Source: a virus (Duplodnaviria > Caudoviricetes). From it: a DNA stretch of 53,983 bases. The stretch spans positions 1 through 53,983 of the IMG/VR virus record IMGVR_UViG_3300027985_001102; one strand, given 5' to 3'. How positions within the stretch are numbered: position 1 is the first letter of the stretch; each line of letters begins with the position of its first letter. The translations under genes were made by a program, and so were the position numbers. Below the pieces are notes generated by a model that saw nothing but the letters and a program-made list of their open reading frames with translations, ran no database searches and had not been told where the DNA came from. Shown piece by piece: positions 1-53,983 of the stretch.

Positions 1-144
1 ATGGCCGTGTTCTGGTCCAGCTCACGGTATTCCTTGATCTGCCTCAGTGCGCCGAATGTTTCGAGCGAAACACCGCCGGTTACTCCAGCGGGTGATGCGC
101 TCTTGGTCTCAACGCCAGCAATCGGAGGGTCCCAGAGAACCTCG
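1..144. repeat. Terminal direct repeat, copy 1 (identical to 53840-53983); circular or circularly permuted genome
   Basis: ATGGCCGTGTTCTGG...CAGAGAACCTCG is present at both ends; an ORF runs in frame across the join. Confidence 0.97.
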
Positions 145-440
145 GTTCCCGCGGGAATGTTTCCGCGCAAGCCTCCATGTACCGCGGAAACCGTCACAGT
201 CGTGCCCGTGTCTGTGACTGGCCACGACCCATCAGTGGTTGATGGATTCTTGTCTACACGCACAAGCGCATCCTCAGCGAGCGCATTACCAACAATTGGA
301 ACACCGTAGGAATGCGCGGGAACCGTGCCTGATGCCGCTGTCGAATGCACGAGCACAGAACCAGTGGCGGTTGCCCCCTGCAGCACGGACAGTGCGCACA
401 TGATTCCGCGTGAATGCTTGATGGAGGTAGGGGTGCTCAT
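1..440 (-). CDS. 5' part of a ~309-aa tail completion/terminator-like protein that spans the genome join (continues 53839->53350)
   Basis: ATG at 440 overlaps the TGA of the upstream gene; MSTPTSIKHSRG...ELDQNTAI|SLFRAQAVDTPAAVLSWLAATP joins the 53350 ORF without a stop; lies between gpG-like and sheath genes. Confidence 0.75.
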   Translation of the reverse strand, partial: MSTPTSIKHSRGIMCALSVLQGATATGSVLVHSTAASGTVPAHSYGVPIVGNALAEDALVRVDKNPSTTDGSWPVTDTGTTVTVSAVHGGLRGNIPAGTEVLWDPPIAGVETKSASPAGVTGGVSLETFGALRQIKEYRELDQNTA

Positions 441-856
441 CCGCCAACAACCTCGTCCACGAGTAGGTCGGCCACCTCGTCGAGCACGTCAGACTCGAAT
501 GGACCGAGATCGAACGGATTGCGCTTTGGAAGGTTCTTGTTCCCGGTCACGTGGTACTTGGCATAGGGGATAGTGGTCTTCGCCTTCGCCCAGTCCGCCC
601 CTGTCTCGCCAATGGTGGACGTCGCCATCAGACCCGTGTCCTGCAACAACTTTGCTGCTCCCATGTCACCACGGGCCCGAACGGTCGAAGCAGCGAATGG
701 ATCCCACCCTGGGCCCTGTGCTTGATAGACATCATCTACAGCGGAAACGAGGATGTCAGCGATCACAGGGAGAACCCGATCTAGATTGCGCGCCTTCGTT
801 TCGAAATTGAGCAGCGTGCCAACCAGCTCTTCGGCGTTCGCCGTCACAGCGGTCAT
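437..856 (-). CDS. Mu gpG-like virion morphogenesis (tail completion) protein
   Basis: GPGWDPFAAST...LLQDTGLMATS...PYAKYH..G..LPKRNPF pattern; position after head adaptor. Confidence 0.8.
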   Translation of the reverse strand: MTAVTANAEELVGTLLNFETKARNLDRVLPVIADILVSAVDDVYQAQGPGWDPFAASTVRARGDMGAAKLLQDTGLMATSTIGETGADWAKAKTTIPYAKYHVTGNKNLPKRNPFDLGPFESDVLDEVADLLVDEVVGG

Positions 857-1329
857 CAATAGCCACCAGGGCGAGGCTTCGAGCGCGAACCTGCAAACAT
901 GTATTGCGGTTCACGCCGAACATTCATTCTGTTGTTGAATCGAGTGTTGGCACCCGCTGTTGCTTCTGACTCAGGTCGAGCCTTTGCCGATGCAACGTCC
1001 TCAAGCAGTTGAATGGCATCGGTGAGCGCCGTCCGAAGGATGGGACGCCCCTGCTGATCCAGCCACGCCAGGTTCCGCTTTGTGAGCTCATACATGGCGA
1101 TGTCTGCGACTGCAGCTTGAAGTGTCTCGTCATCGCCAACCAGCGTTTCGATGGCCTCATGGCTCCATCCTCCCTTGACGAGAATCATCTTGGCGCGCTT
1201 GGAAGCTGTGGCGATTGCTGTGGATAGGGAGATCCCAGGCTCGCCCGACCCGTCATCACACGCTGCATCACGAACTTGACGCGGTTTGTAGTGCGCCTCA
1301 AGAATCGCTTGTGTGATCAGGTCGGCCAT
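856..1329 (-). CDS. Mu gp36-like (DUF1320) head-tail adaptor
   Basis: AIATAS..., DIAMYEL, AIQLLEDVASAK pattern; synteny after capsid gene. Confidence 0.65.
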   Translation of the reverse strand: MADLITQAILEAHYKPRQVRDAACDDGSGEPGISLSTAIATASKRAKMILVKGGWSHEAIETLVGDDETLQAAVADIAMYELTKRNLAWLDQQGRPILRTALTDAIQLLEDVASAKARPESEATAGANTRFNNRMNVRREPQYMFAGSRSKPRPGGY

Positions 1330-1332
1330 GGA

Positions 1333-1779
1333 TCAGGCTCGGAGCATGTCTTTGGTGTGAAGCTCGTCAAGCGTCTTGGGGGACACTGGATATGCTCGAT
1401 ATCCAGCGCCGAGCTTCTTTGTTACAGCGCGGCAGTCAGCCGGCCTATCGTCGGTGGACACAACGACAACGTCTCCCACCTTGCCATCGATCATTTTGCC
1501 GTCTGCCCCGCCAAACGTAACGGATTTGGTTAGAAGGTACGCCCCATCACCCAGTTCGGGTGGGGCGTCCTCGCGAAGCTTCTGCACCAACGAGCGCAGT
1601 TGACCGTTCTCTTGCTCCAGTCTCTCAGTCTTGGCTTGTTCTGCCTTGAGCCTAGCCAATGCTGTGTCCCGTGCCGAGTAGGCTCCATCACGCTCCTTTT
1701 TGAGCGCCTCAAGCTTCGGGTCAACAGTCTTCGATTCAGTCTTTGGTTCAGTCTTCGATTCAGTCTTTGGTTCTGCCAT
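1333..1779 (-). CDS. Hypothetical coiled-coil protein with N-terminal TE(S/P)K repeats
   Basis: RBS AAGGGG; head-module synteny; 12-bp tandem repeats at about 1727-1775. Confidence 0.6.
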   Translation of the reverse strand: MAEPKTESKTEPKTESKTVDPKLEALKKERDGAYSARDTALARLKAEQAKTERLEQENGQLRSLVQKLREDAPPELGDGAYLLTKSVTFGGADGKMIDGKVGDVVVVSTDDRPADCRAVTKKLGAGYRAYPVSPKTLDELHTKDMLRA

Positions 1780-1860
1780 GATGCCCCTTACGTGCTGTTG
1801 CTACGGGGGAAACCCCGCGCGGGCATTATCCGGTGCGGGGCTGGACGGGGAAGGGAACTA

Positions 1861-2955
1861 TCAGGCAGCGGCTAGGACGTCGAAGATTGCTCCACCGGCG
1901 ATGTCGGAGATCATGATCTCATCATCCGAGTGCCCAACCTCGAGCATGGTCCCGCCATTGATGCCCTTGCCCTGCGGCTGGTACCGATTCGAGACGATAC
2001 CCGTCCCGCTTCGGCCACGATTTCGCCACGTGGCAGACGTCCCGATCTTGCGACCATTGCGACCAGCCGGGGGACGACAAAGAAGCAACACCGTGTCTCC
2101 CAGGATGTACGTCAACGATCCGCTCGAAAGGTACTTGGCCGGAGCGGTTGTGATCGGCGGGAATCCTGGGATGTTGAACGTGATCGGACCTTGTATGTCA
2201 GATGCACGCGCGACGTCAGGGGAAGGAGCCGAATCACCAAGCATCTGCTTCATGTGCTCGCGGACCTCGGAATCAGACAGGAACCAGAACGCAACATCCG
2301 GGTTCATGAGAACTTCGACCACCGGAGCAGCCGATGCCTTGATCCGATCGTGCAGGTTCTTGCGCGGGTTTGCGTTCGCTCCACCGTCCCACTGATACCC
2401 AGTGGTGAGGGTCGTGTAGTTGGCAGCATCCCAGTTGCCTGGAGTGCAAAGCAAGTTGAAGACCCGGTACTCACGAGCGAGCATAAGCTTGTCCATGAGC
2501 ATTTCGCCCGACTCCATCTCGACGTCATAGTTCCCGTCGTTCTGGGTCTGCCACGAGACCCAGCAGGACAGAGCGTGTTCCTGACAGTGGAAAGAAGCCG
2601 TCTCGCTCATGTGATCGATCTGGTTGATCGCACCCGATCGGCCAACTGCTGTCTGAACGAGCTCGAACACGTTCTCCTTCTTGAAGTCGCGACGCGTTCC
2701 CTGCTCTTTGTTCGCCAGGACAATGGGACTTGCACGGTCAGCCACGAACCCGAACTGGTCATATCCGCCCAGGTAGGTATCCAGCTCCTCGGTTGTGTTG
2801 GTCACGTCCGCGGGAGCCACGGCCATGAGGATTTGCTCTCCAGCTCTATGAATGAGCTTGTCGTCGACGATCATGTCCTCGGCGAGCGTGAACAGCATTT
2901 GGCCCGGCTTCCGTTCGAAGTGGGGGCGGGCAGTATCAAGGAGCTGAGTCTGCAT
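1861..2955 (-). CDS. Major capsid protein (HK97 fold)
   Basis: 364 aa after protease and decoration genes; GGAGA RBS; LAREYRV and QWDGGANANP motifs typical of phage capsid E-like proteins. Confidence 0.8.
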   Translation of the reverse strand: MQTQLLDTARPHFERKPGQMLFTLAEDMIVDDKLIHRAGEQILMAVAPADVTNTTEELDTYLGGYDQFGFVADRASPIVLANKEQGTRRDFKKENVFELVQTAVGRSGAINQIDHMSETASFHCQEHALSCWVSWQTQNDGNYDVEMESGEMLMDKLMLAREYRVFNLLCTPGNWDAANYTTLTTGYQWDGGANANPRKNLHDRIKASAAPVVEVLMNPDVAFWFLSDSEVREHMKQMLGDSAPSPDVARASDIQGPITFNIPGFPPITTAPAKYLSSGSLTYILGDTVLLLCRPPAGRNGRKIGTSATWRNRGRSGTGIVSNRYQPQGKGINGGTMLEVGHSDDEIMISDIAGGAIFDVLAAA

Positions 2956-2985
2956 ATCGTTTTATCTCCGTTGGTCCTTCAGTTA

Positions 2986-3993
2986 TCAGGTGGTCACCTG
3001 GACCACGGGGATGCAGGCGTACCCAGCGCCCGCGGTGAATGCCGAGGTGATTCGGTCGAATTGAATCTCCGACCCCTCGACCAAGAGCAATGCTTGGAAG
3101 CCTACGTTGTCGTTCAACTCTCCACCGAGCGTGCCAGCAACATCACCAGTCACGAGGGTGGCAGCGACATCACCAGATGCGCCGCCGAGCAAGTCACCTC
3201 CGGTCTCGTATCCGGTGATGTTCGTGGACAGGCCAATCGCACTGGCAGTGCCTCCGGTGAATCCCGTCTCGACCTCCCAGTACGGGAAGCCAGCGAGCCG
3301 CAGCGCGAACCCTGCTGGGATGGTCTCGATCGCCTCGCCATCCGTGTTGGCGTAGGAGATCGGAATCTTCATGATGAATGCCTTGTCAGCGCGCACCCAC
3401 CTACCCGTGCCAGCGGCAGGGACTTGCACGAGCTCATCAGCCGTATCCTCCGCTGCGGTACCATCTGCGTCGAACACCCAGTGCGAGTAATCGGACTGGA
3501 CAACGACCTCCATGCCCTCGTATCGATTGGCCGCTGCAATGGCCTTGAGGGCGGTTCTGGTGGCCACGGTAGACGCTGCTACGTAGGCCTTTCCACCGAT
3601 CTCAAGCTCGACTTCAACCTTGTCTCCCACGACGCCATGGGTCTTGATCGTTCCAAGAACATTCTCGAAGTTGGCAGCGGATGCGGCAGAGATAGCGACG
3701 GCCCGCGAGGTTGCGTCAGCCGTCACCTTCTGACCAGGTGTCAGCGTCTCACCAGCGAAAACCCAAGCCCTACCGTCGCACTGGTAGCTCTGGGTCATTC
3801 CGTTGGCAATAGTCTCAACCGAGACGCCGCAAATCGAATCTGTGGCAGCAGTGGCGAGCTCGATGCCATCAATGTTCGTGCCGTCATCCTTGAGGATGTA
3901 GCCAGCAGCGATATCAGAACCAGAGCCGTTGTATCCGTTTCGATCTAGGCTAGGGAATGTCTGTGTGCGTGGTTGCGTGACGTAGTTGGCCAT
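2986..3993 (-). CDS. Capsid decoration/cement protein (DUF2190-like N-terminus) with extra C-terminal domains
   Basis: AGETLTPGQKVTADATSRAV motif; lies between scaffold and capsid genes. Confidence 0.65.
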   Translation of the reverse strand: MANYVTQPRTQTFPSLDRNGYNGSGSDIAAGYILKDDGTNIDGIELATAATDSICGVSVETIANGMTQSYQCDGRAWVFAGETLTPGQKVTADATSRAVAISAASAANFENVLGTIKTHGVVGDKVEVELEIGGKAYVAASTVATRTALKAIAAANRYEGMEVVVQSDYSHWVFDADGTAAEDTADELVQVPAAGTGRWVRADKAFIMKIPISYANTDGEAIETIPAGFALRLAGFPYWEVETGFTGGTASAIGLSTNITGYETGGDLLGGASGDVAATLVTGDVAGTLGGELNDNVGFQALLLVEGSEIQFDRITSAFTAGAGYACIPVVQVTT

Positions 3994-4002
3994 GTCGATT
4001 CC

Positions 4003-5628
4003 TCAGTTGGAGCCCGCAAGCCACTTGCCGGCCGTTCGGACCTGGTTGATTCGATCGAGAGAAGCGAAGTCGGGCATTTCCTTCCGCAGGTACCCCATGG
4101 CCTTCTCGATATCGTTTGCCCCATGAAAATCTCGACACATCGCAATCCGCTCAGGACTGCGACCATCCGTGCGAGGAGGGGAAGAAAGCACCGGCTGTGA
4201 CAACGGCGCAGATTGCAAATTACCGTGTTGGTCGGCTTGGAGACCGAATTGCGATCCGCCTGAACCAGCGAAGATTCGACGAGTGAGTAGCGCCCGGTCT
4301 GCTGGCGGAAGGGGATATGTGTCACGGAACTCGGCGAGCTTTCGTTCCTGCTCCTTGGGGTCCTTGTCGATGCATCCCTTGCGCATCGCCAGAATCGCGG
4401 GTCGGAGCTCATCAGCAGCAACCTTTGCCGCGGATTTGCTGGGCAAATTCATCTTTGCGACGCGCGAAGCCACTACCGCCTCAGCCTCCGCTTCGGCGTC
4501 CTGCTCATCCACCTTGCCAATCCGCTCCATTGCAGCGGCAAGCTGGGTGACAATCTCGCCCATTCCGCTGGTCTTCTCGACCAAACCCTTGGCTGCAGCG
4601 ATTGCCGCCTGGAAGTCGGACGCGCCAAGGATATTCATCAGCGTATCCATTGCGTCTGCGCTTGCTTGCACCTTCTCGGCAGCCGCCAGGATGGTGTCGT
4701 CATGCTCGTTCACTCGGAATGTGGCTGCGAGTCGCTTGGTCAGTGGCATCTGAGTCTCCGCGCTGGTTCCCGCGCTAGTCGCGGGCTGCTGTGTACTTGG
4801 ATCATACGAGAGGGACGCAGTGGCTGTGCTCAGCACCTCATCGCGAGTCGATAGTGCAGGCATGGCAAACAGCCGCTTCAGACTTGCCAGCATGTAATCC
4901 AGGTCGACACCTTCGATCCCAACGCCGCCAGTGAGCAGTTCCCCAAACCGCTGCAGTTGCTCACCTACCGCCAACGCGTCAGCATCGAGCGGAAGCCCGA
5001 AGATCTCGCGCATGCCGATCAGCGCCTGCTCGGGTGTTTCGGCCTTGTCCACCCACACAGACATTGATGCCGCAATCGAGATAGGAACCATCCCCTGAAG
5101 GAACGGGTCGTTTGTGAATGCGATCGAGGTCAGTGTCGGCCCCATGTCCTCACCTGTCACGGGATGGTTCCAGTGGGGTTCCACAGCCACACTCGTCCAC
5201 TGGTATTCAGGCGGATCGGCGGTGATTTGCCCGAGGATTGTCTTGCCAAGCTTTGCGAGCGCCCAAAGCTGGACACCGTCTTCACCCTCTCGGATTTCAA
5301 GGTCCTGAACCCACGCTGGAGCCGGCACGCCCTTTTCTGGAATTGACCCAACCCGCGGGTCCAACTCGCTCGCGTGCTCATAATCAAAGTGCACGACATT
5401 GGCGGACCCAACACCATCATCTCCAGCCTTGAACGAAGGATGTGCACGAAAGTTCTTGATCAGGTGCTCGAACAGCGCCCGGTCAAACGTGATCGGTCGG
5501 CCACGGTAAACGAACTGCCCTTCGTAGGCCACTTGGATCCATCGCGGATTCTTTTCGGTGGCAGATTCAATTGCCGCAAGACGAACACCTCGACCGAATA
5601 GACGCGGAAACTGGCGAGAAGAAGGCAT
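4003..5628 (-). CDS. Mu gpI-like prohead protease with C-terminal scaffold (probable internal start at 4749)
   Basis: FDYEHAS, PAPAWV, EYQWTS, SIAFTNDPFLQGM motifs; internal GGAG-N6-ATG at MPLTKRL. Confidence 0.85.
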   Translation of the reverse strand: MPSSRQFPRLFGRGVRLAAIESATEKNPRWIQVAYEGQFVYRGRPITFDRALFEHLIKNFRAHPSFKAGDDGVGSANVVHFDYEHASELDPRVGSIPEKGVPAPAWVQDLEIREGEDGVQLWALAKLGKTILGQITADPPEYQWTSVAVEPHWNHPVTGEDMGPTLTSIAFTNDPFLQGMVPISIAASMSVWVDKAETPEQALIGMREIFGLPLDADALAVGEQLQRFGELLTGGVGIEGVDLDYMLASLKRLFAMPALSTRDEVLSTATASLSYDPSTQQPATSAGTSAETQMPLTKRLAATFRVNEHDDTILAAAEKVQASADAMDTLMNILGASDFQAAIAAAKGLVEKTSGMGEIVTQLAAAMERIGKVDEQDAEAEAEAVVASRVAKMNLPSKSAAKVAADELRPAILAMRKGCIDKDPKEQERKLAEFRDTYPLPPADRALLTRRIFAGSGGSQFGLQADQHGNLQSAPLSQPVLSSPPRTDGRSPERIAMCRDFHGANDIEKAMGYLRKEMPDFASLDRINQVRTAGKWLAGSN

Positions 5629-5652
5629 GCGCCGATCGTACATCTCCGACGG

Positions 5653-8310
5653 CTACAGCTTCCCGCTCCCTTCCCAGCCATCATCTGGCAAGCCCACGGG
5701 CACGGGGCCAATCTTTGCCCCTGACTTCTCCACCCATGCAGCCGAGCGCGAAATCACGCGGCATCTGCAGTTGAAACCGAACGGCGGATAGGCATGATCC
5801 CAGAACGGGTCATCGGCAGGAAGGATCGTTCCAATCGCATCGTAGTGCGCGGGTCGGATGCGGTCATCCCTTACACCGCGGATTTGCCAGTAGGGGCGCG
5901 CCTTCAGCACGTCAGGCTGGGTCATCTCCGTCTTACGGCCGTGACCGTAGGCGGTCATGATGTTCGTCCGGTAAATGGTCTCGACATGGGAGGAATTGAC
6001 AGGCAGCCACCCAGCAGACTCAATACGAGCGGCGATGAACTGCTTGAACTGTCCAAGATCAGGGCCTTCGTGCGTACCGGGAACCATGGCGCGCCTACCC
6101 GCCTCCAGTTGCCGGTCAAGTTCGCCCTTTGCCACCGTCAGCAATTCCTTCGATGTCAGTCGCGCGATCGTGAATGCACGCCGCTTCGCCGCAGCGGTCA
6201 GCCGCTTGAACAGGTTCGGTTCGAGGATGTTCTTCGCCTGGAAGAACTTCAGAGCCGCCGCATAGGGTTGTTCGACGAACTTTGGCGAAGCTACGAGCGC
6301 CATCTTGATCCGTGAGAACGTTTCCAGCTGCACTTGCTCGTCGTTCTCGCGCTCCCACGCCGAATCGAGAGCGCCGAGCATGGCCCCGCGCATGATCTGT
6401 TCCTCAAGCAGCTGAGCAAACGCTTCGGTGTTGATCGACTTGCCAGCAGCGTTCAGCGCTTGGCGGATTGCTGGTGCAGTAGTCAGACCGTCGACGGACT
6501 TGCATAGCAATTCCGCCCACTTAGCCGTGATGACAGCACCCGCAGTCGTACCCTTCTCGGCAAGGGTATCAAGCGAACCAAACACCGAATCAGGAGGTCG
6601 AGCACAACACACATGGTCAAAAGGGCGAGCGGCCGCCCCCCTGACCGGCACAGACAGATTCTTCGGGATGGCTCGCCATGCGATCTTCCAAACTGGAGCG
6701 CCATTGACCATTTCGACGTCACGAACACGCTCGATTCCGCACAGCCGACAGCGATTCACCGCCCCGTGTTCGCATCGAGGAATCGCCAACTCAGTCATCT
6801 TCGTCGCTAGGGTAGACGCGGATTCATCCGTGGGAGGTTCACCGGGAATGCCGTCCCCATCGGGGTCATCGGCGGCCATGGTGGCGACAGCGGCTGGGTC
6901 AGTGGCGGCTAGAGCTGGGCGTGGGACAGGTGGGACATCCGGAGCTAGTCCACCGTCATCGCCCATCACCCCGATCTTTGCCCCGCTGGTTTTCGTTGGA
7001 TTGCCCATTGCGTCGATTCCAGTCGATTCGACAAGCTGGACCACCTCATCCCCCGGTTCTGGCTGCTCGGTTCCGCTTCGTTCGTAGATTTCGGTCAGCT
7101 TCACGGGCACGCCAAGCTTCAGTGTCTTGTCCAGCCTATCGATTTCCTCTGTCCTATTCGGGGGCGCCTCCGTTACGAACCTGATCCTGGGGGAGTACTT
7201 GAGCGCACCTTCACCGAGATTCATGAACACGATCTCACGAGCGATAGACGTGAAAACGGCAGACAGATTCCTACCGTCTGCGTTCACGACTCCGAGCTGC
7301 TCACCACTCGCGACTTCATCGGCAGAGGAGCCAAGGGCGCCCGGCTTAGCATCGGATGTGCGCTTGTTTCCCAGCACAAGCAGCGAGTTTTGGTCGTCTG
7401 CTTCTTGAGCGATGTCCTTGTGGAGTTGCCCCGAATCTGGGTGCGGTTGGTCCGTTTGCAGCGCGATCCCAGGGGGAAGGACACCAGTGGAATTCGACGC
7501 CATCTGGTCGATTGTTTGCTGTGCTTTGTCCAGTTGGTCTGGTTGGACCAAACCAAGGGAAGGGTCTGGCACCCACACAATCCTCCACGGGCGACCAAAC
7601 ACCTCGAGCAACACCATCCGTTCACGCCAACTGAGTCTCTTGAAGAGTGAGAAGTACAAACACCTCGGCGCCAACCCCTCGCGTTCCGGGTAGTCATTGA
7701 AAAGGCGTGGTTGAAAACAACTCCACTTGAACGGTATCGATCGAAGATCGAACCCCCGCTTCTCAAATGCCCCACCAGACCAATTCTCGTCGTTCAGCCT
7801 CAGCTCGCGCTCAGGGCCTAACGTCAGTCTTCTTGGGTGAATCCATGACAGCTCTGAGATCGTCCACGGGATCGGGTCGGAAGGGTCATAGGCCCACTGC
7901 TTCTCAGTCGCAGCTCGTCCGTCGAAATGCCCCCAGTCAAGTGATTGCACCGCTTCAGCCAGGTTTGAGATTCGAGCGAACGCCTGCCGGACCATGTCGG
8001 CTACCTCGGACGCTGGCTCTGGTTCGACCCCTGGGCCACTTACCGCGACAACATCACAATCGAGCGCGGCAATCGCGCGGAAACGCTTGCCGAGAATCGA
8101 ACCCAGATGCGGATCGATGGCGACCGTCTCGTAGGCGAGATCGGTTAGGTCCCGCATGTAGCCCATTTGTGCCGCACGTATGACGCCTTCCACCCGTTCC
8201 GGGCTCACGCCATTGCCGTAATACATGCGCCACTGCTCGGCCTCGGGGACCGTGCTTGAGCCGAACAGACGGGATTGAAGCGCGCGAACGTCTACTTGGA
8301 TGGCTGACAC
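5653..8310 (-). CDS. Portal protein (Mu gp29/DUF935) fused to Mu gpF-like head morphogenesis domain
   Basis: N-terminal DPHLGSILGKR and LEVFGRPWR; C-terminal AFTIA, TIYRTNIMTAY..GR, DDRIRPAH, PPFGFNCRC; one continuous 885-aa ORF. Confidence 0.88.
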   Translation of the reverse strand: MSAIQVDVRALQSRLFGSSTVPEAEQWRMYYGNGVSPERVEGVIRAAQMGYMRDLTDLAYETVAIDPHLGSILGKRFRAIAALDCDVVAVSGPGVEPEPASEVADMVRQAFARISNLAEAVQSLDWGHFDGRAATEKQWAYDPSDPIPWTISELSWIHPRRLTLGPERELRLNDENWSGGAFEKRGFDLRSIPFKWSCFQPRLFNDYPEREGLAPRCLYFSLFKRLSWRERMVLLEVFGRPWRIVWVPDPSLGLVQPDQLDKAQQTIDQMASNSTGVLPPGIALQTDQPHPDSGQLHKDIAQEADDQNSLLVLGNKRTSDAKPGALGSSADEVASGEQLGVVNADGRNLSAVFTSIAREIVFMNLGEGALKYSPRIRFVTEAPPNRTEEIDRLDKTLKLGVPVKLTEIYERSGTEQPEPGDEVVQLVESTGIDAMGNPTKTSGAKIGVMGDDGGLAPDVPPVPRPALAATDPAAVATMAADDPDGDGIPGEPPTDESASTLATKMTELAIPRCEHGAVNRCRLCGIERVRDVEMVNGAPVWKIAWRAIPKNLSVPVRGAAARPFDHVCCARPPDSVFGSLDTLAEKGTTAGAVITAKWAELLCKSVDGLTTAPAIRQALNAAGKSINTEAFAQLLEEQIMRGAMLGALDSAWERENDEQVQLETFSRIKMALVASPKFVEQPYAAALKFFQAKNILEPNLFKRLTAAAKRRAFTIARLTSKELLTVAKGELDRQLEAGRRAMVPGTHEGPDLGQFKQFIAARIESAGWLPVNSSHVETIYRTNIMTAYGHGRKTEMTQPDVLKARPYWQIRGVRDDRIRPAHYDAIGTILPADDPFWDHAYPPFGFNCRCRVISRSAAWVEKSGAKIGPVPVGLPDDGWEGSGKL

Positions 8311-8432
8311 TCAGCGATCATACGACGGGCGTGCATAGGGTCGGGTCGGGCTGAAGAAGTTAGGCGTTCCACCTCGGCCAGCAGCTCCTTCGCCACCTCG
8401 CGGGCTTCGATCATCCAACCGTTCGGGCGTCA

Positions 8433-8600
8433 TCACTTCTCTTTCGGTTTGATCCACCCACGAGCTTCGAATTCGCGTCGGGCTTCGTTCAGTCGAATCC
8501 TCAAACCGTCTTGTGTCAACTCAGTGGACAGCCGTTTGCGGATTTCTACACGAAGTTCGGACTTCAACTTTTCTAACGCCTCAGCCACCTTTTCAGCCAT
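8433..8600 (-). CDS. Small helical hypothetical protein (55 aa, MAEKVAEALEKLK...)
   Basis: Starts at the TGATG overlap with the terL stop; GGAGG RBS. Confidence 0.55.
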   Translation of the reverse strand: MAEKVAEALEKLKSELRVEIRKRLSTELTQDGLRIRLNEARREFEARGWIKPKEK

Positions 8601-10006
8601 CAAAAACCTCCAAGGCTTCGATTCTGTCTTGGGCCCGAAACCTTCACGTCGATCGTCTGCCCCCCGCCTGCCACAAGGGCATCAAAGGCGGCAGCCAGAG
8701 CGTCGACCTGGTCATCGTGCAGGTCCTTGACCCCTGTGAATCCAAGCACTTCCTTCAACAATTCTGCAACCCATGGCGCATCCCGTGGAACGAATATCTT
8801 GCCACGATTCCACGCTGCTGCAACTGGTTGTGCGCGGATGAGCTTGTCCACTGTTGCTGGAATCGCGCGTAACATCCTGGCCCCTTCGTTTCGAATGTGC
8901 TGAGCCACGCCCTTTTCGGGCCCGGCCATGTACCACCACATGGGCGATCCAGGCCATGCCACCGACATTCCATTGAGAATCTTGCTGAAAGCTGGGGAAT
9001 CTATCTGGACTCGGTGAACCAGCAGCACGTAGTACTGGGTGTCGACGATCCTTCCGGTGGTGTCCCGAATGTCGTAGGCAGCAAGAGCAAGCCCTACAGA
9101 ATAGTCAGATTTCTTGTTCTCGGAATATGCACAGTCCACACCGATCGCAACCCGGTACCCGCCTGGAGGCAGCTCGTCGTACAGATGAGCGTCACGGAAT
9201 ACTTTCGAGCCCTTAGGGCGTGGATTGCCCTGAAACAACGATTCCCAATCGTAGTCAGACTTTGCCCGTTTCGCTTCCCACCACGCAGCGGGACGCATCG
9301 ACTCCCACAGGTAGGTGCCGTCGAGAGCCAGTGCCGGAAGGTTGATAAGCTTCATCGGGGCATCCCCATCGGGATCCGACTGGCGGCCGATCAAGTCGTC
9401 TTCATGCCAACGATGGTGGTTGATGAAAGTGGACGAACCAGGATGAAGTCGTCCTTGGATCGAGGTGAACCATGAGTGGACTGCTTCCCGTCGGACGGGG
9501 GATTCCGCCTCGGCCCTGGACTTGTGTGGATCATCAATGACGATCCACCCGTCGATTCCCTCACCAGTGAGCGGACCACCAATCCCCGCCGCGATCACGC
9601 TCCCACCTTCCACCGTCTTCCAGTACCCGGAGGATTGGCACAAGGGATCGATGTGGGCCCTAGCACGCTTGGCATACTCGAGAATCGTGCGCGACTTCCG
9701 TTCAGCAATCGTCGCTGAATAGGAGATGTACGCGTTCTTCTTCGTGGGGTTCCGCGCTATGAAACGAGCGAAAGCCGAGAACAACGCCTCGGACTTTCCG
9801 ACCTGTGGAGGAGCTGAGAAGCAGGCCTCAACGGGTTCGTGGAACGCTCGTTCCACCTCATCAAGAATGGGGGAGAGATGATGGGGTCGCTCGTAGCTGG
9901 GGTTGATGTGTTGGACAAAATTGACCAACGGCATGCCGTCGATTTCGGCAAGCCTTCGTCGCAGTTCGAGCTCAGCTTCAGCTCTTGTCGCCAGATCCAC
10001 GAGCAA
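8600..10006 (-). CDS. terL: Terminase large subunit
   Basis: Walker A PPQVGKS, Walker B IVIDDP, HRWHEDDL, C-terminal nuclease HDDQVDA. Confidence 0.95.
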   Translation of the reverse strand: MLVDLATRAEAELELRRRLAEIDGMPLVNFVQHINPSYERPHHLSPILDEVERAFHEPVEACFSAPPQVGKSEALFSAFARFIARNPTKKNAYISYSATIAERKSRTILEYAKRARAHIDPLCQSSGYWKTVEGGSVIAAGIGGPLTGEGIDGWIVIDDPHKSRAEAESPVRREAVHSWFTSIQGRLHPGSSTFINHHRWHEDDLIGRQSDPDGDAPMKLINLPALALDGTYLWESMRPAAWWEAKRAKSDYDWESLFQGNPRPKGSKVFRDAHLYDELPPGGYRVAIGVDCAYSENKKSDYSVGLALAAYDIRDTTGRIVDTQYYVLLVHRVQIDSPAFSKILNGMSVAWPGSPMWWYMAGPEKGVAQHIRNEGARMLRAIPATVDKLIRAQPVAAAWNRGKIFVPRDAPWVAELLKEVLGFTGVKDLHDDQVDALAAAFDALVAGGGQTIDVKVSGPRQNRSLGGF

Positions 10007-10391
10007 TTGCCTCGAGCTCTTCGATAGTCAACGCCGCGAAGTCTATCTTTACTGGTCCTCCGCCAGCGCCAGTGTGCTCTACCGACATTCTTGTCTTGCC
10101 TCCGTGTCGCTCTGGGAATCGGCGTTCAAGCAGCCACTTAGCATGTTCTGGGCCATAACGCTTATCCGATGTCGCTCGCATCACAATCATGGAGAGCTCC
10201 GCTTCAAATTGCGCCTGTGCCTTCTCTATAGATTCAGTAAACGCCTTCCGTTTTGGGTCACTGAGCCACATATAGTAAGATGATCTCGATATTCCCACCA
10301 GGGCACAAGCAGTGGAAGCTGGCACTCCACTGGCGATTAGGGCGCATATGTTTTCTTGCATCTTAGGTGAGAGACGAGTTTTCCTTGCCAC
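9978..10391 (-). CDS. terS: Terminase small subunit
   Basis: HTH (ACALVGISRSSYYMW), AKWLLERRFPE and VEHTGAGGGPV motifs; directly upstream of terL. Confidence 0.85.
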   Translation of the reverse strand: MARKTRLSPKMQENICALIASGVPASTACALVGISRSSYYMWLSDPKRKAFTESIEKAQAQFEAELSMIVMRATSDKRYGPEHAKWLLERRFPERHGGKTRMSVEHTGAGGGPVKIDFAALTIEELEAIARGSGDKS

Positions 10392-10396
10392 CGTTC

Positions 10397-10404
10397 GATC
10401 CTAC
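10397..10404 (-). promoter_or_regulatory. Late leaderless promoter -10 box GTAGGATC (same motif at 5634-5641, 8316-8323, 44578-44585, 53346-53353)
   Basis: GTANGATC lies 4-5 nt before the start codon of five structural-block first genes. Confidence 0.7.
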
Positions 10405-10410
10405 CTTCCT

Positions 10411-10426
10411 CGGCCCACGAATTGCA
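10411..10426 (+). promoter_or_regulatory. Sigma54 (-24/-12) promoter for HTH paralog 1
   Basis: CGGCCCACGAATTGCA = GG-N10-GC with TTGCA; predicted +1 about 10437, ATG at 10439. Confidence 0.7.
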
Positions 10427-10438
10427 CCAGGATAGATC

Positions 10439-10714
10439 ATGAAGCGACAACCACGCGAAGGCTCTCTAGCCGTGGCTTTGGGGGCATGCTTGCGTGCGCC
10501 CGATGAACGTCTGGTGCAAGCAGCCATGCTGGTGATTGCGGAGGCGCTGGAGGGATCTGATGGGGTAGCCACCCGTGCTGCCGCGCGCCTAGGCGTACCG
10601 GAGCGCACGTTCCGAAAATGGTTGGCGCAAAGCCCCTCCTTGCAAGCGATGCGCAGCAAGATCCAGCAAAAACGCGACGGTAAGAACATATCCCACCGTG
10701 TGGTACCTCAATAA
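10439..10714 (+). CDS. Stand-alone Fis-type HTH protein, paralog 1
   Basis: EALEGSDGVATRAAARLGVPERTFRKWL resembles the HTH_8 domain of enhancer-binding proteins; paralog at 28712. Confidence 0.8.
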   Translation: MKRQPREGSLAVALGACLRAPDERLVQAAMLVIAEALEGSDGVATRAAARLGVPERTFRKWLAQSPSLQAMRSKIQQKRDGKNISHRVVPQ

Positions 10715-10853
10715 AACCAATACGTTACTGTATAGCTGTGCATGTTTTGCGGAACCCGTGACACCCATGTCATTGGTGTTACAGTGGGATTAGATGCCAT
10801 GAGCGAACTTACGAGAGGTTACACGACATGTCTAGCTAGGCATGGGTCATGCA
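10715..10853 (+). promoter_or_regulatory. Sigma54 promoter region 1b: IHF-like boxes, palindromes at 10759-10772 and 10829-10842, -24/-12 element at 10838-10853
   Basis: AACCAATACGTTA (one mismatch to WATCAANNNNTTR); TGACA-CCCA-TGTCA; TTACGAGAGGTTAC; AGGCATGGGTCATGCA. Confidence 0.7.
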
Positions 10854-10865
10854 GCTTCATGTGGC

Positions 10866-11171
10866 ATGACCATAACCATCACCATTACGAATGAAATCCG
10901 CAACCTGGCTGAATCCCTCACTGGAGCAAGTCTCGCGCGTCGTGATGGGCTTGTCTGGCATCACTCTGCCACTGTCCGTTTGGGAACACGATGCCCACTG
11001 GTTGTCGATCTGAGATGCTGTGTGGGGGTCAAGAAATGGGCTACAAATGTTGGGAAGGCGCTCTCCAACAAGGGGATGCGTGTCCATGTTGGCAAGTGCG
11101 TTCGGACCTACAGGGACCATTCAACCATGCCAGATGGATGGTGTTGCCTCGTTTCGATTCTAGGGCTCTGA
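10866..11171 (+). CDS. Hypothetical Cys-rich basic protein (101 aa)
   Basis: ATG falls about 2 nt after the predicted sigma54 +1; first gene of a two-gene operon. Confidence 0.55.
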   Translation: MTITITITNEIRNLAESLTGASLARRDGLVWHHSATVRLGTRCPLVVDLRCCVGVKKWATNVGKALSNKGMRVHVGKCVRTYRDHSTMPDGWCCLVSILGL

Positions 11172-11182
11172 AAGGATGGGCA

Positions 11183-11587
11183 ATGAAAACCGTAAAAAAC
11201 GAAACCGAAGACCGGCCTGCTGTACTCGTGTCCACGTGCCTCATGGGTGTAGCATGCCGCTACCACGGTCGACCATGCGCCACGCATAGCCGAATCCGAG
11301 GCATGCTTGACGCTGGCCGCGTGCGACTTGTGCCGGTATGCCCGGAGGTGTCGGGTGGGTTGCCTGTGCCTCGTCCGCCTACCCGCCCCAAGGATGGTCG
11401 GCTCTGGTGCGGCGGGGAGGACGTCACCGAGGCGTTTGAGGCGGGGGCGCAGGAAGCGCTTCGTGTTGCGGTGGAGTGCGGAGCGAAGAAAGCCTACCTG
11501 GTACGAGGGTCCCCTTCTTGTGACCGTGATAAGGGTGTAGCAGCAAGGCTGCTACAGGCGCATGGCATCAAAGTCATCCGGATTTAG
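11183..11587 (+). CDS. DUF523 / TudS-like (thiouracil desulfidase family) Fe-S protein
   Basis: VLVSTCLMGVACRYHG, CPEVSGGLPVPRPP, DVTEAFEAGA, SPSC motifs; AAAGGA RBS. Confidence 0.88.
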   Translation: MKTVKNETEDRPAVLVSTCLMGVACRYHGRPCATHSRIRGMLDAGRVRLVPVCPEVSGGLPVPRPPTRPKDGRLWCGGEDVTEAFEAGAQEALRVAVECGAKKAYLVRGSPSCDRDKGVAARLLQAHGIKVIRI

Positions 11588-12845
11588 CCAACTTCTTCTG
11601 ACCACCCCGCACCAGATCATCGAATGAACGTGGCCCACTTCCGCCGTCTGGTTGCATAGGCCCGAGACGTTTTTCCCACCGGCGGATGTCATCAGCCAGC
11701 CCTGGGTAGTTGTGTTGCAAAGCAGCAGCCTGCAAGCCACATTGGCCGGGGCAGCACCAGCACGCCGTTCGAATGAAGCCGCGCTTGTATCCATCCCATA
11801 GCGGTACTCCACTGGATTCAATGATCTGGTCTTCTGTCGCCTTCTTGGTCGCAAAGCATGGCGCAAAGTGCTGGTACTTGTCACTCTTGGACCCAAGCGA
11901 CTGCAAAGCGCTTCGCTCTGTTTTTCGACTACCCAAATTGGCTTCTTCTGCTCGTGAACCAGTAAGCACCACCGTCGTTCCTTCGGGATGCTGTCGTACA
12001 TATGTACCGAAGGTGCGGTGGATCATGTCGTTGGCGCATGGCCGATAGATGATACTGGGCCATCGCCCCTCTTGCGCCAACCATGCCCACCAATCCCGCT
12101 GTGGCTTGAGTACTACACATTCCGCATGAAGGAATACTGCCACGTCGTACACATGCGCTGAAATGCCAGGGAATTCCACACCTGGATCCACGAATGCCAA
12201 CTGAAAACGTTTACCAGTCGCGTGTTTCGATGCCCAAAGCGCGGCGGCAGTGGAGTCTTTTCCACCGGAAAACTGGACGATTACGTCGGTTGCATTCTCC
12301 CATGTAGGCTCCAACCAAGCTGGCATGTCGAAGAAACCATCTGCGTCTTTCCACTCGTGCACATGTTGTCGTGGGAATGTCTGCCTCTGTTTTCGTATCT
12401 GCTCGAGCAACTTCGCGGTGGCGCTTGCATCGTGTCCAGTCCCACGCAAGTCTCCCCTTTGTGCCTGTATCTCTGCTAGTAGCTCATGCAATCGCTCCGG
12501 ATCGGGCTTGGCTCTGGCTGCTGTGGCATTGTCGGCCACCATAATGCGAATGGCAGTGTCGTCGTCAACGTCTACGTAATCGACATCGATTTCTGTCAAT
12601 CCCTCAGCCTTCGCAGCCATGTAGCGGTGGTTTCCAACCAGCACATGCCCAGAGCTCTGCTGCACCACGATCGACCCGTAGAAGCCGTTCTCTACCACTG
12701 ATTCCCTTACCGAATCCACATCTCCTTTGTTGTAGTTTCGCGGGTGAAGACTTATCAAGTCCAAGCCTACTCTCGCATGGCTCACATTCACGACACTGGC
12801 CTTCGCGTGTTGTGTGTCCAGTTTGTTCGGTTTATGCCCTACCAT
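11574..12845 (-). CDS. ParB/Srx-like N-terminal domain fused to PAPS-reductase-family (DndC/SspD-like PP-loop) domain
   Basis: HPRNYN, VLVGNHRYMAA, ADN (ParB-like); FSGGKDS, DPGVEFP, GSRAEE, Y.RGF.RTACWCCP (PAPS reductase). Confidence 0.88.
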   Translation of the reverse strand: MVGHKPNKLDTQHAKASVVNVSHARVGLDLISLHPRNYNKGDVDSVRESVVENGFYGSIVVQQSSGHVLVGNHRYMAAKAEGLTEIDVDYVDVDDDTAIRIMVADNATAARAKPDPERLHELLAEIQAQRGDLRGTGHDASATAKLLEQIRKQRQTFPRQHVHEWKDADGFFDMPAWLEPTWENATDVIVQFSGGKDSTAAALWASKHATGKRFQLAFVDPGVEFPGISAHVYDVAVFLHAECVVLKPQRDWWAWLAQEGRWPSIIYRPCANDMIHRTFGTYVRQHPEGTTVVLTGSRAEEANLGSRKTERSALQSLGSKSDKYQHFAPCFATKKATEDQIIESSGVPLWDGYKRGFIRTACWCCPGQCGLQAAALQHNYPGLADDIRRWEKRLGPMQPDGGSGPRSFDDLVRGGQKKLAKSG

Positions 12846-12895
12846 TTACGCCTCCATCTCAGTCTCCAACCGGAGAATGTCACGTTCATCCCACC

Positions 12896-13120
12896 TCACG
12901 CCTCCGAATCCCTACCAGCCAAGTCGTCAAGAGCGTCCGCCTGCTCCCGCGGCTTAGGGTCGAACGGGGACCACTCGGCCCCTGGTGGTGCCACTGCTTT
13001 GCCAACCACGTATCCAAGCACCGCACGGTCCGCCACGCGTACGATTTCGGCTCCAACAGGGAATCGCTCCGGGTACCGCTTGGATGCCGAACGAGCGGCC
13101 GAATGCGACGGAGCGAACAT
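12896..13120 (-). CDS. Hypothetical protein (MFAPSHS...)
   Basis: TGATG overlap with upstream gene. Confidence 0.45.
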   Translation of the reverse strand: MFAPSHSAARSASKRYPERFPVGAEIVRVADRAVLGYVVGKAVAPPGAEWSPFDPKPREQADALDDLAGRDSEA

Positions 13121-13548
13121 CAGGAGCCTACCACCCGCAACGACGATGACTGGCCCATGGGCTGGGAGTCGGCCGTCGAGTATCTCGCCCCGCAGGTGTT
13201 CCCTGTCTTGACGATTTGGCCTCGCTCCAACAGCCGACGCAACGACCATTCCAAGCGTGATCGCGGGATCTCCGGCATGTTCAGCTCGCGCTCGAGCTCG
13301 GCAACGCTCGTCCCAGGCCTGGATTCGAGCATCTCTATCACTTTCTCGTCGAGCTCGTTCGGCTTCCTCCCGCCTTGCCGCCTCGGCTTCTGCCTCTCGA
13401 CTGGCTTGGTCTGCGGACGGGATTCCCCTAAAGGGCTGGGCACCTCGCGTTCTGTTGGGCGGACCACCTCCAGGACGTAGGAAATCGATGTCGCCAAAGC
13501 CAGCTGTGCGCGGGCCAAGACGTGGAGTGTCTCGTTTGAATCAGCCAT
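13120..13548 (-). CDS. Winged-helix DNA-binding protein
   Basis: VIEMLESRPGTSVAELERELN...SLRRLLERGQIVKTG. Confidence 0.65.
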   Translation of the reverse strand: MADSNETLHVLARAQLALATSISYVLEVVRPTEREVPSPLGESRPQTKPVERQKPRRQGGRKPNELDEKVIEMLESRPGTSVAELERELNMPEIPRSRLEWSLRRLLERGQIVKTGNTCGARYSTADSQPMGQSSSLRVVGS

Positions 13549-13897
13549 GTTTCCTCGCCTTCACCAACTCAGGCCACAACCCAAGGTCCCAAATCGCCGC
13601 TCGACTTGCTTCTTCGCAGTATCCCATGCGAGCAGCAATCAGGGTCACTATGCCGCCGAACAGCCAGATGGATTTGAGCCACTGGTCGCGCTCCGCCAAT
13701 AGACGTTGTCTGCGCTCGCGACAGATTGCCATTCTAGCACCCCACTTCAGAAGTGCTTTCCTGGACTGCTTTCGTGGCCTGGACTGCTTTCGTGGCTTGG
13801 ACTTTTTCGGTTTGGCATACTTCGCCTGGATACGCATCGCGATGGCCGCACACCGTTCACTCGGAGACATGCTCCTTTCGACAGTAAGCATCCTCAC
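13541..13897 (-). CDS. Basic protein with (K/R)PRKQS repeats and a divergent C-terminal Fis-like HTH
   Basis: 18-bp tandem repeat at 13761-13805; FGGIVTLIAARMGYCEEASRAAIWDLGL. Confidence 0.5.
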   Translation of the reverse strand: MRMLTVERSMSPSERCAAIAMRIQAKYAKPKKSKPRKQSRPRKQSRKALLKWGARMAICRERRQRLLAERDQWLKSIWLFGGIVTLIAARMGYCEEASRAAIWDLGLWPELVKARKHG

Positions 13898-14097
13898 CTC
13901 GCCTCGATTGGTTTGTGCACTGGAACCGGATCGGCCGCGGCACCATGGACATGCACGCGAATCACATGTTTTGGCGTTACCGCCTCGACGTTACCCCTTG
14001 GTCGGGCCGTGCCAAGCGCGGATGTCAGATATCCCGCTGTGTCGTGATCCACATGAAGGTCCACAGAGCCGTCATGGCATTGGATGAGCCGAATCAT
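13894..14097 (-). CDS. Hypothetical protein
   Basis: RBS GGAAGG; overlaps downstream gene start. Confidence 0.4.
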   Translation of the reverse strand: MIRLIQCHDGSVDLHVDHDTAGYLTSALGTARPRGNVEAVTPKHVIRVHVHGAAADPVPVHKPIEAR

Positions 14098-14108
14098 CGT
14101 TGCCTTCC

Positions 14109-15479
14109 TTACGCTGCTTGTGTGCGCATCTTGCAGTACGCCATTGCCCAATCTGCTGGTGCCAGATAGCTATGAGGGATCGGCTTCCCCTGCATCCACT
14201 CAATGATCCCCCGCTTCGTTTTCTTGTCACGCAGATAGACCTTGATCTCATAATAGGCACCTACTGACTGCATGACCATTTTCCCCTTCAGGTCGAGCGC
14301 ACTTCTTGTCCAAGATTGGGCTAGACCATCCGCCCAAGTGATGAGTCGCGGGTCTGGTTCGTCCGTCAACTCTCGCGCACACTCAAACGCCAGTTGCCGA
14401 CGAATGGCAGTGATGTCGGCCTCGCGCTGGTCGCCCATGACCTTCGTTCCATCCTCCGAGAACATGGGGATTTGGTCTGGACTTGGCCTTGGTGGGCAAC
14501 GGAACTTCCTTGTCGCAACGGACTCGTACAGGTCCATTTTGGCCTTACGAATCGCCTCTTCCGTCGCCAGCTGCGTGGCCTCGTCCCGCTCCTTCGCTTC
14601 ACGTTCAATCCGCTCTTGCTCGGTGAGCAGATTGGTTGCTAGATTGTCTACGTTGGCGAGCTTCGCGCTCAGGGAAGCGATCTTTGCGTCGGTGTGCTTC
14701 GCCAGGATCATCACCAGCGAGTCGTCATCTTCGACGATGGGCTTGGTCGGCCCGTGCCGGTAAGCGAGATACACCGCGATGACCTCGTCCATGATGTCGT
14801 CGGCCTTGTCAGTCTCGCACCGGCGGATGACTCTCAGGGCGTTTCGTTCGTCCAGGTAGTAGGCGGTGACCTCACGCTCTTCGATGCCCTTCACAGCCCC
14901 ACGTTTTTCGATGCGATCCATATGGATCGCATGCAAAACCCCTGGGATTTTGCCACTTTCGTCGAGTCGCTTGATGAGCTTCCGGATGCTTCGTGGCTGG
15001 TCGAACCCGAGCCGTTCCGCCAACACGATATCCAAGATCCTCGGTTCTGGGTCGCCCTCGAACTGCTCCATGTGCCAGCCGTTCAGCACGATGGCTTTGG
15101 AGGTGGGGGCTGTAGCCTCCACTGGCTCAACCACTTCCGCTTCGACAGGCGCTTCGACAGTCTTCGATTGTGTCTTCATTGCCTCTTTACCTCCCAGCCA
15201 ACGAATCACCTTGCTGATGTCGACCACGTTGCCCTTGCTCTTCGCCACGACGTGGATGAGCGGCAGGTGCCACCCTGACACCATCGCAGCGATAGTGTTC
15301 TCGTTGCCATTGATGCCTACGGTGTTTAGGATTGCCACCTCGGCACCCTCGTGGATAGCCTGGTGGAGCTCGCAGTACCGCACCCACGAGACCACCTTGA
15401 TGCCCTCAGCGCCAAGCCTGTTGGCGAGTAGGCGCTTGGCCGATCCGATGTCATTGGCGATTACGATTGCTCTACACAT
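14109..15479 (-). CDS. Antirepressor-like protein (DNA-binding domain plus coiled coil); starts at 15479, with a second RBS/ATG at 15179
   Basis: PRILDIVLAERLGFDQPRSIRKLIKR...YYLDERNALRV..RCETDKA motif of phage antirepressor-like proteins; GGAGG/GAGG before MKTQ. Confidence 0.65.
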   Translation of the reverse strand: MCRAIVIANDIGSAKRLLANRLGAEGIKVVSWVRYCELHQAIHEGAEVAILNTVGINGNENTIAAMVSGWHLPLIHVVAKSKGNVVDISKVIRWLGGKEAMKTQSKTVEAPVEAEVVEPVEATAPTSKAIVLNGWHMEQFEGDPEPRILDIVLAERLGFDQPRSIRKLIKRLDESGKIPGVLHAIHMDRIEKRGAVKGIEEREVTAYYLDERNALRVIRRCETDKADDIMDEVIAVYLAYRHGPTKPIVEDDDSLVMILAKHTDAKIASLSAKLANVDNLATNLLTEQERIEREAKERDEATQLATEEAIRKAKMDLYESVATRKFRCPPRPSPDQIPMFSEDGTKVMGDQREADITAIRRQLAFECARELTDEPDPRLITWADGLAQSWTRSALDLKGKMVMQSVGAYYEIKVYLRDKKTKRGIIEWMQGKPIPHSYLAPADWAMAYCKMRTQAA

Positions 15480-16067
15480 GTTGTTTCGCGCTCCTTGCGA
15501 TAGAGATAAGCAGATCCCTGAACTCTGTTGGTGTGGCCGCTGCCTGTTTCGGGGATAGCCTCTGACGCTCGTCGTCTGTTTGGGTTCGGTTTCGGCACAG
15601 GGATACGAGCGCATTTGTCCGAAGCCCAGATCCCCACCGCATCGATGGCAGGTCGACACCATTCGCGTACACGTTGCCTTGCGGGCTGGATGCCCGTACC
15701 GGCCTTGCTCGACGTGACATGTCCATCCTCCCAGATAGTCCGCGTTCACCCATCCGCCTGTGGCCGGAGGCACATTCAGACCGTACGTCCCCCACGCGTC
15801 GGAATATGCTGGGTGCTCCAAGACGCCGCCCCACCTACGCACGGAGTCCAACGCCGACGCAAAACACCCACCGTCTACTCCTCGCAGGTACCCATAGCGT
15901 GCCTCCACGAGCCCCGCCAGACGGCACCACCGCGTGCATGGGGGGTGCGCTACGACAGGATGGGGACCAGGATACAATCGCGCGTCCCTGGATTCGTCCC
16001 ATAGGTCCACCCCAGTTAGGCCGGAGTATGACCCTTTTGGATCGACGAAGAGAGCGGCTACAAGCAT
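15472..16067 (-). pseudogene. Phage DNA cytosine-methyltransferase-like gene, frameshifted at about 15670
   Basis: VAALFV, VVAHPPC, VLEHP, GHPARKAT in one frame; YANGVDLPSMRWG...TPTEFRDLLISIARS in another frame. Confidence 0.7.
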
Positions 16068-16457
16068 CTACCGATCCGTAAACGGCCCCGTGCTGCCACG
16101 GAACCGCCCCAAGAACGCGTTCGACGTCCAGGCCCGCATGCTCGACTCCGAAAGCGTCACCTTGCCCCCGTACGCTTGGCGCACGCCCGATGTTCGGCTA
16201 GCCATGTCCAGCCATCTCGGACGTCACCCGTACATGTCACAGGATGCACGGCCCCGCAGACCGAGCATTCCCACCGACGTGGTAGAGCCAGCACCGTGGG
16301 CATCGGGTCAACCGTCCGAGTGTCGATCTGGCGTTTCCGGCCGGGATCGTTTCCTTGACTACATGTAACGCCTATTGTGCGACGACTGCCTACGTGTTGG
16401 GCCCGCCTTCGAACTGGTCCGGCCCAGGAATGTGGGGCGCCCATCGAAACTGGATGC

Positions 16458-16768
16458 TTCCCCGGGGGGGGGCCTTTTAAGGCCCCCCCGGGAACCAGTT
16501 CGTGGGCCACTTCCAAACCGGTTCCGGTGGGCCAGTTGGGAACCAGTTGGGAACCAGTTCGAGCGAAACGTGATTTCGCTTGGAATATTGCAGTTTCGTG
16601 TGTCGAACTGGTTCCCGAGTTGAGTGGACCACTTCGACGTCCTAGGTCTTTTTGGCTCGCGAAGTGGTTCCCAAACTTCGGGAACCAGTTCGACAGTGGA
16701 AACGATTGTGATTCCGTGGGGTTGCAAAACTGACCCGCGAACTGGTTCCCGCTCCATGGGCCAGTTCG
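16458..16768. repeat. Probable replication origin: GGGAACCAGTTCG iterons and a G9/C7 hairpin
   Basis: Exact copies at 16490(+), 16549(+), 16604(-), 16680(+), 16738(-) plus variants; directly downstream of the replication helicase gene. Confidence 0.75.
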
Positions 16769-16778
16769 AGTATGGAAT

Positions 16779-18338
16779 TCATACATCATCGTTGGCCTCC
16801 GTAGTGAGCTGCCAAGAGTCTCCGCCGCCTCTTCCAGCCTCCCGCTTGCTCTTCGTCACGATTCCCTCGCGGAGCATGTAATCGAGCGTCGCACCAACTG
16901 TCTGGCGTCGAATCTTCAGTGCCTCGGCGAGCTCACGACCGGACATTCCTGGATCGAGTCGCAGTGCGTGCGCGATCTTGCTTGCGTTGTCTGTTCGGAT
17001 GACGCTGGGCGCCTTCGGGGGGTCGACTTGTTCAAGGGTCATCTGCTGACACTCGAGACCCCAACGTTCCTGTCCCTCTTCCGAAAGAACATCATCGATC
17101 TTGAGAGCAAATGGTTGCAGCGCGGCACCAGCTGCTTCGGCTCCAGTCTTGGTCATTTCGACCTTGACGATGGTTGATCCGTCGTCGTTTACGCTGCCAC
17201 GGAAGGCCAAGACCGTGCCGCATGCTGCGTAGATTGCAGCACTCCCACGAGCACGCTCCTTTGCTTCCTTGTCCTTTCCACCCTTCCCGTCATGGTGGAG
17301 AAGGACGAACGCACACCCTGTTCGATCGCTTACGTTGAGGAGCTTCGAGACGTGGTCACTGATGGCCGCGTCGTTCTCGTCGACTCCAGGGGTGGCCGCG
17401 TGAAGGGAGTCTAGAGCGCATATGGTCACTCCATCGCATGCCTGTTCGAGTATGTCCTCTGCGTCAGGGCTGGACAGGCGAAACTTTCGAGGTAGGCAGC
17501 ACACGTCCAGGTTTGCTGCGAGTTCGTCGTAGTCACTCACAGCGAGCGCGCGAGACAAACGCTGGTATCTGAGAAGCGTTGCGCGCTTCCCTTGCTCGTG
17601 GTCGATGTGCAGGACGCGCCCAGGTCGTGCTACACGATACCTGCCCCAAACGTGCTTTCCCGTGGCAACGGCGATGAGTAGCGCCTGCAGTGCCACCGTC
17701 TTTCCGCTGTATCCGTAGCCTGACACCATGGTGGGTCTGCCTGGTGCGACATACAGTTCTGGGATGACGAACGGGATCGGTGGCATTGGCGCAAACAACT
17801 CGTGTTTCGGTACCAACTCCAAAGCTGTTGTTTGCTGCGTTTCAATCTTGGCGAGGAGACTCTTGGATGACGCAACAAACGCGACTGCATCCGTGGCCGA
17901 GTATCCCTCAGCGGCTATGCGTTGCGCCGTCGAGATCACCTGACGTAGGGCGTGCTTCTCGACGATTCTGCGGCAGTAGTCAGGAATGTTTGCTACCGTT
18001 GGGACGGTGGTCAGATCGAGAAGGGCATTCACACCCCCAACTCGCTGCAATTGTCCCAAGTCGTTGAGCCGGCCTTTGAGGGTGACGATGTCGAGACCGC
18101 CCGTCAGCTCGACGGCCACACACGCATCGAAAATTAGCTTGTGTGGATGCGAGTAGAGGTGTTCGGACCGAAGCAGCCCACGAACGGACTTGGTTGACCC
18201 ACCAACTATGACTGATCCCAAGACCGCTCGCTCGGCCTCTAGGTCATTCGGTGGGATTCGTGTTGGCAAAGGACGCAAGTTGCCATTCCCGCCGTCGTCA
18301 TCGAAGTAGTCGTCAGGGGGTAGAGCCACCACGGTCAC
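16779..18338 (-). CDS. DnaB N-terminal domain + RepA/AAA_25 helicase + C-terminal winged helix
   Basis: PPNDLEAERAVLGS, Walker A GYGYSGKT, ALDSL, LLHHDGK, RGSAAI; MSGRELAEALKIRRQTV. Confidence 0.88.
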   Translation of the reverse strand: MTVVALPPDDYFDDDGGNGNLRPLPTRIPPNDLEAERAVLGSVIVGGSTKSVRGLLRSEHLYSHPHKLIFDACVAVELTGGLDIVTLKGRLNDLGQLQRVGGVNALLDLTTVPTVANIPDYCRRIVEKHALRQVISTAQRIAAEGYSATDAVAFVASSKSLLAKIETQQTTALELVPKHELFAPMPPIPFVIPELYVAPGRPTMVSGYGYSGKTVALQALLIAVATGKHVWGRYRVARPGRVLHIDHEQGKRATLLRYQRLSRALAVSDYDELAANLDVCCLPRKFRLSSPDAEDILEQACDGVTICALDSLHAATPGVDENDAAISDHVSKLLNVSDRTGCAFVLLHHDGKGGKDKEAKERARGSAAIYAACGTVLAFRGSVNDDGSTIVKVEMTKTGAEAAGAALQPFALKIDDVLSEEGQERWGLECQQMTLEQVDPPKAPSVIRTDNASKIAHALRLDPGMSGRELAEALKIRRQTVGATLDYMLREGIVTKSKREAGRGGGDSWQLTTEANDDV

Positions 18339-18745
18339 CTCGCCTCGGTCAGTCTCCGGGCGTCATTGAGGGCTGCTGCGAGTTCGGCAACGGAATGAAA
18401 CTCGTACACAAGAGCACCGAACTTCCTTGCCTCTGCGATCCAGGCTCGTTGGGATGGACGAAGCTTCCCCTTGCCGGTCTTTGCTTCAAAGCATACCCAG
18501 CGACCTCGAGGAGCGAGCATCCCGCAGATATCTGGGATGCCGTTGGGGGCAGCGCGACCAGGCATCCCGTCGATGAAAGGCTGGATCTTCCAGCCCCAAA
18601 AGTCGGGCTGCTGGGCCAAGAACTGGAGCCCTTCGCGCACCAGCACAGTGTGCCTTCGGTTGCGGCAAGACCTGCACGGGCAGCCGTTTGGGTGGATGCG
18701 ATCGGCTCGTGTTCGGCGGATAGGGCTTACTGTTGTGCCGTTCAT
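18335..18745 (-). CDS. VRR-NUC / Holliday junction resolvase-like nuclease
   Basis: GIPDI...FEAKT.KGKLRPSQRAW. Confidence 0.85.
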   Translation of the reverse strand: MNGTTVSPIRRTRADRIHPNGCPCRSCRNRRHTVLVREGLQFLAQQPDFWGWKIQPFIDGMPGRAAPNGIPDICGMLAPRGRWVCFEAKTGKGKLRPSQRAWIAEARKFGALVYEFHSVAELAAALNDARRLTEAR

Positions 18746-20103
18746 AGCCCTTGCCATCCTCCGGCTCGTTCCACGAGCGCGTTTGAGGGGTAGTGGTGAA
18801 ACTGAGAGAGGAACCGCATCTGGACAATCTTTCGTCCGTTGCGCTTCCCAGTCTTCGATACGGTCCGCTTTGCTGACTGAATCGCTTCAGCAACGAACCG
18901 AACCACTTGCGGCGGGTACTTCGCCGCTCGCGAGGCTTTGGCGAGCTCAACAGCGCGATCCTGGACGCGCCGGTCGACCTTGCCGCGTTTGATTGCCCCG
19001 CATGACGGGCAGACGTTGTCTGTGAATTCGTTCGCTCGAAATACCCGCCCGCAAGCGTCGCAGGTCACCTGCGCTGGAAGCTTCGATCCCGTCGCCATGG
19101 CCTTGCCTGAGAGCGAGAAGTCACGGTCGTCATCTGGCAATCCGTGGAGGTGAGTCGCTCCCATCAGGTCGAGGACGCGAGCGAACGTCTTGCCTGGTGC
19201 GGGTCGGAGGACGCGGCCTGTCTTTTGCACGAGGCTCCCTGGGGACGCGCACCTGGTGCCGAGGATGGCTAGGAATGCGTCGGGTACGTCGAGCCCTTCG
19301 GTCAGCACGTGCACGCCAACGAGCACACGGAGCGACCCAAGTCGGAATCGCTCAATGAGGATGGCTCGGACTGCGGAGGGCGTGCTCTGTGTGATGCACG
19401 CCGATGGGACACCAAGCCGGTCGAGCCGGTGGGCAATGTCGTTTCCTGCCTTGATCGATCCTGGAAACACGATTGCCTTACGTTTTTCGCCATCAACGAC
19501 GCCGAACTTCAGGTAGCCTTTGACCGGATCCATGGCGAGCGTCTTGCTGACCGAATCAGGACGGTAGACCTCGACGGGGACGAGGTAACCCTGGTCGATT
19601 AGCTCGCGAGGCTGGGCAACGACGATCAAGTCCTCGAACTGCTCAAGCCCGGAGCCATCACCACGTTCGGGGGTGGCGGTGAACCCGAAGATGGTGGCGC
19701 CCTTGTAGGCCGCAACAAGGCTCCCCCATTCCGTGTCCTCGCGCGGATAGTGGTGCGCCTCGTCTACGATCACGAACGATGCTGTGGGGAGCTCCCGGCC
19801 GAGCAAGGTCTGCGTGCTGGCGACCTGGATCCGTGCGCCGGGCTTGGGGGTGACGCCGGCCTTGATGATCCCGACATCAAGCCCTAGAGCCCTCAGCTTG
19901 TCGGCAGCCTGGTCGACGAGCTCTGTGCGGTGGGCCAGCACAAGCCCTCGACCGCCCTTGCTTATGGCGGATTCTGCAAGGGCCGAAAACATAACAGTCT
20001 TGCCCGCACCGGTCGGAGCCACGAGCAGGATCGCACGGTTGCCCTTAGCGTAGCTATCGCGAGCCATCTCGATAGCCCTGACCTGGTATGGGCGGAGCTG
20101 CAC
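18742..20103 (-). CDS. SF2 DEAH helicase with C-terminal zinc finger
   Basis: LRPYQ, APTGAGKT, DEAHH, TATP, LTEGLDVP, QKTGRVLR, CDAC/CPSC. Confidence 0.92.
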   Translation of the reverse strand: MQLRPYQVRAIEMARDSYAKGNRAILLVAPTGAGKTVMFSALAESAISKGGRGLVLAHRTELVDQAADKLRALGLDVGIIKAGVTPKPGARIQVASTQTLLGRELPTASFVIVDEAHHYPREDTEWGSLVAAYKGATIFGFTATPERGDGSGLEQFEDLIVVAQPRELIDQGYLVPVEVYRPDSVSKTLAMDPVKGYLKFGVVDGEKRKAIVFPGSIKAGNDIAHRLDRLGVPSACITQSTPSAVRAILIERFRLGSLRVLVGVHVLTEGLDVPDAFLAILGTRCASPGSLVQKTGRVLRPAPGKTFARVLDLMGATHLHGLPDDDRDFSLSGKAMATGSKLPAQVTCDACGRVFRANEFTDNVCPSCGAIKRGKVDRRVQDRAVELAKASRAAKYPPQVVRFVAEAIQSAKRTVSKTGKRNGRKIVQMRFLSQFHHYPSNALVERAGGWQGL

Positions 20104-20106
20104 TAA

Positions 20107-20643
20107 TCAGCCCTCCGCCGCGAAAGGAAGTGCTTCCTGGGAGTCGTCCAGCTCGAGCGCGCGGTGAGTCTTGGCGATTGTATCGAGTTGGGTGGTCAAC
20201 GACTCCAGTTCCCCTGGGTCGTCACATTCGGAGATCCAGCGAATCACGTCCTCAGCAAGAGACACCTTGCTGTTGTGCACAAGATAGACCTGTCCGCGTG
20301 AGCGATCGAACACCTCAGTGTGAGTGAGCTTCTCGAGCGCGTTGATGTTGTCGTCGAGTACCGCTTTGACGGTCTTGATTCGCTTGCTGAAGTCGGCCTT
20401 GATGGTGGCGAACTCGGCCTCTAGCTCCGATTGAGTGCGCTTGATGTCTGTGATGTTCTCCTCGACACGCTGGATATCCTGCAATCCGTCATAGATTGCT
20501 GTGATGTCGAGGTCTGGAGACACAGGACGAGATGGCGTTGCCTCCATTGGTTCATCACTCTCAAAGTCATCGTCGAGCGGCTCCACCACGTGGATAGGGC
20601 TGTCAGTCTTCGGCTTGTTCTTCGATCCCTTCGGTCTTCCCAT
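20107..20643 (-). CDS. Hypothetical protein with N-terminal AT-hook-like GRPKGSKNK and a coiled coil
   Basis: GGAG RBS; follows cro. Confidence 0.6.
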   Translation of the reverse strand: MGRPKGSKNKPKTDSPIHVVEPLDDDFESDEPMEATPSRPVSPDLDITAIYDGLQDIQRVEENITDIKRTQSELEAEFATIKADFSKRIKTVKAVLDDNINALEKLTHTEVFDRSRGQVYLVHNSKVSLAEDVIRWISECDDPGELESLTTQLDTIAKTHRALELDDSQEALPFAAEG

Positions 20644-20645
20644 GT

Positions 20646-20891
20646 TCAGTCTCCCAGTTCAGAGTTAAGTGGCTCCCACAGTTCGGCTGCCAGTCGACCA
20701 TTCGTTATGTGAGCGAGAACGTTCGCCGACTGTCGAGCGGGCAGGCGAACGGCATGCCTCCACCGAGAAATCATCGTCGAATGAAAACGTGAGCGAATAG
20801 CGCGTGCTTCCGCCCCATTTTCCCGGAGAATTGCATCCAAAACGTCACACGCAGGGGGCCGCTGTTCAGGTGTCAACCTCTGTTCAGCCAT
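20646..20891 (-). CDS. Cro-like HTH protein
   Basis: MISRWRHAVRLP...LAHITNGRL; divergent from the repressor gene. Confidence 0.65.
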   Translation of the reverse strand: MAEQRLTPEQRPPACDVLDAILRENGAEARAIRSRFHSTMISRWRHAVRLPARQSANVLAHITNGRLAAELWEPLNSELGD

Positions 20892-20897
20892 TGCGCG

Positions 20898-20927
20898 ACG
20901 GTAGCCGCGTGGCTAACGTTAGTCAAG
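20898..20927 (-). promoter_or_regulatory. Leftward lytic sigma70 promoter with operator TAGCC-N4-GGCTA
   Basis: TTGACT-N17-TACCGT-N6-ATG; near-identical inverted copy at 22231-22256. Confidence 0.8.
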
Positions 20928-20990
20928 TGGATATCGTCAGGCGCGAAAAGGATGTGGTGAATGGGTTGTCCAGCTGACTATTCTTTTTGG

Positions 20991-21563
20991 ATGGCGACCT
21001 TGGGTGACCGTGTTTGGTATGCGATTCACTGCCTGCCCAGACGTGACGAAGGGCAGGTGCCGGACATGAAATCGTTGGAGCTGAGGGCTGGGATCTCGAA
21101 CGGGACCATCGGTAAGCTCGTGAAGGGAGCGCGAACGCGACCTGCAGCCAAAACCGTGTCGTCTCTGGCGGCTGTTCTCGGTGTTGGGGTGCCATGGCTT
21201 CTCGATGGTGTCGGCGTTTCCCCTACGCTCACCGGACCGCTCCCCCCTAGGCCTGGGGCGGAAGATTTGGACGCATGGCAACCGGATTCGGACACCGGGG
21301 TTTTCGTGAGGGAGATGATCGATCCGTACCCGTCGAGAGCCCCTGTGATTGCAGCACTTCGAAGCCGAGGGACGGACCGAGCTGTGATCGACGCGATGTT
21401 GGCCGAGTCCCATCTGACAGGGGACCCCGGCATTGATCGAGAAGACTATTGGTGGGAGCGTGTCCGTTTCTACTCGTCGAAGATCGAGAAGTTTTTGGGA
21501 ACGGACATTGACGGATCAGCGCTCGACTTTGTCCCTGGTACGAAGCCAAAGCGGAAGCGGTAG
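20991..21563 (+). CDS. XRE-family (CI-like) repressor
   Basis: LELRAGISNGTIGKLVKG...LAAVLGVGVPWLLDG; TATTCT-N6-ATG leaderless start. Confidence 0.8.
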   Translation: MATLGDRVWYAIHCLPRRDEGQVPDMKSLELRAGISNGTIGKLVKGARTRPAAKTVSSLAAVLGVGVPWLLDGVGVSPTLTGPLPPRPGAEDLDAWQPDSDTGVFVREMIDPYPSRAPVIAALRSRGTDRAVIDAMLAESHLTGDPGIDREDYWWERVRFYSSKIEKFLGTDIDGSALDFVPGTKPKRKR

Positions 21564-22178
21564 CTATTCTTCGTCGAACACGAGCAACCCGCCACGGGAC
21601 GGTTCGTCAGTGATTCGGACACGCTTCCCATGTGGGACCTCGCCTGTCCTGACAAACCGGCGAAGCGTATCCGTATCTGGCCATACGATTTCACCACGTG
21701 CGACGGTTCGGGAAGGGGTGGCGAGAGCTGTGCCACTCACGACACCGATCTCGCCCAGTCGAAGCAGTGCAACCGATTCGGTCACGCCGACGTATTTCGC
21801 GATGGCCCTTGGGTTGTTTCCATGGACACGGAACGCTGCCTGAACAACGCATCGGGGGGCACACAAGATGGCGCCGAGCAAGTCGCACATAGCCTCTAGG
21901 TTTGCGCCAACATATCCAATCCGCTGATAGTAGAAGTGACCGAGCTCATGGCCGCACACCCACCGCTGACGTGTCGGGGACAAGCGGGAAGATACAGCCA
22001 CACGGATGACTCTGTTGATGCTGGATAGCTGTCCTTGAGATCCGAACATCGGGACGACAAGTGGTGGGTACCCTGTGAGGCCTATGCACAGTGCACGAAT
22101 CGAGTGCGGTTCGCTGGGGTCGAGACCAGCCATTTGGATGAGGGCACGAGCGTCACCTTCCACTTCAGCGAGGTTCAC
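21564..22178 (-). CDS. ImmA/IrrE-family metallopeptidase (anti-repressor protease)
   Basis: RQRWVCGHELGH (HExxH), E..CD..GA.LCAP; TATAGT-N6-GTG. Confidence 0.88.
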   Translation of the reverse strand: MNLAEVEGDARALIQMAGLDPSEPHSIRALCIGLTGYPPLVVPMFGSQGQLSSINRVIRVAVSSRLSPTRQRWVCGHELGHFYYQRIGYVGANLEAMCDLLGAILCAPRCVVQAAFRVHGNNPRAIAKYVGVTESVALLRLGEIGVVSGTALATPSRTVARGEIVWPDTDTLRRFVRTGEVPHGKRVRITDEPSRGGLLVFDEE

Positions 22179-22230
22179 CACGGAACTATACGGTCCTTTT
22201 ATGAGGTGGTAAAAAATCTTTCGATAGCGG

Positions 22231-22261
22231 CTTGACTAATGTTAGCCGCGCGGCTATTGAT
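22231..22261 (+). promoter_or_regulatory. Rightward lytic sigma70 promoter with operator TAGCCGCGCGGCTA
   Basis: CTTGACTAATGTTAGCCGCGCGGCTA matches the reverse complement of 20902-20927 at 24 of 26 positions. Confidence 0.8.
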
Positions 22262-22267
22262 AGACGC

Positions 22268-22555
22268 ATGACACAGCGCGACTTTAGACCATGTTCTCTT
22301 TGCGGTGGGACTGGGACCGATGAGCCGTGTCCAGAGTGCGGCAAGAAGCTGCCGCGGGACGACGTGGCGCGGGCCATTGGGTTCGCTCGGGAAATGCTGG
22401 AGCAAGCATTCCCTGGCAAATGCCCCACGATCGTCACATCTGACAACTCGGCCCGTGTTCGAGTTGGCGGTGATGTGGTCTCAAACGTGAAGGCGTCCGA
22501 TGTCATGACGGCCATAAACATCGCTGTAATTCGAGCGATTCGGAGGGCAGCATGA
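22268..22555 (+). CDS. Zinc-finger hypothetical protein
   Basis: CSLC...CPEC; first gene after the promoter. Confidence 0.6.
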   Translation: MTQRDFRPCSLCGGTGTDEPCPECGKKLPRDDVARAIGFAREMLEQAFPGKCPTIVTSDNSARVRVGGDVVSNVKASDVMTAINIAVIRAIRRAA

Positions 22556-22734
22556 ACCCCATCCACAAGTGCTCATGCGGGAGAAAGTACACGGCAATCG
22601 AATGGGCTATGCTCCGATTGCTAGGGACAGAGTGCTACGAGTGGGGTGAGATCCACGAGCTGCGGAAGTGTGTATGCGGATCGACTCGAGTCGTCCTTAT
22701 CTCCGAGGGTGAGTGCGAGGAGGAGGCAGCGTGA
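22552..22734 (+). CDS. Small zinc-ribbon protein
   Basis: CSCG...CVCG; ATGA overlap; GGAGG RBS. Confidence 0.6.
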   Translation: MNPIHKCSCGRKYTAIEWAMLRLLGTECYEWGEIHELRKCVCGSTRVVLISEGECEEEAA

Positions 22735-22873
22735 TCGGCGACACGCTTCGTGTCTGGGAGTACGTGCACCCATCCAAGAGGGCTGGTGAGGCAGAGCGCC
22801 TCACCAGGCACGTGTCTCGGTGCTGGCGAGGTCGAGTCAGACGACTGGCGTTGGATGCCATATGGAGGACAGT

Positions 22874-23032
22874 ATGACCCCCGAAGCAATGGTCGCCAAG
22901 TACCTGGCAGCCTGCCGAATGCGCAGGGATCTGGCATCTATTCTTGGAGATGAGGAATGGGAGATGGACGCCCGTGACGCTGAGATGGACGCGGTACTGG
23001 CACTACAGCTTATAGCCGCTGGGCTTTGGTAG
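22874..23032 (+). CDS. Small hypothetical protein
   Basis: GGAGG RBS. Confidence 0.45.
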   Translation: MTPEAMVAKYLAACRMRRDLASILGDEEWEMDARDAEMDAVLALQLIAAGLW

Positions 23033-23051
23033 AGGGGTGGCTCCAGATCTT

Positions 23052-23094
23052 TGCCCCGAATGGTGACGCGGTTCGATTCCGCAACGGGGCACCA
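23052..23094 (+). ncRNA. tRNA-like top-half element (acceptor stem + T arm + ACCA; no D or anticodon arm)
   Basis: GCCCCG...GCGG-TTCGATT-CCGC-AA-CGGGGC-ACCA in an intergenic gap. Confidence 0.55.
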
Positions 23095-23145
23095 ACAGGC
23101 GTGTGACCAACTAGGTCGCGGACGCCAAAACGAAAGGGAACAGTC

Positions 23146-24708
23146 ATGCGTAAAATCAGCAAGATCACCGTTCGCAACTACCGAGGAATCGAAGAGCTCG
23201 ACCTGGACGTTTCGCCAGCAGGAGCAATCGCCAAAGGACGTAACGGTGCAGGGAAAACCACCCTACTGAAGGCCGTGAAGGCGTGCTTGCTCGCTCAGGA
23301 TGTGGGCTCCGACGCAATTCGAAAGGGGGCTAACAAGTCCGAGATCCTGGTGGACATTGATGACCTGCAGGTTAGGAGGGTCATTACCGAAAAAGGGAGC
23401 CGTCTCGACGTCGGTAAGGGCGAATTCCTTGTCAAGGCACCCCAAACGTACCTGAAGGAGCTGTTGGGGACTTCGACCTTGGATCCGATGGATCTGCTCA
23501 TGTTGAAGGGCAAAGAGCGCCGAGCAAAGGTCCTTGCAGCCCTTCCAGTAACAGTGACAGTGGAGCAGCTCCGCAAGTGGTGGGACAAGTGTCCAGACAA
23601 CTACGACTGCAGTGGACATGGACTCGACGTGATCGCGACGGTGCGCGACATGGCCTACAGAAAGAGAACGGACACGAACAGGGTCGTAAAAGAAGCAGAG
23701 CAAGCCTTGCGTCAGGCTCGTCGGGTGGCCGAATCTATTGTGGCTCCGGACGCCGAACCCAACCTTGACCACTTGCAGAATGTGGCCGACGCCGCTCGAG
23801 CAGCGGCGACAGGGCTCCGGTCCAGGCATGCCGAGGCTGAGCGTCAGATCGAGGCTATGTCTGGCAATAGGTCCAAAGTGGAATCGCTTCGAGCCAAGGC
23901 GGATGCTATTCGCGCCGAGGCCAAACCCGTTGCTGAAGAAGAAATTGAACATGCGACCGAAGCGGTTCACGAGTCGCGCGATGCGGTGGCAAGGCTTCGC
24001 GCGCAGCTCGAGTCCGCCGAAATCACGCTACGCAATTGCGAGCGTGCTGCAATCGGGCTGCACGCGGAAAATGAGAGATACGAGTCGGCTATTGAGCAGG
24101 CTAGGGGGATTGAGCAACAAGCCGATGAGCTTGAGTCGGCCATTGAATCGGCGATGATCCGACCCGTCGCAGGGGTCGAGATTGCAGCTGCAGAGCTTGA
24201 AGCCCATACCGCACAAGACGCTCTCGCCCAAGCCAGAGCGGATGCCGCTCGGATCCGTGAGGCAAGTGCAGCCAAGAAGGTGCTGCTTCTCGCAGAGGAA
24301 AACGCGAGCAAGGCAAAAGGGGAGGCCGAAAGGCTTGACTCCATTGTCAAAGCGCTTACCAACGATGCGCCAGCCGAACTGCTTGCGGCCGCAGACGGGA
24401 TCCAAGGTCTCACCATCGATGGGGACGAGGTGCTCCTTGATGGGGTTCGGCTCGACGCTTTGTGCGGCGCGGAGCAGATCCGTTTCTGCGTTGAGGTCGC
24501 TCGACGCGCAAATGAAAAGTCAAAGATTCTGATCTGCGATGGTCTCGAACGGCTCGACCCTGAAGCTATGGACGTGTTTGTTCAGGAAGCAACTCGTGGT
24601 GGGTACCAGTTGCTTGCCACCCGTGTGGACAGGGGGGACGTGGTCATTGAAGCAATCGAATCTGGACCGGTCGAGTCGGAAGCTACAGAAGAAAGGGCGG
24701 TGGCGTGA
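23146..24708 (+). CDS. SMC/Rad50-like AAA ATPase with long coiled coil
   Basis: VRNYRGI, GRNGAGKT, LCGAEQ signature, ILICDGLERLD. Confidence 0.85.
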   Translation: MRKISKITVRNYRGIEELDLDVSPAGAIAKGRNGAGKTTLLKAVKACLLAQDVGSDAIRKGANKSEILVDIDDLQVRRVITEKGSRLDVGKGEFLVKAPQTYLKELLGTSTLDPMDLLMLKGKERRAKVLAALPVTVTVEQLRKWWDKCPDNYDCSGHGLDVIATVRDMAYRKRTDTNRVVKEAEQALRQARRVAESIVAPDAEPNLDHLQNVADAARAAATGLRSRHAEAERQIEAMSGNRSKVESLRAKADAIRAEAKPVAEEEIEHATEAVHESRDAVARLRAQLESAEITLRNCERAAIGLHAENERYESAIEQARGIEQQADELESAIESAMIRPVAGVEIAAAELEAHTAQDALAQARADAARIREASAAKKVLLLAEENASKAKGEAERLDSIVKALTNDAPAELLAAADGIQGLTIDGDEVLLDGVRLDALCGAEQIRFCVEVARRANEKSKILICDGLERLDPEAMDVFVQEATRGGYQLLATRVDRGDVVIEAIESGPVESEATEERAVA

Positions 24709-25598
24709 TGTCTGTCACCTTCCTGAAACGCATCACCATACCAGAGTACAATGCAATCGATGCGGTCAACTACTCAACGTTGAAGCACATTCTGAAGTCG
24801 CCGAGACACTTTCGACACGTTCGCACCGCGGGGACAGCACAGACCGAGGCGATGTCCCTCGGGTTGGCATGTCACAGCGCCACACTTGAGCCAGACAAGT
24901 TCGAATCAGACTACTCCGTGTGGAATCAACGCACCAAATCAGGACGAACATCGCCACGTAACGGTAAGTCGTGGGATCACTTCCTGCGATGCAACATAGG
25001 TAAAACTGTCATCACTGAGAAGCAGTACGAGATCGCCACCGTCATGCGTGACTCGGTTCGGTCAGACCCTACCTCAATGCAGTTTCTGGTCGCGGGGGAG
25101 GCGGAAGTCGCAATGGTTTGGGTCGACCCTATTACGGGTCTCCTGTGCAAGGGGAGAGTGGACTGGCTTGCCAGGATAGATCTGGAACCAGTGATTGTTG
25201 GTCTCAAGACCGCCGTTGAATCAGGGTTGGACGCATTCTCTAGGCAGTCCAATCGCCTGTTGTATCACCTACAGTGGGCCATGTACCGCGAGGGGTTCGT
25301 TGCGCTCACAGGAGAAATCCCGCGCGTCGTGGAAATCGCTGTCGAATCAAAGCCTCCACACGATCCGGTGGTCTACGAGATTGGACCAGACGTGATCGAA
25401 CCAGGTATTGTTCTGTTTCGTCAGGCCATGGGCGAGGTTGCGAAGTGCCGGCGGACCAATACGTGGCCAGGTCAAGGCCGAGGAGAGATCGTCTCGCTAA
25501 CGCTCCCATCCTGGGCAGCAGGGGTGCCGAGTGACGAGGATGTTTCCCTGGACATGACCGGAATCGACATGTCTGCGCTCGAAGGATTGGAGGCCTAA
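24708..25598 (+). CDS. RecE/DUF3799-like PD-(D/E)XK exonuclease
   Basis: NYSTLK..LKSP, GLACHSATLEP, CKGRVDW, LKT, YHLQWAMY, AVESKPP. Confidence 0.85.
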   Translation: MSVTFLKRITIPEYNAIDAVNYSTLKHILKSPRHFRHVRTAGTAQTEAMSLGLACHSATLEPDKFESDYSVWNQRTKSGRTSPRNGKSWDHFLRCNIGKTVITEKQYEIATVMRDSVRSDPTSMQFLVAGEAEVAMVWVDPITGLLCKGRVDWLARIDLEPVIVGLKTAVESGLDAFSRQSNRLLYHLQWAMYREGFVALTGEIPRVVEIAVESKPPHDPVVYEIGPDVIEPGIVLFRQAMGEVAKCRRTNTWPGQGRGEIVSLTLPSWAAGVPSDEDVSLDMTGIDMSALEGLEA

Positions 25599-25600
25599 CA

Positions 25601-26260
25601 ATGGCACGCGTTCCACACATCTCAGAGCTATCACTCGATGTTATGTTTCCGGATAAGTTCCTGAAAGCAGCACACCTACAGGGACATACTCCGATTGTTA
25701 CGATCGAAAACATCAAGGTCGATATCGTCCCAATGTCAGGGGGAAAGAAGTCGGCAGCAACCATCATCACGTTCAAGAACAAGCAGAAGGAGTTCATTTG
25801 CAACAAAACGAACGGTTTTGCCATCGGTGTACTGCTCGGGTCACAGCGCCCAATCGATTGGATTGGAAAACGGATCCAGCTAACTGCAGACATAGAAGAT
25901 GACCGTAAAACACGTCAGGAAGTGCCATGTATTCGGGTACTTGGCAGCCCTGATGCCTCACCGGAACAAGCCGCCGAATACCGCCAGTGTTGGCGCGGGC
26001 AGCGGAAAGGGGGTGCGTTGTGCGCCAGGCTCAAGATGGCAGTGCAGCGAATGCTCACAGCTGGAAGAATCGCTCCGGTTGAGCCCGCTCCTGACGTCGT
26101 TGTTGATGATGATGACGGTCCGGAGATTGAGCCGATTCCAGAGGATGACTGGTCGGACGATGACATCCCGACGGATGCCCAGACGGAACCCAAAACGAGC
26201 GCACCCGCACAAGCGAGTGAGCAGATCGACGAAACCCACCTTTCACCAAGCGGGAAGTAA
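25601..26260 (+). CDS. Putative ssDNA-binding/recombination mediator protein
   Basis: FP.KFLKAAHL...TI..I...NKTN...W.GKRI.L pattern and acidic tail; follows the exonuclease. Confidence 0.6.
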   Translation: MARVPHISELSLDVMFPDKFLKAAHLQGHTPIVTIENIKVDIVPMSGGKKSAATIITFKNKQKEFICNKTNGFAIGVLLGSQRPIDWIGKRIQLTADIEDDRKTRQEVPCIRVLGSPDASPEQAAEYRQCWRGQRKGGALCARLKMAVQRMLTAGRIAPVEPAPDVVVDDDDGPEIEPIPEDDWSDDDIPTDAQTEPKTSAPAQASEQIDETHLSPSGK

Positions 26261-26325
26261 GCCATGGACCGGATTCTCATTCTCGACACAGCATGCGGAC
26301 CAATACTATCCGTTAGAGGTGGATC

Positions 26326-26508
26326 TTGAATCACACAGTAAGAAATGCATTTCGTGGATACCGAAAGACTGGCGGAAAGTTGTCCCTTCGAGCTTGGGTG
26401 CGTGATGCGCTGCCAGATGGGGATCGTGTCCGAACCTCATTTCGTGAATGGGCTGAAAGGAAAGGCATCCGAGCACGGACGCTGGCTCGGAGGGGAGCGA
26501 ATGCCTAG
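26326..26508 (+). CDS. Small basic hypothetical protein
   Basis: GAGG RBS; stop overlaps the methyltransferase ATG. Confidence 0.5.
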   Translation: MNHTVRNAFRGYRKTGGKLSLRAWVRDALPDGDRVRTSFREWAERKGIRARTLARRGANA

Positions 26509-26976
26509 GGCCGTCCCCCCCCCCAGAAGCCCGCTACTTCGAAGCAGGACTACCAGACGGACCCAGCGTTCATCCGGGCCGTTGTGCGCCGCTGGGGGCC
26601 GTTGGCGTTCGATCTGGCCGCCCATGGGCGGAACACGCAGTGCGAGCGGTACTTCTCAAAGGAGCAGAACTCGCTGGTTCAGGACTGGGGCAGCATCGGC
26701 GGGAACCTGTGGCTCAACCCGCCGTTCGCCAATATCGATCCGTGGGCCGCCAAGTGTGCCCGGACGACGTTGCAACCTGGGTCTAGGATCCTTTTCCTGA
26801 CACCGGCAGCGGTGTCCACAAACTGGTTTGCCGATCACGTCTACGGCCGAGCTCGCGTGTTCGCGATTCGACCTCGGCTGGTTTTCGTGGGGCACATTAT
26901 TGGATTCCCCAAGGACATGATCCTGAGCGTCTACGGGGAACCGCCGGCGTTCTGCTTATGGAGGTGGGACCGATGA
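26501..26976 (+). pseudogene. Phage Dam-family (PF05869-like) N6-adenine methyltransferase, out of frame at a C10 tract (26515-26524)
   Basis: SKQDYQTD, FDLAA, WLNPPF, TNWF motifs; the ATG at 26501 with a strong RBS is in frame only with 8 or 11 Cs. Confidence 0.8.
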
Positions 26977-27158
26977 GCGTTCAGACGATACCCGCCCGCG
27001 AGCTGGTCTGCGACCGATGCAAGCGCGGGATTGCCCACCCTGACGCGACGTTTATAGCAAGCGCACGCCAGGACGTGGATGACTTGCTGTCTGAGATAGA
27101 CAGGCTGACTGCGGAACTGGCACGAGTGAGCACGATCGCAACGAAGCTACTCGGGTGA
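26973..27158 (+). CDS. Small Ead/Ea22-like protein
   Basis: DATFIASARQDVDDLLSEIDRL motif. Confidence 0.55.
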   Translation: MSVQTIPARELVCDRCKRGIAHPDATFIASARQDVDDLLSEIDRLTAELARVSTIATKLLG

Positions 27159-27171
27159 GAAAGGTGGGAGC

Positions 27172-27435
27172 GTGTACAAAACAATTGAGGAAGCAGCCAA
27201 GGAGCTGAGGATGTCCCCCGACGCGCTTCGGCGTCGATGCGCTCGAGCGGCGCGCAAGATCGGGAGAGACATCACCGCGCAGCTGGGAGACGGCGTAGTT
27301 GCTGTGAAATTTGGCAGGAGTTGGCGTGTCAGATTCGGGTCGGGTAACCTCTCAGGAGCATGTCCGACCGCTCAGAGGAGATCCCATGAGCGTTCGCAAA
27401 ACAAAGAAGAACGGCAAGCCCATCCTGCTCATTGA
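27172..27435 (+). CDS. xis: Excisionase-like HTH protein
   Basis: YKTIEEAAKELRMSPDALRR...KFGRSWRV; directly upstream of the integrase. Confidence 0.75.
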   Translation: MYKTIEEAAKELRMSPDALRRRCARAARKIGRDITAQLGDGVVAVKFGRSWRVRFGSGNLSGACPTAQRRSHERSQNKEERQAHPAH

Positions 27436-28468
27436 CTTTCGATACACAGACCCAACCGGAACACCGAGACGGTTTCGCAAGGTGGCCGACGTGCAGACCA
27501 TGGCCGCTGCCAAGGCAGAGGAGCAACGTTTGCGGATGCACGCCGCCGAGACAGGTGAGCCATATTCGGTTAGTGGGAGCAAGTGTCCAACGTTCGCCGA
27601 ATTCATCGCTGGACAGTGGCAGAATTGGACCCGTACACACCACAAACCCAGCACGCGCGAGAGGTACCAAGCGCTACTCGATCAAGGCGTGCTGTCCGCA
27701 TTTGGAGCCTATCAACTGGACGAGATAGACGCTGCTGCTGTAACCGAATACGCGGCCTATCTGACAGCCGACAACGTTCAGGCATGGCCCCATGTTTCTT
27801 TCGTCTCTTCTGTTCTTCGTGCCGCTGTAGCTCTCGGCGTGCTCGCAGAGATGCCTCGATTACCACCATCGCGAAGGAAGAAACGCAAGCTGCCTAGCTG
27901 CCCAGACCACGACGAGATCGTTACGATGCTCTCATTCGCTCGATCATGGGTGAGGCTTGCGATTGCGCTTGCTGCCTACGCTGGGTTGCGTTCCGGAGAA
28001 GTACGAGCGCTCGAAGTGGCTGACATTGACCTGAAGCATGGAATCATTCTTGTGCGACGATCGCTTAGCGCCGATCAGGTCACGACCACGAAGGGCGACG
28101 AGGAGCGTGTGGTCCCAATAGCGCCGGAGCTCGACATACTTCTGCGGGCGTCGATCAAGGGGAAGCGTGCCAAGGATCGAATCGTGGTGATGCGCGACGG
28201 ATCGACCCCATCGAGGCAAAAGATCTGGTCGAGGGTGGATCGGCTACAGCAACGCCACGGGCTGCGACACCGATCGTTCCATTCGATCCGACACTTTTTC
28301 TGTACGTCGCTCTTGCAGCGAGGAGCGGACATAGAGCTCGTTCGCACCGTGGCAGGTCACCAGGATATCGAGACGACCTGGCAGTACCTGCACAGCAACA
28401 ACGAGGATGCTCGCGTTGTGATGTCGAGGCCCTATACGGGCCCTGTCCTTGTGTCCGGTTCGAAGTAG
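27386..28468 (+). CDS. int: Tyrosine integrase
   Basis: YAGLRSGE (R), TTKG (K), HSIRH (HxxR), GHQDIETTWQY (H, Y); GAGGAG RBS. Confidence 0.95.
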   Translation: MSVRKTKKNGKPILLIDFRYTDPTGTPRRFRKVADVQTMAAAKAEEQRLRMHAAETGEPYSVSGSKCPTFAEFIAGQWQNWTRTHHKPSTRERYQALLDQGVLSAFGAYQLDEIDAAAVTEYAAYLTADNVQAWPHVSFVSSVLRAAVALGVLAEMPRLPPSRRKKRKLPSCPDHDEIVTMLSFARSWVRLAIALAAYAGLRSGEVRALEVADIDLKHGIILVRRSLSADQVTTTKGDEERVVPIAPELDILLRASIKGKRAKDRIVVMRDGSTPSRQKIWSRVDRLQQRHGLRHRSFHSIRHFFCTSLLQRGADIELVRTVAGHQDIETTWQYLHSNNEDARVVMSRPYTGPVLVSGSK

Positions 28469-28655
28469 CCTACAAAACAAGGCGTATTCGCGTCATCTGT
28501 CGGGGAAGGGGGATTTGAAGTGGAGGATTCAGCACACGCGGTCAGACATGCTGTTTCCAACGAATTCGCCACTTTATCCCACACAACTGAACGGACGCGC
28601 ACGGACGCGACCGGACACTAAAGGGCCCACCGTGGGCCCTACCTGGGCCCTACCC
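28427..28655. other. attP: core at 28499-28519 resembling a tRNA-Pro 3' end, flanked by 11-bp-period arm sites
   Basis: Minus strand TTCAAATCCCCCTTCCCCGAC; (G/A)GGCCC-based repeats at 28427, 28438 and 28623, 28634, 28645. Confidence 0.78.
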
Positions 28656-28684
28656 TTGTGCCTACAGAAGTCCAACATTACTCT

Positions 28685-28700
28685 TGGCACGTCTCGTGCG
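28685..28700 (+). promoter_or_regulatory. Sigma54 promoter for HTH paralog 2
   Basis: TGGCACGTCTCGTGCG, near-consensus; predicted +1 about 28711, ATG at 28712. Confidence 0.78.
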
Positions 28701-28711
28701 AAGGATGTGGC

Positions 28712-28993
28712 ATGCCCAAATCCGACGAAATCGCTCGCCGTCTACGCGACCGACGGCAGGCAGGTGAACACGGCTCCCCTTCGGCGCTAGGCGTGGCGCT
28801 GGGCGCGTGTCTCCGGTCCGGTGATAGGCTCCTAGTACTGGCAGCGACGGAGCGGATACAGGAGGCGCTGCGGGGGAGGACGCGCACAGCAGCAGCAGCA
28901 GCGCTGGGGGTGTCGTACCGCTCGCTTGCCCGATGGCTGGCCGACTACCCTGACATAGTTGCGGACGACTATGACTCGGATGTCATAGTGTAG
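28712..28993 (+). CDS. Stand-alone Fis-type HTH protein, paralog 2
   Basis: LGVALGACLRSGDRLLVLAATERIQEALRGRTRTAAAAALGVSYRSLARWLADYP aligns with paralog 1. Confidence 0.8.
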   Translation: MPKSDEIARRLRDRRQAGEHGSPSALGVALGACLRSGDRLLVLAATERIQEALRGRTRTAAAAALGVSYRSLARWLADYPDIVADDYDSDVIV

Positions 28994-29134
28994 CATGTCT
29001 TGGTTTATAGAGTTTATAGCGTGTTCAGCGCTGTTCAGTATGACTCACGTGACAGCGTGAGCGTAGGATTGGATGGGGCTGTGATAGTAATTACGAGCAC
29101 TTACGAACATGACTCGCGTGGCATATCATGTGCA
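28972..29134 (+). promoter_or_regulatory. Sigma54 promoter region 2b: palindromes at 28972, 29041, 29110 (69-bp spacing), IHF-like box at 29091-29104, -24/-12 element at 29119-29134
   Basis: TGACTCGGATGTCA, TGACTCACGTGACA, TGACTCGCGTGGCA; TTACGAGCACTTAC; TGGCATATCATGTGCA. Confidence 0.72.
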
Positions 29135-29181
29135 TTGACTTAGGTCACGCCGCAAGGGGCGGCCCAATTGAAGGAGACACA

Positions 29182-29457
29182 ATGGAAACTACAATCACAA
29201 CAGTCGCAACGTCAGTGGCAATCTGGTGGGACACGCAGGACCCTCAGTCCGAGGGATGGACGTGGCGCGTGTGGTACTCCGCCGGCGATGGGTACTACGA
29301 TTCTGACTCCGGCCAAGTCGACGCCCCCCGTGACGCAGAGCTCGCGGATCTACTCGAGCTGGTAGCAGCAGACACAGTTGTGGATCTTGGTCCGTACGCG
29401 GACGCAGACGCGTACGGACCAAACAGAAACGCTGAAGGGTGGGAAGCGGGCAAGTAG
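29182..29457 (+). CDS. Small acidic hypothetical protein
   Basis: AAGGAG RBS; first gene after the sigma54 promoter. Confidence 0.65.
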   Translation: METTITTVATSVAIWWDTQDPQSEGWTWRVWYSAGDGYYDSDSGQVDAPRDAELADLLELVAADTVVDLGPYADADAYGPNRNAEGWEAGK

Positions 29458-29511
29458 CCACCACGAGCTGAAACACCGGACGGTACCACCGTCCGTGAAA
29501 GGCTGGATAGA

Positions 29512-29748
29512 ATGAACTCTGACATCGAAAACACCAATCTGGAGATCCTAGCAGAAGCTGCAACATACGTTGCGGTTGCTGGCGATCAGATGCCCGTCGA
29601 GATTCGTCTTGACGGGCATACATTCCAGCCTCCTGCGGATCGTAAGGTCCACGTCGTCCAGGGGAACCGTGGGCAACCCCCCACGGAATGGACCGGCCCC
29701 CTACGCCTGTGGCACGACGCCGTCAAGAAGGCGGCGTCAAAACTCTAG
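29512..29748 (+). CDS. Hypothetical protein
   Basis: Tiled ORF in the small-gene operon. Confidence 0.55.
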   Translation: MNSDIENTNLEILAEAATYVAVAGDQMPVEIRLDGHTFQPPADRKVHVVQGNRGQPPTEWTGPLRLWHDAVKKAASKL

Positions 29749-29765
29749 CCAGTGGAAGAGGTACG

Positions 29766-30263
29766 ATGATCGTCCCCGCCGAATTCCGGAGACTGCTTGC
29801 GGGTGCGTACGGAGACGTACGTGCTCGCCTCGAGTGGACCGATGACGGTCGCCTGACCTGGGAGGGTCACGGCACGATGTCGCGAGCTCAGACCGATCGC
29901 TGGATCGCCATGTGGTGGCGATTCGTCGAGCACAAAGGAGAGCTCCGCTATCGCTCCGAGTGCGTCTGCTCCGCGAGGAGAGCGCACGATGGTGAAAGGT
30001 ATTGGCTGCGCGCCTATACCCCCGATGGCTGGCCCCCTATACCTCCCCCTGTGCTGGCATTGCTCGAAGCTCAGCTCACGCATAGGCACTCGCGTGAGTG
30101 GGCAGAGGATACTCTACGGTGGGTCGCACGCGCGGAGGCGGATCCCCAGTGCCAGGAATTGGATCGCCGTAGCAGAGGCCGCGCCTGCGCGCGGTGGGAC
30201 GAGCGCGACGAAGCGCTCGCGGTGCTCGGCACCACGCTGACAGAGAGGCAGGGGGCGCTATGA
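29766..30263 (+). CDS. Hypothetical protein
   Basis: GAGG RBS; ATGA-coupled to next gene. Confidence 0.55.
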   Translation: MIVPAEFRRLLAGAYGDVRARLEWTDDGRLTWEGHGTMSRAQTDRWIAMWWRFVEHKGELRYRSECVCSARRAHDGERYWLRAYTPDGWPPIPPPVLALLEAQLTHRHSREWAEDTLRWVARAEADPQCQELDRRSRGRACARWDERDEALAVLGTTLTERQGAL

Positions 30264-30535
30264 ACATCGATACACTGACCCGCCTATTGCTCTTGGTCCG
30301 GCCTGAAACCTATCGCCGCCACGGCTGGCGCGGCACGTCTGGCGCGTATGTCGGACTGCATGCCATTATGGGGTCTGCATATGACCATAACGGCCTAGCG
30401 GGCTCTGGATCTGTGGAGGTGACCGTCCGCCGGCCTAACGACCCGGAAGGTTGGCACAACCCAGCGTTCGTGGCACCACGGAATTCGCCGGTCTACCGGA
30501 GAATGGTCCGAGAGTGGGAGCGGAGGCATCCCTAG
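30260..30535 (+). CDS. Hypothetical protein
   Basis: ATGA overlap. Confidence 0.55.
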   Translation: MNIDTLTRLLLLVRPETYRRHGWRGTSGAYVGLHAIMGSAYDHNGLAGSGSVEVTVRRPNDPEGWHNPAFVAPRNSPVYRRMVREWERRHP

Positions 30536-30603
30536 GCAGGAAACTGGCTCATTGGTGCCCCGTAGCCCTCGCGGTTCGGGGCTTGAGGCCGTAGGAGACA
30601 AAA

Positions 30604-30834
30604 ATGAAAATGTATACACTCTTGAAAGACCAGGGCCAGGTCGTGGAAGTCAGCTACGGGTATGGAGGCGACGGCACTGCCTACCGTCGTCGCCACGACA
30701 GGTCTGATGGATCGACCACCTGGGAGGTGGGGGATCTCGATTGGGACCTCGAGCCGGAGGGCGTCAGCACAGAGCGTATCCCGTGCGTGATTGAATGGGT
30801 CCCCTGTGATCCTCCAGCGGAGGAGGCGGAATGA
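30604..30834 (+). CDS. Hypothetical protein
   Basis: AGGAG RBS. Confidence 0.6.
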   Translation: MKMYTLLKDQGQVVEVSYGYGGDGTAYRRRHDRSDGSTTWEVGDLDWDLEPEGVSTERIPCVIEWVPCDPPAEEAE

Positions 30835-31115
30835 ACACCCCGTACGAGGTAGTCGTCGCCCCCGGCTGTCACGACAGGCCGATCGCGCCTGTCATCTCGC
30901 GCCATCGCACCCTACGCGGTGCCGTGCGCTCGGCACGCAGGTCTGACCGACTGCAGGTCGAACCCGCTACGAGCTCGGTGTGCCTGTACCGCGCGAAATC
31001 GCGCCAACCGACCCAGCATGGCTACGGCGCCTATGGCGGGCCGGACACGCGGCCGCTGGCCGTGTGCTACGCGGAAGCAGAGGCGGCGGAAGCGGCGTGG
31101 AGGAACGAGCAATGA
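30831..31115 (+). CDS. Hypothetical protein
   Basis: GGAGGAGG RBS; ATGA overlap. Confidence 0.55.
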   Translation: MNTPYEVVVAPGCHDRPIAPVISRHRTLRGAVRSARRSDRLQVEPATSSVCLYRAKSRQPTQHGYGAYGGPDTRPLAVCYAEAEAAEAAWRNEQ

Positions 31116-31642
31116 ACCCCATCGTGAGGCACGAAGACGATCGCCTTAGCGACCTCGCGCCGCTGGTCGACGTAGACATGTTCGGTGCGGTCGCAGCTCA
31201 TATCCTAGGATACGTCGGAGGGTCGCATCGGATGCTATACTGCGTCCGGGGGCGACCCAATAGCGGCATGGTCCGCGTATGTGGATTCCCATTCCGCTAC
31301 GATACGGGAACCCGGGCAGGGGAGGTGGAGATCCGCACCTCAGATGACACAAGATACCCTTGCCGGGCGCTGTTTCGCGACGGCCCCAATCGTTTCGAAG
31401 TAAACGAAGAAGTCCAGGTGAGCGGACTGTGGGATGCGGGACTCGCCGATATGCATGCCGCTGCTATGCGTCAGCGGGAGGCGTGCCATCGCGGCGACAT
31501 TGTGCTCGTCACTCGTCCAGGATGCGGCGACATCTGGACTCCAGCTGGGGATTTGCCACCGTACGTGCGGACGTATGAGGATCACGGATTCGACATTCGA
31601 GTCGCAGCCGATGGGCGACGCTGGACGGAGGGGCCGCAATGA
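31112..31642 (+). CDS. Hypothetical protein
   Basis: GGAGG RBS; ATGA overlap. Confidence 0.55.
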   Translation: MNPIVRHEDDRLSDLAPLVDVDMFGAVAAHILGYVGGSHRMLYCVRGRPNSGMVRVCGFPFRYDTGTRAGEVEIRTSDDTRYPCRALFRDGPNRFEVNEEVQVSGLWDAGLADMHAAAMRQREACHRGDIVLVTRPGCGDIWTPAGDLPPYVRTYEDHGFDIRVAADGRRWTEGPQ

Positions 31643-32124
31643 CCGCGTACGTAAAATGCGCAGTGTGCGGGTGGGCTCAGGAGTCGCGCTATCGGGGCCC
31701 CAGTCCGTGGCCTGATTCAGCGTCAGAGCTTCCGGCGGCGCTGCGCCTCCACGCTGGCATGTACTTTGATGTAGATTGCGGCGGGTGGCACAAGGGGCTC
31801 CCGTGCACGAACCGCATCCACTGGATACGCTGCACGAAGGCGTATTACGATCTGCCGCGCTGGCGAGCGGAGCTCGATCGGCAGATCTGGTACCTGGAGC
31901 AGACCCACGCCATGCTCGAGCGAGCGCGGCAAGGGTTGCGCGAGGCGGGCGAATTCGAGCTTTCGTGTGCGCAGTGGGTCGAGGATATTCATCGCACTCT
32001 GGAGGTGCGGCTGCCTGCCAAGGCGGCGCGCGAGAAAGAAGCGATCGCGCGCTGCAAAGCGCGTATCGCCGAACTGGAGCGAGAGCTCGCCCACACCCCT
32101 GAGGGGGAGAGGATCACATTTTGA
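31639..32124 (+). CDS. Hypothetical zinc-binding coiled-coil protein
   Basis: CAVC...C...C; ATGA overlap. Confidence 0.55.
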   Translation: MTAYVKCAVCGWAQESRYRGPSPWPDSASELPAALRLHAGMYFDVDCGGWHKGLPCTNRIHWIRCTKAYYDLPRWRAELDRQIWYLEQTHAMLERARQGLREAGEFELSCAQWVEDIHRTLEVRLPAKAAREKEAIARCKARIAELERELAHTPEGERITF

Positions 32125-32384
32125 TCTACGACACCCACGCGGCCCACAAGGGCGGCCTGCCGTACGGCCTCATCGAGCGCTCATCGCTGCTGTCTACGCG
32201 AGCGGGTGTGTCGATGGGGGCACCCGATGACGAGATCCGAGCGCTGTCGACATGGCAGCTCCAGCAGCTCCGTCGGGTCGCTCATTGCCACGCCCGTATG
32301 GGCTGGCGAGACAATCAGATTCGTGCTGAACAGGTGCTATCGCTCACGTGGGTGGAGCTGACCCGTAGAGGGGCGTGCCAGTGA
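32121..32384 (+). CDS. Hypothetical protein
   Basis: GAGGA RBS; TTGA overlap. Confidence 0.45.
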   Translation: MIYDTHAAHKGGLPYGLIERSSLLSTRAGVSMGAPDDEIRALSTWQLQQLRRVAHCHARMGWRDNQIRAEQVLSLTWVELTRRGACQ

Positions 32385-32457
32385 AGATAGGAGTTAGCAA
32401 AATGAAACACGATCTATGGCGCGACGATCACTACGAGATCTCGTGGGAGGCCATGCT

Positions 32458-32742
32458 ATGACCGACCATTACGGCCCCTACCGCGTGGGCATTCGCGCGG
32501 GTCTGGACGTGGACGAGAAGTTGGGCATATTTCGCCCAATTGACCTGTACGTGGTGGAAAACCGCTGGGGGAGAGCGGTACAGTTCACTACCACGCGCAA
32601 CCGTCGCGAAGCCGAGGCGTGGTGTGAGAGGCGGAACACCGACCACTCACACCCAGGGTGCGCGGGAGTGTGCATGGGTGAGCCCTCCCCAGATGACCCT
32701 AGCACTGTGACGTGCCCTGACTGTTTGGAATTGCTGCTGTAA
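32458..32742 (+). CDS. Hypothetical protein with C-terminal zinc finger
   Basis: GGAGG RBS; H..C...C...VTCPDC. Confidence 0.55.
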   Translation: MTDHYGPYRVGIRAGLDVDEKLGIFRPIDLYVVENRWGRAVQFTTTRNRREAEAWCERRNTDHSHPGCAGVCMGEPSPDDPSTVTCPDCLELLL

Positions 32743-33353
32743 TGGCGTACGCAAAGGCTACCCTACACAAGGACGGGACGGCCAGCTATGGCGACATCGA
32801 CCACGCAATCACCCTGACACGGGAGCAGCTCGACGCTATCCCGATCCGGGAGGCTCGCCGGATCGCTCTACACCTCGCCAGCCGTGGCGACGAGGTTGCC
32901 CGGGAGTGGATGGATGCGTACCGTGGTCGCGCTCGCAAGTCGGACTGGTACTCGACACCATCCGACCTGCGCAATCGTCGCCACGTGTCGCTTACGTTGA
33001 GCGACGAGGCACGCGCTAGGCTTGCCTCGATCGCAAAGAACAAAGGGACGACAAGGTCCCAAGTAGTGGAGGAGTGGATCATGTCGCAAGCGATTGGGCC
33101 CTGGTACATCACCGACACCGCAGTGAGGCAGTACGCCACTCTGCGAGGCGCGGATAGGGCCGACGCGATCGAAGAGCTTCGCTCGATCGCCAAGGACGCG
33201 GCCGAACGCAAATCGCCTAGGCGCACGGCAGGAGGGCTGCTGTGCTACCGCGTACGCAAGCCGATCGATGTCCAGCTGCTCGTGAGCGACAGCGCGCGCG
33301 ATGAGGGGACGCTGCCACAGCTTGTGGCAGTGGTGGCTGGATTCAGAAAGTGA
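32742..33353 (+). CDS. Ribbon-helix-helix (CopG-like) domain protein with an extra C-terminal domain
   Basis: RHVSLTLSDEARARLASIAKNKGTTRSQVVEEWI. Confidence 0.65.
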   Translation: MAYAKATLHKDGTASYGDIDHAITLTREQLDAIPIREARRIALHLASRGDEVAREWMDAYRGRARKSDWYSTPSDLRNRRHVSLTLSDEARARLASIAKNKGTTRSQVVEEWIMSQAIGPWYITDTAVRQYATLRGADRADAIEELRSIAKDAAERKSPRRTAGGLLCYRVRKPIDVQLLVSDSARDEGTLPQLVAVVAGFRK

Positions 33354-33513
33354 TGGGACCACCAGTTGACACCCCAGCGCGAACAGGTACACTCCACTTG
33401 TTCGCGAACAATTCCTGCCTTCGGGCAGGCCCCATTGACGCAAACACGAACGCGAACACGAACACGAACTACGCAGTCCACTTGGCTGCGTTTTCGTTTT
33501 GTTGGGGGGAGAA

Positions 33514-33735
33514 ATGAACCAGTACCCACAGCAGTACCAGCATCAGCCAACAGCTATGTGGAGGTGTCCATTTTGCGGGTATTATGGGGAGCCGATACAG
33601 GGATCAAGTGTGTCTACTGGTGGTGTGATAGTGGCAATTGTGTTTCTGTTTATGTGCTTCCCGCTGTTCTGGATTGGTCTGCTCATGAAGGACTACCACG
33701 AATTTTGCCCGTCATGTCGAGTACGTCTGGGGTGA
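33514..33735 (+). CDS. LITAF-like zinc-ribbon membrane protein
   Basis: Q/P/Y-rich N-terminus, CPFC, hydrophobic stretch, HEFCPSC; GGGGAG RBS. Confidence 0.7.
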   Translation: MNQYPQQYQHQPTAMWRCPFCGYYGEPIQGSSVSTGGVIVAIVFLFMCFPLFWIGLLMKDYHEFCPSCRVRLG

Positions 33736-34368
33736 CTCACGCGGCAACATCCACATGCGATGAGGCACGAGCTCGCCCACCCGAAGCACGCCAATGATCT
33801 CGCGAGGCCCAAGCCCGTCTGCCAGGTAGACCTTGCCATTCGATCGCACGATTGAGCGCTCAGTTTCGTGGATCGCGCATCGAAAACCACCATCCACAGA
33901 CGTGATTCGGTGCTCGCCAACCTCTACTACGGTGAGAGCGTGCGTGAGCAATCCAGTGCCGATGATGGCGATTTCGCCTGGTATAGGGAGCCTCGACTTG
34001 TGCTCGAATCCTCCCATCACCTGAAGTCGAACCATTGGGTCGACGGGTCTGCGAGGTGGCGACTTGGCGAATGCCCATGCTGCTGGCGTCGAGAGCTCGT
34101 AGTGGTCGAATCCAAAGCACCGAAGTAGACCACCAGCCACGTGAGCGCACCCGTGTTGTTTTTGAGCCATCCCAGCGGCAACAGCGGGGTCATCGTGCGG
34201 GTAGCACAGCTCCAGATATCTCGGCTCGTCGAAGCGAATCCCGACGCACGCACGAGCGATCTGGACCATGGTCGCGCGCTTTTGTTCCGGTGTCCATCCA
34301 GGGTCACCGAGCCATTGGCCTTGCCCTTGCCATCCTGGTGGTGGGGGAGGCCATCCTGGTGCTTTCAC
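33712..34368 (-). CDS. CHAP/NlpC-like cysteine peptidoglycan hydrolase (probable endolysin)
   Basis: HGCAHVA, PGEIAIIG...THALTVVE...SVDGG; end of the late operon. Confidence 0.55.
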   Translation of the reverse strand: MKAPGWPPPPPGWQGQGQWLGDPGWTPEQKRATMVQIARACVGIRFDEPRYLELCYPHDDPAVAAGMAQKQHGCAHVAGGLLRCFGFDHYELSTPAAWAFAKSPPRRPVDPMVRLQVMGGFEHKSRLPIPGEIAIIGTGLLTHALTVVEVGEHRITSVDGGFRCAIHETERSIVRSNGKVYLADGLGPREIIGVLRVGELVPHRMWMLPRESPQTYST

Positions 34369-34565
34369 AATTCACCTCGATTCAACGGTGGTGCATCGAC
34401 AACAAGGGCGTCTTCGGTGAGCTTCTTCCATGCGGCTCGCCCCCTGCGAACGCCTTCAAGAAACGGGTCCGAATTGGGATAGCCGTTCTCTGGCTCAAGG
34501 ACACCTGTAGCGGCATCGATGATTCCTGTGAGCAGACCTTGCTCGTATTGCTCGGCAGGTGTCAT
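34365..34565 (-). CDS. Small hypothetical protein
   Basis: Start/stop overlaps on both sides. Confidence 0.45.
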   Translation of the reverse strand: MTPAEQYEQGLLTGIIDAATGVLEPENGYPNSDPFLEGVRRGRAAWKKLTEDALVVDAPPLNRGEL

Positions 34566-34840
34566 TGCTCGCACCGAACCCCGCACGCACGCACCGATTC
34601 GACGTCACCCGCCACGCTCACGCAATCGGAGAACGGGCGCATGTAGCCGACGGAGTGATACGTCTCGCACCAATCCTGGCACTCGCTATCCCCCTCAGGA
34701 CACTGCAGAGCGGCGAGCTGAGCGCACGCACCTGGACATCCTGGGTCTGGCTGTGGAGCGATGGGGGCTTGGGTACAGGCGACGAATCCGATTGCCCACG
34801 CCCAATTCGCAACAACCAACGCGATCCAAAAACGTCTCAT
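34562..34840 (-). CDS. Cys-rich lipoprotein
   Basis: Signal MRRFWIAL...GFVAC followed by 8 further Cys. Confidence 0.7.
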   Translation of the reverse strand: MRRFWIALVVANWAWAIGFVACTQAPIAPQPDPGCPGACAQLAALQCPEGDSECQDWCETYHSVGYMRPFSDCVSVAGDVESVRACGVRCEQ

Positions 34841-34980
34841 GCCGCCCTCCGTCTGTCCAAGAAACTGAGGTATTTGCCGACCCACAACCACCAGTCGTGA
34901 CCCCCTCTTGTTCGACTTAGCGCCAACGCTTCTGCTTTGACTTTCCTCGCAGCCTTCTTCTTTGCAGTTCTGGCTTTCAT
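34837..34980 (-). CDS. 47-aa cationic amphipathic peptide
   Basis: MKARTAKKKAARKVKAEALALSRTRGGHDWWLWVGKYLSFLDRRRAA; ATGA overlaps at both ends. Confidence 0.55.
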   Translation of the reverse strand: MKARTAKKKAARKVKAEALALSRTRGGHDWWLWVGKYLSFLDRRRAA

Positions 34981-35759
34981 CGCATCACCCTTTCCGGGTC
35001 AATGTCCGGCGTTGCGAGGTACGAGACTCGACTCGACGCCATCTCCGAACGAGCGATCTGATGGAGGCCTCCAGCGCCGTAGTCAGATCCCCACGAGCCG
35101 ATCGCCCAGCACGACTCTCGATCGGCGTGCACGAAGCACAGGTAGTGCCCACCCTTGCGCGGCCCACGGTAGCGCCACGGGCCTTGACTCGGCGTCCAGT
35201 CCAGCAGTCCCTGGTCGACGGTCACGGCGCCGACAACAGGGCGTCCTGTGCCGAGCAGGGCATCCAAATCGGTGAGCCTCGAATCGTCATCGAGTAGCCA
35301 GTGATAGTGGAGCCAGTCGCGATCGATTGAGCGTCGGTAGATCGAAGGCGACGGGGCATCGTCCACCTTCGATGCGTCGAAAGGGAGCGCATCGTACTCG
35401 ACGATACCAAGTGGATCGCGTAGGCACTCCCACCCAGCGACTGGATTCGAACCGATGTCGACCACGTTCTTCCAGCCGTGCCTGGAAGCGCGCGCGCGGT
35501 AGTAGATGTCCCGATCTGAGGGGGCAATTCGCTTGCCGATGGGGATGCCGAGCATCGCCTGCCGAATCCATACTGCTTGCCGAATCGCCTGCCCCACGCA
35601 CGATTCGGTGCTAAATTGGTCGGGCCAGCCATCGGGTGCGTGGACGTGGTCTACCATCGGTCCGGACACGGGGGAGCCAATCCCGATCAGGTCAGACGCC
35701 GGGTAGCGCTCGGTCCGTGGGTCGTGTGGCTCGTAGACGACTCCCAGACCGTGACTCAT
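34977..35759 (-). CDS. Papain-like (C1) cysteine peptidase
   Basis: DQFSTESCVGQA, GGHYL, GSWGSDYGAGG. Confidence 0.8.
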   Translation of the reverse strand: MSHGLGVVYEPHDPRTERYPASDLIGIGSPVSGPMVDHVHAPDGWPDQFSTESCVGQAIRQAVWIRQAMLGIPIGKRIAPSDRDIYYRARASRHGWKNVVDIGSNPVAGWECLRDPLGIVEYDALPFDASKVDDAPSPSIYRRSIDRDWLHYHWLLDDDSRLTDLDALLGTGRPVVGAVTVDQGLLDWTPSQGPWRYRGPRKGGHYLCFVHADRESCWAIGSWGSDYGAGGLHQIARSEMASSRVSYLATPDIDPERVMR

Positions 35760-36163
35760 TGCGCTTCCTTCCACACAATGGGATCGGCAATCGCTGGCGT
35801 CCCCTCACCTCCAATCAGCGCCACGAATGGTCTCAGGATGGTCCATGCGTCCACGATCATGTCGACGTACTCGGACGAATCGGAGCACGCTTTGCTCGCC
35901 AGCGCTGTCGACTGGACCGCGAGAGAGTAGCCTTCCTTGAGCCGCTCCAACGCGGTGTCGTAGGTGGCCTGCTGATCGGTTGTGAGTCGATCTCGAATGC
36001 CACTCTTGTCCAGGTCGCCGATCGCCCGCTGGACGTCGGCTAGGCGTGAGTTGACAGCTGGGGTGTTTGCCTCGATTTGGTCGCAGATCGTGACGCATCC
36101 GATCGCCAACAGCGACACAATGAAGATGGCAAAGGCTAGGATTGTGCGTTTGAATTTGGTCAT
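35756..36163 (-). CDS. Lipoprotein (spanin-like candidate)
   Basis: Lipobox LAIGC; helical body; lysis block. Confidence 0.6.
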   Translation of the reverse strand: MTKFKRTILAFAIFIVSLLAIGCVTICDQIEANTPAVNSRLADVQRAIGDLDKSGIRDRLTTDQQATYDTALERLKEGYSLAVQSTALASKACSDSSEYVDMIVDAWTILRPFVALIGGEGTPAIADPIVWKEAQ

Positions 36164-36166
36164 TGA

Positions 36167-36391
36167 CTATTCCTCCACAGGAGTGATGTCGATGAAGTAC
36201 TCCTTCAAGATTTTGAACTTGCCCTTCGCTTTCGGGTTGCTGATCATCAACTTCAGACTGCCGTCAGGCGTGAACTTCGCCCACGTCTTGTTCGTCTCTT
36301 TCTCATCCGATACGGCGTCTAGGCATACAACCTCGTTGTCGTAGCCATCGTCCGAAGTAATCCTAGTACAATGAAACTTTGCTCTGATCAT
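36167..36391 (-). CDS. Phage hypothetical protein (RAKF.C...WAKFTP.G.L...I.NP.A)
   Basis: GAGGA RBS; motif recalled from other phages, function unknown. Confidence 0.65.
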   Translation of the reverse strand: MIRAKFHCTRITSDDGYDNEVVCLDAVSDEKETNKTWAKFTPDGSLKLMISNPKAKGKFKILKEYFIDITPVEE

Positions 36392-36398
36392 GTCTTCC

Positions 36399-36875
36399 TC
36401 ACTTCAGTAACGGAATCAGCGCTGCAGCTGCAGCAATTACGGTCGCGATACCTGTGCATACGGCGGCAATCAGCGCCTTGCGAGCCTTTGCACGTTCGCG
36501 AATGAGCTCGACTTCAGCCGCAGTCTTGGCCTCGATTGCCATCCCAGCTCGGCCCTTCCAGAGCCGTGCGGACTCGTCTTCGTTGCCCGGGTACGTGGGT
36601 TCGTTTAGGTCCCAACCAATCGACGGAAGAGGTTGTCTTGCCTCCGGTGTTTGGGCAGGGACAACAGCGCCGATCTTGATCCCTTCGAGAAGGCGATCGA
36701 CCTTCGTTCCCACCTTTTTTATCTCCGAGAACATTGCAATGAGTTGCTCGGTGTTGCGTTGGTTTGCGCGGTTGTGCTCAATCTCATGCTGGCGTTGCCA
36801 GACTTCGACCGTCTCAATCCGATCATCTTGCGACGCGCAAAATCCTGTCGGATGGGTGCCGTTCCCCCCGGCCAT
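36399..36875 (-). CDS. Coiled-coil protein with C-terminal transmembrane helix (lysis-associated)
   Basis: ALIAAVCTGIATVIAAAAALIPLL. Confidence 0.6.
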   Translation of the reverse strand: MAGGNGTHPTGFCASQDDRIETVEVWQRQHEIEHNRANQRNTEQLIAMFSEIKKVGTKVDRLLEGIKIGAVVPAQTPEARQPLPSIGWDLNEPTYPGNEDESARLWKGRAGMAIEAKTAAEVELIRERAKARKALIAAVCTGIATVIAAAAALIPLLK

Positions 36876-37183
36876 TACGCACCAGCTTTCGGAGGCAACG
36901 TGGGAGTGTCCTTGGTAGTGGGAGCCTCACGAATCCACTCGTCAGGGGACGGCGACACGATGCCGAGCGCCTTTGCCTTGCCTCCCCAGCGATCCCACGA
37001 CAACACCATTACGCGCTCTGCGATAGACCACAACGCGAACAGTGCGCGACCTTTTGGGGGAGTGCGAGGAATAATGTTCCAAGCGACGTAGACCAGAATT
37101 GGGACCACGATCTCTGGGTGCGCGAGACACCAAAACCACGCTGCAACAAGCCACATCCACACTTTGAGCAGGTATTCAGTCAT
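36875..37183 (-). CDS. Holin-like small membrane protein
   Basis: Two N-terminal hydrophobic segments and a charged tail; lysis block. Confidence 0.55.
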   Translation of the reverse strand: MTEYLLKVWMWLVAAWFWCLAHPEIVVPILVYVAWNIIPRTPPKGRALFALWSIAERVMVLSWDRWGGKAKALGIVSPSPDEWIREAPTTKDTPTLPPKAGA

Positions 37184-37547
37184 CGGCTTTCACCTTCGTC
37201 GTTGAGGATTCTTTCGCGTAGTCCGACGGCAAGTCTTTGGCCTTCGGAAGCTTCTTGTCCTTGTCCGCGATCTCCGCCGCGGAAGAGTCATCGACCGGAT
37301 AGGCAAACGTCCCGTCGGTCCCCTCAAGAATCAGTTCCTCGAGCGCTGTAACGCATGGGCACGACGTGTCTACCTCGGTATCAGTGCACGTGCATTCAGC
37401 GACACGGCCACCACCTCGATTGACACCTCGACCGTGCGCAGGGCAGTCGCATGCTGGGTATCCACGAAATGCTGTGTCGATAGCTTGCGCTGCAATCGCT
37501 TCTGCTTCGGTGCCGATAACAGCCTTGGTTTTCTTCGTGCGAGCCAT
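37176..37547 (-). CDS. Cys-rich hypothetical protein
   Basis: CDCPAH, CTC, CPC. Confidence 0.5.
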   Translation of the reverse strand: MARTKKTKAVIGTEAEAIAAQAIDTAFRGYPACDCPAHGRGVNRGGGRVAECTCTDTEVDTSCPCVTALEELILEGTDGTFAYPVDDSSAAEIADKDKKLPKAKDLPSDYAKESSTTKVKADD

Positions 37548-38311
37548 CACAGCCCCCTTCGAGCAATCATGTCTGCCCGAACCATACCTTCTTCGTCGGA
37601 AGACAATGCCCTTGTCCACGCAGCGATCTCAGCAACGCGAATGTTTGCGTAGTTGCCAACGGTAGCCAAGTACCTTGCAGCGCCGATTGTGAACATGTCG
37701 AAGGTGACAGTGCCAACGTCGCACGCAACGCCATCAATGCCGATAGACGCCCCGTTTCGCAGCATTGTAAGCGACGTTCCGGTGAACATGTGGCTCAGTA
37801 CGTGACGACTCGTGTTTGCCGCACTGGTACCAGCTACGTTGACCCCAGTACCAGTATCGTCTCGTCTGTAGACTCGATGTGCAAGCGTGCTGGCAGCAAG
37901 TGTCTGTCCGTAGTACGGAGTGGATGTAGCCGAATTCCCAAGGTGGAACATGTAACGATCGACAGTGGTGCTCACCCACTGAAAGAGCATGATCAGTGTC
38001 AACGACTTGTCTGCTCCAGACAGGCATGCAGCGCAAGCCTCAGACGTGAGAAAGTCACTGGAACCATCGAGAAGCATCGAAGGTCCACCATCAACCCAAC
38101 CGCTCGACTCAAACGTTGGTCTAGAGCCAGCAATTGACTGAACGAGCGGGTGACCAAGACCTCCCTGACTGGCAATCGCGGACACCGCCCCTGATACAGT
38201 TGTCACACCCTGATCAAGGCGCCACCATGCGGCCATGTCGGGAATGGACGCAAGTGTCCATGGAGGCTTCCCACCTCGACCCATTCCCAACCCAAGTCTA
38301 AGTCCAGGCAT
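37547..38311 (-). CDS. Head fibre-like protein with LamG/ConA-like lectin domain
   Basis: N-terminal LRLGLGMG; AWWRLD, RP, DGSSDFL, IGA, AEI..W.RALS motifs. Confidence 0.7.
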   Translation of the reverse strand: MPGLRLGLGMGRGGKPPWTLASIPDMAAWWRLDQGVTTVSGAVSAIASQGGLGHPLVQSIAGSRPTFESSGWVDGGPSMLLDGSSDFLTSEACAACLSGADKSLTLIMLFQWVSTTVDRYMFHLGNSATSTPYYGQTLAASTLAHRVYRRDDTGTGVNVAGTSAANTSRHVLSHMFTGTSLTMLRNGASIGIDGVACDVGTVTFDMFTIGAARYLATVGNYANIRVAEIAAWTRALSSDEEGMVRADMIARRGL

Positions 38312-38315
38312 GTCG

Positions 38316-38696
38316 TCACCGTGCCGCAGACAGCCCCGTGGCCGTAGTTGCCGCTGTGACCTTCCAAATTCGAAGATCGCCAATCCGTTCACCGGCAGCG
38401 ATTGGAAGAGTCAGTGTGTTGCCAGTGGTTTGGTCCTCATACAGAACGACTGTGATGTTCCCCGCTCCAGTCGCCACGATCAGACGCAGTGGGGGATCGT
38501 AGGTCGTAGCGTCCGAGGCAGTGATTGTGCCATCTGCTGAAGCTGATTCCGAAGCACCACTGATGAGCGCGTCTTCCACTGCCAGCCCACCATCAGCGCC
38601 AGCCTTCAGGTTCATACCCTTCGTTGGATCGCTTGGGTCCTCAACAAGCGGAATGAACTTGGCGAATCTGCCCCATGCGTCGTTGAACCACGTCAT
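38316..38696 (-). CDS. Head spike base protein (RcGTA rcc01079-like)
   Basis: ITASD...RLIVATGAGNITV...AAGE...RIWKV.A.TTATGL pattern, followed by an LGLG fibre gene. Confidence 0.65.
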   Translation of the reverse strand: MTWFNDAWGRFAKFIPLVEDPSDPTKGMNLKAGADGGLAVEDALISGASESASADGTITASDATTYDPPLRLIVATGAGNITVVLYEDQTTGNTLTLPIAAGERIGDLRIWKVTAATTATGLSAAR

Positions 38697-39580
38697 ACCA
38701 CGATCTCCGTTCCAGTGATGATGCCCTTAGCCACAAGGGCTGACATGAGCGCCCGCAGCGTTGCTGTGTCGGTGTTGTACCAATTGACGGTTGCTCGTGC
38801 GGAGGCAGTCTGCCCGTGGAATCCGAGTAGCCCCGTTCCACCAACCCCGCTTGAATTGATGGTTACGAGAATGTTCCCACTACCATCTTTCAGGTACAGA
38901 ACACCATCATCCTCGCCAGGATTCCCGGCCCCTGGCGCTATGGTCAGGTTCTTGCCGTTGCCAGATGTCACAGGAGCGACATCAATCACTCTGTGGTCGG
39001 TGTTCGGGAGCCTGATATCCGAAGTCGCAATCCAGCCTGAGGAATAGGTAATGAACTGGTTTGCACTGCCAACTGGCATCGTGGCAGCCGCATAGGCCTC
39101 CACCAACTCGTTCTGGGCATCGGCCCAGCCACGCGGACTGTATTGTGTTCCTTCGGTACCGATGATCTTGCGCAAACCGGCACCAGAGCGAATGGCAACG
39201 AGACGCTCAAACACGTAGTCTGAGTTGGCAGACCCGTCTGGATTTACTCCATCATTCACCTTGCATCGAACGATGTAACTGTCTTGTCCAGATGCCGGCC
39301 ATGTGGTCGTTACTACACCATCAACCGAGGAAGCATTCACTGATGTCCCAGTTGCCCAAGCGCCGTTGTCGAGCGTGAGCGTCGGAGCATCTTTGCTTGC
39401 CATGGGGGCGTTCACATCGGAGCTATCAGCAACGGAAAAGGTGACCTTCCAAACCTCGGATGTTGGCGTCTCGAGCGCAAACGTCCCAGTAGCGCCATTG
39501 ATAGCGTCGTATCCACGGCTGCCAAACGCGTCACTGGCAGGGTCCCCATCGATGGTGAATCGTGCGAGGTTCGTTGTCAT
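38693..39580 (-). CDS. Virion structural / tail fibre-like protein
   Basis: Thr/Gly/Ser-rich, beta-rich; LGFHG and ALMSALVAKGII C-terminus. Confidence 0.6.
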   Translation of the reverse strand: MTTNLARFTIDGDPASDAFGSRGYDAINGATGTFALETPTSEVWKVTFSVADSSDVNAPMASKDAPTLTLDNGAWATGTSVNASSVDGVVTTTWPASGQDSYIVRCKVNDGVNPDGSANSDYVFERLVAIRSGAGLRKIIGTEGTQYSPRGWADAQNELVEAYAAATMPVGSANQFITYSSGWIATSDIRLPNTDHRVIDVAPVTSGNGKNLTIAPGAGNPGEDDGVLYLKDGSGNILVTINSSGVGGTGLLGFHGQTASARATVNWYNTDTATLRALMSALVAKGIITGTEIVV

Positions 39581-39924
39581 GAGATTGAATCTCCTGCGAC
39601 ATTGACAGCAAGCTTGCCCCACCACCGATTGTGCGCTGCCTCACGCAAGAGCAAGCGATGAGCGCCACCTTCCTGCGGTGTTATCACGATCGATTTCGGT
39701 GGAGTTCGGCGGAAGATTCGACGCTGGTAGCTCTGCTGACTAGGACCAATCACCTCAAATATGAGCGGAAGCACAACGTACTGTGGCAGCGTGCGCGCAT
39801 ACGATACCGAAACCACAAAGGAACGCAGCGCAGATGGTACCGCATCAGGATCGTCCCGAGTCAGATCGATACGATCCTCTCGTAGATACCTGGGAGAAAT
39901 CTCATCCTGCCAAGGATTGCCCAT
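39577..39924 (-). CDS. Hypothetical tail-associated protein
   Basis: Coupled overlaps in the tail block. Confidence 0.55.
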   Translation of the reverse strand: MGNPWQDEISPRYLREDRIDLTRDDPDAVPSALRSFVVSVSYARTLPQYVVLPLIFEVIGPSQQSYQRRIFRRTPPKSIVITPQEGGAHRLLLREAAHNRWWGKLAVNVAGDSIS

Positions 39925-40331
39925 CAGGGAACCTCCACGTCGATGTGGACAATAACCGTGCCACCAGCCGCCCGCGCCATCGCTATCGAGTAATGCCCCT
40001 CCGTGGTAGGCGTGAACTTCTGTTGTGCACTCTTGCCAACCGTGGAAGTGAACACGACAGGGCCAGGCTGTGGATGCTCAACAGCCCATGCCGTGAACAG
40101 CCTTCCTCCTAGAGAAAAGTCGAATGGAAGTGACCCTGCAATCTGAGCAGAGATCGTTATTTGAGTCCCAACAACACCAATCCAACGGAGGTGCGGCCGT
40201 CCAACGTGAGGATTCAGTCTCGATGGAGCACCTGGATCCAGCGGCCCAATAGTGCCAGAAGGACGTGCTGGGTCCAGCCACGTTGATTGAGTGACACCGG
40301 AGATCCCGATCGTAAACTCTTGCCCGCTCAT
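39924..40331 (-). CDS. Hypothetical tail-associated protein
   Basis: Coupled overlaps in the tail block. Confidence 0.55.
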   Translation of the reverse strand: MSGQEFTIGISGVTQSTWLDPARPSGTIGPLDPGAPSRLNPHVGRPHLRWIGVVGTQITISAQIAGSLPFDFSLGGRLFTAWAVEHPQPGPVVFTSTVGKSAQQKFTPTTEGHYSIAMARAAGGTVIVHIDVEVP

Positions 40332-41008
40332 GGATAGTTTCTTGTGACTGTCATCACCGTGTTGAAGCTGTGCACTTGTAGGCCCACTACAGCATTCGCC
40401 CCCGCCTCTCCCAATATGATTAGTCTGTACAAGTTGTTTGGTGAAACAGATTCAGAAAAGCCTGTTAGCGTAATCAAATGTGCTGATTCGTAAGCACCTA
40501 CAGCCGGAGATGGGTCATTGGCGGTGGCCACAAGCACGCCAACCGCAGCACCCACATCTCTGTACAATGACACATTCGGAATTGTCGCTGGGAGAGCCCC
40601 ATGCCCACCTGCTCCGGTCACAATCACATTCAGCTCTGTCAACGTCCCAACGTGCGGGAGACAGACGAATGGCAGCTCGGCAGATGAGGCGCTGGTCACA
40701 TCATCCTGATAGATGTACCTAGACCCATAGACGAAATGATCTAGGTATGGGGCATTCGTGACTGGATATGTCCTACCAGATGAGTAACTCGCATGCTCAA
40801 CGTACGGCTCTTGGAAAATGAGATCTCCAGCTCCAGGCTGAGCTCGCAGCTTATCAGCTCCAAAGATCACAGGATTCGTCGGGTTGTAGGTTCCACCCGC
40901 AGCGCCATCGATGGCGTTCGCGTGGTCGATATCCAACGCGTTCATCTGTGCCGAGGTCAAAACCTCGTACAGCGCCCACCCGAGAACATTTGCCCGCGAA
41001 AAGCTCAT
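40328..41008 (-). CDS. Tail fibre-like protein
   Basis: W...EVLTSAQMNALD N-terminal baseplate-anchor motif. Confidence 0.65.
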   Translation of the reverse strand: MSFSRANVLGWALYEVLTSAQMNALDIDHANAIDGAAGGTYNPTNPVIFGADKLRAQPGAGDLIFQEPYVEHASYSSGRTYPVTNAPYLDHFVYGSRYIYQDDVTSASSAELPFVCLPHVGTLTELNVIVTGAGGHGALPATIPNVSLYRDVGAAVGVLVATANDPSPAVGAYESAHLITLTGFSESVSPNNLYRLIILGEAGANAVVGLQVHSFNTVMTVTRNYP

Positions 41009-41361
41009 ACCAAGTCCTCCAGTTGGACCATCTTGGGGGCAGAAACTGGACGAGCGTACACACGCCACCCTCGCCACCCAGGATTTGACTGATCAGCGTC
41101 CGAGCGATCACGCTGAACAACGGGCCGTCGAAGACAATCGGTCACATCAAACAGCCCATTTCGCCCCATATCGCGCAGAAAACGACGCTGGACAAGCCCC
41201 TTCACTGCTTCGGTCACCTGCGACGCAGATACAATGAACCCGTTCGTTGCAGCCCATCCAGACAACATGAGCTCGATTTCGCCAAGCGTTCTGGCCCCAC
41301 CCCCGGTGGCGAGTAGGTTGTAGATCGTCATTGCGACGGTCGATGTTGCTACGCCTCTCAT
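41005..41361 (-). CDS. Winged-helix-like hypothetical protein within the tail block
   Basis: TLGEIELML...VTEAVKGLVQRRFL; ATGA overlaps on both sides. Confidence 0.5.
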   Translation of the reverse strand: MRGVATSTVAMTIYNLLATGGGARTLGEIELMLSGWAATNGFIVSASQVTEAVKGLVQRRFLRDMGRNGLFDVTDCLRRPVVQRDRSDADQSNPGWRGWRVYARPVSAPKMVQLEDLV

Positions 41362-42047
41362 ACTCCAAACCCCGTCAGATCAAGGGAAGAAAGATCGAGA
41401 ATGAACCCGACCTCGGTCACCACGACGAACGAGCACCACGACGGAAGAACACCGCGCAGGTACGCATGGATGCGCTCAATTGTCCGCTCCTCGGACGTGG
41501 TAGGAGGACCAGAATGCCCAACATCAAAGAGCACATAGAGAACGAAGTCGGTCGAGTAGTTGGGCACAATGCTGGCTACCATCGGGGGGGACTCAAGGCT
41601 CGCATGCAGAGGCCCGAACGCCCGTCCGTGCTGGGTAGTGGTACTGGCACCCGGTTCAAGGATCTCGATCCGAGAATCGATTGCCTTCAGATCGGCATCC
41701 ATATGCGGACAATCCGAGCGAATCGACGCCACAAACGCGGCCCACAGCCGAATCCTGTATGCGGACTCGCACTCACCCTTCGCACGCACCAAGCCTGTGA
41801 GCCCCTCGTAGTACGGGATCCCATCAGTTGCCAGGTGCGGGAAGAACTGTAGGACAGCCCTTTCCTTTGCGGACCAGATTGCGGCGAGCCCCTTGGCCCG
41901 AGAACGCCTCCACAACCCATCAAGACCCGTGTCGTCCTTGGCAGAGCCACCGCGGCCCACAGACCGCCTCATGGCGTAATACACGCGTGCAGACGGAGGA
42001 GGGCCACCACCGACCCTAAATGGGCAGGGATTGAGGGCTCCAATCAT
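41358..42047 (-). CDS. Baseplate wedge protein (Mu gp48-like position)
   Basis: ATDGIPYYE..TGL...YR.RL and LR.VLPSW motifs; follows baseplate J. Confidence 0.6.
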   Translation of the reverse strand: MIGALNPCPFRVGGGPPPSARVYYAMRRSVGRGGSAKDDTGLDGLWRRSRAKGLAAIWSAKERAVLQFFPHLATDGIPYYEGLTGLVRAKGECESAYRIRLWAAFVASIRSDCPHMDADLKAIDSRIEILEPGASTTTQHGRAFGPLHASLESPPMVASIVPNYSTDFVLYVLFDVGHSGPPTTSEERTIERIHAYLRGVLPSWCSFVVVTEVGFILDLSSLDLTGFGV

Positions 42048-42547
42048 GCGACCTCCAGCAGGAACTTTGCATCGGCGGCAAGTCCTGTTGCTGGGTTCCA
42101 CGTTGTGACGTTCACGACCAATGGGTTCGTGGTGTCGACCCACGCGTACGCTTCACGACGTGCTGCATACGTTGCCACAGCAGCGAGTGACATCGCACGC
42201 GCCCATGGAAGTTGAGTCGTTACACTCGCACCTGACTCGTCCAAGTAGGATGAGGCAAACGTGACCGTGTAGACACCTGTCCCAGTACGCGCGACCACCG
42301 GATGTGCCTGCTCGCCATTCGGATTCCATGCCTCGGCCTGATATGCGACACGCATGGTACTGACACCATCGTATTCCGCTACGACCACGGCCCTGGTCAC
42401 GTTCGAAACATTCAACCCGCCCACCTGATGGAACAGCAGATTGAAGGCTTGAGCGGAGATGTCTGATTCTGGATTCTCAACGGGGTACAAATCCCGCAGA
42501 GTAGGTCCGAACGTGTCCCGTGATACCCGAAGAGGAAAGCCACTCAT
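42044..42547 (-). CDS. Baseplate/tail-associated protein
   Basis: RTGTGVYTVTF motif; synteny. Confidence 0.55.
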   Translation of the reverse strand: MSGFPLRVSRDTFGPTLRDLYPVENPESDISAQAFNLLFHQVGGLNVSNVTRAVVVAEYDGVSTMRVAYQAEAWNPNGEQAHPVVARTGTGVYTVTFASSYLDESGASVTTQLPWARAMSLAAVATYAARREAYAWVDTTNPLVVNVTTWNPATGLAADAKFLLEVA

Positions 42548-44136
42548 AGCTGGTAGACTCCTACTCTGTTGATCGTGAGCATGTTGGGTCCGTCAGCCAC
42601 GTCTGCCGGATAGCTTGGGAGTGAAGGCGTCGGGTATCCTGAAGGCACAAGACCATCCGAAGCGCTGGCGCCGAGTGCCTCCATGATGCGCACCGCAAGC
42701 ACTCCACCAGCACGGGATGGGTATGCGTCGAGCGTGTCTGGAAATCGGCGGCATCGGGTACCACGTGGGTCTGTTGTCACGTCGAACAGATCGCCTGGGC
42801 CGAGTTCGTCGAAGTACTCCTCTACGGTGTCCGATATGATCTCATGCCTGGCGATCAATGGACTGACAATGTCGCCTGCGCTGATGTCGTCATTCGCTGT
42901 GGAAAGGACAACGGCAAATGTATGCGTGCCAGTCTGCTGAATCGACGCTAGCTCCAGCTCCACGAACAGGGATCGGGAAGAGTCCCAGAACATGAGCGAT
43001 GGGCAATCAGCGCCTGTGAGTGTCGACATCGCCGGCACGCCGGGAAGGGTTGTGTCTCCTGTAGACGTTAGTTCGAACTCGGTGGAGCTTGTCCATGTAG
43101 ACACGTACGGTCGAGTAGAGTTGTAGGTCGGCCAGGGAGATGCGTCGGCAAATCCCGCATCGGACCCAACCGCCAAACCAAGCTGTAGGGCAAACTCCAC
43201 TGGCTCGGAAACGGAAGAGACAACGAGCACCAACACGCGACCAGGCACAACCACGGAAGCGGGTGGTGTCAGGTAGGAAGTGCCGGCCGAAATCGTGGAC
43301 GTTGAAGGAATGCGAGCCAACGGCCCCACTGCCCCCGCTCGTTTCTGTGTGAGCGCAACAATGGTTGTACCTGCATGCAAAGCGCATGGGTAAATGAAGG
43401 CATCCTCGATTGAATTAGACGCAGCACGAGTCCAGGCTCGGAAGTGTGCATCATTCCCGGCTGCCTGCTTCTTTTGAACGTCAGACTCTATTCGAGAGGC
43501 GTATTCGCCATCTGTTTCGGTATTCGTGCCACCACCGAAGTTGGTTGCCACCGTGGCGACCGGGCCCATGCTCGGGTCGCGAGTCACCCATGTCAGCTTT
43601 GCGCCAGCCTCGAGGTTTGTCGCAGCACCCGTGTTGATCGCCTTCATGGAGACTGTGGCAGACCCGCCGGCCGGGGTCGTTACAGTCGAAAACACCTGGT
43701 ACTTGTTTCCAGCAGCATCTCTGGCCTGATACGCGAGCGCATCGGGAATCGTGCTTGATCCGACAATGATCGTTCCAACTGTCGCTGGAACTGTGACAGT
43801 CCCGCTTCCGCCAGTCGCCGCAAGTCGAGTCTTACCCCAAAGACGCCCGTGGTACCCCTCGAGCCACGCTGTGTTCGCGCGATTGATCCGAGACTGGTCC
43901 GACAGGAACGCTGCCCTTCGCTGGTCCCCTTGTCCCATCAAATCGATGCCGTTAGCTTCGTTCCACCAACGACTACCTGGTTGTGTTGCCCGCTGGATCT
44001 CGTCTTCCGTGAACAGGGCGCCCGTCTCTGGATTGATTTGACGACGGAGTCCTTCACGCCAATTGGGCATGATAATTCGGTCGCGGACCTGTCCGCGAGC
44101 GAGCAGCTCGAACTCTCTGTCCACGGGGGCCGTCAT
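42544..44136 (-). CDS. Baseplate J / Mu gp47-like protein
   Basis: WLE.HG.LWG.TR.AAT...G, A..TGAATN, GGTNTETDGEY.SRI, AGN..HF..W. Confidence 0.85.
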   Translation of the reverse strand: MTAPVDREFELLARGQVRDRIIMPNWREGLRRQINPETGALFTEDEIQRATQPGSRWWNEANGIDLMGQGDQRRAAFLSDQSRINRANTAWLEGYHGRLWGKTRLAATGGSGTVTVPATVGTIIVGSSTIPDALAYQARDAAGNKYQVFSTVTTPAGGSATVSMKAINTGAATNLEAGAKLTWVTRDPSMGPVATVATNFGGGTNTETDGEYASRIESDVQKKQAAGNDAHFRAWTRAASNSIEDAFIYPCALHAGTTIVALTQKRAGAVGPLARIPSTSTISAGTSYLTPPASVVVPGRVLVLVVSSVSEPVEFALQLGLAVGSDAGFADASPWPTYNSTRPYVSTWTSSTEFELTSTGDTTLPGVPAMSTLTGADCPSLMFWDSSRSLFVELELASIQQTGTHTFAVVLSTANDDISAGDIVSPLIARHEIISDTVEEYFDELGPGDLFDVTTDPRGTRCRRFPDTLDAYPSRAGGVLAVRIMEALGASASDGLVPSGYPTPSLPSYPADVADGPNMLTINRVGVYQL

Positions 44137-44573
44137 GATCCCACCACGAACGAAGAAGAGCGTCGACGGTTCTGCGCCTTGTTGACGTAGGTCACTTGGA
44201 CTTCAGCCCAGTCGTTTTCGACCAATGGGGTGACCTTCTCAAGCTTGATCCGTCCGTCGCGTACCAGGTCGCCAAGCGCCCGTTGAGTCTCGGCGACAAT
44301 GAACCCAGGTGCAGACGGGTCGAGAATCTTCAGATCACCGAAGCGGTGACCAACGCTTTCGACTGCGGCACCACTTCCGCGTTCGATACCAAGCGCGGCA
44401 AGCACAGCGGCATCAGTAGGCTCAAACCCACGAGAGATCGAAAGATACTCCCCAGTGCTTGGGTCGATCGCGTCCGCAAGGATCCCAGGCGGGACTGTCT
44501 CGTCCACAAAGCGCTCTTCGAGGAAGAATCCGGCTAGGGAAGTTCCCGCAGGTGGGACGACTGGCAGAGGCAT
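44133..44573 (-). CDS. Mu gp46-like baseplate wedge (sheath initiator) protein
   Basis: RGS....G.RF, RAL..LV.DG.I; precedes baseplate J. Confidence 0.7.
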   Translation of the reverse strand: MPLPVVPPAGTSLAGFFLEERFVDETVPPGILADAIDPSTGEYLSISRGFEPTDAAVLAALGIERGSGAAVESVGHRFGDLKILDPSAPGFIVAETQRALGDLVRDGRIKLEKVTPLVENDWAEVQVTYVNKAQNRRRSSSFVVGS

Positions 44574-44632
44574 GCCTGATCGTACCGTGCGAGACTGTTG
44601 CCTCGGCGAATGGGTTGGTTCATGCTTGCAGG

Positions 44633-45433
44633 ATGTGGTTCATATGGCTTGCCATCGTGGTTGTTGGATGCTCGAGCACATCGGAATCGAGTATGTCGAG
44701 CGACGCAGGCGCGGACACGTTCGATGCCACCGCCGAAGCAGATGGGGACGCTGCCGCCGAAGACGCTGCCGCCGATGAAGATGTCCAGGCAGATGTCTCA
44801 ATTGAGTCCGCCAATTACGACGTGAATCCAGACGGATACGTCCAAGACTCACACGAAGATGTCCCGCAAGATGTCCAAACAGATGTCCCGATGGATGCCA
44901 AGCTGGATACCCAACCGGATGTCGACCCGACGATCGACCCATGCGATCCACCAAGCCAAGAAGTGCGTCGGTGCACAGACGCTTGTGGGGACGCTGGAAC
45001 GGGAACCTCGACATCAACATGCGCAAGCTACCTCACATGCAGTTCAGACGAACCAAAGGAAGCCGAGCAAGCCGACTGGTCCGTGATTCTCCCGCCTGAA
45101 TCCCTGGTGCACCCAGGGCTGGACGGGAACGGTGTTGCATGTGACCGGATCTGCGACGGGTTCATTTCGTACGCGTTTCATGTTCCGTTTGGCAAATGCG
45201 CCCGACTCACATCGTCTGGGGAACGATCGTTCGTAATTGAACCGCAGACATCTGTGGTTGACTGCTCACAGGCAGCGGAATGCCTCATTGTGCGGAGCAA
45301 TCCAGGCAATCCGCCAAGCATTCCCAGTGGTGACGTGGTGCTCGTGATCGGTGCGGGTGACAGTCCTTCGTGGGTCCGTGTCGAAACCGAGGACGACTGG
45401 TCTCAGGACCCATGCGCGCTCACGTGTCCCTAG
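44633..45433 (+). CDS. Acidic, Cys-rich lipoprotein inserted antisense in the baseplate operon (moron)
   Basis: MWFIWLAIVVVGC lipobox; DAG/DAA-rich linker; Cys-rich C-terminal domain. Confidence 0.75.
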   Translation: MWFIWLAIVVVGCSSTSESSMSSDAGADTFDATAEADGDAAAEDAAADEDVQADVSIESANYDVNPDGYVQDSHEDVPQDVQTDVPMDAKLDTQPDVDPTIDPCDPPSQEVRRCTDACGDAGTGTSTSTCASYLTCSSDEPKEAEQADWSVILPPESLVHPGLDGNGVACDRICDGFISYAFHVPFGKCARLTSSGERSFVIEPQTSVVDCSQAAECLIVRSNPGNPPSIPSGDVVLVIGAGDSPSWVRVETEDDWSQDPCALTCP

Positions 45434-45735
45434 TCGAGGGGACAGAAGAGCGCTGGGATCGATGGCAGCGAAGGCAGCCCAAAGGGAGGTAGTCCTACGC
45501 TCGGCCACGGCCACGCCAATGACGGCATGCCTGGCAGGTTCGGCAACGACGGCACAGCGGGAAGCGAAGGAACTCCGAACGAAGGCAATCCCACCGTAGG
45601 CCACGGCCAAGATAGCGTTGGCATCCCGGGGAGCGCTGGCAACGACGGCACCGAAGGAAGCCCTGGCACAGCAAACGACGGAATCCCAAACAGCGACCAG
45701 GACCAGTCGAGCAGGGGGAACGCGCAGTTGCTCAT
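45430..45735 (-). CDS. Pro-rich repeat protein (32-aa repeats) bracketed by CAFP and CPLD
   Basis: ATGA overlap with spike gene; WxW..G.PSF..P.LP.VPSLP.LPGMP repeats. Confidence 0.65.
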   Translation of the reverse strand: MSNCAFPLLDWSWSLFGIPSFAVPGLPSVPSLPALPGMPTLSWPWPTVGLPSFGVPSLPAVPSLPNLPGMPSLAWPWPSVGLPPFGLPSLPSIPALFCPLD

Positions 45736-46457
45736 GGGGTTGCTACCATCAGCGATACCGACGGCAGACCCGGCGAGGGCCCACACAAGACCGGCACGCC
45801 AACCGCAGCGGGCACCAGTGGATTCACGCCTACCACCATCCCGCCAACAACCGTAACGTTGCCAACGATCGTAATGCTACCGTTTGTGATCTCAATACGA
45901 GCGGAGCCGTCTGGGGATCGAATGATTGCACCTTTCGAATCGAGAATGACCGAGGACCCATCTCCCTGAACAATGGTGACCGTTTCCTCTTCGGGATCGA
46001 GAGTGATCGAATGGCACTTCCCCGCCACCCCCCCGGAGAATGCATATGGGCAATACAAGACCTGGATGGTTCCATTGGTGCTCCCGTCGACGTCATCGAA
46101 GGACAAGAACCCACCTCCGTACCCAACGAGCGCGATCGTTCCTGGTTTTGGGCTCGGGAAAGCTCGGTTCCACCGAAGGTCCCGATACGACACAGGAATC
46201 AGATCGTCTGACACTCGTACGGCTTCGCACTCGGTACCAATCGTTTCGTTGTTGATCTCCTCTGGCACTCGTGGACGCCACACAATGCCTGGAGCACCGT
46301 AGGCCTCAATGTCCTGTCCCACTTCACCATCGTCGGAATCGAATCCACCGATCCCACTTCCGCCTAGCAAGACTGCGTTGTGGGGCCCACTCGTGGTCGA
46401 ACCTTCAATCAGAAGCAAGGCCGTGGCCCAGTTGCCGATCGTTGTTGGGTACATCAT
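45732..46457 (-). CDS. Baseplate central spike (Mu gp45-like)
   Basis: YG..G...RP, D.R......PG; beta-helix-like C-terminus. Confidence 0.75.
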   Translation of the reverse strand: MMYPTTIGNWATALLLIEGSTTSGPHNAVLLGGSGIGGFDSDDGEVGQDIEAYGAPGIVWRPRVPEEINNETIGTECEAVRVSDDLIPVSYRDLRWNRAFPSPKPGTIALVGYGGGFLSFDDVDGSTNGTIQVLYCPYAFSGGVAGKCHSITLDPEEETVTIVQGDGSSVILDSKGAIIRSPDGSARIEITNGSITIVGNVTVVGGMVVGVNPLVPAAVGVPVLCGPSPGLPSVSLMVATP

Positions 46458-47587
46458 ATCCTCCAAAGCCCCTTCGCTACCAGGTCAAGATTTGTTGTGT
46501 ATCCGGAGTCTGCATCGCCTCGCAGCGAACACCGTGTGACCAAGTACGGTCCGGATGCCGGCCCACCGATGAGATCGCACCGAACATCAGCCACAGTGTC
46601 GACCCCCCATGGCACCCGTTCTTCCCCGTTCCAGTAGGACAGCCCATCACACTCGATTCGCCATGTGTCCTTTTGCCTTGATCGAAGCGACATTTCGCGA
46701 GCCGCTCTAGATTCTGCCTGCCCTTGAGTTTTCATGGCGTCATCGATAACGATGACCGGACGATGCAATGTCGCATCCACGAGGGTTGTGTCACGTTCGA
46801 GTGCGCGAACCTTTGCTTTCGTGTATTCCTTCCCTCCGCCTACACCAAACACCGCTAGATGTGTTGGAACCTGTTCGAAGTCTTGGGTCCGCTCGGCCTT
46901 TATCACGTTGTTGGACTTGCCGGCTGGGGGCTGTAACGCCTGTAAGGTGTATACGGGAGACTGCCCGTCGTCCGGTGCGCCGACCACAATGCGACCGTCT
47001 ACTGCGTCCCAATGACTCAGATGGAAGCGGCTCAGGTGACGCTCTACGAAGTTGTAGATCGTTTCAGGAGGGGCAACCTTCGCCTGATCCTCTTTGATGT
47101 CATCAAGCACGACTGTCCTTGAGCCTTTGCCCTGTCCAGTCATCAGATCGACGGCCAGATCGGCATCAAGGATAAAATCGGCCTCGGTCAGTCCAAGAGG
47201 CTCATACGCCGAAAGCAACACGTCCTTGAGCGTACCCTTTCGAATATTCACCGTCGGGGAACATGAGGCAAACGACGCATCTGCCAGGACCGAACGAATC
47301 GTAAGCTGCACCGTTGCACCCGTCGACGCACTGAGAGGCATACGGGGAGCAATCATTCGTCCCTTCATACGTGGCCTACCGTTGACCCATACGACGAACT
47401 TGCCCCCCACACGAATCGCGTCAGCCGCTGCCTTCCAAGTGCCATCGTCGCCAATCTCAACCAAGCACTGCGCAGGTTGAAGCAGATCATTGATGAATTC
47501 GAACGATGTCACCCGGTCGCACTGGAACGCTGCACCAGAGCGGTCCGCGCTCGCGATCACCACCTCATCGTTGGGTCGTGTACTCAC
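46454..47587 (-). CDS. Baseplate hub (Mu gp44/P-like)
   Basis: LADAS, P.ET...F..R, DG.IVV, A..RA..EM..R, W.VDT...V motifs. Confidence 0.8.
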   Translation of the reverse strand: MSTRPNDEVVIASADRSGAAFQCDRVTSFEFINDLLQPAQCLVEIGDDGTWKAAADAIRVGGKFVVWVNGRPRMKGRMIAPRMPLSASTGATVQLTIRSVLADASFASCSPTVNIRKGTLKDVLLSAYEPLGLTEADFILDADLAVDLMTGQGKGSRTVVLDDIKEDQAKVAPPETIYNFVERHLSRFHLSHWDAVDGRIVVGAPDDGQSPVYTLQALQPPAGKSNNVIKAERTQDFEQVPTHLAVFGVGGGKEYTKAKVRALERDTTLVDATLHRPVIVIDDAMKTQGQAESRAAREMSLRSRQKDTWRIECDGLSYWNGEERVPWGVDTVADVRCDLIGGPASGPYLVTRCSLRGDADSGYTTNLDLVAKGLWRI

Positions 47588-48486
47588 AAATACACCTTGA
47601 TCGGCGTTCGTGGTGGAATGTAGGTCGGGTCCTCTAGCTGTGTGTTGAGCTGAAGCAGATCGCCTACCTTCTGACCGCGTTCCGATGCCACGGAATACAG
47701 GTCAGTCTCGTGGTCGTAGGTTCGAGTTGTGATTCGCCTCGACCTCGAACGAGCTTGTGACGATGCTCGAGCAGCGGAATCACGGATCTCCAGCAGCTTT
47801 CGCTGTATTGGAGCGGATTCCGGATCAGTCAGACCGAGCGTTCGCTCAATCGACTCGGCCGCTCGTGTGACTTGTCCGGCCTTCATTTCTACGTCCGCGA
47901 CCATCTCGCCTGGAGCGTTCGCCATACCTTCAAGCTCGGCCGCTGCCTCAGTCAGTTCGGAGAAATCGCCGTCCCACTCGCCAAGCGAATCCGCATCGAA
48001 CTCCGCTTCCTCGACTGTGCGACTGGTCGAGCCTCCAACCCACTCGGTGATCTCACTTGGATCAAGACTGTCTTCGTTGTCGCGAACGAATGTGATGCTC
48101 ATCCGTTCGGCATTCCGCATCGAGGTGTCTGCGGATCGGGTCCAGTCCTGGGCACGGACACGAATATTTCGCTCCCATGGAAGGTGAAGTGTGGCAGTCA
48201 AGGAGGTACGCAATGCTGCATCGAGTAGGCTGATTCGGTCGGGCCAAAGCAAAGTATCGTTACCTAGGCGCGGCTCATCGATGGTGTTGCAGAACAACGC
48301 TACAACTGTGAACGTGTCTGCCTTCTCACCGGTGTTGTCAAGTTTGGCTCCCGGTCGATAGGGCCTCTCGCGAGGCACTATGCGATTCCCACTCTGTTTC
48401 TCGCGCGATATGACTGGAAAGATGATCTCCTCCCCATCGTCTGGCACAAACGATGCGGGAGAAGTGCTGTTCCATTCGTCCGTCAT
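47584..48486 (-). CDS. Mu gp43-like DNA circularisation/tail initiator protein with LysM-like C-terminus
   Basis: ASF...FPV, ERPYR.G...D.TG, TLHLP; LLQLN..L.DP..IP. Confidence 0.8.
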   Translation of the reverse strand: MTDEWNSTSPASFVPDDGEEIIFPVISREKQSGNRIVPRERPYRPGAKLDNTGEKADTFTVVALFCNTIDEPRLGNDTLLWPDRISLLDAALRTSLTATLHLPWERNIRVRAQDWTRSADTSMRNAERMSITFVRDNEDSLDPSEITEWVGGSTSRTVEEAEFDADSLGEWDGDFSELTEAAAELEGMANAPGEMVADVEMKAGQVTRAAESIERTLGLTDPESAPIQRKLLEIRDSAARASSQARSRSRRITTRTYDHETDLYSVASERGQKVGDLLQLNTQLEDPTYIPPRTPIKVYL

Positions 48487-50420
48487 CCGCTTGCTCCTGG
48501 ACCGTTCGGCGGTGTTGGTGGGAGTCCGTTCGATCCTGTCGGTTTGCCCTTTACCTTCGCAAGCTCAACCGCTGCCTTTCGAGCATTCTCCCCTACAGAT
48601 CGGAATGCTTCGGCAGCCGCTTTGGCTTCTTCGCCCGCACCACCCAGTTGCCCCTCAAGGACACGGGTCATCTTAGCCCCTTCCTTGCTGGCAGAAAGCG
48701 AGCGAGCCTCCGGGTTAAGCGATTCATCACCTGTTACAAAGGCGGCAGCCTTTCCAAACACAGCCGTGGCCGCGGACATGGGCTTCCTATTGTGGGCGTT
48801 TCTGGCAGAGCGAAGCTCTTCCAGTGCCTTCTTCTTTTCGGAGGTGGACGCTCCAGGATCGCCCGCCACTTGTTCTGCCCTTGCCGTTGCCGTACGTAGA
48901 TCACGTTGGGCCTTGTCATCCCCCTCCAAAGCGTCATCGATAGCTTTCTCTCCGATCTCGTAAGCAATCAATGCCGCTGCAGCAACGCCAATTGCCTTGC
49001 CAGCCGTGGCCCATCCACCGCTCTTGGCAGCGTCCGCAGCGATCATGGAACCGACACCGGCGAACGCCTTCTTGCTTACTGTCAACGCAGCTGTCTGCGT
49101 TCCAGCGCTGAGAGCCGCGCCACCGACTCGCCCCCCCACATACAGCCCACCAGCCAGTGCGGGATTGCGAGTTACAAACTCGACGATCTTGCTCATGCCC
49201 TCTGCCAGTTTGGGAAGAGATTTTGCCAACTCATCCATGGCCGAAAGCATCTCTGGTTTGGTGAACGACTGGTAAAACGTCTCCATGGCCTGCTGGAGCT
49301 TGCGCTGTGGTTCCTCTTGCCGTCTCTTTGATTCTTCGGCGATCTTTGCGGCTGTGAGGGATGAGCTACCGGCTTCACCCATGGCTCGATCAAACGCCCT
49401 TAGTCCCGCCTCCGTAGCTTCCTTCGCGCTCTTTCCACTCGCCTTCGCTTTTACCACTGCTTCATCAAATGGCTTGGCGAGTTCGTCAAACACGGTCCTG
49501 GAATCGCCGGTTAGCGAGGCCTCGATTGCGGTTCGACCTTTGCCTCCGAGCATTGATCGGATCTTATCGAACGCGGTTGAGTCCGCATCAAACTTGATTC
49601 CACTCTTTTTTGATAGGTTCTTCAGATCTGATGAACCACGTTTGAACCTCTCCAGAAGCATCTTGAGACCTGGGGAGGCCTTCTCACCAACACGCGAGTC
49701 GAGCGCTACCATCACACCAAGCAAGGTGGACATGCCCTCTTTGCCCTTGAGCCCTGCCGCTGCCGCCTCGCCTGCCATCAAGGCGAACTTCGGGCCCATC
49801 GCATCAATTGAGGCTCCGCCAACTCCAACCTTCTCCACAAACGCAGCCATCATATCAGGCAGATCCTTGGAGGTGGCACCAAACTTGCGTTGCATGAGTT
49901 GAGCCGCATTTGCCAAGTGGTCAACAGAGTAACCGGTAGCATTGGCTGCGTTTGCAATCGACTCTAACGAAGCTTTGGTGTATTCGGAATCGCCCGTCGC
50001 CTCGAACACGCTCTTGAATGCTCCCGCCATCTCGCTCGCACTACGGCTCGTCTGTAATGCCACCGGCTCGATCTGGCTCTGAATCTGCTGCCATGTGACA
50101 GCCTCTTTCCCCGTCTTTGAAATGTTGAACGCAAGGTCGGAGTAGACCGAGCGCATCTCAAGAGCTGACTTCAAACCAGCACCCACTCCGATCGCACCGC
50201 CAAGTGTGGTGGCTGCTTTGAGAGCACCCTTGATGTCGTTCATGAGCGCTCCAGCCGCATCGCGCCCAGCCTTGAACCCAGCCTTCATCGGTTCGGATAA
50301 CGCCTTGCCGATCTGGGACCCCACTCGTCCAGCTTGCCGCGCCACGTCCCGCATGCCACCAGCGAATGAGCCGGCGTTCAACGTCAGACGGACAGATGCG
50401 TCACGTGTCGCCATCGCCAA
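48483..50420 (-). CDS. Tape measure protein
   Basis: Ala/Gly-rich helical protein after the chaperone; TP901-type core A.A.ATG. Confidence 0.85.
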   Translation of the reverse strand: MAMATRDASVRLTLNAGSFAGGMRDVARQAGRVGSQIGKALSEPMKAGFKAGRDAAGALMNDIKGALKAATTLGGAIGVGAGLKSALEMRSVYSDLAFNISKTGKEAVTWQQIQSQIEPVALQTSRSASEMAGAFKSVFEATGDSEYTKASLESIANAANATGYSVDHLANAAQLMQRKFGATSKDLPDMMAAFVEKVGVGGASIDAMGPKFALMAGEAAAAGLKGKEGMSTLLGVMVALDSRVGEKASPGLKMLLERFKRGSSDLKNLSKKSGIKFDADSTAFDKIRSMLGGKGRTAIEASLTGDSRTVFDELAKPFDEAVVKAKASGKSAKEATEAGLRAFDRAMGEAGSSSLTAAKIAEESKRRQEEPQRKLQQAMETFYQSFTKPEMLSAMDELAKSLPKLAEGMSKIVEFVTRNPALAGGLYVGGRVGGAALSAGTQTAALTVSKKAFAGVGSMIAADAAKSGGWATAGKAIGVAAAALIAYEIGEKAIDDALEGDDKAQRDLRTATARAEQVAGDPGASTSEKKKALEELRSARNAHNRKPMSAATAVFGKAAAFVTGDESLNPEARSLSASKEGAKMTRVLEGQLGGAGEEAKAAAEAFRSVGENARKAAVELAKVKGKPTGSNGLPPTPPNGPGASG

Positions 50421-50622
50421 GCATCCTGTCGAGGGTGTCCCTCAGTTCGGGCCAAGACGCGCTCCCGCGCAAGATCGACATCAGCTCGCCGGTCCCGAGG
50501 GTGCCAGCGTCGAGTTCGCGCACGATCGCAACCATGCAAGCACTGTCGGACAGGTCGCGGCTAGCTCCGCCATAGAAACGATGAAGCTGGGCTGCTCGAA
50601 CCCAGCGATACCGGTCAAAGGG
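50401..50622 (-). other. -1 programmed frameshift site CCCTTTG (50616-50622) and GT-type extension
   Basis: C CCT TTG is an in-register slippery heptamer; the -1 frame is open to TGA at 50401 (FDRYRWVRAAQLHRFYGGASRDLSD...GDGDT). Confidence 0.78.
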
Positions 50623-51068
50623 AGGCAGTGGCCCGCCCGTGCCACTTCGATGAGTTTCCGGTAGACGTCGTCCTCGGACATGATGCGCTCGCGCGGGTCA
50701 AGCATGTCCCGATAGACACGAATCCGCCCGAGTATGTCCTGAAGCGTGCCCTCATCAAACCGAGACTTGAGCTCGTCAGGCTCGCACATCTGTGCCTCAG
50801 TCTCCGGGTCTCGAATGCACTTTGCGAGCAGACACAGTTGCTCAAATTCCTCGAACATGTCTCGATCGGCGGCGGGATCCAACTTCTCACGAGCGAACAT
50901 CGCCTTGACGTCGATTCTCGCCTGAAGCAACTCTGCCGGTCGTGGAACTCGCACCTTGATAGGCACATCCACAAACGCCTTCGTGCGCGGGTCGAACTCG
51001 CGCAACTTGTCGGAAATGACCACGTGGCCCTTCGCGCCTCGCTCCATCTCCAGCTCTGACCAGTCCAT
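50481..51068 (-). CDS. Tail assembly chaperone (G form)
   Basis: Lies between tube and tape measure genes; GGAGG RBS. Confidence 0.75.
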   Translation of the reverse strand: MDWSELEMERGAKGHVVISDKLREFDPRTKAFVDVPIKVRVPRPAELLQARIDVKAMFAREKLDPAADRDMFEEFEQLCLLAKCIRDPETEAQMCEPDELKSRFDEGTLQDILGRIRVYRDMLDPRERIMSEDDVYRKLIEVARAGHCLPLTGIAGFEQPSFIVSMAELAATCPTVLAWLRSCANSTLAPSGPAS

Positions 51069-51099
51069 GATTCCTCCCAAATGGTGTTCAAATAGTTGA

Positions 51100-51130
51100 G
51101 GCCCGGACCGGGGAGGAACGGTTCCGGGCC
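51100..51130 (-). terminator. GC-rich hairpin after the tube gene (terminator or processing site)
   Basis: GGCCCGGACCG-N8-CGGTTCCGGGCC; only a weak U tract. Confidence 0.4.
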
Positions 51131-51161
51131 CCGGACCCGAGGGGCATCGAGTCCTTTCCGT

Positions 51162-51530
51162 CTACTTGTTCTTCCCGATAATCTTCGCCGAGAACTCGAT
51201 CGCGCCTGACATGTTGGTCGTGTACTCCAGATCGTCGATCTCTCCGGTAATAGCCACGACAAGACCAGGAAGCTTGAGACGATATTGGGAAACCTTGTCC
51301 TTGTCGTACTCTTCCTTCCAGTCACGCTCGAATCCGTTCGCGTCAATGACCGCCTTGAAGGTCATTTCGTTGGCCGACTCACCACGGGTTACACCCGCCT
51401 CAGGATCGCGAAGGGTACCCTGGAGTTTCTTTCCCTTGCTCAGCCGAACTGTGACGTCGGTCACCTGAATCAGATCGCCAGCGCCCTTGCTTACACGGCC
51501 TCGCGGATACTTGAGGACTTCGTCACCCAT
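51162..51530 (-). CDS. Tail tube protein
   Basis: About 122-aa beta-rich protein directly after the sheath. Confidence 0.75.
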   Translation of the reverse strand: MGDEVLKYPRGRVSKGAGDLIQVTDVTVRLSKGKKLQGTLRDPEAGVTRGESANEMTFKAVIDANGFERDWKEEYDKDKVSQYRLKLPGLVVAITGEIDDLEYTTNMSGAIEFSAKIIGKNK

Positions 51531-51532
51531 GC

Positions 51533-53053
51533 TCAACCTGCCTTTGCTACGTAGACGCCGAACTTGCTAAGGATCTTGAACGGTACGGCCGGGATGAAGA
51601 TGTTGACCTGTGTTGGGTCAGTCGAATCGACCGCAACGACATACGACCCGTCAACCACGGCGGATTCGAACGCATCCCCGTCAATGACCCCCTTGGGCAC
51701 CCAGTAGCCTATGGTGCGCGCTGAAATGAACGTCTTGACGTCAGACTCTTCAACGACGCCCTCAGGCAGCGGATTGTCGCCAACCACACGGTCCTTAGCA
51801 ATCTTGGCCTGCTTGAACTCGTTGGGGAGCGCCGAGCGGATGTCCTTTGCATAGTCGTACAGGGCATCCACTTCGTTGACGTCGAAACATCGCACATCTG
51901 GATTCCCACTCTCGTCCTGTGAGTGAGTGGTGATCGGGCGCATGAGCTGCAGCGTGCCGGTCGCCGAGTAGCACATCAGCGATACGCCGTTGGTCATGGC
52001 ATCAATGGCCTCGGGGTCCGTCGGGTTGTCCCCAAGGATGTCCGCGCTCGGGTACAGCCCCTTGAGTTCAGTCCCGATGCGGTTCGAGTTGGGGTTCAGC
52101 TTGCGCCGTCGCATGCGATCGCCAGCTTCTGCGCCTGCGAGCTCGCACGGGAGGGACTCAAGTCCTACACCGCACAAATGCTCAATCACTTCAGCATTTC
52201 GTCCAATTGCACCCGTCTTTGCGGCCGCGATTGTTGAAGTGCTAGCGATCACGCCTTGCTGCAGTTTCGCCGAAAGCCCAGTGTTGAGTCCTTCAATGTG
52301 GGCCTGAAGACTCGCCGGGTTGTTACCGGACGCCGCATTGGTGTCTGCGTTGCTGCAGCACAAAACGATCAAGTCGTACTCGGTTCCCTGCGCAGATGCG
52401 AGCGCCGTAGTGAATACTGGCTCGGTCGTGCCACCAGTAAGGTTTGCACCCGAAACGGCAACAGACCCTCCGGCACATCCCAAAATGATTCGTGCGCGAA
52501 GTGTCACATCGTTACCGGCTGGCCCCTTCCCCTTTGCGGTGAGATCAACGTCTCCAGCCGCAACAGCATCCGTGGCAGTTACAAAAAGGTCGTCAGCCAA
52601 TCGGTTGATGTAGGAGACTGCCTTCGTCACCAAATCGTCGGCAGATTCACCAACATTCCACGGCACGTCGATGATTCGACCCTGGATCCAGTGACGGACA
52701 GTGCCGTTGGTAGTGATTGTTCCCGTGTAGGTAATGGTCCCCGTGGCCGCTGCCCCGGCGCTTGCTGTTGGACAAAGAAGGTCAACTCGCGCAGTCGCAT
52801 CGTTCGCGAACAATGCCTTGTAGGCCAAGTGAGGAAGCGATCCCTGACCGGCCGCTGTCTTGACGTCGTCGGGGCTGTTGACCGTGCGAATCTCCGTGTC
52901 GACGGTCATGTCTCCGCCGGTGGTGTTCTTCGGGCCCACAAGCAATGCACGGATCTGCCCAGACCCTGGAGAGGCCGAGCCGTAGAGCAGATCGACAACC
53001 AAATGAAGCCCGGGAACCGGGTTGGATGGCGCGACAGCCAGGGGGATTCCCAT
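51533..53053 (-). CDS. Contractile tail sheath (Mu gpL-like)
   Basis: VPG, G.GS..H, AATGTIT..GT, LTAK.KG.AGND, R.ITT..QD..GNPD. Confidence 0.92.
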   Translation of the reverse strand: MGIPLAVAPSNPVPGLHLVVDLLYGSASPGSGQIRALLVGPKNTTGGDMTVDTEIRTVNSPDDVKTAAGQGSLPHLAYKALFANDATARVDLLCPTASAGAAATGTITYTGTITTNGTVRHWIQGRIIDVPWNVGESADDLVTKAVSYINRLADDLFVTATDAVAAGDVDLTAKGKGPAGNDVTLRARIILGCAGGSVAVSGANLTGGTTEPVFTTALASAQGTEYDLIVLCCSNADTNAASGNNPASLQAHIEGLNTGLSAKLQQGVIASTSTIAAAKTGAIGRNAEVIEHLCGVGLESLPCELAGAEAGDRMRRRKLNPNSNRIGTELKGLYPSADILGDNPTDPEAIDAMTNGVSLMCYSATGTLQLMRPITTHSQDESGNPDVRCFDVNEVDALYDYAKDIRSALPNEFKQAKIAKDRVVGDNPLPEGVVEESDVKTFISARTIGYWVPKGVIDGDAFESAVVDGSYVVAVDSTDPTQVNIFIPAVPFKILSKFGVYVAKAG

Positions 53054-53340
53054 CAGTCCTCACTCTCCGCGGGGGTGGCCGCGATTGATGCTTCGTATTC
53101 CGCGGCGGATACCTCAACCAGATCACCGCGTCGCACTGCCGCATTGAGCTCACGCACGTATCGCCCGCAGTAAATCTCGGTTAGTGGCGTGATCTTCGCC
53201 GTATCCCAAACGACTTCGCGCCCGTTCCGGACCGCTCCAATAAGCTCACACGCACGCGACGGGGAGCCGGAGTCATACCGCGCTACAGCTCGGCCTTCTA
53301 CAGAGCGAAAAAACCGCGTGAACTTAGGGGCATCAGCCAT
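53053..53340 (-). CDS. Small pre-sheath protein (Mu gp38-like position)
   Basis: Y.R.....VRRGDLVEV motif; TGATG overlap with the sheath gene. Confidence 0.65.
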   Translation of the reverse strand: MADAPKFTRFFRSVEGRAVARYDSGSPSRACELIGAVRNGREVVWDTAKITPLTEIYCGRYVRELNAAVRRGDLVEVSAAEYEASIAATPAESED

Positions 53341-53349
53341 GTCTAGATC

Positions 53350-53839
53350 CTACGTCATGGGGATGGTGGCGTCGGGAACGTCGATTTCGGATGGATGTGT
53401 GCCAGCCGCATAGAACGAGCGGTACCGCGTGGCGATCCAGTCGCTGAACGTCTGTGAATCCCGATGAACCAACGCGTATCCAGTCGTGAATCGCACTATG
53501 TCTACAAACGACGTCGGGGTCGTTCCGTATGGGCGAGCATCGAGAATCTCTATCCCTTGCGGATGGCTCAGTACCTGCCCACGCACTGCAGTCAAATCGG
53601 TGAGTACCTCAAGCACATCATCACGAAGCGTCGCCCCTTCACGGAGCCGAATCGCGAGGTCAGATTGCCTGGTAGTGACCAGGAACAGTGCCCACTCGTT
53701 CTTGAATAGACGCCGCCCCCGTCCTGCCCTGTCCTGGGTCACACCGTAGGCTGCCGACACAGACCCATTCACAGGGGTAGCAGCGAGCCACGACAGCACA
53801 GCCGCTGGGGTATCAACCGCTTGAGCGCGGAACAGTGAA
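53350..53839 (-). CDS. 3' part of the junction-spanning tail completion protein
   Basis: In-frame continuation of 440->1. Confidence 0.75.
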
Positions 53840-53983
53840 ATGGCCGTGTTCTGGTCCAGCTCACGGTATTCCTTGATCTGCCTCAGTGCGCCGAATGTTT
53901 CGAGCGAAACACCGCCGGTTACTCCAGCGGGTGATGCGCTCTTGGTCTCAACGCCAGCAATCGGAGGGTCCCAGAGAACCTCG
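53840..53983. repeat. Terminal direct repeat, copy 2
   Basis: Exact match to 1-144. Confidence 0.97.

Follow-up and report, generated by a model that had tools for sequence, protein, structure and literature searches.

Why does a temperate virus carry, immediately upstream of terS and terL, a gene that joins a ParB-like domain to a PAPS-reductase-fold enzyme, with a gene of the DUF523/TudS desulfidase family overlapping its end? We addressed this question in the window, by which we mean the whole stretch of 53,983 nucleotides that was analysed (IMG/VR record IMGVR_UViG_3300027985_001102; Duplodnaviria, Caudoviricetes). It is a complete temperate virus of 54 kb. The features on which the argument depends are these:

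11574..12845, minus strand: fusion gene, ParB_N plus PAPS-reductase-fold PP-loop domain, 423 aa (ORF list, Pfam, PHROG 723 and PHROG 424)
12366..12797, minus strand: ParB/Srx-type N-terminal domain, residues ~17-160 (PHROG 723, PDB profile, invariant columns)
11661..12302, minus strand: PP-loop ATP-pyrophosphatase domain of PAPS-reductase fold, residues ~182-395 (PF01507, PHROG 424, PADLOC, Foldseek)
12252..12269, minus strand: PP-loop motif SGGKDS, residues 193-198 (read from the sequence)
12036..12038, minus strand: Cys270 codon (YRPC), N-terminal member of the conserved three-cysteine site (conservation)
11751..11762, minus strand: C362-W-C364-C365 codons (RTACWCCP; conservation)
11183..11587, plus strand: short-form TudS/DUF523 gene, 134 aa (PF04463, 6z92 alignment)
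11574..11587, no strand: 3'-end overlap of the two convergent genes, 14 nt (ORF coordinates)
8600..10391, minus strand: terS and terL region, downstream of the module (Pfam, PHROG)
9978-10391, minus strand: terS (Sf6_terminase/Terminase_6C in Pfam and PHROG 4102/38, for terS and terL together)
8600-10006, minus strand: terL (same matches as terS)

The DUF523 reading frame was called as 10991..11587(+); homologues start at the internal ATG at 11183, which is preceded by a Shine-Dalgarno-like AAAGGA at 11171-11176. The gene forms a small plus-strand island amid minus-strand operons. The 14 nt overlap at 11574-11587 confirms that the two genes are convergent and overlapping, as the first-pass annotation had stated.

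That annotation had described the larger product as a ParB/Srx-like domain fused to a PP-loop PAPS-reductase domain, and Pfam, PHROG 723, a profile search of the PDB and Foldseek bear this out. The Pfam ParB_N model fell just below its cut-off of 26.3 (E 7.5e-5, 23.1 bits). We regard the ParB domain as confirmed because PHROG 723 (6.9e-30, residues 17-160), the PDB profile search (ParB/Spo0J/Noc at 1e-10) and Foldseek, in which the model of the fusion protein matched ParB CTPases, agree. In the alignment, N37 and a G71-H72-x-R74 motif are conserved, with G71, H72 and R74 invariant or nearly so. Judged by sequence, fold and this arginine-containing motif, the N-terminal domain can be assigned to the ParB/Srx type. 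The same part matched PHROG 498, labelled 'DNA methyltransferase' (6.6e-21), and shares 39-51% identity with the ParB portion of 27 matches, 22 of which carry an N6_N4 methyltransferase domain (PF01555). Since this kind of ParB_N is shared with phage ParB-methyltransferases, which also use the same genomic slot, it is presumably the DNA-targeting part of the fusion protein. The two kinds of fusion differ in that the enzyme here is a PP-loop protein with a predicted Fe-S centre, not a SAM methyltransferase, and that a second gene is needed.

For the PP-loop domain, PAPS_reduct (PF01507) scored 32.4 bits against a cut-off of 22.5 (E 1.2e-7, residues 188-367), and PHROG 424 covers residues 182-395. 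The S, G, G, D and S of SGGKDS are each kept in 61/61 non-redundant relatives. A score above threshold together with an SGGxDS motif places the protein in the PAPS_reduct PP-loop superfamily; it has 58 full-length relatives at E<1e-30. The AF2 model (mean pLDDT 86.1) has APS/PAPS reductases as its closest solved folds in Foldseek (2goy_B, TM 0.67; 1sur, 0.64; 7rge, 0.63; all target-normalised). TtuA and NcsA are also among the Foldseek matches of this domain, and weak matches from the PDB profile search and Foldseek include QueC (8e-5), GMP synthase (1e-4) and MesJ/TilS. A further hint of sulfur chemistry, which we treat as a lead only, is an Atlas cluster of archaeal proteins in which a PAPS_reduct domain of similar structure is fused to a class-V aminotransferase of the cysteine-desulfurase type.

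The motifs first read from the DNA, namely SGGKDS, an RPC cysteine and CWCCP, are all in the sequence (residues 193-198, C270 and C362-C365), but C364 is not invariant. Whereas C270, C362 and C365 are invariant (61/61 non-redundant relatives each), C364 is kept in only 46/61, so the conserved site is C...CxxC, with three cysteines, not four. C270 is also kept in 20/20 non-linked viral homologues. Other viral PAPS reductases without DUF523 keep the same three-cysteine site, which argues that the core reaction can do without the DUF523 partner. By analogy with DndC and the TtuA/NcsA class, C270, C362 and C365 probably bind a [4Fe-4S] cluster in which one iron is left free. It is knowledge of the family that suggests a [4Fe-4S] reading of the C362/C364/C365 region, and a three-cysteine site is typical of sulfur-inserting PP-loop enzymes.

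The 134-aa product of the smaller gene matched PF04463 at 87.3 bits against a cut-off of 34.7 (E 1.2e-24) and aligned directly with TudS (PDB 6z92; E 1.1e-15), a member of the same family. The three Cys motifs noted in it earlier are genuine: C19, C53 and C113 align with TudS Cys10, Cys43 and Cys104 and are kept in 61/61 relatives. Catalytic E55 and S110 (TudS Glu45 and Ser101) and the equivalent of Pro102 are likewise kept in 61/61, the equivalent of Arg17 in 56/61 and that of Tyr18 (Y or W) in 60/61; S112 (TudS Ser103), present in the window protein, is kept in 44/61. The roles of Glu45, Ser101, Ser103, Arg17, Tyr18 and Pro102 are those given for TudS in PMC10611767. The window protein differs from TudS in being ~30 residues shorter: in the alignment, the Tyr110 loop (after SPSC) and the C-terminal helix are deleted from it and from 21 other short-form proteins. 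Tyr110 packs on the ribose in the docking described in PMC10611767. Moreover, a subfamily-specific Cys25 (59/61) and His28 (57/61) replace TudS Val16 and Asp19, and the gene lies in viruses, adjacent to a ParB-PP-loop gene. Nearly all linked DUF523 proteins (59/61) fall outside the main cellular clade, which holds 150/158 database sequences lacking the subfamily signature, including all sequences named from cultured bacteria. On these alignments, the partner belongs to a shortened TudS subfamily and retains all catalytic, base- and phosphate-binding residues, and it would hold a predicted [4Fe-4S] cluster with one free iron.

There is precedent for a partner domain that gives a TudS catalytic unit access to a polymer. 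In RudS (TudS-DUF1722), a tRNA s4U de-modifying enzyme also found in phages, the TudS domain acts on a polymer, tRNA, given a binding domain (PMC11417400). RudS includes the 'viral' RudS of Escherichia phage 1H12, and lambda-like phages are among the DUF523-bearing records. However, the copies in E. coli phages cover less than half of the window protein when aligned with it, and the window protein has no DUF1722 and has a separate ParB-PP-loop protein as its partner.

Cys25, His28 and the two deletions mean that the substrate of the linked DUF523 proteins may differ from that of TudS, and the chemistry might then not involve sulfur. The PP-loop domain would adenylate a DNA base or other substrate for attack by nitrogen or another nucleophile, as in TilS, GMP synthase or QueC, and the DUF523 cluster would act as a Lewis acid for hydration or elimination on some substrate other than a thiocarbonyl. 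The QueC, GMP synthase and MesJ/TilS matches fit this alternative, and PMC11437467 remarks that homologues of PAPS reductase carried by mobile elements may have functions outside sulfur metabolism. Yet the characterised DUF523 members described in PMC11417400 and PMC10611767 are desulfidases of thiouracil, 4-thio-UMP or s4U-tRNA, and the residues equivalent to Glu45, Ser101 and the three cysteines are kept without exception (S112 in 44/61). Sulfur enzymes are also what the PP-loop domain matches best, both in fold and among defence families, and its three-cysteine site is of the kind typical of sulfur insertion. We consider non-sulfur chemistry quite improbable.

The pairing is not peculiar to this virus; the expectation that DUF523 and ParB-PAPS fusions co-occur beyond this genome held. 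DUF523 adjoins this PP-loop type in 108/128 fetched loci, or 66/79 when counted as clusters at 90% identity, and only 2 of those clusters lack it with both flanks visible. In the reverse direction, the fusion is present at 17/19 viral DUF523 loci, and the remaining 2 stop at a contig edge. Prokaryote genome contigs have the pair in 21/22 loci. DUF523 was absent from all viral loci with other PAPS-reductase types (0/69). Since it occurs in just 28/50,697 phage records, the repeated adjacency cannot be chance. The linked pairs span at least 3 TerL and at least 3 portal Pfam families, with median identities across the linked proteins of ~31% and ~41% for the two families, and the fusion and DUF523 co-diverge (Mantel r 0.45 between their pairwise identities; 0/999 permutations as high). 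These observations support a functional pair, in a module that spans tailed viruses of bacteria and archaea.

One of those viruses is in culture. The lytic archaeal virus Methanoculleus virus Blf4 carries the pair as gp05/gp06, both in the same direction and running straight into terL; gp05 is currently labelled a methylase. Blf4/L4768 was also the single match when window DNA was compared with the 50,697 phage records, over 116 nt of the CWCC region. No third component is conserved in the 61 loci, where the neighbours are just terminases, portals and methyltransferases. In loci without DUF523, most of which are cut at a contig end, no sulfur-handling replacement gene stood out. No single-protein ParB-PAPS-DUF523 fusion was seen among the 150 best DUF523 representatives, of which 10 of the long ones were checked; these carried NUDIX, histidine phosphatase, CCA-adding enzyme, PNP/UDP phosphorylase or duplicated DUF523 domains, and none had PAPS_reduct. 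We found no paper linking the PP-loop fusion family and the DUF523 family. Separately, a complex prediction for the fusion protein and DUF523 gave a score of 0.00, which is no answer and is evidence neither way.

The linkage bears on a simpler alternative, in which a CysH-like booster of sulfate assimilation and a TudS that salvages thiouracil nucleotides are unrelated auxiliary metabolic genes merely travelling together. CysH enzymes have a C-terminal catalytic cysteine in an ECGLH-type tail. The fusion protein has no cysteine after C369, and none is conserved in that region of the alignment, so it is not a CysH-type reductase; the CysH NCBIfam model gave no match at E<=0.01. APS/PAPS reductases are its closest solved folds and share PF01507 with it, but at ~11-17% identity, and they differ from it in lacking the ParB fusion and the viral DNA-modification context. 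Phage PAPS reductases are usually described as sulfur-assimilation auxiliary genes (PMC8879888, PMC12323421), and stand-alone TudS is a salvage enzyme according to PMC10611767. Mere co-travel is nonetheless hard to square with an adjacency that persists through such divergence, in three gene orders and beside different packaging modules, with the 0/69 count at other PAPS-reductase loci, and with linked DUF523 proteins that lie outside the clade holding the sequences from cultured bacteria. We regard it as highly improbable.

Gene order invites another explanation. Among the 61 non-redundant pairs, 44 are convergent, 14 co-directional and 3 divergent, and in 41 of the 44 the 3' ends overlap by <=71 nt or stand <=15 nt apart. 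Convergence implies separate promoters and possible mutual interference. The fusion could therefore be a writer that thiolates nucleic acid, and the TudS partner a desulfidase that clears this mark from sites where it is not wanted (host DNA or RNA, the nucleotide pool or prophage DNA in lysogeny could be such sites), as a proofreader or antidote with its own promoter and different timing. The DUF523 island in the window has a promoter-like site at 10758-10785(+), and the fusion transcript has a terminator-like site at 11218-11202(-), but neither scan exceeded shuffled expectation. The full TudS hydrolytic set is kept, including the base- and phosphate-binding residues, without the Tyr110 loop the pocket would be accessible to a base that is part of a polymer, and RudS is a precedent for action on tRNA (PMC11417400). 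On the other hand, the 14/61 co-directional pairs and the Blf4 pair running into terL look like co-expression, no regulator is conserved alongside the pair in the 61 loci, and making and removing one mark would be costly unless the two were separated by time or target. We think it rather unlikely that the partner is an eraser.

The position of the module is informative. Phage ParB fusions upstream of the terminase often carry DNA-modifying enzymes, and the placement of this fusion among them is upheld by its relatives and by the 61 neighbourhoods, with one TerL cluster within 4 kb in 26/61 loci. Other viral PAPS reductases adjoin C5 and N6/N4 methyltransferases. The first-pass annotation also reported two frameshifted methyltransferases in this genome and suggested that the pair might be its active anti-restriction mark. 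We could confirm neither claim: no methyltransferase domain or fragment was found in the window, a weak negative in that one profile search used also missed PF01507 there, and 11/61 pairs have intact methyltransferase neighbours (8 ParB-N6/N4, 3 MT-A70). There is no DNA polymerase among the window's Pfam families listed (25 of 29), which favours post-replicative modification.

SspD was the best PADLOC defence-family match of the fusion protein (E 3.1e-13, 48.1 bits, residues 189-393, profile positions 3-201 of 277), a score that suggests a relative and not a clear member; BrxP of BREX type 4 scored 0.0043. SspD and BrxP are each linked to DNA phosphorothioation and are enzymes of the PAPS-reductase type (PMC12914056, PMC12839542). 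The sulfur partner here is of TudS type, not a cysteine desulfurase, and there is no DUF4007 or ferredoxin-like extension of the sort described for BrxP in PMC12839542. Across the 66 window proteins, SspA (cysteine desulfurase), SspB and SspC were not among the families listed (25 of 69 for PADLOC, 25 of 29 for Pfam), and the Pfam families listed contain no cysteine desulfurase, in agreement with what had been said of this genome. PMC10853773 describes DndC as a PP-loop enzyme in which three cysteines carry a 4Fe-4S centre. DndC acts on DNA and resembles the fusion protein as a PAPS-reductase-family ATP pyrophosphatase with a three-cysteine site, whose cluster here is predicted. Its model gave no match at E<=0.01 in NCBIfam or PADLOC, no DndA, DndD or DndE gene lies nearby, and the ParB domain is fused here whereas DndB is separate. 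A single weak DndD-like match in the window (2.7e-7) was not assigned to a gene; our guess is that it is the SMC-like ATPase at 23146-24705, ~10 kb away. IbrA/IbrB-type systems pair a PAPS reductase carrying DUF3440 with a ParB-like partner, and an Atlas neighbour cluster combines PAPS_reduct, DUF3440 and ParB_N (0.85, a lead only). Pfam gave no DUF3440 (PF11922) match in the fusion protein at E<=0.01, and we know of no DUF523 link for the IbrA-type family.

The reading we prefer, although we put its chances somewhat short of even, is that the pair is a self-contained conserved module that places sulfur in viral DNA after replication, with the TudS partner supplying sulfide. We infer that both proteins hold Fe-S clusters, that DNA is the target, that sulfur is what is transferred and that it flows in the direction given below. 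The PP-loop domain, using ATP, would adenylate an oxygen on DNA, with a slight lean to a pyrimidine carbonyl over a backbone phosphate. AMP would then be displaced by hydrosulfide on the free iron of the domain's cluster. The sulfide would come from the TudS partner, which would strip it from the thiouridine nucleotides released as tRNA turns over (4-thio-UMP, for example), so that on this proposal the virus would need no cysteine desulfurase. The TtuA/NcsA/TtcA thiolases, as described, similarly combine a PP-loop with a three-Cys cluster that activates sulfide against an adenylated pyrimidine; this class was matched at ~1e-4 (Foldseek) and 5e-3 (PDB profile). They differ in PP-loop subfamily and cysteine spacing, and the target here is presumably DNA, via ParB_N, not tRNA. 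According to PMC10611767, TudS forms a [4Fe-5S] intermediate; in it sulfide is bound to iron, the state on which [4Fe-4S] thiolases are believed to rely.

Several observations count against the preferred reading. Two proteins acting in one complex are not usually encoded by convergent overlapping genes, as in 44/61 pairs; such an arrangement points to separate timing and is no worse a fit to an eraser or antidote. The SspD (48 bits) and PAPS_reduct (32 bits) matches are weak, neither a DndC nor a CysH model matched, and PP-loop enzymes such as QueC, GMP synthase and TilS/MesJ also do non-sulfur chemistry. Record titles and contig names often point to material from gut, sludge, biogas or rumen-type settings, where free sulfide abounds, so harvesting sulfur from thionucleotides may be unnecessary.

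A more specific form of sulfur modification is that a thio-nucleobase, such as a 4-thio or 2-thio pyrimidine, is written into double-stranded viral DNA through a two-[4Fe-4S] sulfur relay with no cysteine desulfurase, as an anti-restriction or self-identity mark. In such a relay, the PP-loop enzyme, tethered to DNA, would receive sulfur that the TudS-type protein takes from host thiouridine nucleotides, or the TudS-type protein would serve as donor by working in reverse. We judge this form unlikely.

To our knowledge, the Dnd, Ssp and BREX type 4 systems all take their sulfur from a cysteine desulfurase. PMC12914056 gives the phosphorothioate backbone that these systems make as the only form in which sulfur is known from natural DNA, and PMC11437467 calls the role of phage PAPS reductases unsettled. 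Our results point to a previously undescribed two-gene system in dozens of unrelated tailed viruses. With it, one large clade of phage 'PAPS reductases' gains a fixed partner from a thiocarbonyl-specific Fe-S desulfidase family, a presumed DNA-targeting domain and a cultured test system, Blf4 gp05/gp06. If the preferred reading is true, viruses would have a new sulfur-marking route for DNA, or a new sulfur source for such marks, TudS enzymology would extend from salvage to virus-host conflict, and a common annotation in gut, sludge and sediment viromes would be corrected. If the mark were a thio-nucleobase, it would be the first natural thiobase in DNA, and would protect viruses of anaerobic bacteria and methanogens against restriction or signal self-identity.

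Two neighboring genes in the 53,983-bp window, a complete virus record with direct terminal repeats, encode a ParB–PP-loop fusion protein and a short DUF523/TudS partner. Pfam matches in the window indicate a temperate tailed virus; they include an integrase, a Portal_Mu-type portal, Mu F protein and baseplate J, as well as a DnaB-type helicase, an SF2 helicase and a DUF3799 nuclease. Families of DNA polymerase, cysteine desulfurase and methyltransferase are all missing from the matches listed for its 66 proteins (25 of 29 families), and to that extent the first-pass annotation was right that no cysteine desulfurase is visible. The module and its surroundings are laid out as follows:

8600-10006, minus strand: terL, after the module
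9978-10391, minus strand: terS, after the module
10439-10714, plus strand: Fis-type HTH ORF of 91 aa, between terS and the DUF523 gene (HTH_8 match, 2.9e-5)
10699-10677 and 11218-11202, minus strand: terminator-like sites from a sequence scan, not above shuffled expectation
10758-10785, plus strand: promoter-like site from a sequence scan, not above shuffled expectation
10991-11587, plus strand: ORF call containing the DUF523 gene
11574-12845, minus strand: ORF call for the fusion protein, 423 aa

The two genes are convergent and overlap by 14 nt. All DUF523 homologs start at a position corresponding to an internal ATG at 11183, which gives a protein of 134 aa, and a Shine-Dalgarno-like AAAGGA site (11171-11176) lies 6 nt upstream of it. 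From this arrangement, the DUF523 gene may be part of a small plus-strand unit inside minus-strand operons. On the minus strand, an ORF without matches (10363-10689) overlaps the HTH ORF.

The N-terminal ParB/Srx domain of the fusion protein matched PHROG 723 at 6.9e-30, and a profile of 32 relatives found Spo0J, ParB and Noc in the PDB at about 1e-10; Pfam ParB_N scored 23.1 bits, just below its cut-off of 26.3. The C-terminal PP-loop domain matched PF01507 (32.4 bits; cut-off 22.5) and PHROG 424 (2.7e-27). An AlphaFold2 model built on the 32 relatives had a mean pLDDT of 86.1. Its nearest solved folds, with TM values normalized to the target, were the APS/PAPS reductases 2goy_B (0.67), 1sur (0.64) and 7rge (0.63), with the PAPS domain of FAD synthase also among the nearest and ParB CTPases matching the N-terminal domain. 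The [4Fe-4S] thiolases TtuA and NcsA came lower, at about 1e-4. SspD was the best match among defense-system models (3.1e-13, 48 bits), BrxP scored 0.0043, and DndC gave no match in that scan. NCBIfam yielded only far-sub-threshold matches to archaeal PAPS-reductase-like 'hypothetical' families.

Conservation was assessed in 61 non-redundant pairs with near-complete domains, in which a DUF523 gene adjoins the PP-loop gene ("linked" members). The SGGxDS motif and cysteines C270, C362 and C365 of the fusion protein were each kept in 61/61 relatives, C364 in 46/61 and C369 in 17/61, so that the family signature is C...CxxC. Twenty non-linked viral PAPS reductases also retain these three invariant cysteines. 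The CysH-type motif is a C-terminal catalytic cysteine; the window protein has no cysteine after C369 and thus lacks it. Three cysteines are described for the cluster of the TtuA/NcsA class of thiolases, as they are for the 4Fe-4S center of DndC in the accessible text of PMC10853773.

The partner is a clear DUF523/TudS member (Pfam, 87.3 bits) and aligned to the TudS structure 6z92 with an E-value of 1.1e-15. In that alignment S112 corresponds to TudS Ser103, and the remaining active-site positions, whose roles in TudS derive from docking (accessible text of PMC10611767), are conserved in the linked members as follows:

C19, C53 and C113: TudS Cys10, Cys43 and Cys104, cluster; each kept in 61/61
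E55: TudS Glu45, catalytic; kept in 61/61
S110: TudS Ser101, catalytic; kept in 61/61
P111: TudS Pro102, base stacking; kept in 61/61
R26: TudS Arg17, phosphate contact; kept in 56/61
Y27 (Y or W): TudS Tyr18, base and ribose stacking; kept in 60/61

Unlike canonical TudS, the linked subfamily has lost both the Tyr110-carrying loop after SPSC and the C-terminal helix, and it has Cys25 (59/61) and His28 (57/61) in place of Val16 and Asp19. In a quick tree of 287 DUF523 proteins (midpoint root, SH-aLRT support only), a clade of 181 rows with 87% support did not include 59 of the 61 linked members. Of the 158 database DUF523 sequences without the subfamily signature, 150 fall within this clade, among them every sequence named from cultured bacteria. 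Cellular DUF523 fusions (P0293, P0344, P0308, P0297) carry NUDIX, histidine phosphatase, CCA-adding enzyme (PolyA_pol) and PNP/UDP phosphorylase domains, in keeping with canonical TudS acting in nucleotide and tRNA salvage. Only ten viral genes for RudS (TudS-DUF1722) are reported in the accessible part of PMC11417400.

We scanned three collections with a fusion profile and one with a DUF523 profile, and searched every fetched locus in six frames with purpose-built HMMs. We set the HMM thresholds of 140 and 165 bits and the 600-nt flank rule ourselves, and genes in the fetched loci are simple ORF calls. The scans gave:

Viral contigs, fusion query: 80 loci; DUF523 adjoins 9 of the 10 with a PP-loop domain of at least 165 bits, plus one truncated copy (locus L049)
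Viral contigs, DUF523 query: 19 loci; fusion adjacent in 17, and the other two end at the DUF523 gene
Prokaryote genome contigs: 22 loci; pair in 21
Metagenome contigs: 80 loci; pair in 60

The pairing proposed from this one genome thus recurs well beyond it: when the loci were pooled, 108 of the 128 with a PP-loop domain of at least 140 bits had an adjacent DUF523 gene. The remaining 69 of the 80 viral loci lack DUF523 and hold other PAPS-reductase types, mostly without ParB. Genome contigs were titled as MAGs of Akkermansia, Planctomycetota, Verrucomicrobiales, Bacillota and others, with one Methanosarcinales archaeon. Clustering the 128 loci at 90% identity gave 79 clusters, and the pair was present in 66. 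Among clusters without it, six had a visible 3' flank of under 600 nt, five had the 3' side alone visible, and two lacked it with both sides visible. L123 and L126, the nearest relatives without DUF523, are truncated on the 5' side, precisely where their sisters L124 and L125 bear the gene. The two fully visible exceptions are L144 (3884-6529), a 477-aa cysteine-rich fusion followed by 92-aa and 310-aa ORFs, and L196 (3944-4714), a 257-aa PP-loop protein with an SGGIDS motif and no ParB. Within the 61 pairs, the PP-loop domains had a median pairwise identity of 31% and the DUF523 proteins one of 41%, and the two identity matrices were correlated (r 0.45; 0/999 permutations as high). No third conserved gene was found across the 61 loci.

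The sole DNA-level match among 50,697 phage records led to a cultured example, Methanoculleus virus Blf4/L4768, an archaeal virus whose host is M. bourgensis E02.3. Its gp05 and gp06 (3874-5118 and 3418-3828 of NC_074642) are co-directional and directly precede terL (gp07). The DUF523 partner is gp06 (113 bits), which carries the annotation 'hypothetical'. Gp05 is annotated 'DNA modification methylase', scored 280 and 118 bits as a ParB–PP-loop fusion with our two HMMs, and has no methyltransferase domain that we could see; it is likely misannotated. A tblastn search of the 50,697 records found the full-length fusion in just these two. A term search of the full text of the Blf4 paper (PMC8540584) found no mention of PAPS, ParB or sulfur.

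All functional statements made here are inferred from sequence and context. DNA is the likely target of the fusion protein, because its ParB part is 39-51% identical to that of 27 hits, 22 of them with an N6_N4 methyltransferase, and because the module fills the same slot upstream of terminase as ParB-methyltransferases do. In addition, ParB-N6/N4 or MT-A70 methyltransferases adjoin in 11 of the 61 loci, and other viral PAPS reductases adjoin C5 or N6/N4 methyltransferases. Sulfur is likely the atom handled, since characterized members of both families handle it at an open-site cluster. TudS catalysis includes a [4Fe-5S] state (accessible text of PMC10611767), the sulfide form that PP-loop/[4Fe-4S] thiolases are thought to use, which also favors sulfur. 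Our preferred reading, held with slightly less than even confidence, is that the fusion protein would thiolate viral DNA in an ATP-dependent manner, with the TudS partner taking sulfide from thiouridine nucleotides and passing it on. We lean slightly toward a base carbonyl rather than the backbone as target, because the partner's pocket suits a thio-pyrimidine nucleotide and because the matches listed for the window show no clear counterpart of the accessory proteins that Dnd and Ssp systems require.

Gene order in the 61 pairs was convergent in 44, co-directional in 14 and divergent in 3. This dominance of convergent, overlapping layouts would suit the main rival, in which the two proteins write and erase a mark, as would the more open pocket of short-form TudS and the plus-strand island of HTH ORF, promoter-like site and DUF523 gene in the window. 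We consider such a writer-eraser pair unlikely, and non-sulfur chemistry less likely again. The usual label for phage PAPS reductases is that of helper genes in sulfur assimilation (accessible text of PMC12323421 and PMC8879888), and a further source (PMC11437467, in part) leaves their role as an open question. That two metabolic genes merely hitch-hike together is very improbable in our estimate, also ranking below the writer-eraser pair. The packaging genes around the pairs belong to differing families (Terminase_3, Terminase_6C and TerL_ATPase/nuclease; Phage_portal, Phage_portal_2 and Portal_Mu), so the shared descent of one virus lineage cannot explain the linkage.

The first-pass annotation had also described two frameshifted methyltransferases. 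We could not confirm these, as no methyltransferase domain or fragment was found in the window, a weak negative given that one of the searches used also missed PF01507, which hmmscan found above threshold. What was taken for a methyltransferase remnant may be a 652-aa ORF (14109-16067, minus strand) that has no Pfam family. Over its N-terminal ~138 residues this ORF matches PHROG 12600 (1.1e-44), a group of unknown function. The PADLOC matches listed for single proteins of the window (66 proteins) include hits to the PbeA model, the best of these at 1.1e-23, and a weak one to DndD (2.7e-7). Their probable sources are the SF2 helicase (18745-20103) and the SMC-like ATPase (23146-24705), and the hits may reflect only generic helicase/ATPase similarity.

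ESM Atlas neighbors of the fusion protein include archaeal clusters whose structurally similar PAPS_reduct domain has as its fusion partner a class-V aminotransferase (cysteine-desulfurase type; 73 members), ferredoxin-type 4Fe-4S domains or PUA. As leads, these clusters may point to sulfur- and RNA-linked roles in this family branch.

The main text of openly searchable papers yielded no description of DUF523/TudS paired with a ParB-PAPS-reductase, and the accessible text of the Dnd reappraisal (PMC10853773) does not treat the module. The component families are known, and we rate their combination as belonging to a known class, PP-loop/Fe-S nucleic-acid sulfur modification, in which both the partner and the architecture are new. 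It is unlikely, though a realistic prospect, that the product of the module is a DNA thiobase; if it were, it would be categorically new.

What the first reader, a model, noticed from the sequence alone, without database searches (positions are those of the whole stretch)
28685..29182. Duplicated sigma54 / stand-alone Fis-HTH regulatory cassette (copy 2), matching copy 1 at 10411-10866
Seen in sequence: two loci 18 kb apart share one architecture. A -24/-12 promoter (28685 TGGCACGTCTCGTGCG; 10411 CGGCCCACGAATTGCA) starts a leaderless gene for a ~92-aa protein. The two proteins are clear paralogs (L.VALGACLR..D..LV.AA...I.EAL.G....T.AAA.LGV..R....WLA..P). An AT-richer spacer follows, holding a 14-bp palindrome TGWCW-N4-WGDCA, a TTACGAG-N3-TTAC box 15-16 nt before the -24 GG, and a second palindrome 69-70 bp after the first. 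That second palindrome overlaps the -24 GG of a second sigma54 promoter in the same register at both loci. Copy 2 has three palindromes at exact 69-bp spacing (28972, 29041, 29110). Established: sigma54 needs an AAA+ enhancer-binding protein whose DNA-binding domain is a Fis-type HTH, often with IHF bound between enhancer and promoter; I see no GAFTGA-type activator in this genome. Inference: the phage plugs cargo operons into a host enhancer-binding protein and encodes DNA-binding-only mimics that repress, loop or gate the promoter. Copy 2 drives about 11 small unknown genes next to attP. I do not know of a description of this module in phages.
Basis: partly seen in the sequence, partly recalled or inferred. 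Interest (0 to 1): 0.88.

Follow-up and report, generated by a model that had tools for sequence, protein, structure and literature searches.

The report
Duplicated phage HTH regulator with sigma54-like promoters
An uncultured temperate phage carries two copies of a small regulatory unit, a DNA-binding protein gene followed by its likely binding sites and a promoter of the type that needs a host activator, and the same layout recurs in two other elements.

Summary
The two ~92-aa proteins are paralogs (32 of 62 residues identical, E 1e-14). They belong to a rare family of stand-alone Fis/NtrC-type HTH proteins: 22 of 28 members match HTH_8, the best fold match is the NtrC1 DNA-binding domain, and a homodimer is predicted.

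Two further cassettes repeat the layout: a related viral contig (L001) and a contig binned to a Myxococcota MAG (L004). In each, an HTH gene is followed by ATGAC-N6-GTCAT palindromes and then a TGGCAY-N5-RTGCA motif. Palindrome centres sit at -28.5 and at -97.5 to -99.5 from the predicted start in 4 of 4 cassettes. The downstream motifs in L001 and L004 score 14.5 and 14 of 15 on a sigma54 consensus.

I read it as a mobile module. The HTH dimer binds an operator array that gates a sigma54-type promoter for accessory genes, and a host activator is needed because the phage has none.

Not supported: the leaderless claim (Shine-Dalgarno-like motifs lie between the -12 element and the ATG), IHF sites, the attP position, and the TTACGAG box outside this phage. 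The host is unknown. Nothing here is experimental.

The parts
28685..28700 (+). P1 of copy 2: sigma54-like motif TGGCACGTCTCGTGCG. It also contains the perfect dyad GCACG-TCT-CGTGC.
   Evidence: (score 13.5 of 15). The same motif lies upstream of the L001 homolog, where CGGCACGTCTGGTGCA scores 13.5.
28712..28993 (+). HTH copy 2, 93 aa, a stand-alone Fis/NtrC-DBD-like protein
   Evidence: AF2 pLDDT 86, all helical. Homodimer score 0.68 against best control 0.01.
28971..28986 (+). Palindrome S1, ATGACTCGGATGTCAT, centre -166.5 from the predicted P2 start
   Evidence: 11 of 12 consensus positions
29040..29055 (+). Palindrome S2, ATGACTCACGTGACAG, centre -97.5
   Evidence: 9 of 12
29091..29104 (+). 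TTACGAGCACTTAC box, shared only with copy 1
   Evidence: Not present in L001 or L004.
29109..29124 (+). Proximal site S3, ATGACTCGCGTGGCAT, centre -28.5. Its right half is the -24 element of P2.
29119..29134 (+). P2 of copy 2: TGGCATATCATGTGCA, predicted start about 29145
   Evidence: (score 13)
29182..33735 (+). Run of about 12 small same-strand ORFs downstream of P2 (29182, 29512, 29688, 30194, 30604, 30831, 30980, 31639, 32121, 32416, 32742, 33499)
   Evidence: No Pfam family above threshold for the 10 tested; one sub-threshold RecJ_C match on ORF 32742. No PHROG for the 8 tested.
32742..33353 (+). 203-aa ORF. Its first ~60 residues are homologous to the N-terminal extension that is fused to the HTH domain in P0015 and P0018.
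   Evidence: E 0.002; E 3e-11
10411..10426 (+). P1 of copy 1: CGGCCCACGAATTGCA, in the 47-bp gap between the divergent small-terminase gene and HTH copy 1
   Evidence: score 12.5, at chance level on its own
10439..10714 (+). HTH copy 1, 91 aa
   Evidence: HTH_8 24.1 bits against cut-off 22. 54% identical to the C-terminal part of P0018.
10758..10773 (+). Palindrome GTGACACCCATGTCAT, centre -98.5
   Evidence: 11 of 12
10809..10822 (+). TTACGAGAGGTTAC box
10828..10843 (+). Proximal site ATGTCTAGCTAGGCAT, centre -28.5, overlapping the -24 element of P2
   Evidence: (I5)
10838..10853 (+). P2 of copy 1: AGGCATGGGTCATGCA, also the perfect dyad GCATG-GGT-CATGC. Predicted start about 10864.
   Evidence: (score 12.5)
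10866..11587 (+). Genes downstream of copy 1: an unknown 101-aa ORF (10866-11171, ATG at predicted +3), then a 2-thiouracil-desulfurase-like gene (11183-11587)
   Evidence: PF04463, 87.3 bits

Best explanation
This is a self-contained regulatory cassette, present twice in the phage.

**Composition**
1. A sigma54-like motif (P1) lies just upstream of the HTH gene.
2. The gene encodes a ~90-aa stand-alone Fis/NtrC-DBD-type helix-turn-helix protein. It is predicted to dimerise through its family-specific 'ALGACLRSGD' helix.
3. An AT-richer spacer carries an array of ATGAC-N6-GTCAT palindromes at fixed positions.
4. A sigma54-type -24/-12 promoter (P2) has its -24 element forming the right half of the last palindrome. 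P2 reads into unknown accessory genes.

**Proposed mechanism**
- The HTH dimer binds the palindromes centred near -29, -98 and -166.
- It has no AAA+ domain, so it cannot open a sigma54 complex. It therefore most likely gates P2 negatively, by occluding the -24 element and by occupying or looping the enhancer-position sites.
- Activation needs an enhancer-binding ATPase of the host.
- The half-sites are the same in both copies and the dimer helix is nearly identical, so the two paralogs probably cross-regulate both cassettes.

**Shown:** paralogy, family, predicted fold, motif conservation and geometry.

**Inferred:** sigma54 use, which protein binds the palindromes, the direction of regulation, and the host.
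For: **Paralogy and family**
- 52% identity over 62 aa, E 1e-14.
- 22 of 28 family members match HTH_8.
- The best PDB sequence matches are an HTH_8 consensus peptide, the C-terminus of ZraR and NtrC-family DNA-binding domains.
- The top fold match is the A. aeolicus NtrC1 DNA-binding domain: Z 5.8, rmsd 2.1, 44 residues. NtrX, NtrC4-DNA and Fis are also listed.

**Dimer**
- ipSAE 0.68, best of 3 controls 0.01. The mark was reached by 20 of 30 solved one-chain pairs and 1 of 23 single chains.
- The three runs agree in at least 97% of contacts, and partner pLDDT is at least 75.
- The interface covers residues 25-48.
- Solved Fis and NtrC-DBD dimers exist, so this pass may reflect likeness to them.

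**Independent cassettes**
- L001 (4,139 bp) has two hits scoring >=13.5 on the crude sigma54 score, at 2947 upstream of the HTH gene (13.5) and at 3454 downstream (14.5).
- L004 (4,587 bp) has only two hits scoring >=12.5, at 1867 upstream (12.5) and 2366 downstream (14).
- All four hits are on the gene strand.
- In shuffles of the window, scores >=14 occur 0.73 times per 108 kb. By hand, that gives about 0.003 and 0.002 expected in the two spacers.

**Geometry**
- The proximal site is centred at -28.5 in 4 of 4 cassettes.
- The next site is at -97.5, -98.5, -98.5 and -99.5.
- The third is at -166.5 in both copy 2 and L004.
- Palindromes matching >=11 of 12 positions occur at 1.4e-6 per position in shuffles. 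The window has two, both in the cassettes.

**Other support**
- No EBP domain in the phage.
- The strict palindrome is rare in the MAG holding L004: 6 sites, 2 of them on the cassette contig. The other 4 show no adjacent sigma54 motif; the only hits in those stretches are two weak ones (12.5) 330-380 bp from one site. The binder is therefore more likely the protein encoded next door.
- That MAG has rpoN at 214 bits.
- Myxococcota are EBP-rich (PMC12316311, passages read).
- No convincing sigma70-type promoter sits in position to drive either gene set.
Against: - There is no experimental or RNA evidence; no RNA run holds the sequence.
- Within the window, sigma54-like matches are at chance frequency. 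Three of the four window motifs score only 12.5-13.
- P1 is doubtful as a promoter. In 3 of 4 cassettes a Shine-Dalgarno-like motif lies between the '-12' GC and the predicted start (ATG at +2, +3, +5), and no palindrome lies upstream of P1.
- The motif core is itself a dyad, GCAYR-N3-YRTGC, found 3 times in the window and only in the cassettes. It could be an operator.
- HTH_8 domains also occur in regulators of sigma70 promoters: a receiver-HTH_8 protein is seen in L008, and the PrrA DNA-binding domain is among the PDB hits.
- Copy 2 alone does not reach the HTH_8 cut-off (14 bits against 22).
- The host of this phage is unknown. TerL was not found in the MAG. The portal gives only distant matches, in 6 of 301 Myxococcota genomes.
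- Only four cassettes from three elements could be examined.
- Site spacing of about 69 bp is not a whole number of helical turns.
Confidence: 0.5

Rival explanations
1. This is a conventional regulator with no sigma54 involvement. The GGCA...TGCA elements are dyad operators or part of a non-canonical sigma70-family promoter. The HTH protein is an ordinary repressor or activator (Cro/CI-like or Mor/C-like) of its own gene and of the downstream genes.
For: - The motif core is palindromic (GCACG-TCT-CGTGC, GCATG-GGT-CATGC) and is found only in the cassettes.
- Shine-Dalgarno-like motifs downstream of P1 imply a start further upstream in 3 of 4 cassettes.
- HTH_8 regulators of sigma70 promoters exist.
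- A sigma70-like GTGACA-16-TACAGT overlaps the copy 1 palindrome.
- The genome-wide sigma54 scan shows no enrichment.
Against: - The flanks are asymmetric in the sigma54 sense in 8 of 8 motifs: G before GC-- on the left, and T before and A or G after GC on the right. The GG-N10-GC spacing is exact.
- L001 and L004 P2 match the sigma54 consensus at 14.5 and 14 of 15.
- The sigma70-like hit is not conserved in the other cassettes, and the scan found about one hit per region (1 against 0.6 expected in copy 1, 1 against 0.2 in copy 2).
- One protein would have to recognise two different dyads.
Confidence: 0.22
2. The HTH acts positively. In one form it is a trans-acting DNA-binding module that tethers a host AAA+ activator (for example one lacking its own DNA-binding domain) to the phage enhancer. 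In another it is a Fis/IHF-like bending factor that helps a host EBP reach P2.
For: - A site is centred at -98 in 4 of 4 cassettes, the classical enhancer position.
- The fold matches EBP DNA-binding domains.
- The phage lacks an EBP.
- There is an extra N-terminal helix (residues 2-14). In relatives an N-terminal domain is fused to the HTH, and the window encodes that domain separately at 32742. Either could be a docking surface.
- A phage-encoded EBP-like ATPase without a DNA-binding domain has been described: Htm, bioRxiv 10.64898/2026.10.06.757011 (abstract and passages read).
Against: - A site that overlaps the -24 element in 4 of 4 cassettes is a repressor position.
- No partner has been identified.
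- There is no precedent in the three literature searches.
Confidence: 0.15
3. The palindromes and the HTH protein serve DNA transactions rather than transcription. Copy 2 would be a Fis/Xis-like accessory factor for integrase at attP, and copy 1 a packaging-site factor beside the small terminase.
For: - Copy 2 follows the integrase gene, and copy 1 lies 47 bp from the small-terminase start.
- From my own knowledge, Fis assists lambda excision.
Against: - L001 and L004 show no integrase or terminase among the neighbouring ORFs tested: 5 ORFs of L001 and 3 of L004.
- The fixed distances are to the downstream promoter-like motif, not to int or terS.
- The model has no Fis-type N-terminal beta-hairpin.
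Confidence: 0.05

Closest known systems
C-terminal DNA-binding domain of NtrC-type bacterial enhancer-binding proteins (NtrC1, NtrC4, ZraR), with their upstream activating sites and sigma54 promoters
   Same: - The HTH_8 sequence signature, 'GGN.T.AA..LG...RTL', is present.
- The fold match is best to the NtrC1 DNA-binding domain.
- A dimer is predicted on dyad sites.
- A site lies near -98 upstream of a GG-N10-GC promoter.
   Different: - There is no receiver or AAA+ domain; the whole protein is 91-93 aa.
- It carries a family-specific dimer helix and the ending 'R.L.RW'.
- An additional site overlaps the -24 element.
- Sites are about 69 bp apart rather than adjacent.
- It is encoded by a phage next to its own sites.
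Fis (nucleoid-associated protein)
   Same: It is a small, dimeric, stand-alone HTH_8 protein of about 90-100 aa. P. aeruginosa Fis is among the fold matches (Z 4.6).
   Different: - No N-terminal beta-hairpin arm; the model is all helices.
- The sites are well-defined palindromes rather than degenerate Fis sites.
- It is a rare phage-borne family, not a core host gene.
Phage repressor and operator arrays (lambda CI/Cro at OR/OL type; recalled)
   Same: A small dimeric HTH gene lies next to several dyad operators, one of which overlaps the promoter it would control. Spaced sites suggest cooperative binding or looping.
   Different: - The HTH class is HTH_8, not HTH_3.
- The target promoter is of sigma54 type.
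- The cassette is duplicated and lies away from the likely immunity region, where an ImmA-like peptidase is encoded at 21564-22181.
Htm (Gp204) of Mosigvirus AV110, bioRxiv 10.64898/2026.10.06.757011 (abstract and passages read)
   Same: It is a phage-encoded piece of the enhancer-binding-protein architecture, proposed to act on sigma54 transcription.
   Different: Htm is the opposite half: an AAA+ domain without GAFTGA and without the HTH. It comes from a lytic T4-like coliphage, and no cognate promoter cassette is described.
Prophage influence on a host EBP: Gifsy-1 genes and RtcR in Salmonella, PMC9879122 (search listing and abstract start only)
   Same: It links prophage genes to sigma54/EBP-dependent transcription.
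   Different: There the sigma54 promoter and the EBP are host genes. No phage sigma54 promoter or DNA-binding-only protein is involved, as far as the abstract start shows.

Membership tests
HTH_8 (Fis family, PF02954) | Profile match above the Pfam gathering score | tested here: met
   Copy 1 scores 24.1 bits against a cut-off of 22. Copy 2 alone scores 14 bits, below the cut-off, and its best match is HTH_28 at 28.4 bits. Across the family, 22 of 28 members match HTH_8, best E 1.1e-11.
HTH_8 (Fis family, PF02954) | Fold of the Fis/NtrC DNA-binding domain | tested here: inconclusive
   VIA top hit is the NtrC1 DNA-binding domain (Z 5.8, rmsd 2.1, 44 aligned), but this is tied with generic helical repeats at Z 5-5.7. 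Foldseek found nothing at E<=0.001.
Bacterial enhancer-binding protein (sigma54 activator) | AAA+ Sigma54_activat domain with a GAFTGA loop | tested here: not met
   The proteins are 91-93 aa. PF00158 is not found anywhere in the phage at E<=1, while the control rings in 14 of 14 genomes.
Sigma54-dependent promoter | GG and GC doublets exactly 10 nt apart, in TGGCAC-N5-TTGCW context, upstream of a gene on the same strand | tested here: met
   8 of 8 motifs in 4 cassettes fit. Scores range from 12.5 to 14.5 of 15 on a crude consensus score. The consensus is as quoted in PMC12316311.
Sigma54-dependent promoter | Transcription start about 12 nt after the GC, with dependence on rpoN and an EBP | not testable with these tools
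   No RNA run holds the sequence. The host is uncultured and unknown.
Sigma54-dependent promoter | The host encodes sigma54 | tested here: inconclusive
   The MAG that holds the L004 cassette has rpoN at 214 bits. The host of the window phage itself is not established.
Fis proper | N-terminal beta-hairpin arm | tested here: not met
   DSSP on the AF2 model shows helices only.
IHF-assisted sigma54 promoter | IHF core consensus (recalled: WATCAANNNNTTR) between the enhancer and the promoter | tested here: not met
   0 of 4 spacers have a match with up to 1 mismatch. The consensus is the E. coli one, recalled from memory.

The most novel reading that the evidence does not exclude
Phages of sigma54-rich bacteria carry portable 'enhancer cassettes'. 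Accessory genes sit behind a sigma54 promoter, which is silent by default. A phage-made DNA-binding-only copy of an enhancer-binding protein decides whether a host ATPase can fire that promoter. It could do so as a decoy repressor on the enhancer and the -24 element, or as a trans-acting DNA-binding half that retargets a host AAA+ activator. Either way, this would be the first phage regulatory circuit built on sigma54 and a split enhancer-binding protein.
Probability: 0.2. Interest if true: 0.85.

Novelty: new variant of a known kind. Interest (0 to 1): 0.62.

Why it matters
Sigma54 promoters are fully off without an ATP-driven activator. That makes them attractive switches for phage accessory genes.

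Three literature searches found no phage module that combines sigma54-type promoters with a DNA-binding-only relative of the activators. The HTH family itself has no PHROG, no named member among the 10 clusters looked up and no homolog in cultured phages.

If the reading is right, this is a new way for a phage to couple its cargo to host signalling. It would also be a compact, portable regulatory part with fixed geometry, directly testable with a promoter fusion and a purified 10-kDa protein.

Tried and rejected
**Searches for more cassettes**
- Viral contigs were searched with copy 1, P0018, P0006 and P0015. No relative was found.
- The broad alignment A3 was too diverse for the locus finder, so the narrower A4 was used instead.
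- The DNA pattern TGTTCAG-N0/1-TATGAC-N6-GTCA in viral contigs gave 11 loci. Only the L001 contig (L045) carries an HTH homolog; the other 10 are unrelated coding matches in lower-GC (41-55%) phages.
- A profile search of 401 Myxococcota genomes gave matches in 217. Apart from the cassette contig (97 bits), the listed matches are weak (at most 49 bits), mostly to the HTH core of long open frames. The two I inspected are an EBP and a receiver-HTH_8 protein.

**Expression**

**Host**
- TerL matches cultured phages only below 30% identity.
- TerL was not found in the MAG with this query.
- The portal gives only distant matches, in 6 of 301 genomes.
- No tRNA and no Rfam match were found to locate attP.

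**Other checks**
- The protein atlas returned only leads: small HTH_8 clusters with scores <=0.90.
- Foldseek against the PDB found nothing at E<=0.001.
- A fourth palindrome-like site at 33733 (TGACTCACGCGGCA) has no correctly spaced -12 element. About one such match is expected by chance by my hand estimate, so I rejected it.
- An RNA hairpin reading of P1 was rejected because the stem is not kept in copy 1 or L004.
Full report
**What the window is.** The window is a complete virus record with direct terminal repeats, at 58% GC.
- It encodes a Mu-like portal fused to a Mu F-like domain and a Baseplate J protein.
- It also encodes an Sf6-type small terminase at 9978-10391 (-), an adjacent 468-aa ORF at 8600-10006 (-) that matches annotated large terminases, and a tyrosine integrase at 27311-28468 (+).
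- An ImmA/IrrE-like peptidase lies at 21564-22181 (-).
- There is no tRNA, no Rfam match, no sigma54 gene and no enhancer-binding ATPase domain at E<=1.

**Checking the observation.**
- The two ORFs are 28712-28993 (93 aa) and 10439-10714 (91 aa). They share 32 of 62 residues (52%), E 1e-14.
- The repeat finder returns the three copy 2 sites at 28970, 29039 and 29108, with 69 and 69 bp spacing.
- The two spacers align over a ~70-bp block ending in GGCAT-N6-TGCA. At 48-50% GC they are among the most AT-rich 150-nt stretches of the genome.
- TTACGAG-N3-TTAC occurs only in the two spacers: 2 matches against 0.22 expected, and 0 of 100 shuffles reach 2.

**What the window alone cannot show.** Taken by itself, the window does not show that the sigma54-like matches are special.
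- A crude consensus score finds 13 hits >=13 against 8.1 expected, and 27 hits >=12.5 against 20.2 expected.
- GGCAY-N5-KTGCW gives 2 matches against 1.15 expected.
- TGAC-N6-GTCA with up to 1 mismatch is not enriched: 20 against 28.4 expected.
- What is specific to the cassettes is the dyad GCAYR-N3-YRTGC: 3 matches in the window, all three in the cassettes, 1.6 expected genome-wide.
- Palindromes matching >=11 of 12 positions of ATGACA-N4-TGTCAT are also specific: 2 in the window, both in the cassettes, against 0.07 per shuffle.

**The protein family.**
- Alone, copy 1 just passes HTH_8 (24.1 bits against 22). Copy 2 is called HTH_28.
- A profile search of 1.84 billion representatives found 746 proteins at E<=1e-3 and 44 at E<=1e-10. 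Many long multi-stretch hits look like alanine-rich noise. I kept 28 sequences for alignment A3: the two window proteins, the L001 protein and 25 hits, either single-stretch proteins of 70-100 aa or ones with an N-terminal extension.
- 22 of these 28 match HTH_8.
- Against PDB sequences the profile hits an HTH_8 consensus peptide, the C-terminus of ZraR, NtrC-family DNA-binding domains and the PrrA DNA-binding domain.
- The AF2 model (pLDDT 86) is all-helical. Foldseek gives nothing significant.
- The exhaustive aligner ranks the A. aeolicus NtrC1 DNA-binding domain first (Z 5.8, rmsd 2.1, 44 residues). NtrX, NtrC4-DNA and Fis are also listed, among tied generic helical repeats.
- A homodimer is predicted: score 0.68, best of 3 controls 0.01. 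The mark was reached by 20 of 30 solved one-chain pairs and 1 of 23 single chains. Runs agree in at least 97% of contacts, with partner pLDDT at least 75. The interface is residues 25-48, the family's invariant 'ALGACLRSGD' helix. Fis and NtrC-DBD dimers are solved, so this pass may reflect likeness to them.
- The family has no PHROG. None of the 10 clusters looked up carries a name other than 'hypothetical protein'. It has no homolog in 50,697 cultured-phage records.

**Independent cassettes.** Only two other elements with DNA could be reached.
- One is a viral/metagenome contig (L001 = L002 = L003 = L045).
- The other is a 6.7-kb contig binned to a Myxococcota MAG (L004 = L006).
- In L001 the HTH gene is at 2986-3231. 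The two hits with sigma54 score >=13.5 in 4,139 bp lie on the gene strand: one just upstream at 2947 (CGGCACGTCTGGTGCA, 13 of 16 identical to copy 2's P1) and one downstream at 3454 (TGGCACGCACCATGCA, 14.5 of 15).
- In L004 the HTH gene is at 1897-2123. The only two hits >=12.5 in 4,587 bp are at 1867 (12.5) and 2366 (TGGCACATAGAGTGCA, 14).
- In window shuffles, scores >=14 occur 0.73 times per 108 kb. By hand, about 0.003 and 0.002 are expected in those two spacers.
- Both relatives also carry ATGAC-N6-GTCAT palindromes after the HTH stop codon. Two in L004 are perfect.

**Geometry.** Predicted +1 is taken as 12 nt after the C of the -12 GC (the copy 1 proximal site is corrected by 1 nt by hand).

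| Cassette | Palindrome centres relative to predicted +1 |
|---|---|
| Copy 2 | -28.5, -97.5, -166.5 |
| Copy 1 | -28.5, -98.5 |
| L001 | -28.5, -98.5, -153.5, -244.5 |
| L004 | -28.5, -99.5, -166.5, -257.5 |

- The sequence between the sites has diverged, so this fixed spacing is the strongest sign of function.
- The proximal site is a hybrid dyad whose right half is the -24 element. It reads GTGCC-N6-GGCAC in L001 and ATGCC-N6-GGCAC in L004.
- A weaker shared element, GGATTRG, lies at -77 to -79 in copy 2, copy 1 and L004. L001 has GCATTGC at the matching place (read).
- The TTACGAG box is not kept in L001 or L004. It probably reflects the shared ancestry of the two window copies.
- No IHF core consensus (recalled) with up to 1 mismatch occurs in any of the 4 spacers.

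**P1 is the weak point.** The upstream motif is conserved in 4 of 4 cassettes.
- The ATG lies at predicted +2, +3, +5 and +14.
- All four genes have a Shine-Dalgarno-like AAGGA, CAGGA, AGGAG or GGAGG 5-7 nt before the ATG. In three of them this would lie upstream of a sigma54 start.
- So either those mRNAs are nearly leaderless and the purine runs are incidental, or the gene is read from further upstream and the motif is something else.
- In copy 2 the motif contains a perfect dyad, so it could be an operator or a bound but unactivated holoenzyme.
- No palindrome of the ATGAC type lies upstream of P1.
- I put P1 as a working sigma54 promoter at a little under one half, and P2 at about 0.7.

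**Who binds the palindromes, and who activates?**
- In the MAG that holds L004, the strict palindrome occurs 6 times, 2 of them on the cassette contig (the reversed-pattern control gives 0).
- The other four sites lie in 64-70% GC stretches with no adjacent sigma54 motif. The only sigma54-like hits in those stretches are two weak ones (12.5) 330-380 bp from one site.
- This speaks against a host regulon using the site, and for the protein encoded next to the sites.
- The half-sites are the same in all four cassettes, and the dimer helix of the two window paralogs is nearly identical. Cross-regulation or heterodimers are therefore likely.
- An HTH_8 dimer without an AAA+ domain cannot remodel a sigma54 closed complex (established knowledge of the system; also stated in PMC4641369's abstract start). 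A host activator is therefore needed, and the -28.5 site argues for occlusion.

**Host.** The host remains open.
- The MAG with L004 has rpoN, and Myxococcota are EBP-rich (PMC12316311, passages).
- TerL was not found in that MAG, and the portal has only distant matches in 6 of 301 Myxococcota genomes.
- L004 (68% GC) and the window (58% GC) differ in composition.

**Cargo.**
- Copy 2's P2 precedes about 12 small ORFs. The 10 scanned have no Pfam family above threshold (one sub-threshold RecJ_C match on ORF 32742), and the 8 scanned have no PHROG family.
- One of them (32742-33353) begins with a ~60-aa domain that in P0015 and P0018 is fused to the HTH domain. This is a gene-fusion hint that the domain works with the regulator.
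- Copy 1's P2 precedes an unknown 101-aa ORF and a 2-thiouracil-desulfurase-like gene.

**Literature.** Three full-text searches found no phage module of this kind.
- The nearest items are Htm, a phage EBP-like ATPase without a DNA-binding domain, and prophage effects on the host EBP RtcR (PMC9879122, listing only).
A sigma54 position weight matrix from PMC12316311's supplements would have given a better score than my crude one.

**Verdict.** This is a real, conserved and duplicated regulatory cassette. The HTH family and the geometry are solid. Sigma54 use is probable for P2 and uncertain for P1. The repressor-gate mechanism is inference. I file it as a new variant of known kinds: sigma54 enhancer architecture combined with phage repressor-operator logic.

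Noticed in passing
window 32742-33353 (+): The first ~60 residues of this 203-aa ORF match the N-terminal extension that is fused to the HTH domain in the metagenomic proteins P0015 (E 3e-11) and P0018 (E 0.002). This is a domain-fusion link between the last large gene of the copy 2 operon and the regulator family.
   Followed up: partly
window 21564-22181 (-) and neighbours up to the 22937/23146 divergent gap: An ImmA/IrrE-like metallopeptidase (Peptidase_M78, E 1.3e-8) sits beside small unknown ORFs, close to the point where the leftward replication genes and the rightward recombination genes diverge. This is probably the real immunity switch, separate from the two cassettes.
   Followed up: no
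window 11574-12845 (-) and 11183-11587 (+): A ParB_N-PAPS-reductase fusion protein converges on the 2-thiouracil-desulfurase-like gene driven by copy 1. The L001 contig also carries a ParB_N-like gene near its cassette. This may be a sulfur-related nucleic-acid modification pair.
   Followed up: no
window 28590-28655: The gap between int and HTH copy 2 holds a tandem ACGGACGCG(C/A) repeat and an overlapping GGGCCC-rich dyad (GGGCCCACCGTGGGCCCTACCTGGGCCCT). It could be attP or a terminator. It has no T-run, no tRNA match and no Rfam match.
   Followed up: partly
L001 3480-3701: After the P2-like motif there are about 220 nt of purine-rich sequence before the next plausible gene (3702), including an 8-bp-stem hairpin (GACTCAGG...CCTGAGTC). 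This may be a long leader or a small RNA.
   Followed up: no
window 10310-10332: The dyad CAGTGGA-N9-TCCACTG encloses a TGGCAC, inside the 5' end of the small-terminase gene and about 80-100 bp upstream of P1 of copy 1. Its meaning is unknown.
   Followed up: no
window 29066, 10787; L004 2315: GGATTRG lies at -77 to -79 from the predicted P2 start in three cassettes. L001 has GCATTGC at the matching place. It may be a site for a further factor.
   Followed up: partly
window 33733-33746: TGACTCACGCGGCA matches sites S2 and S3 at 12 of 14 positions each and overlaps the stop codon of the last ORF of the copy 2 operon. It has no correctly spaced -12 element, and about one such match is expected by chance.
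   Followed up: partly
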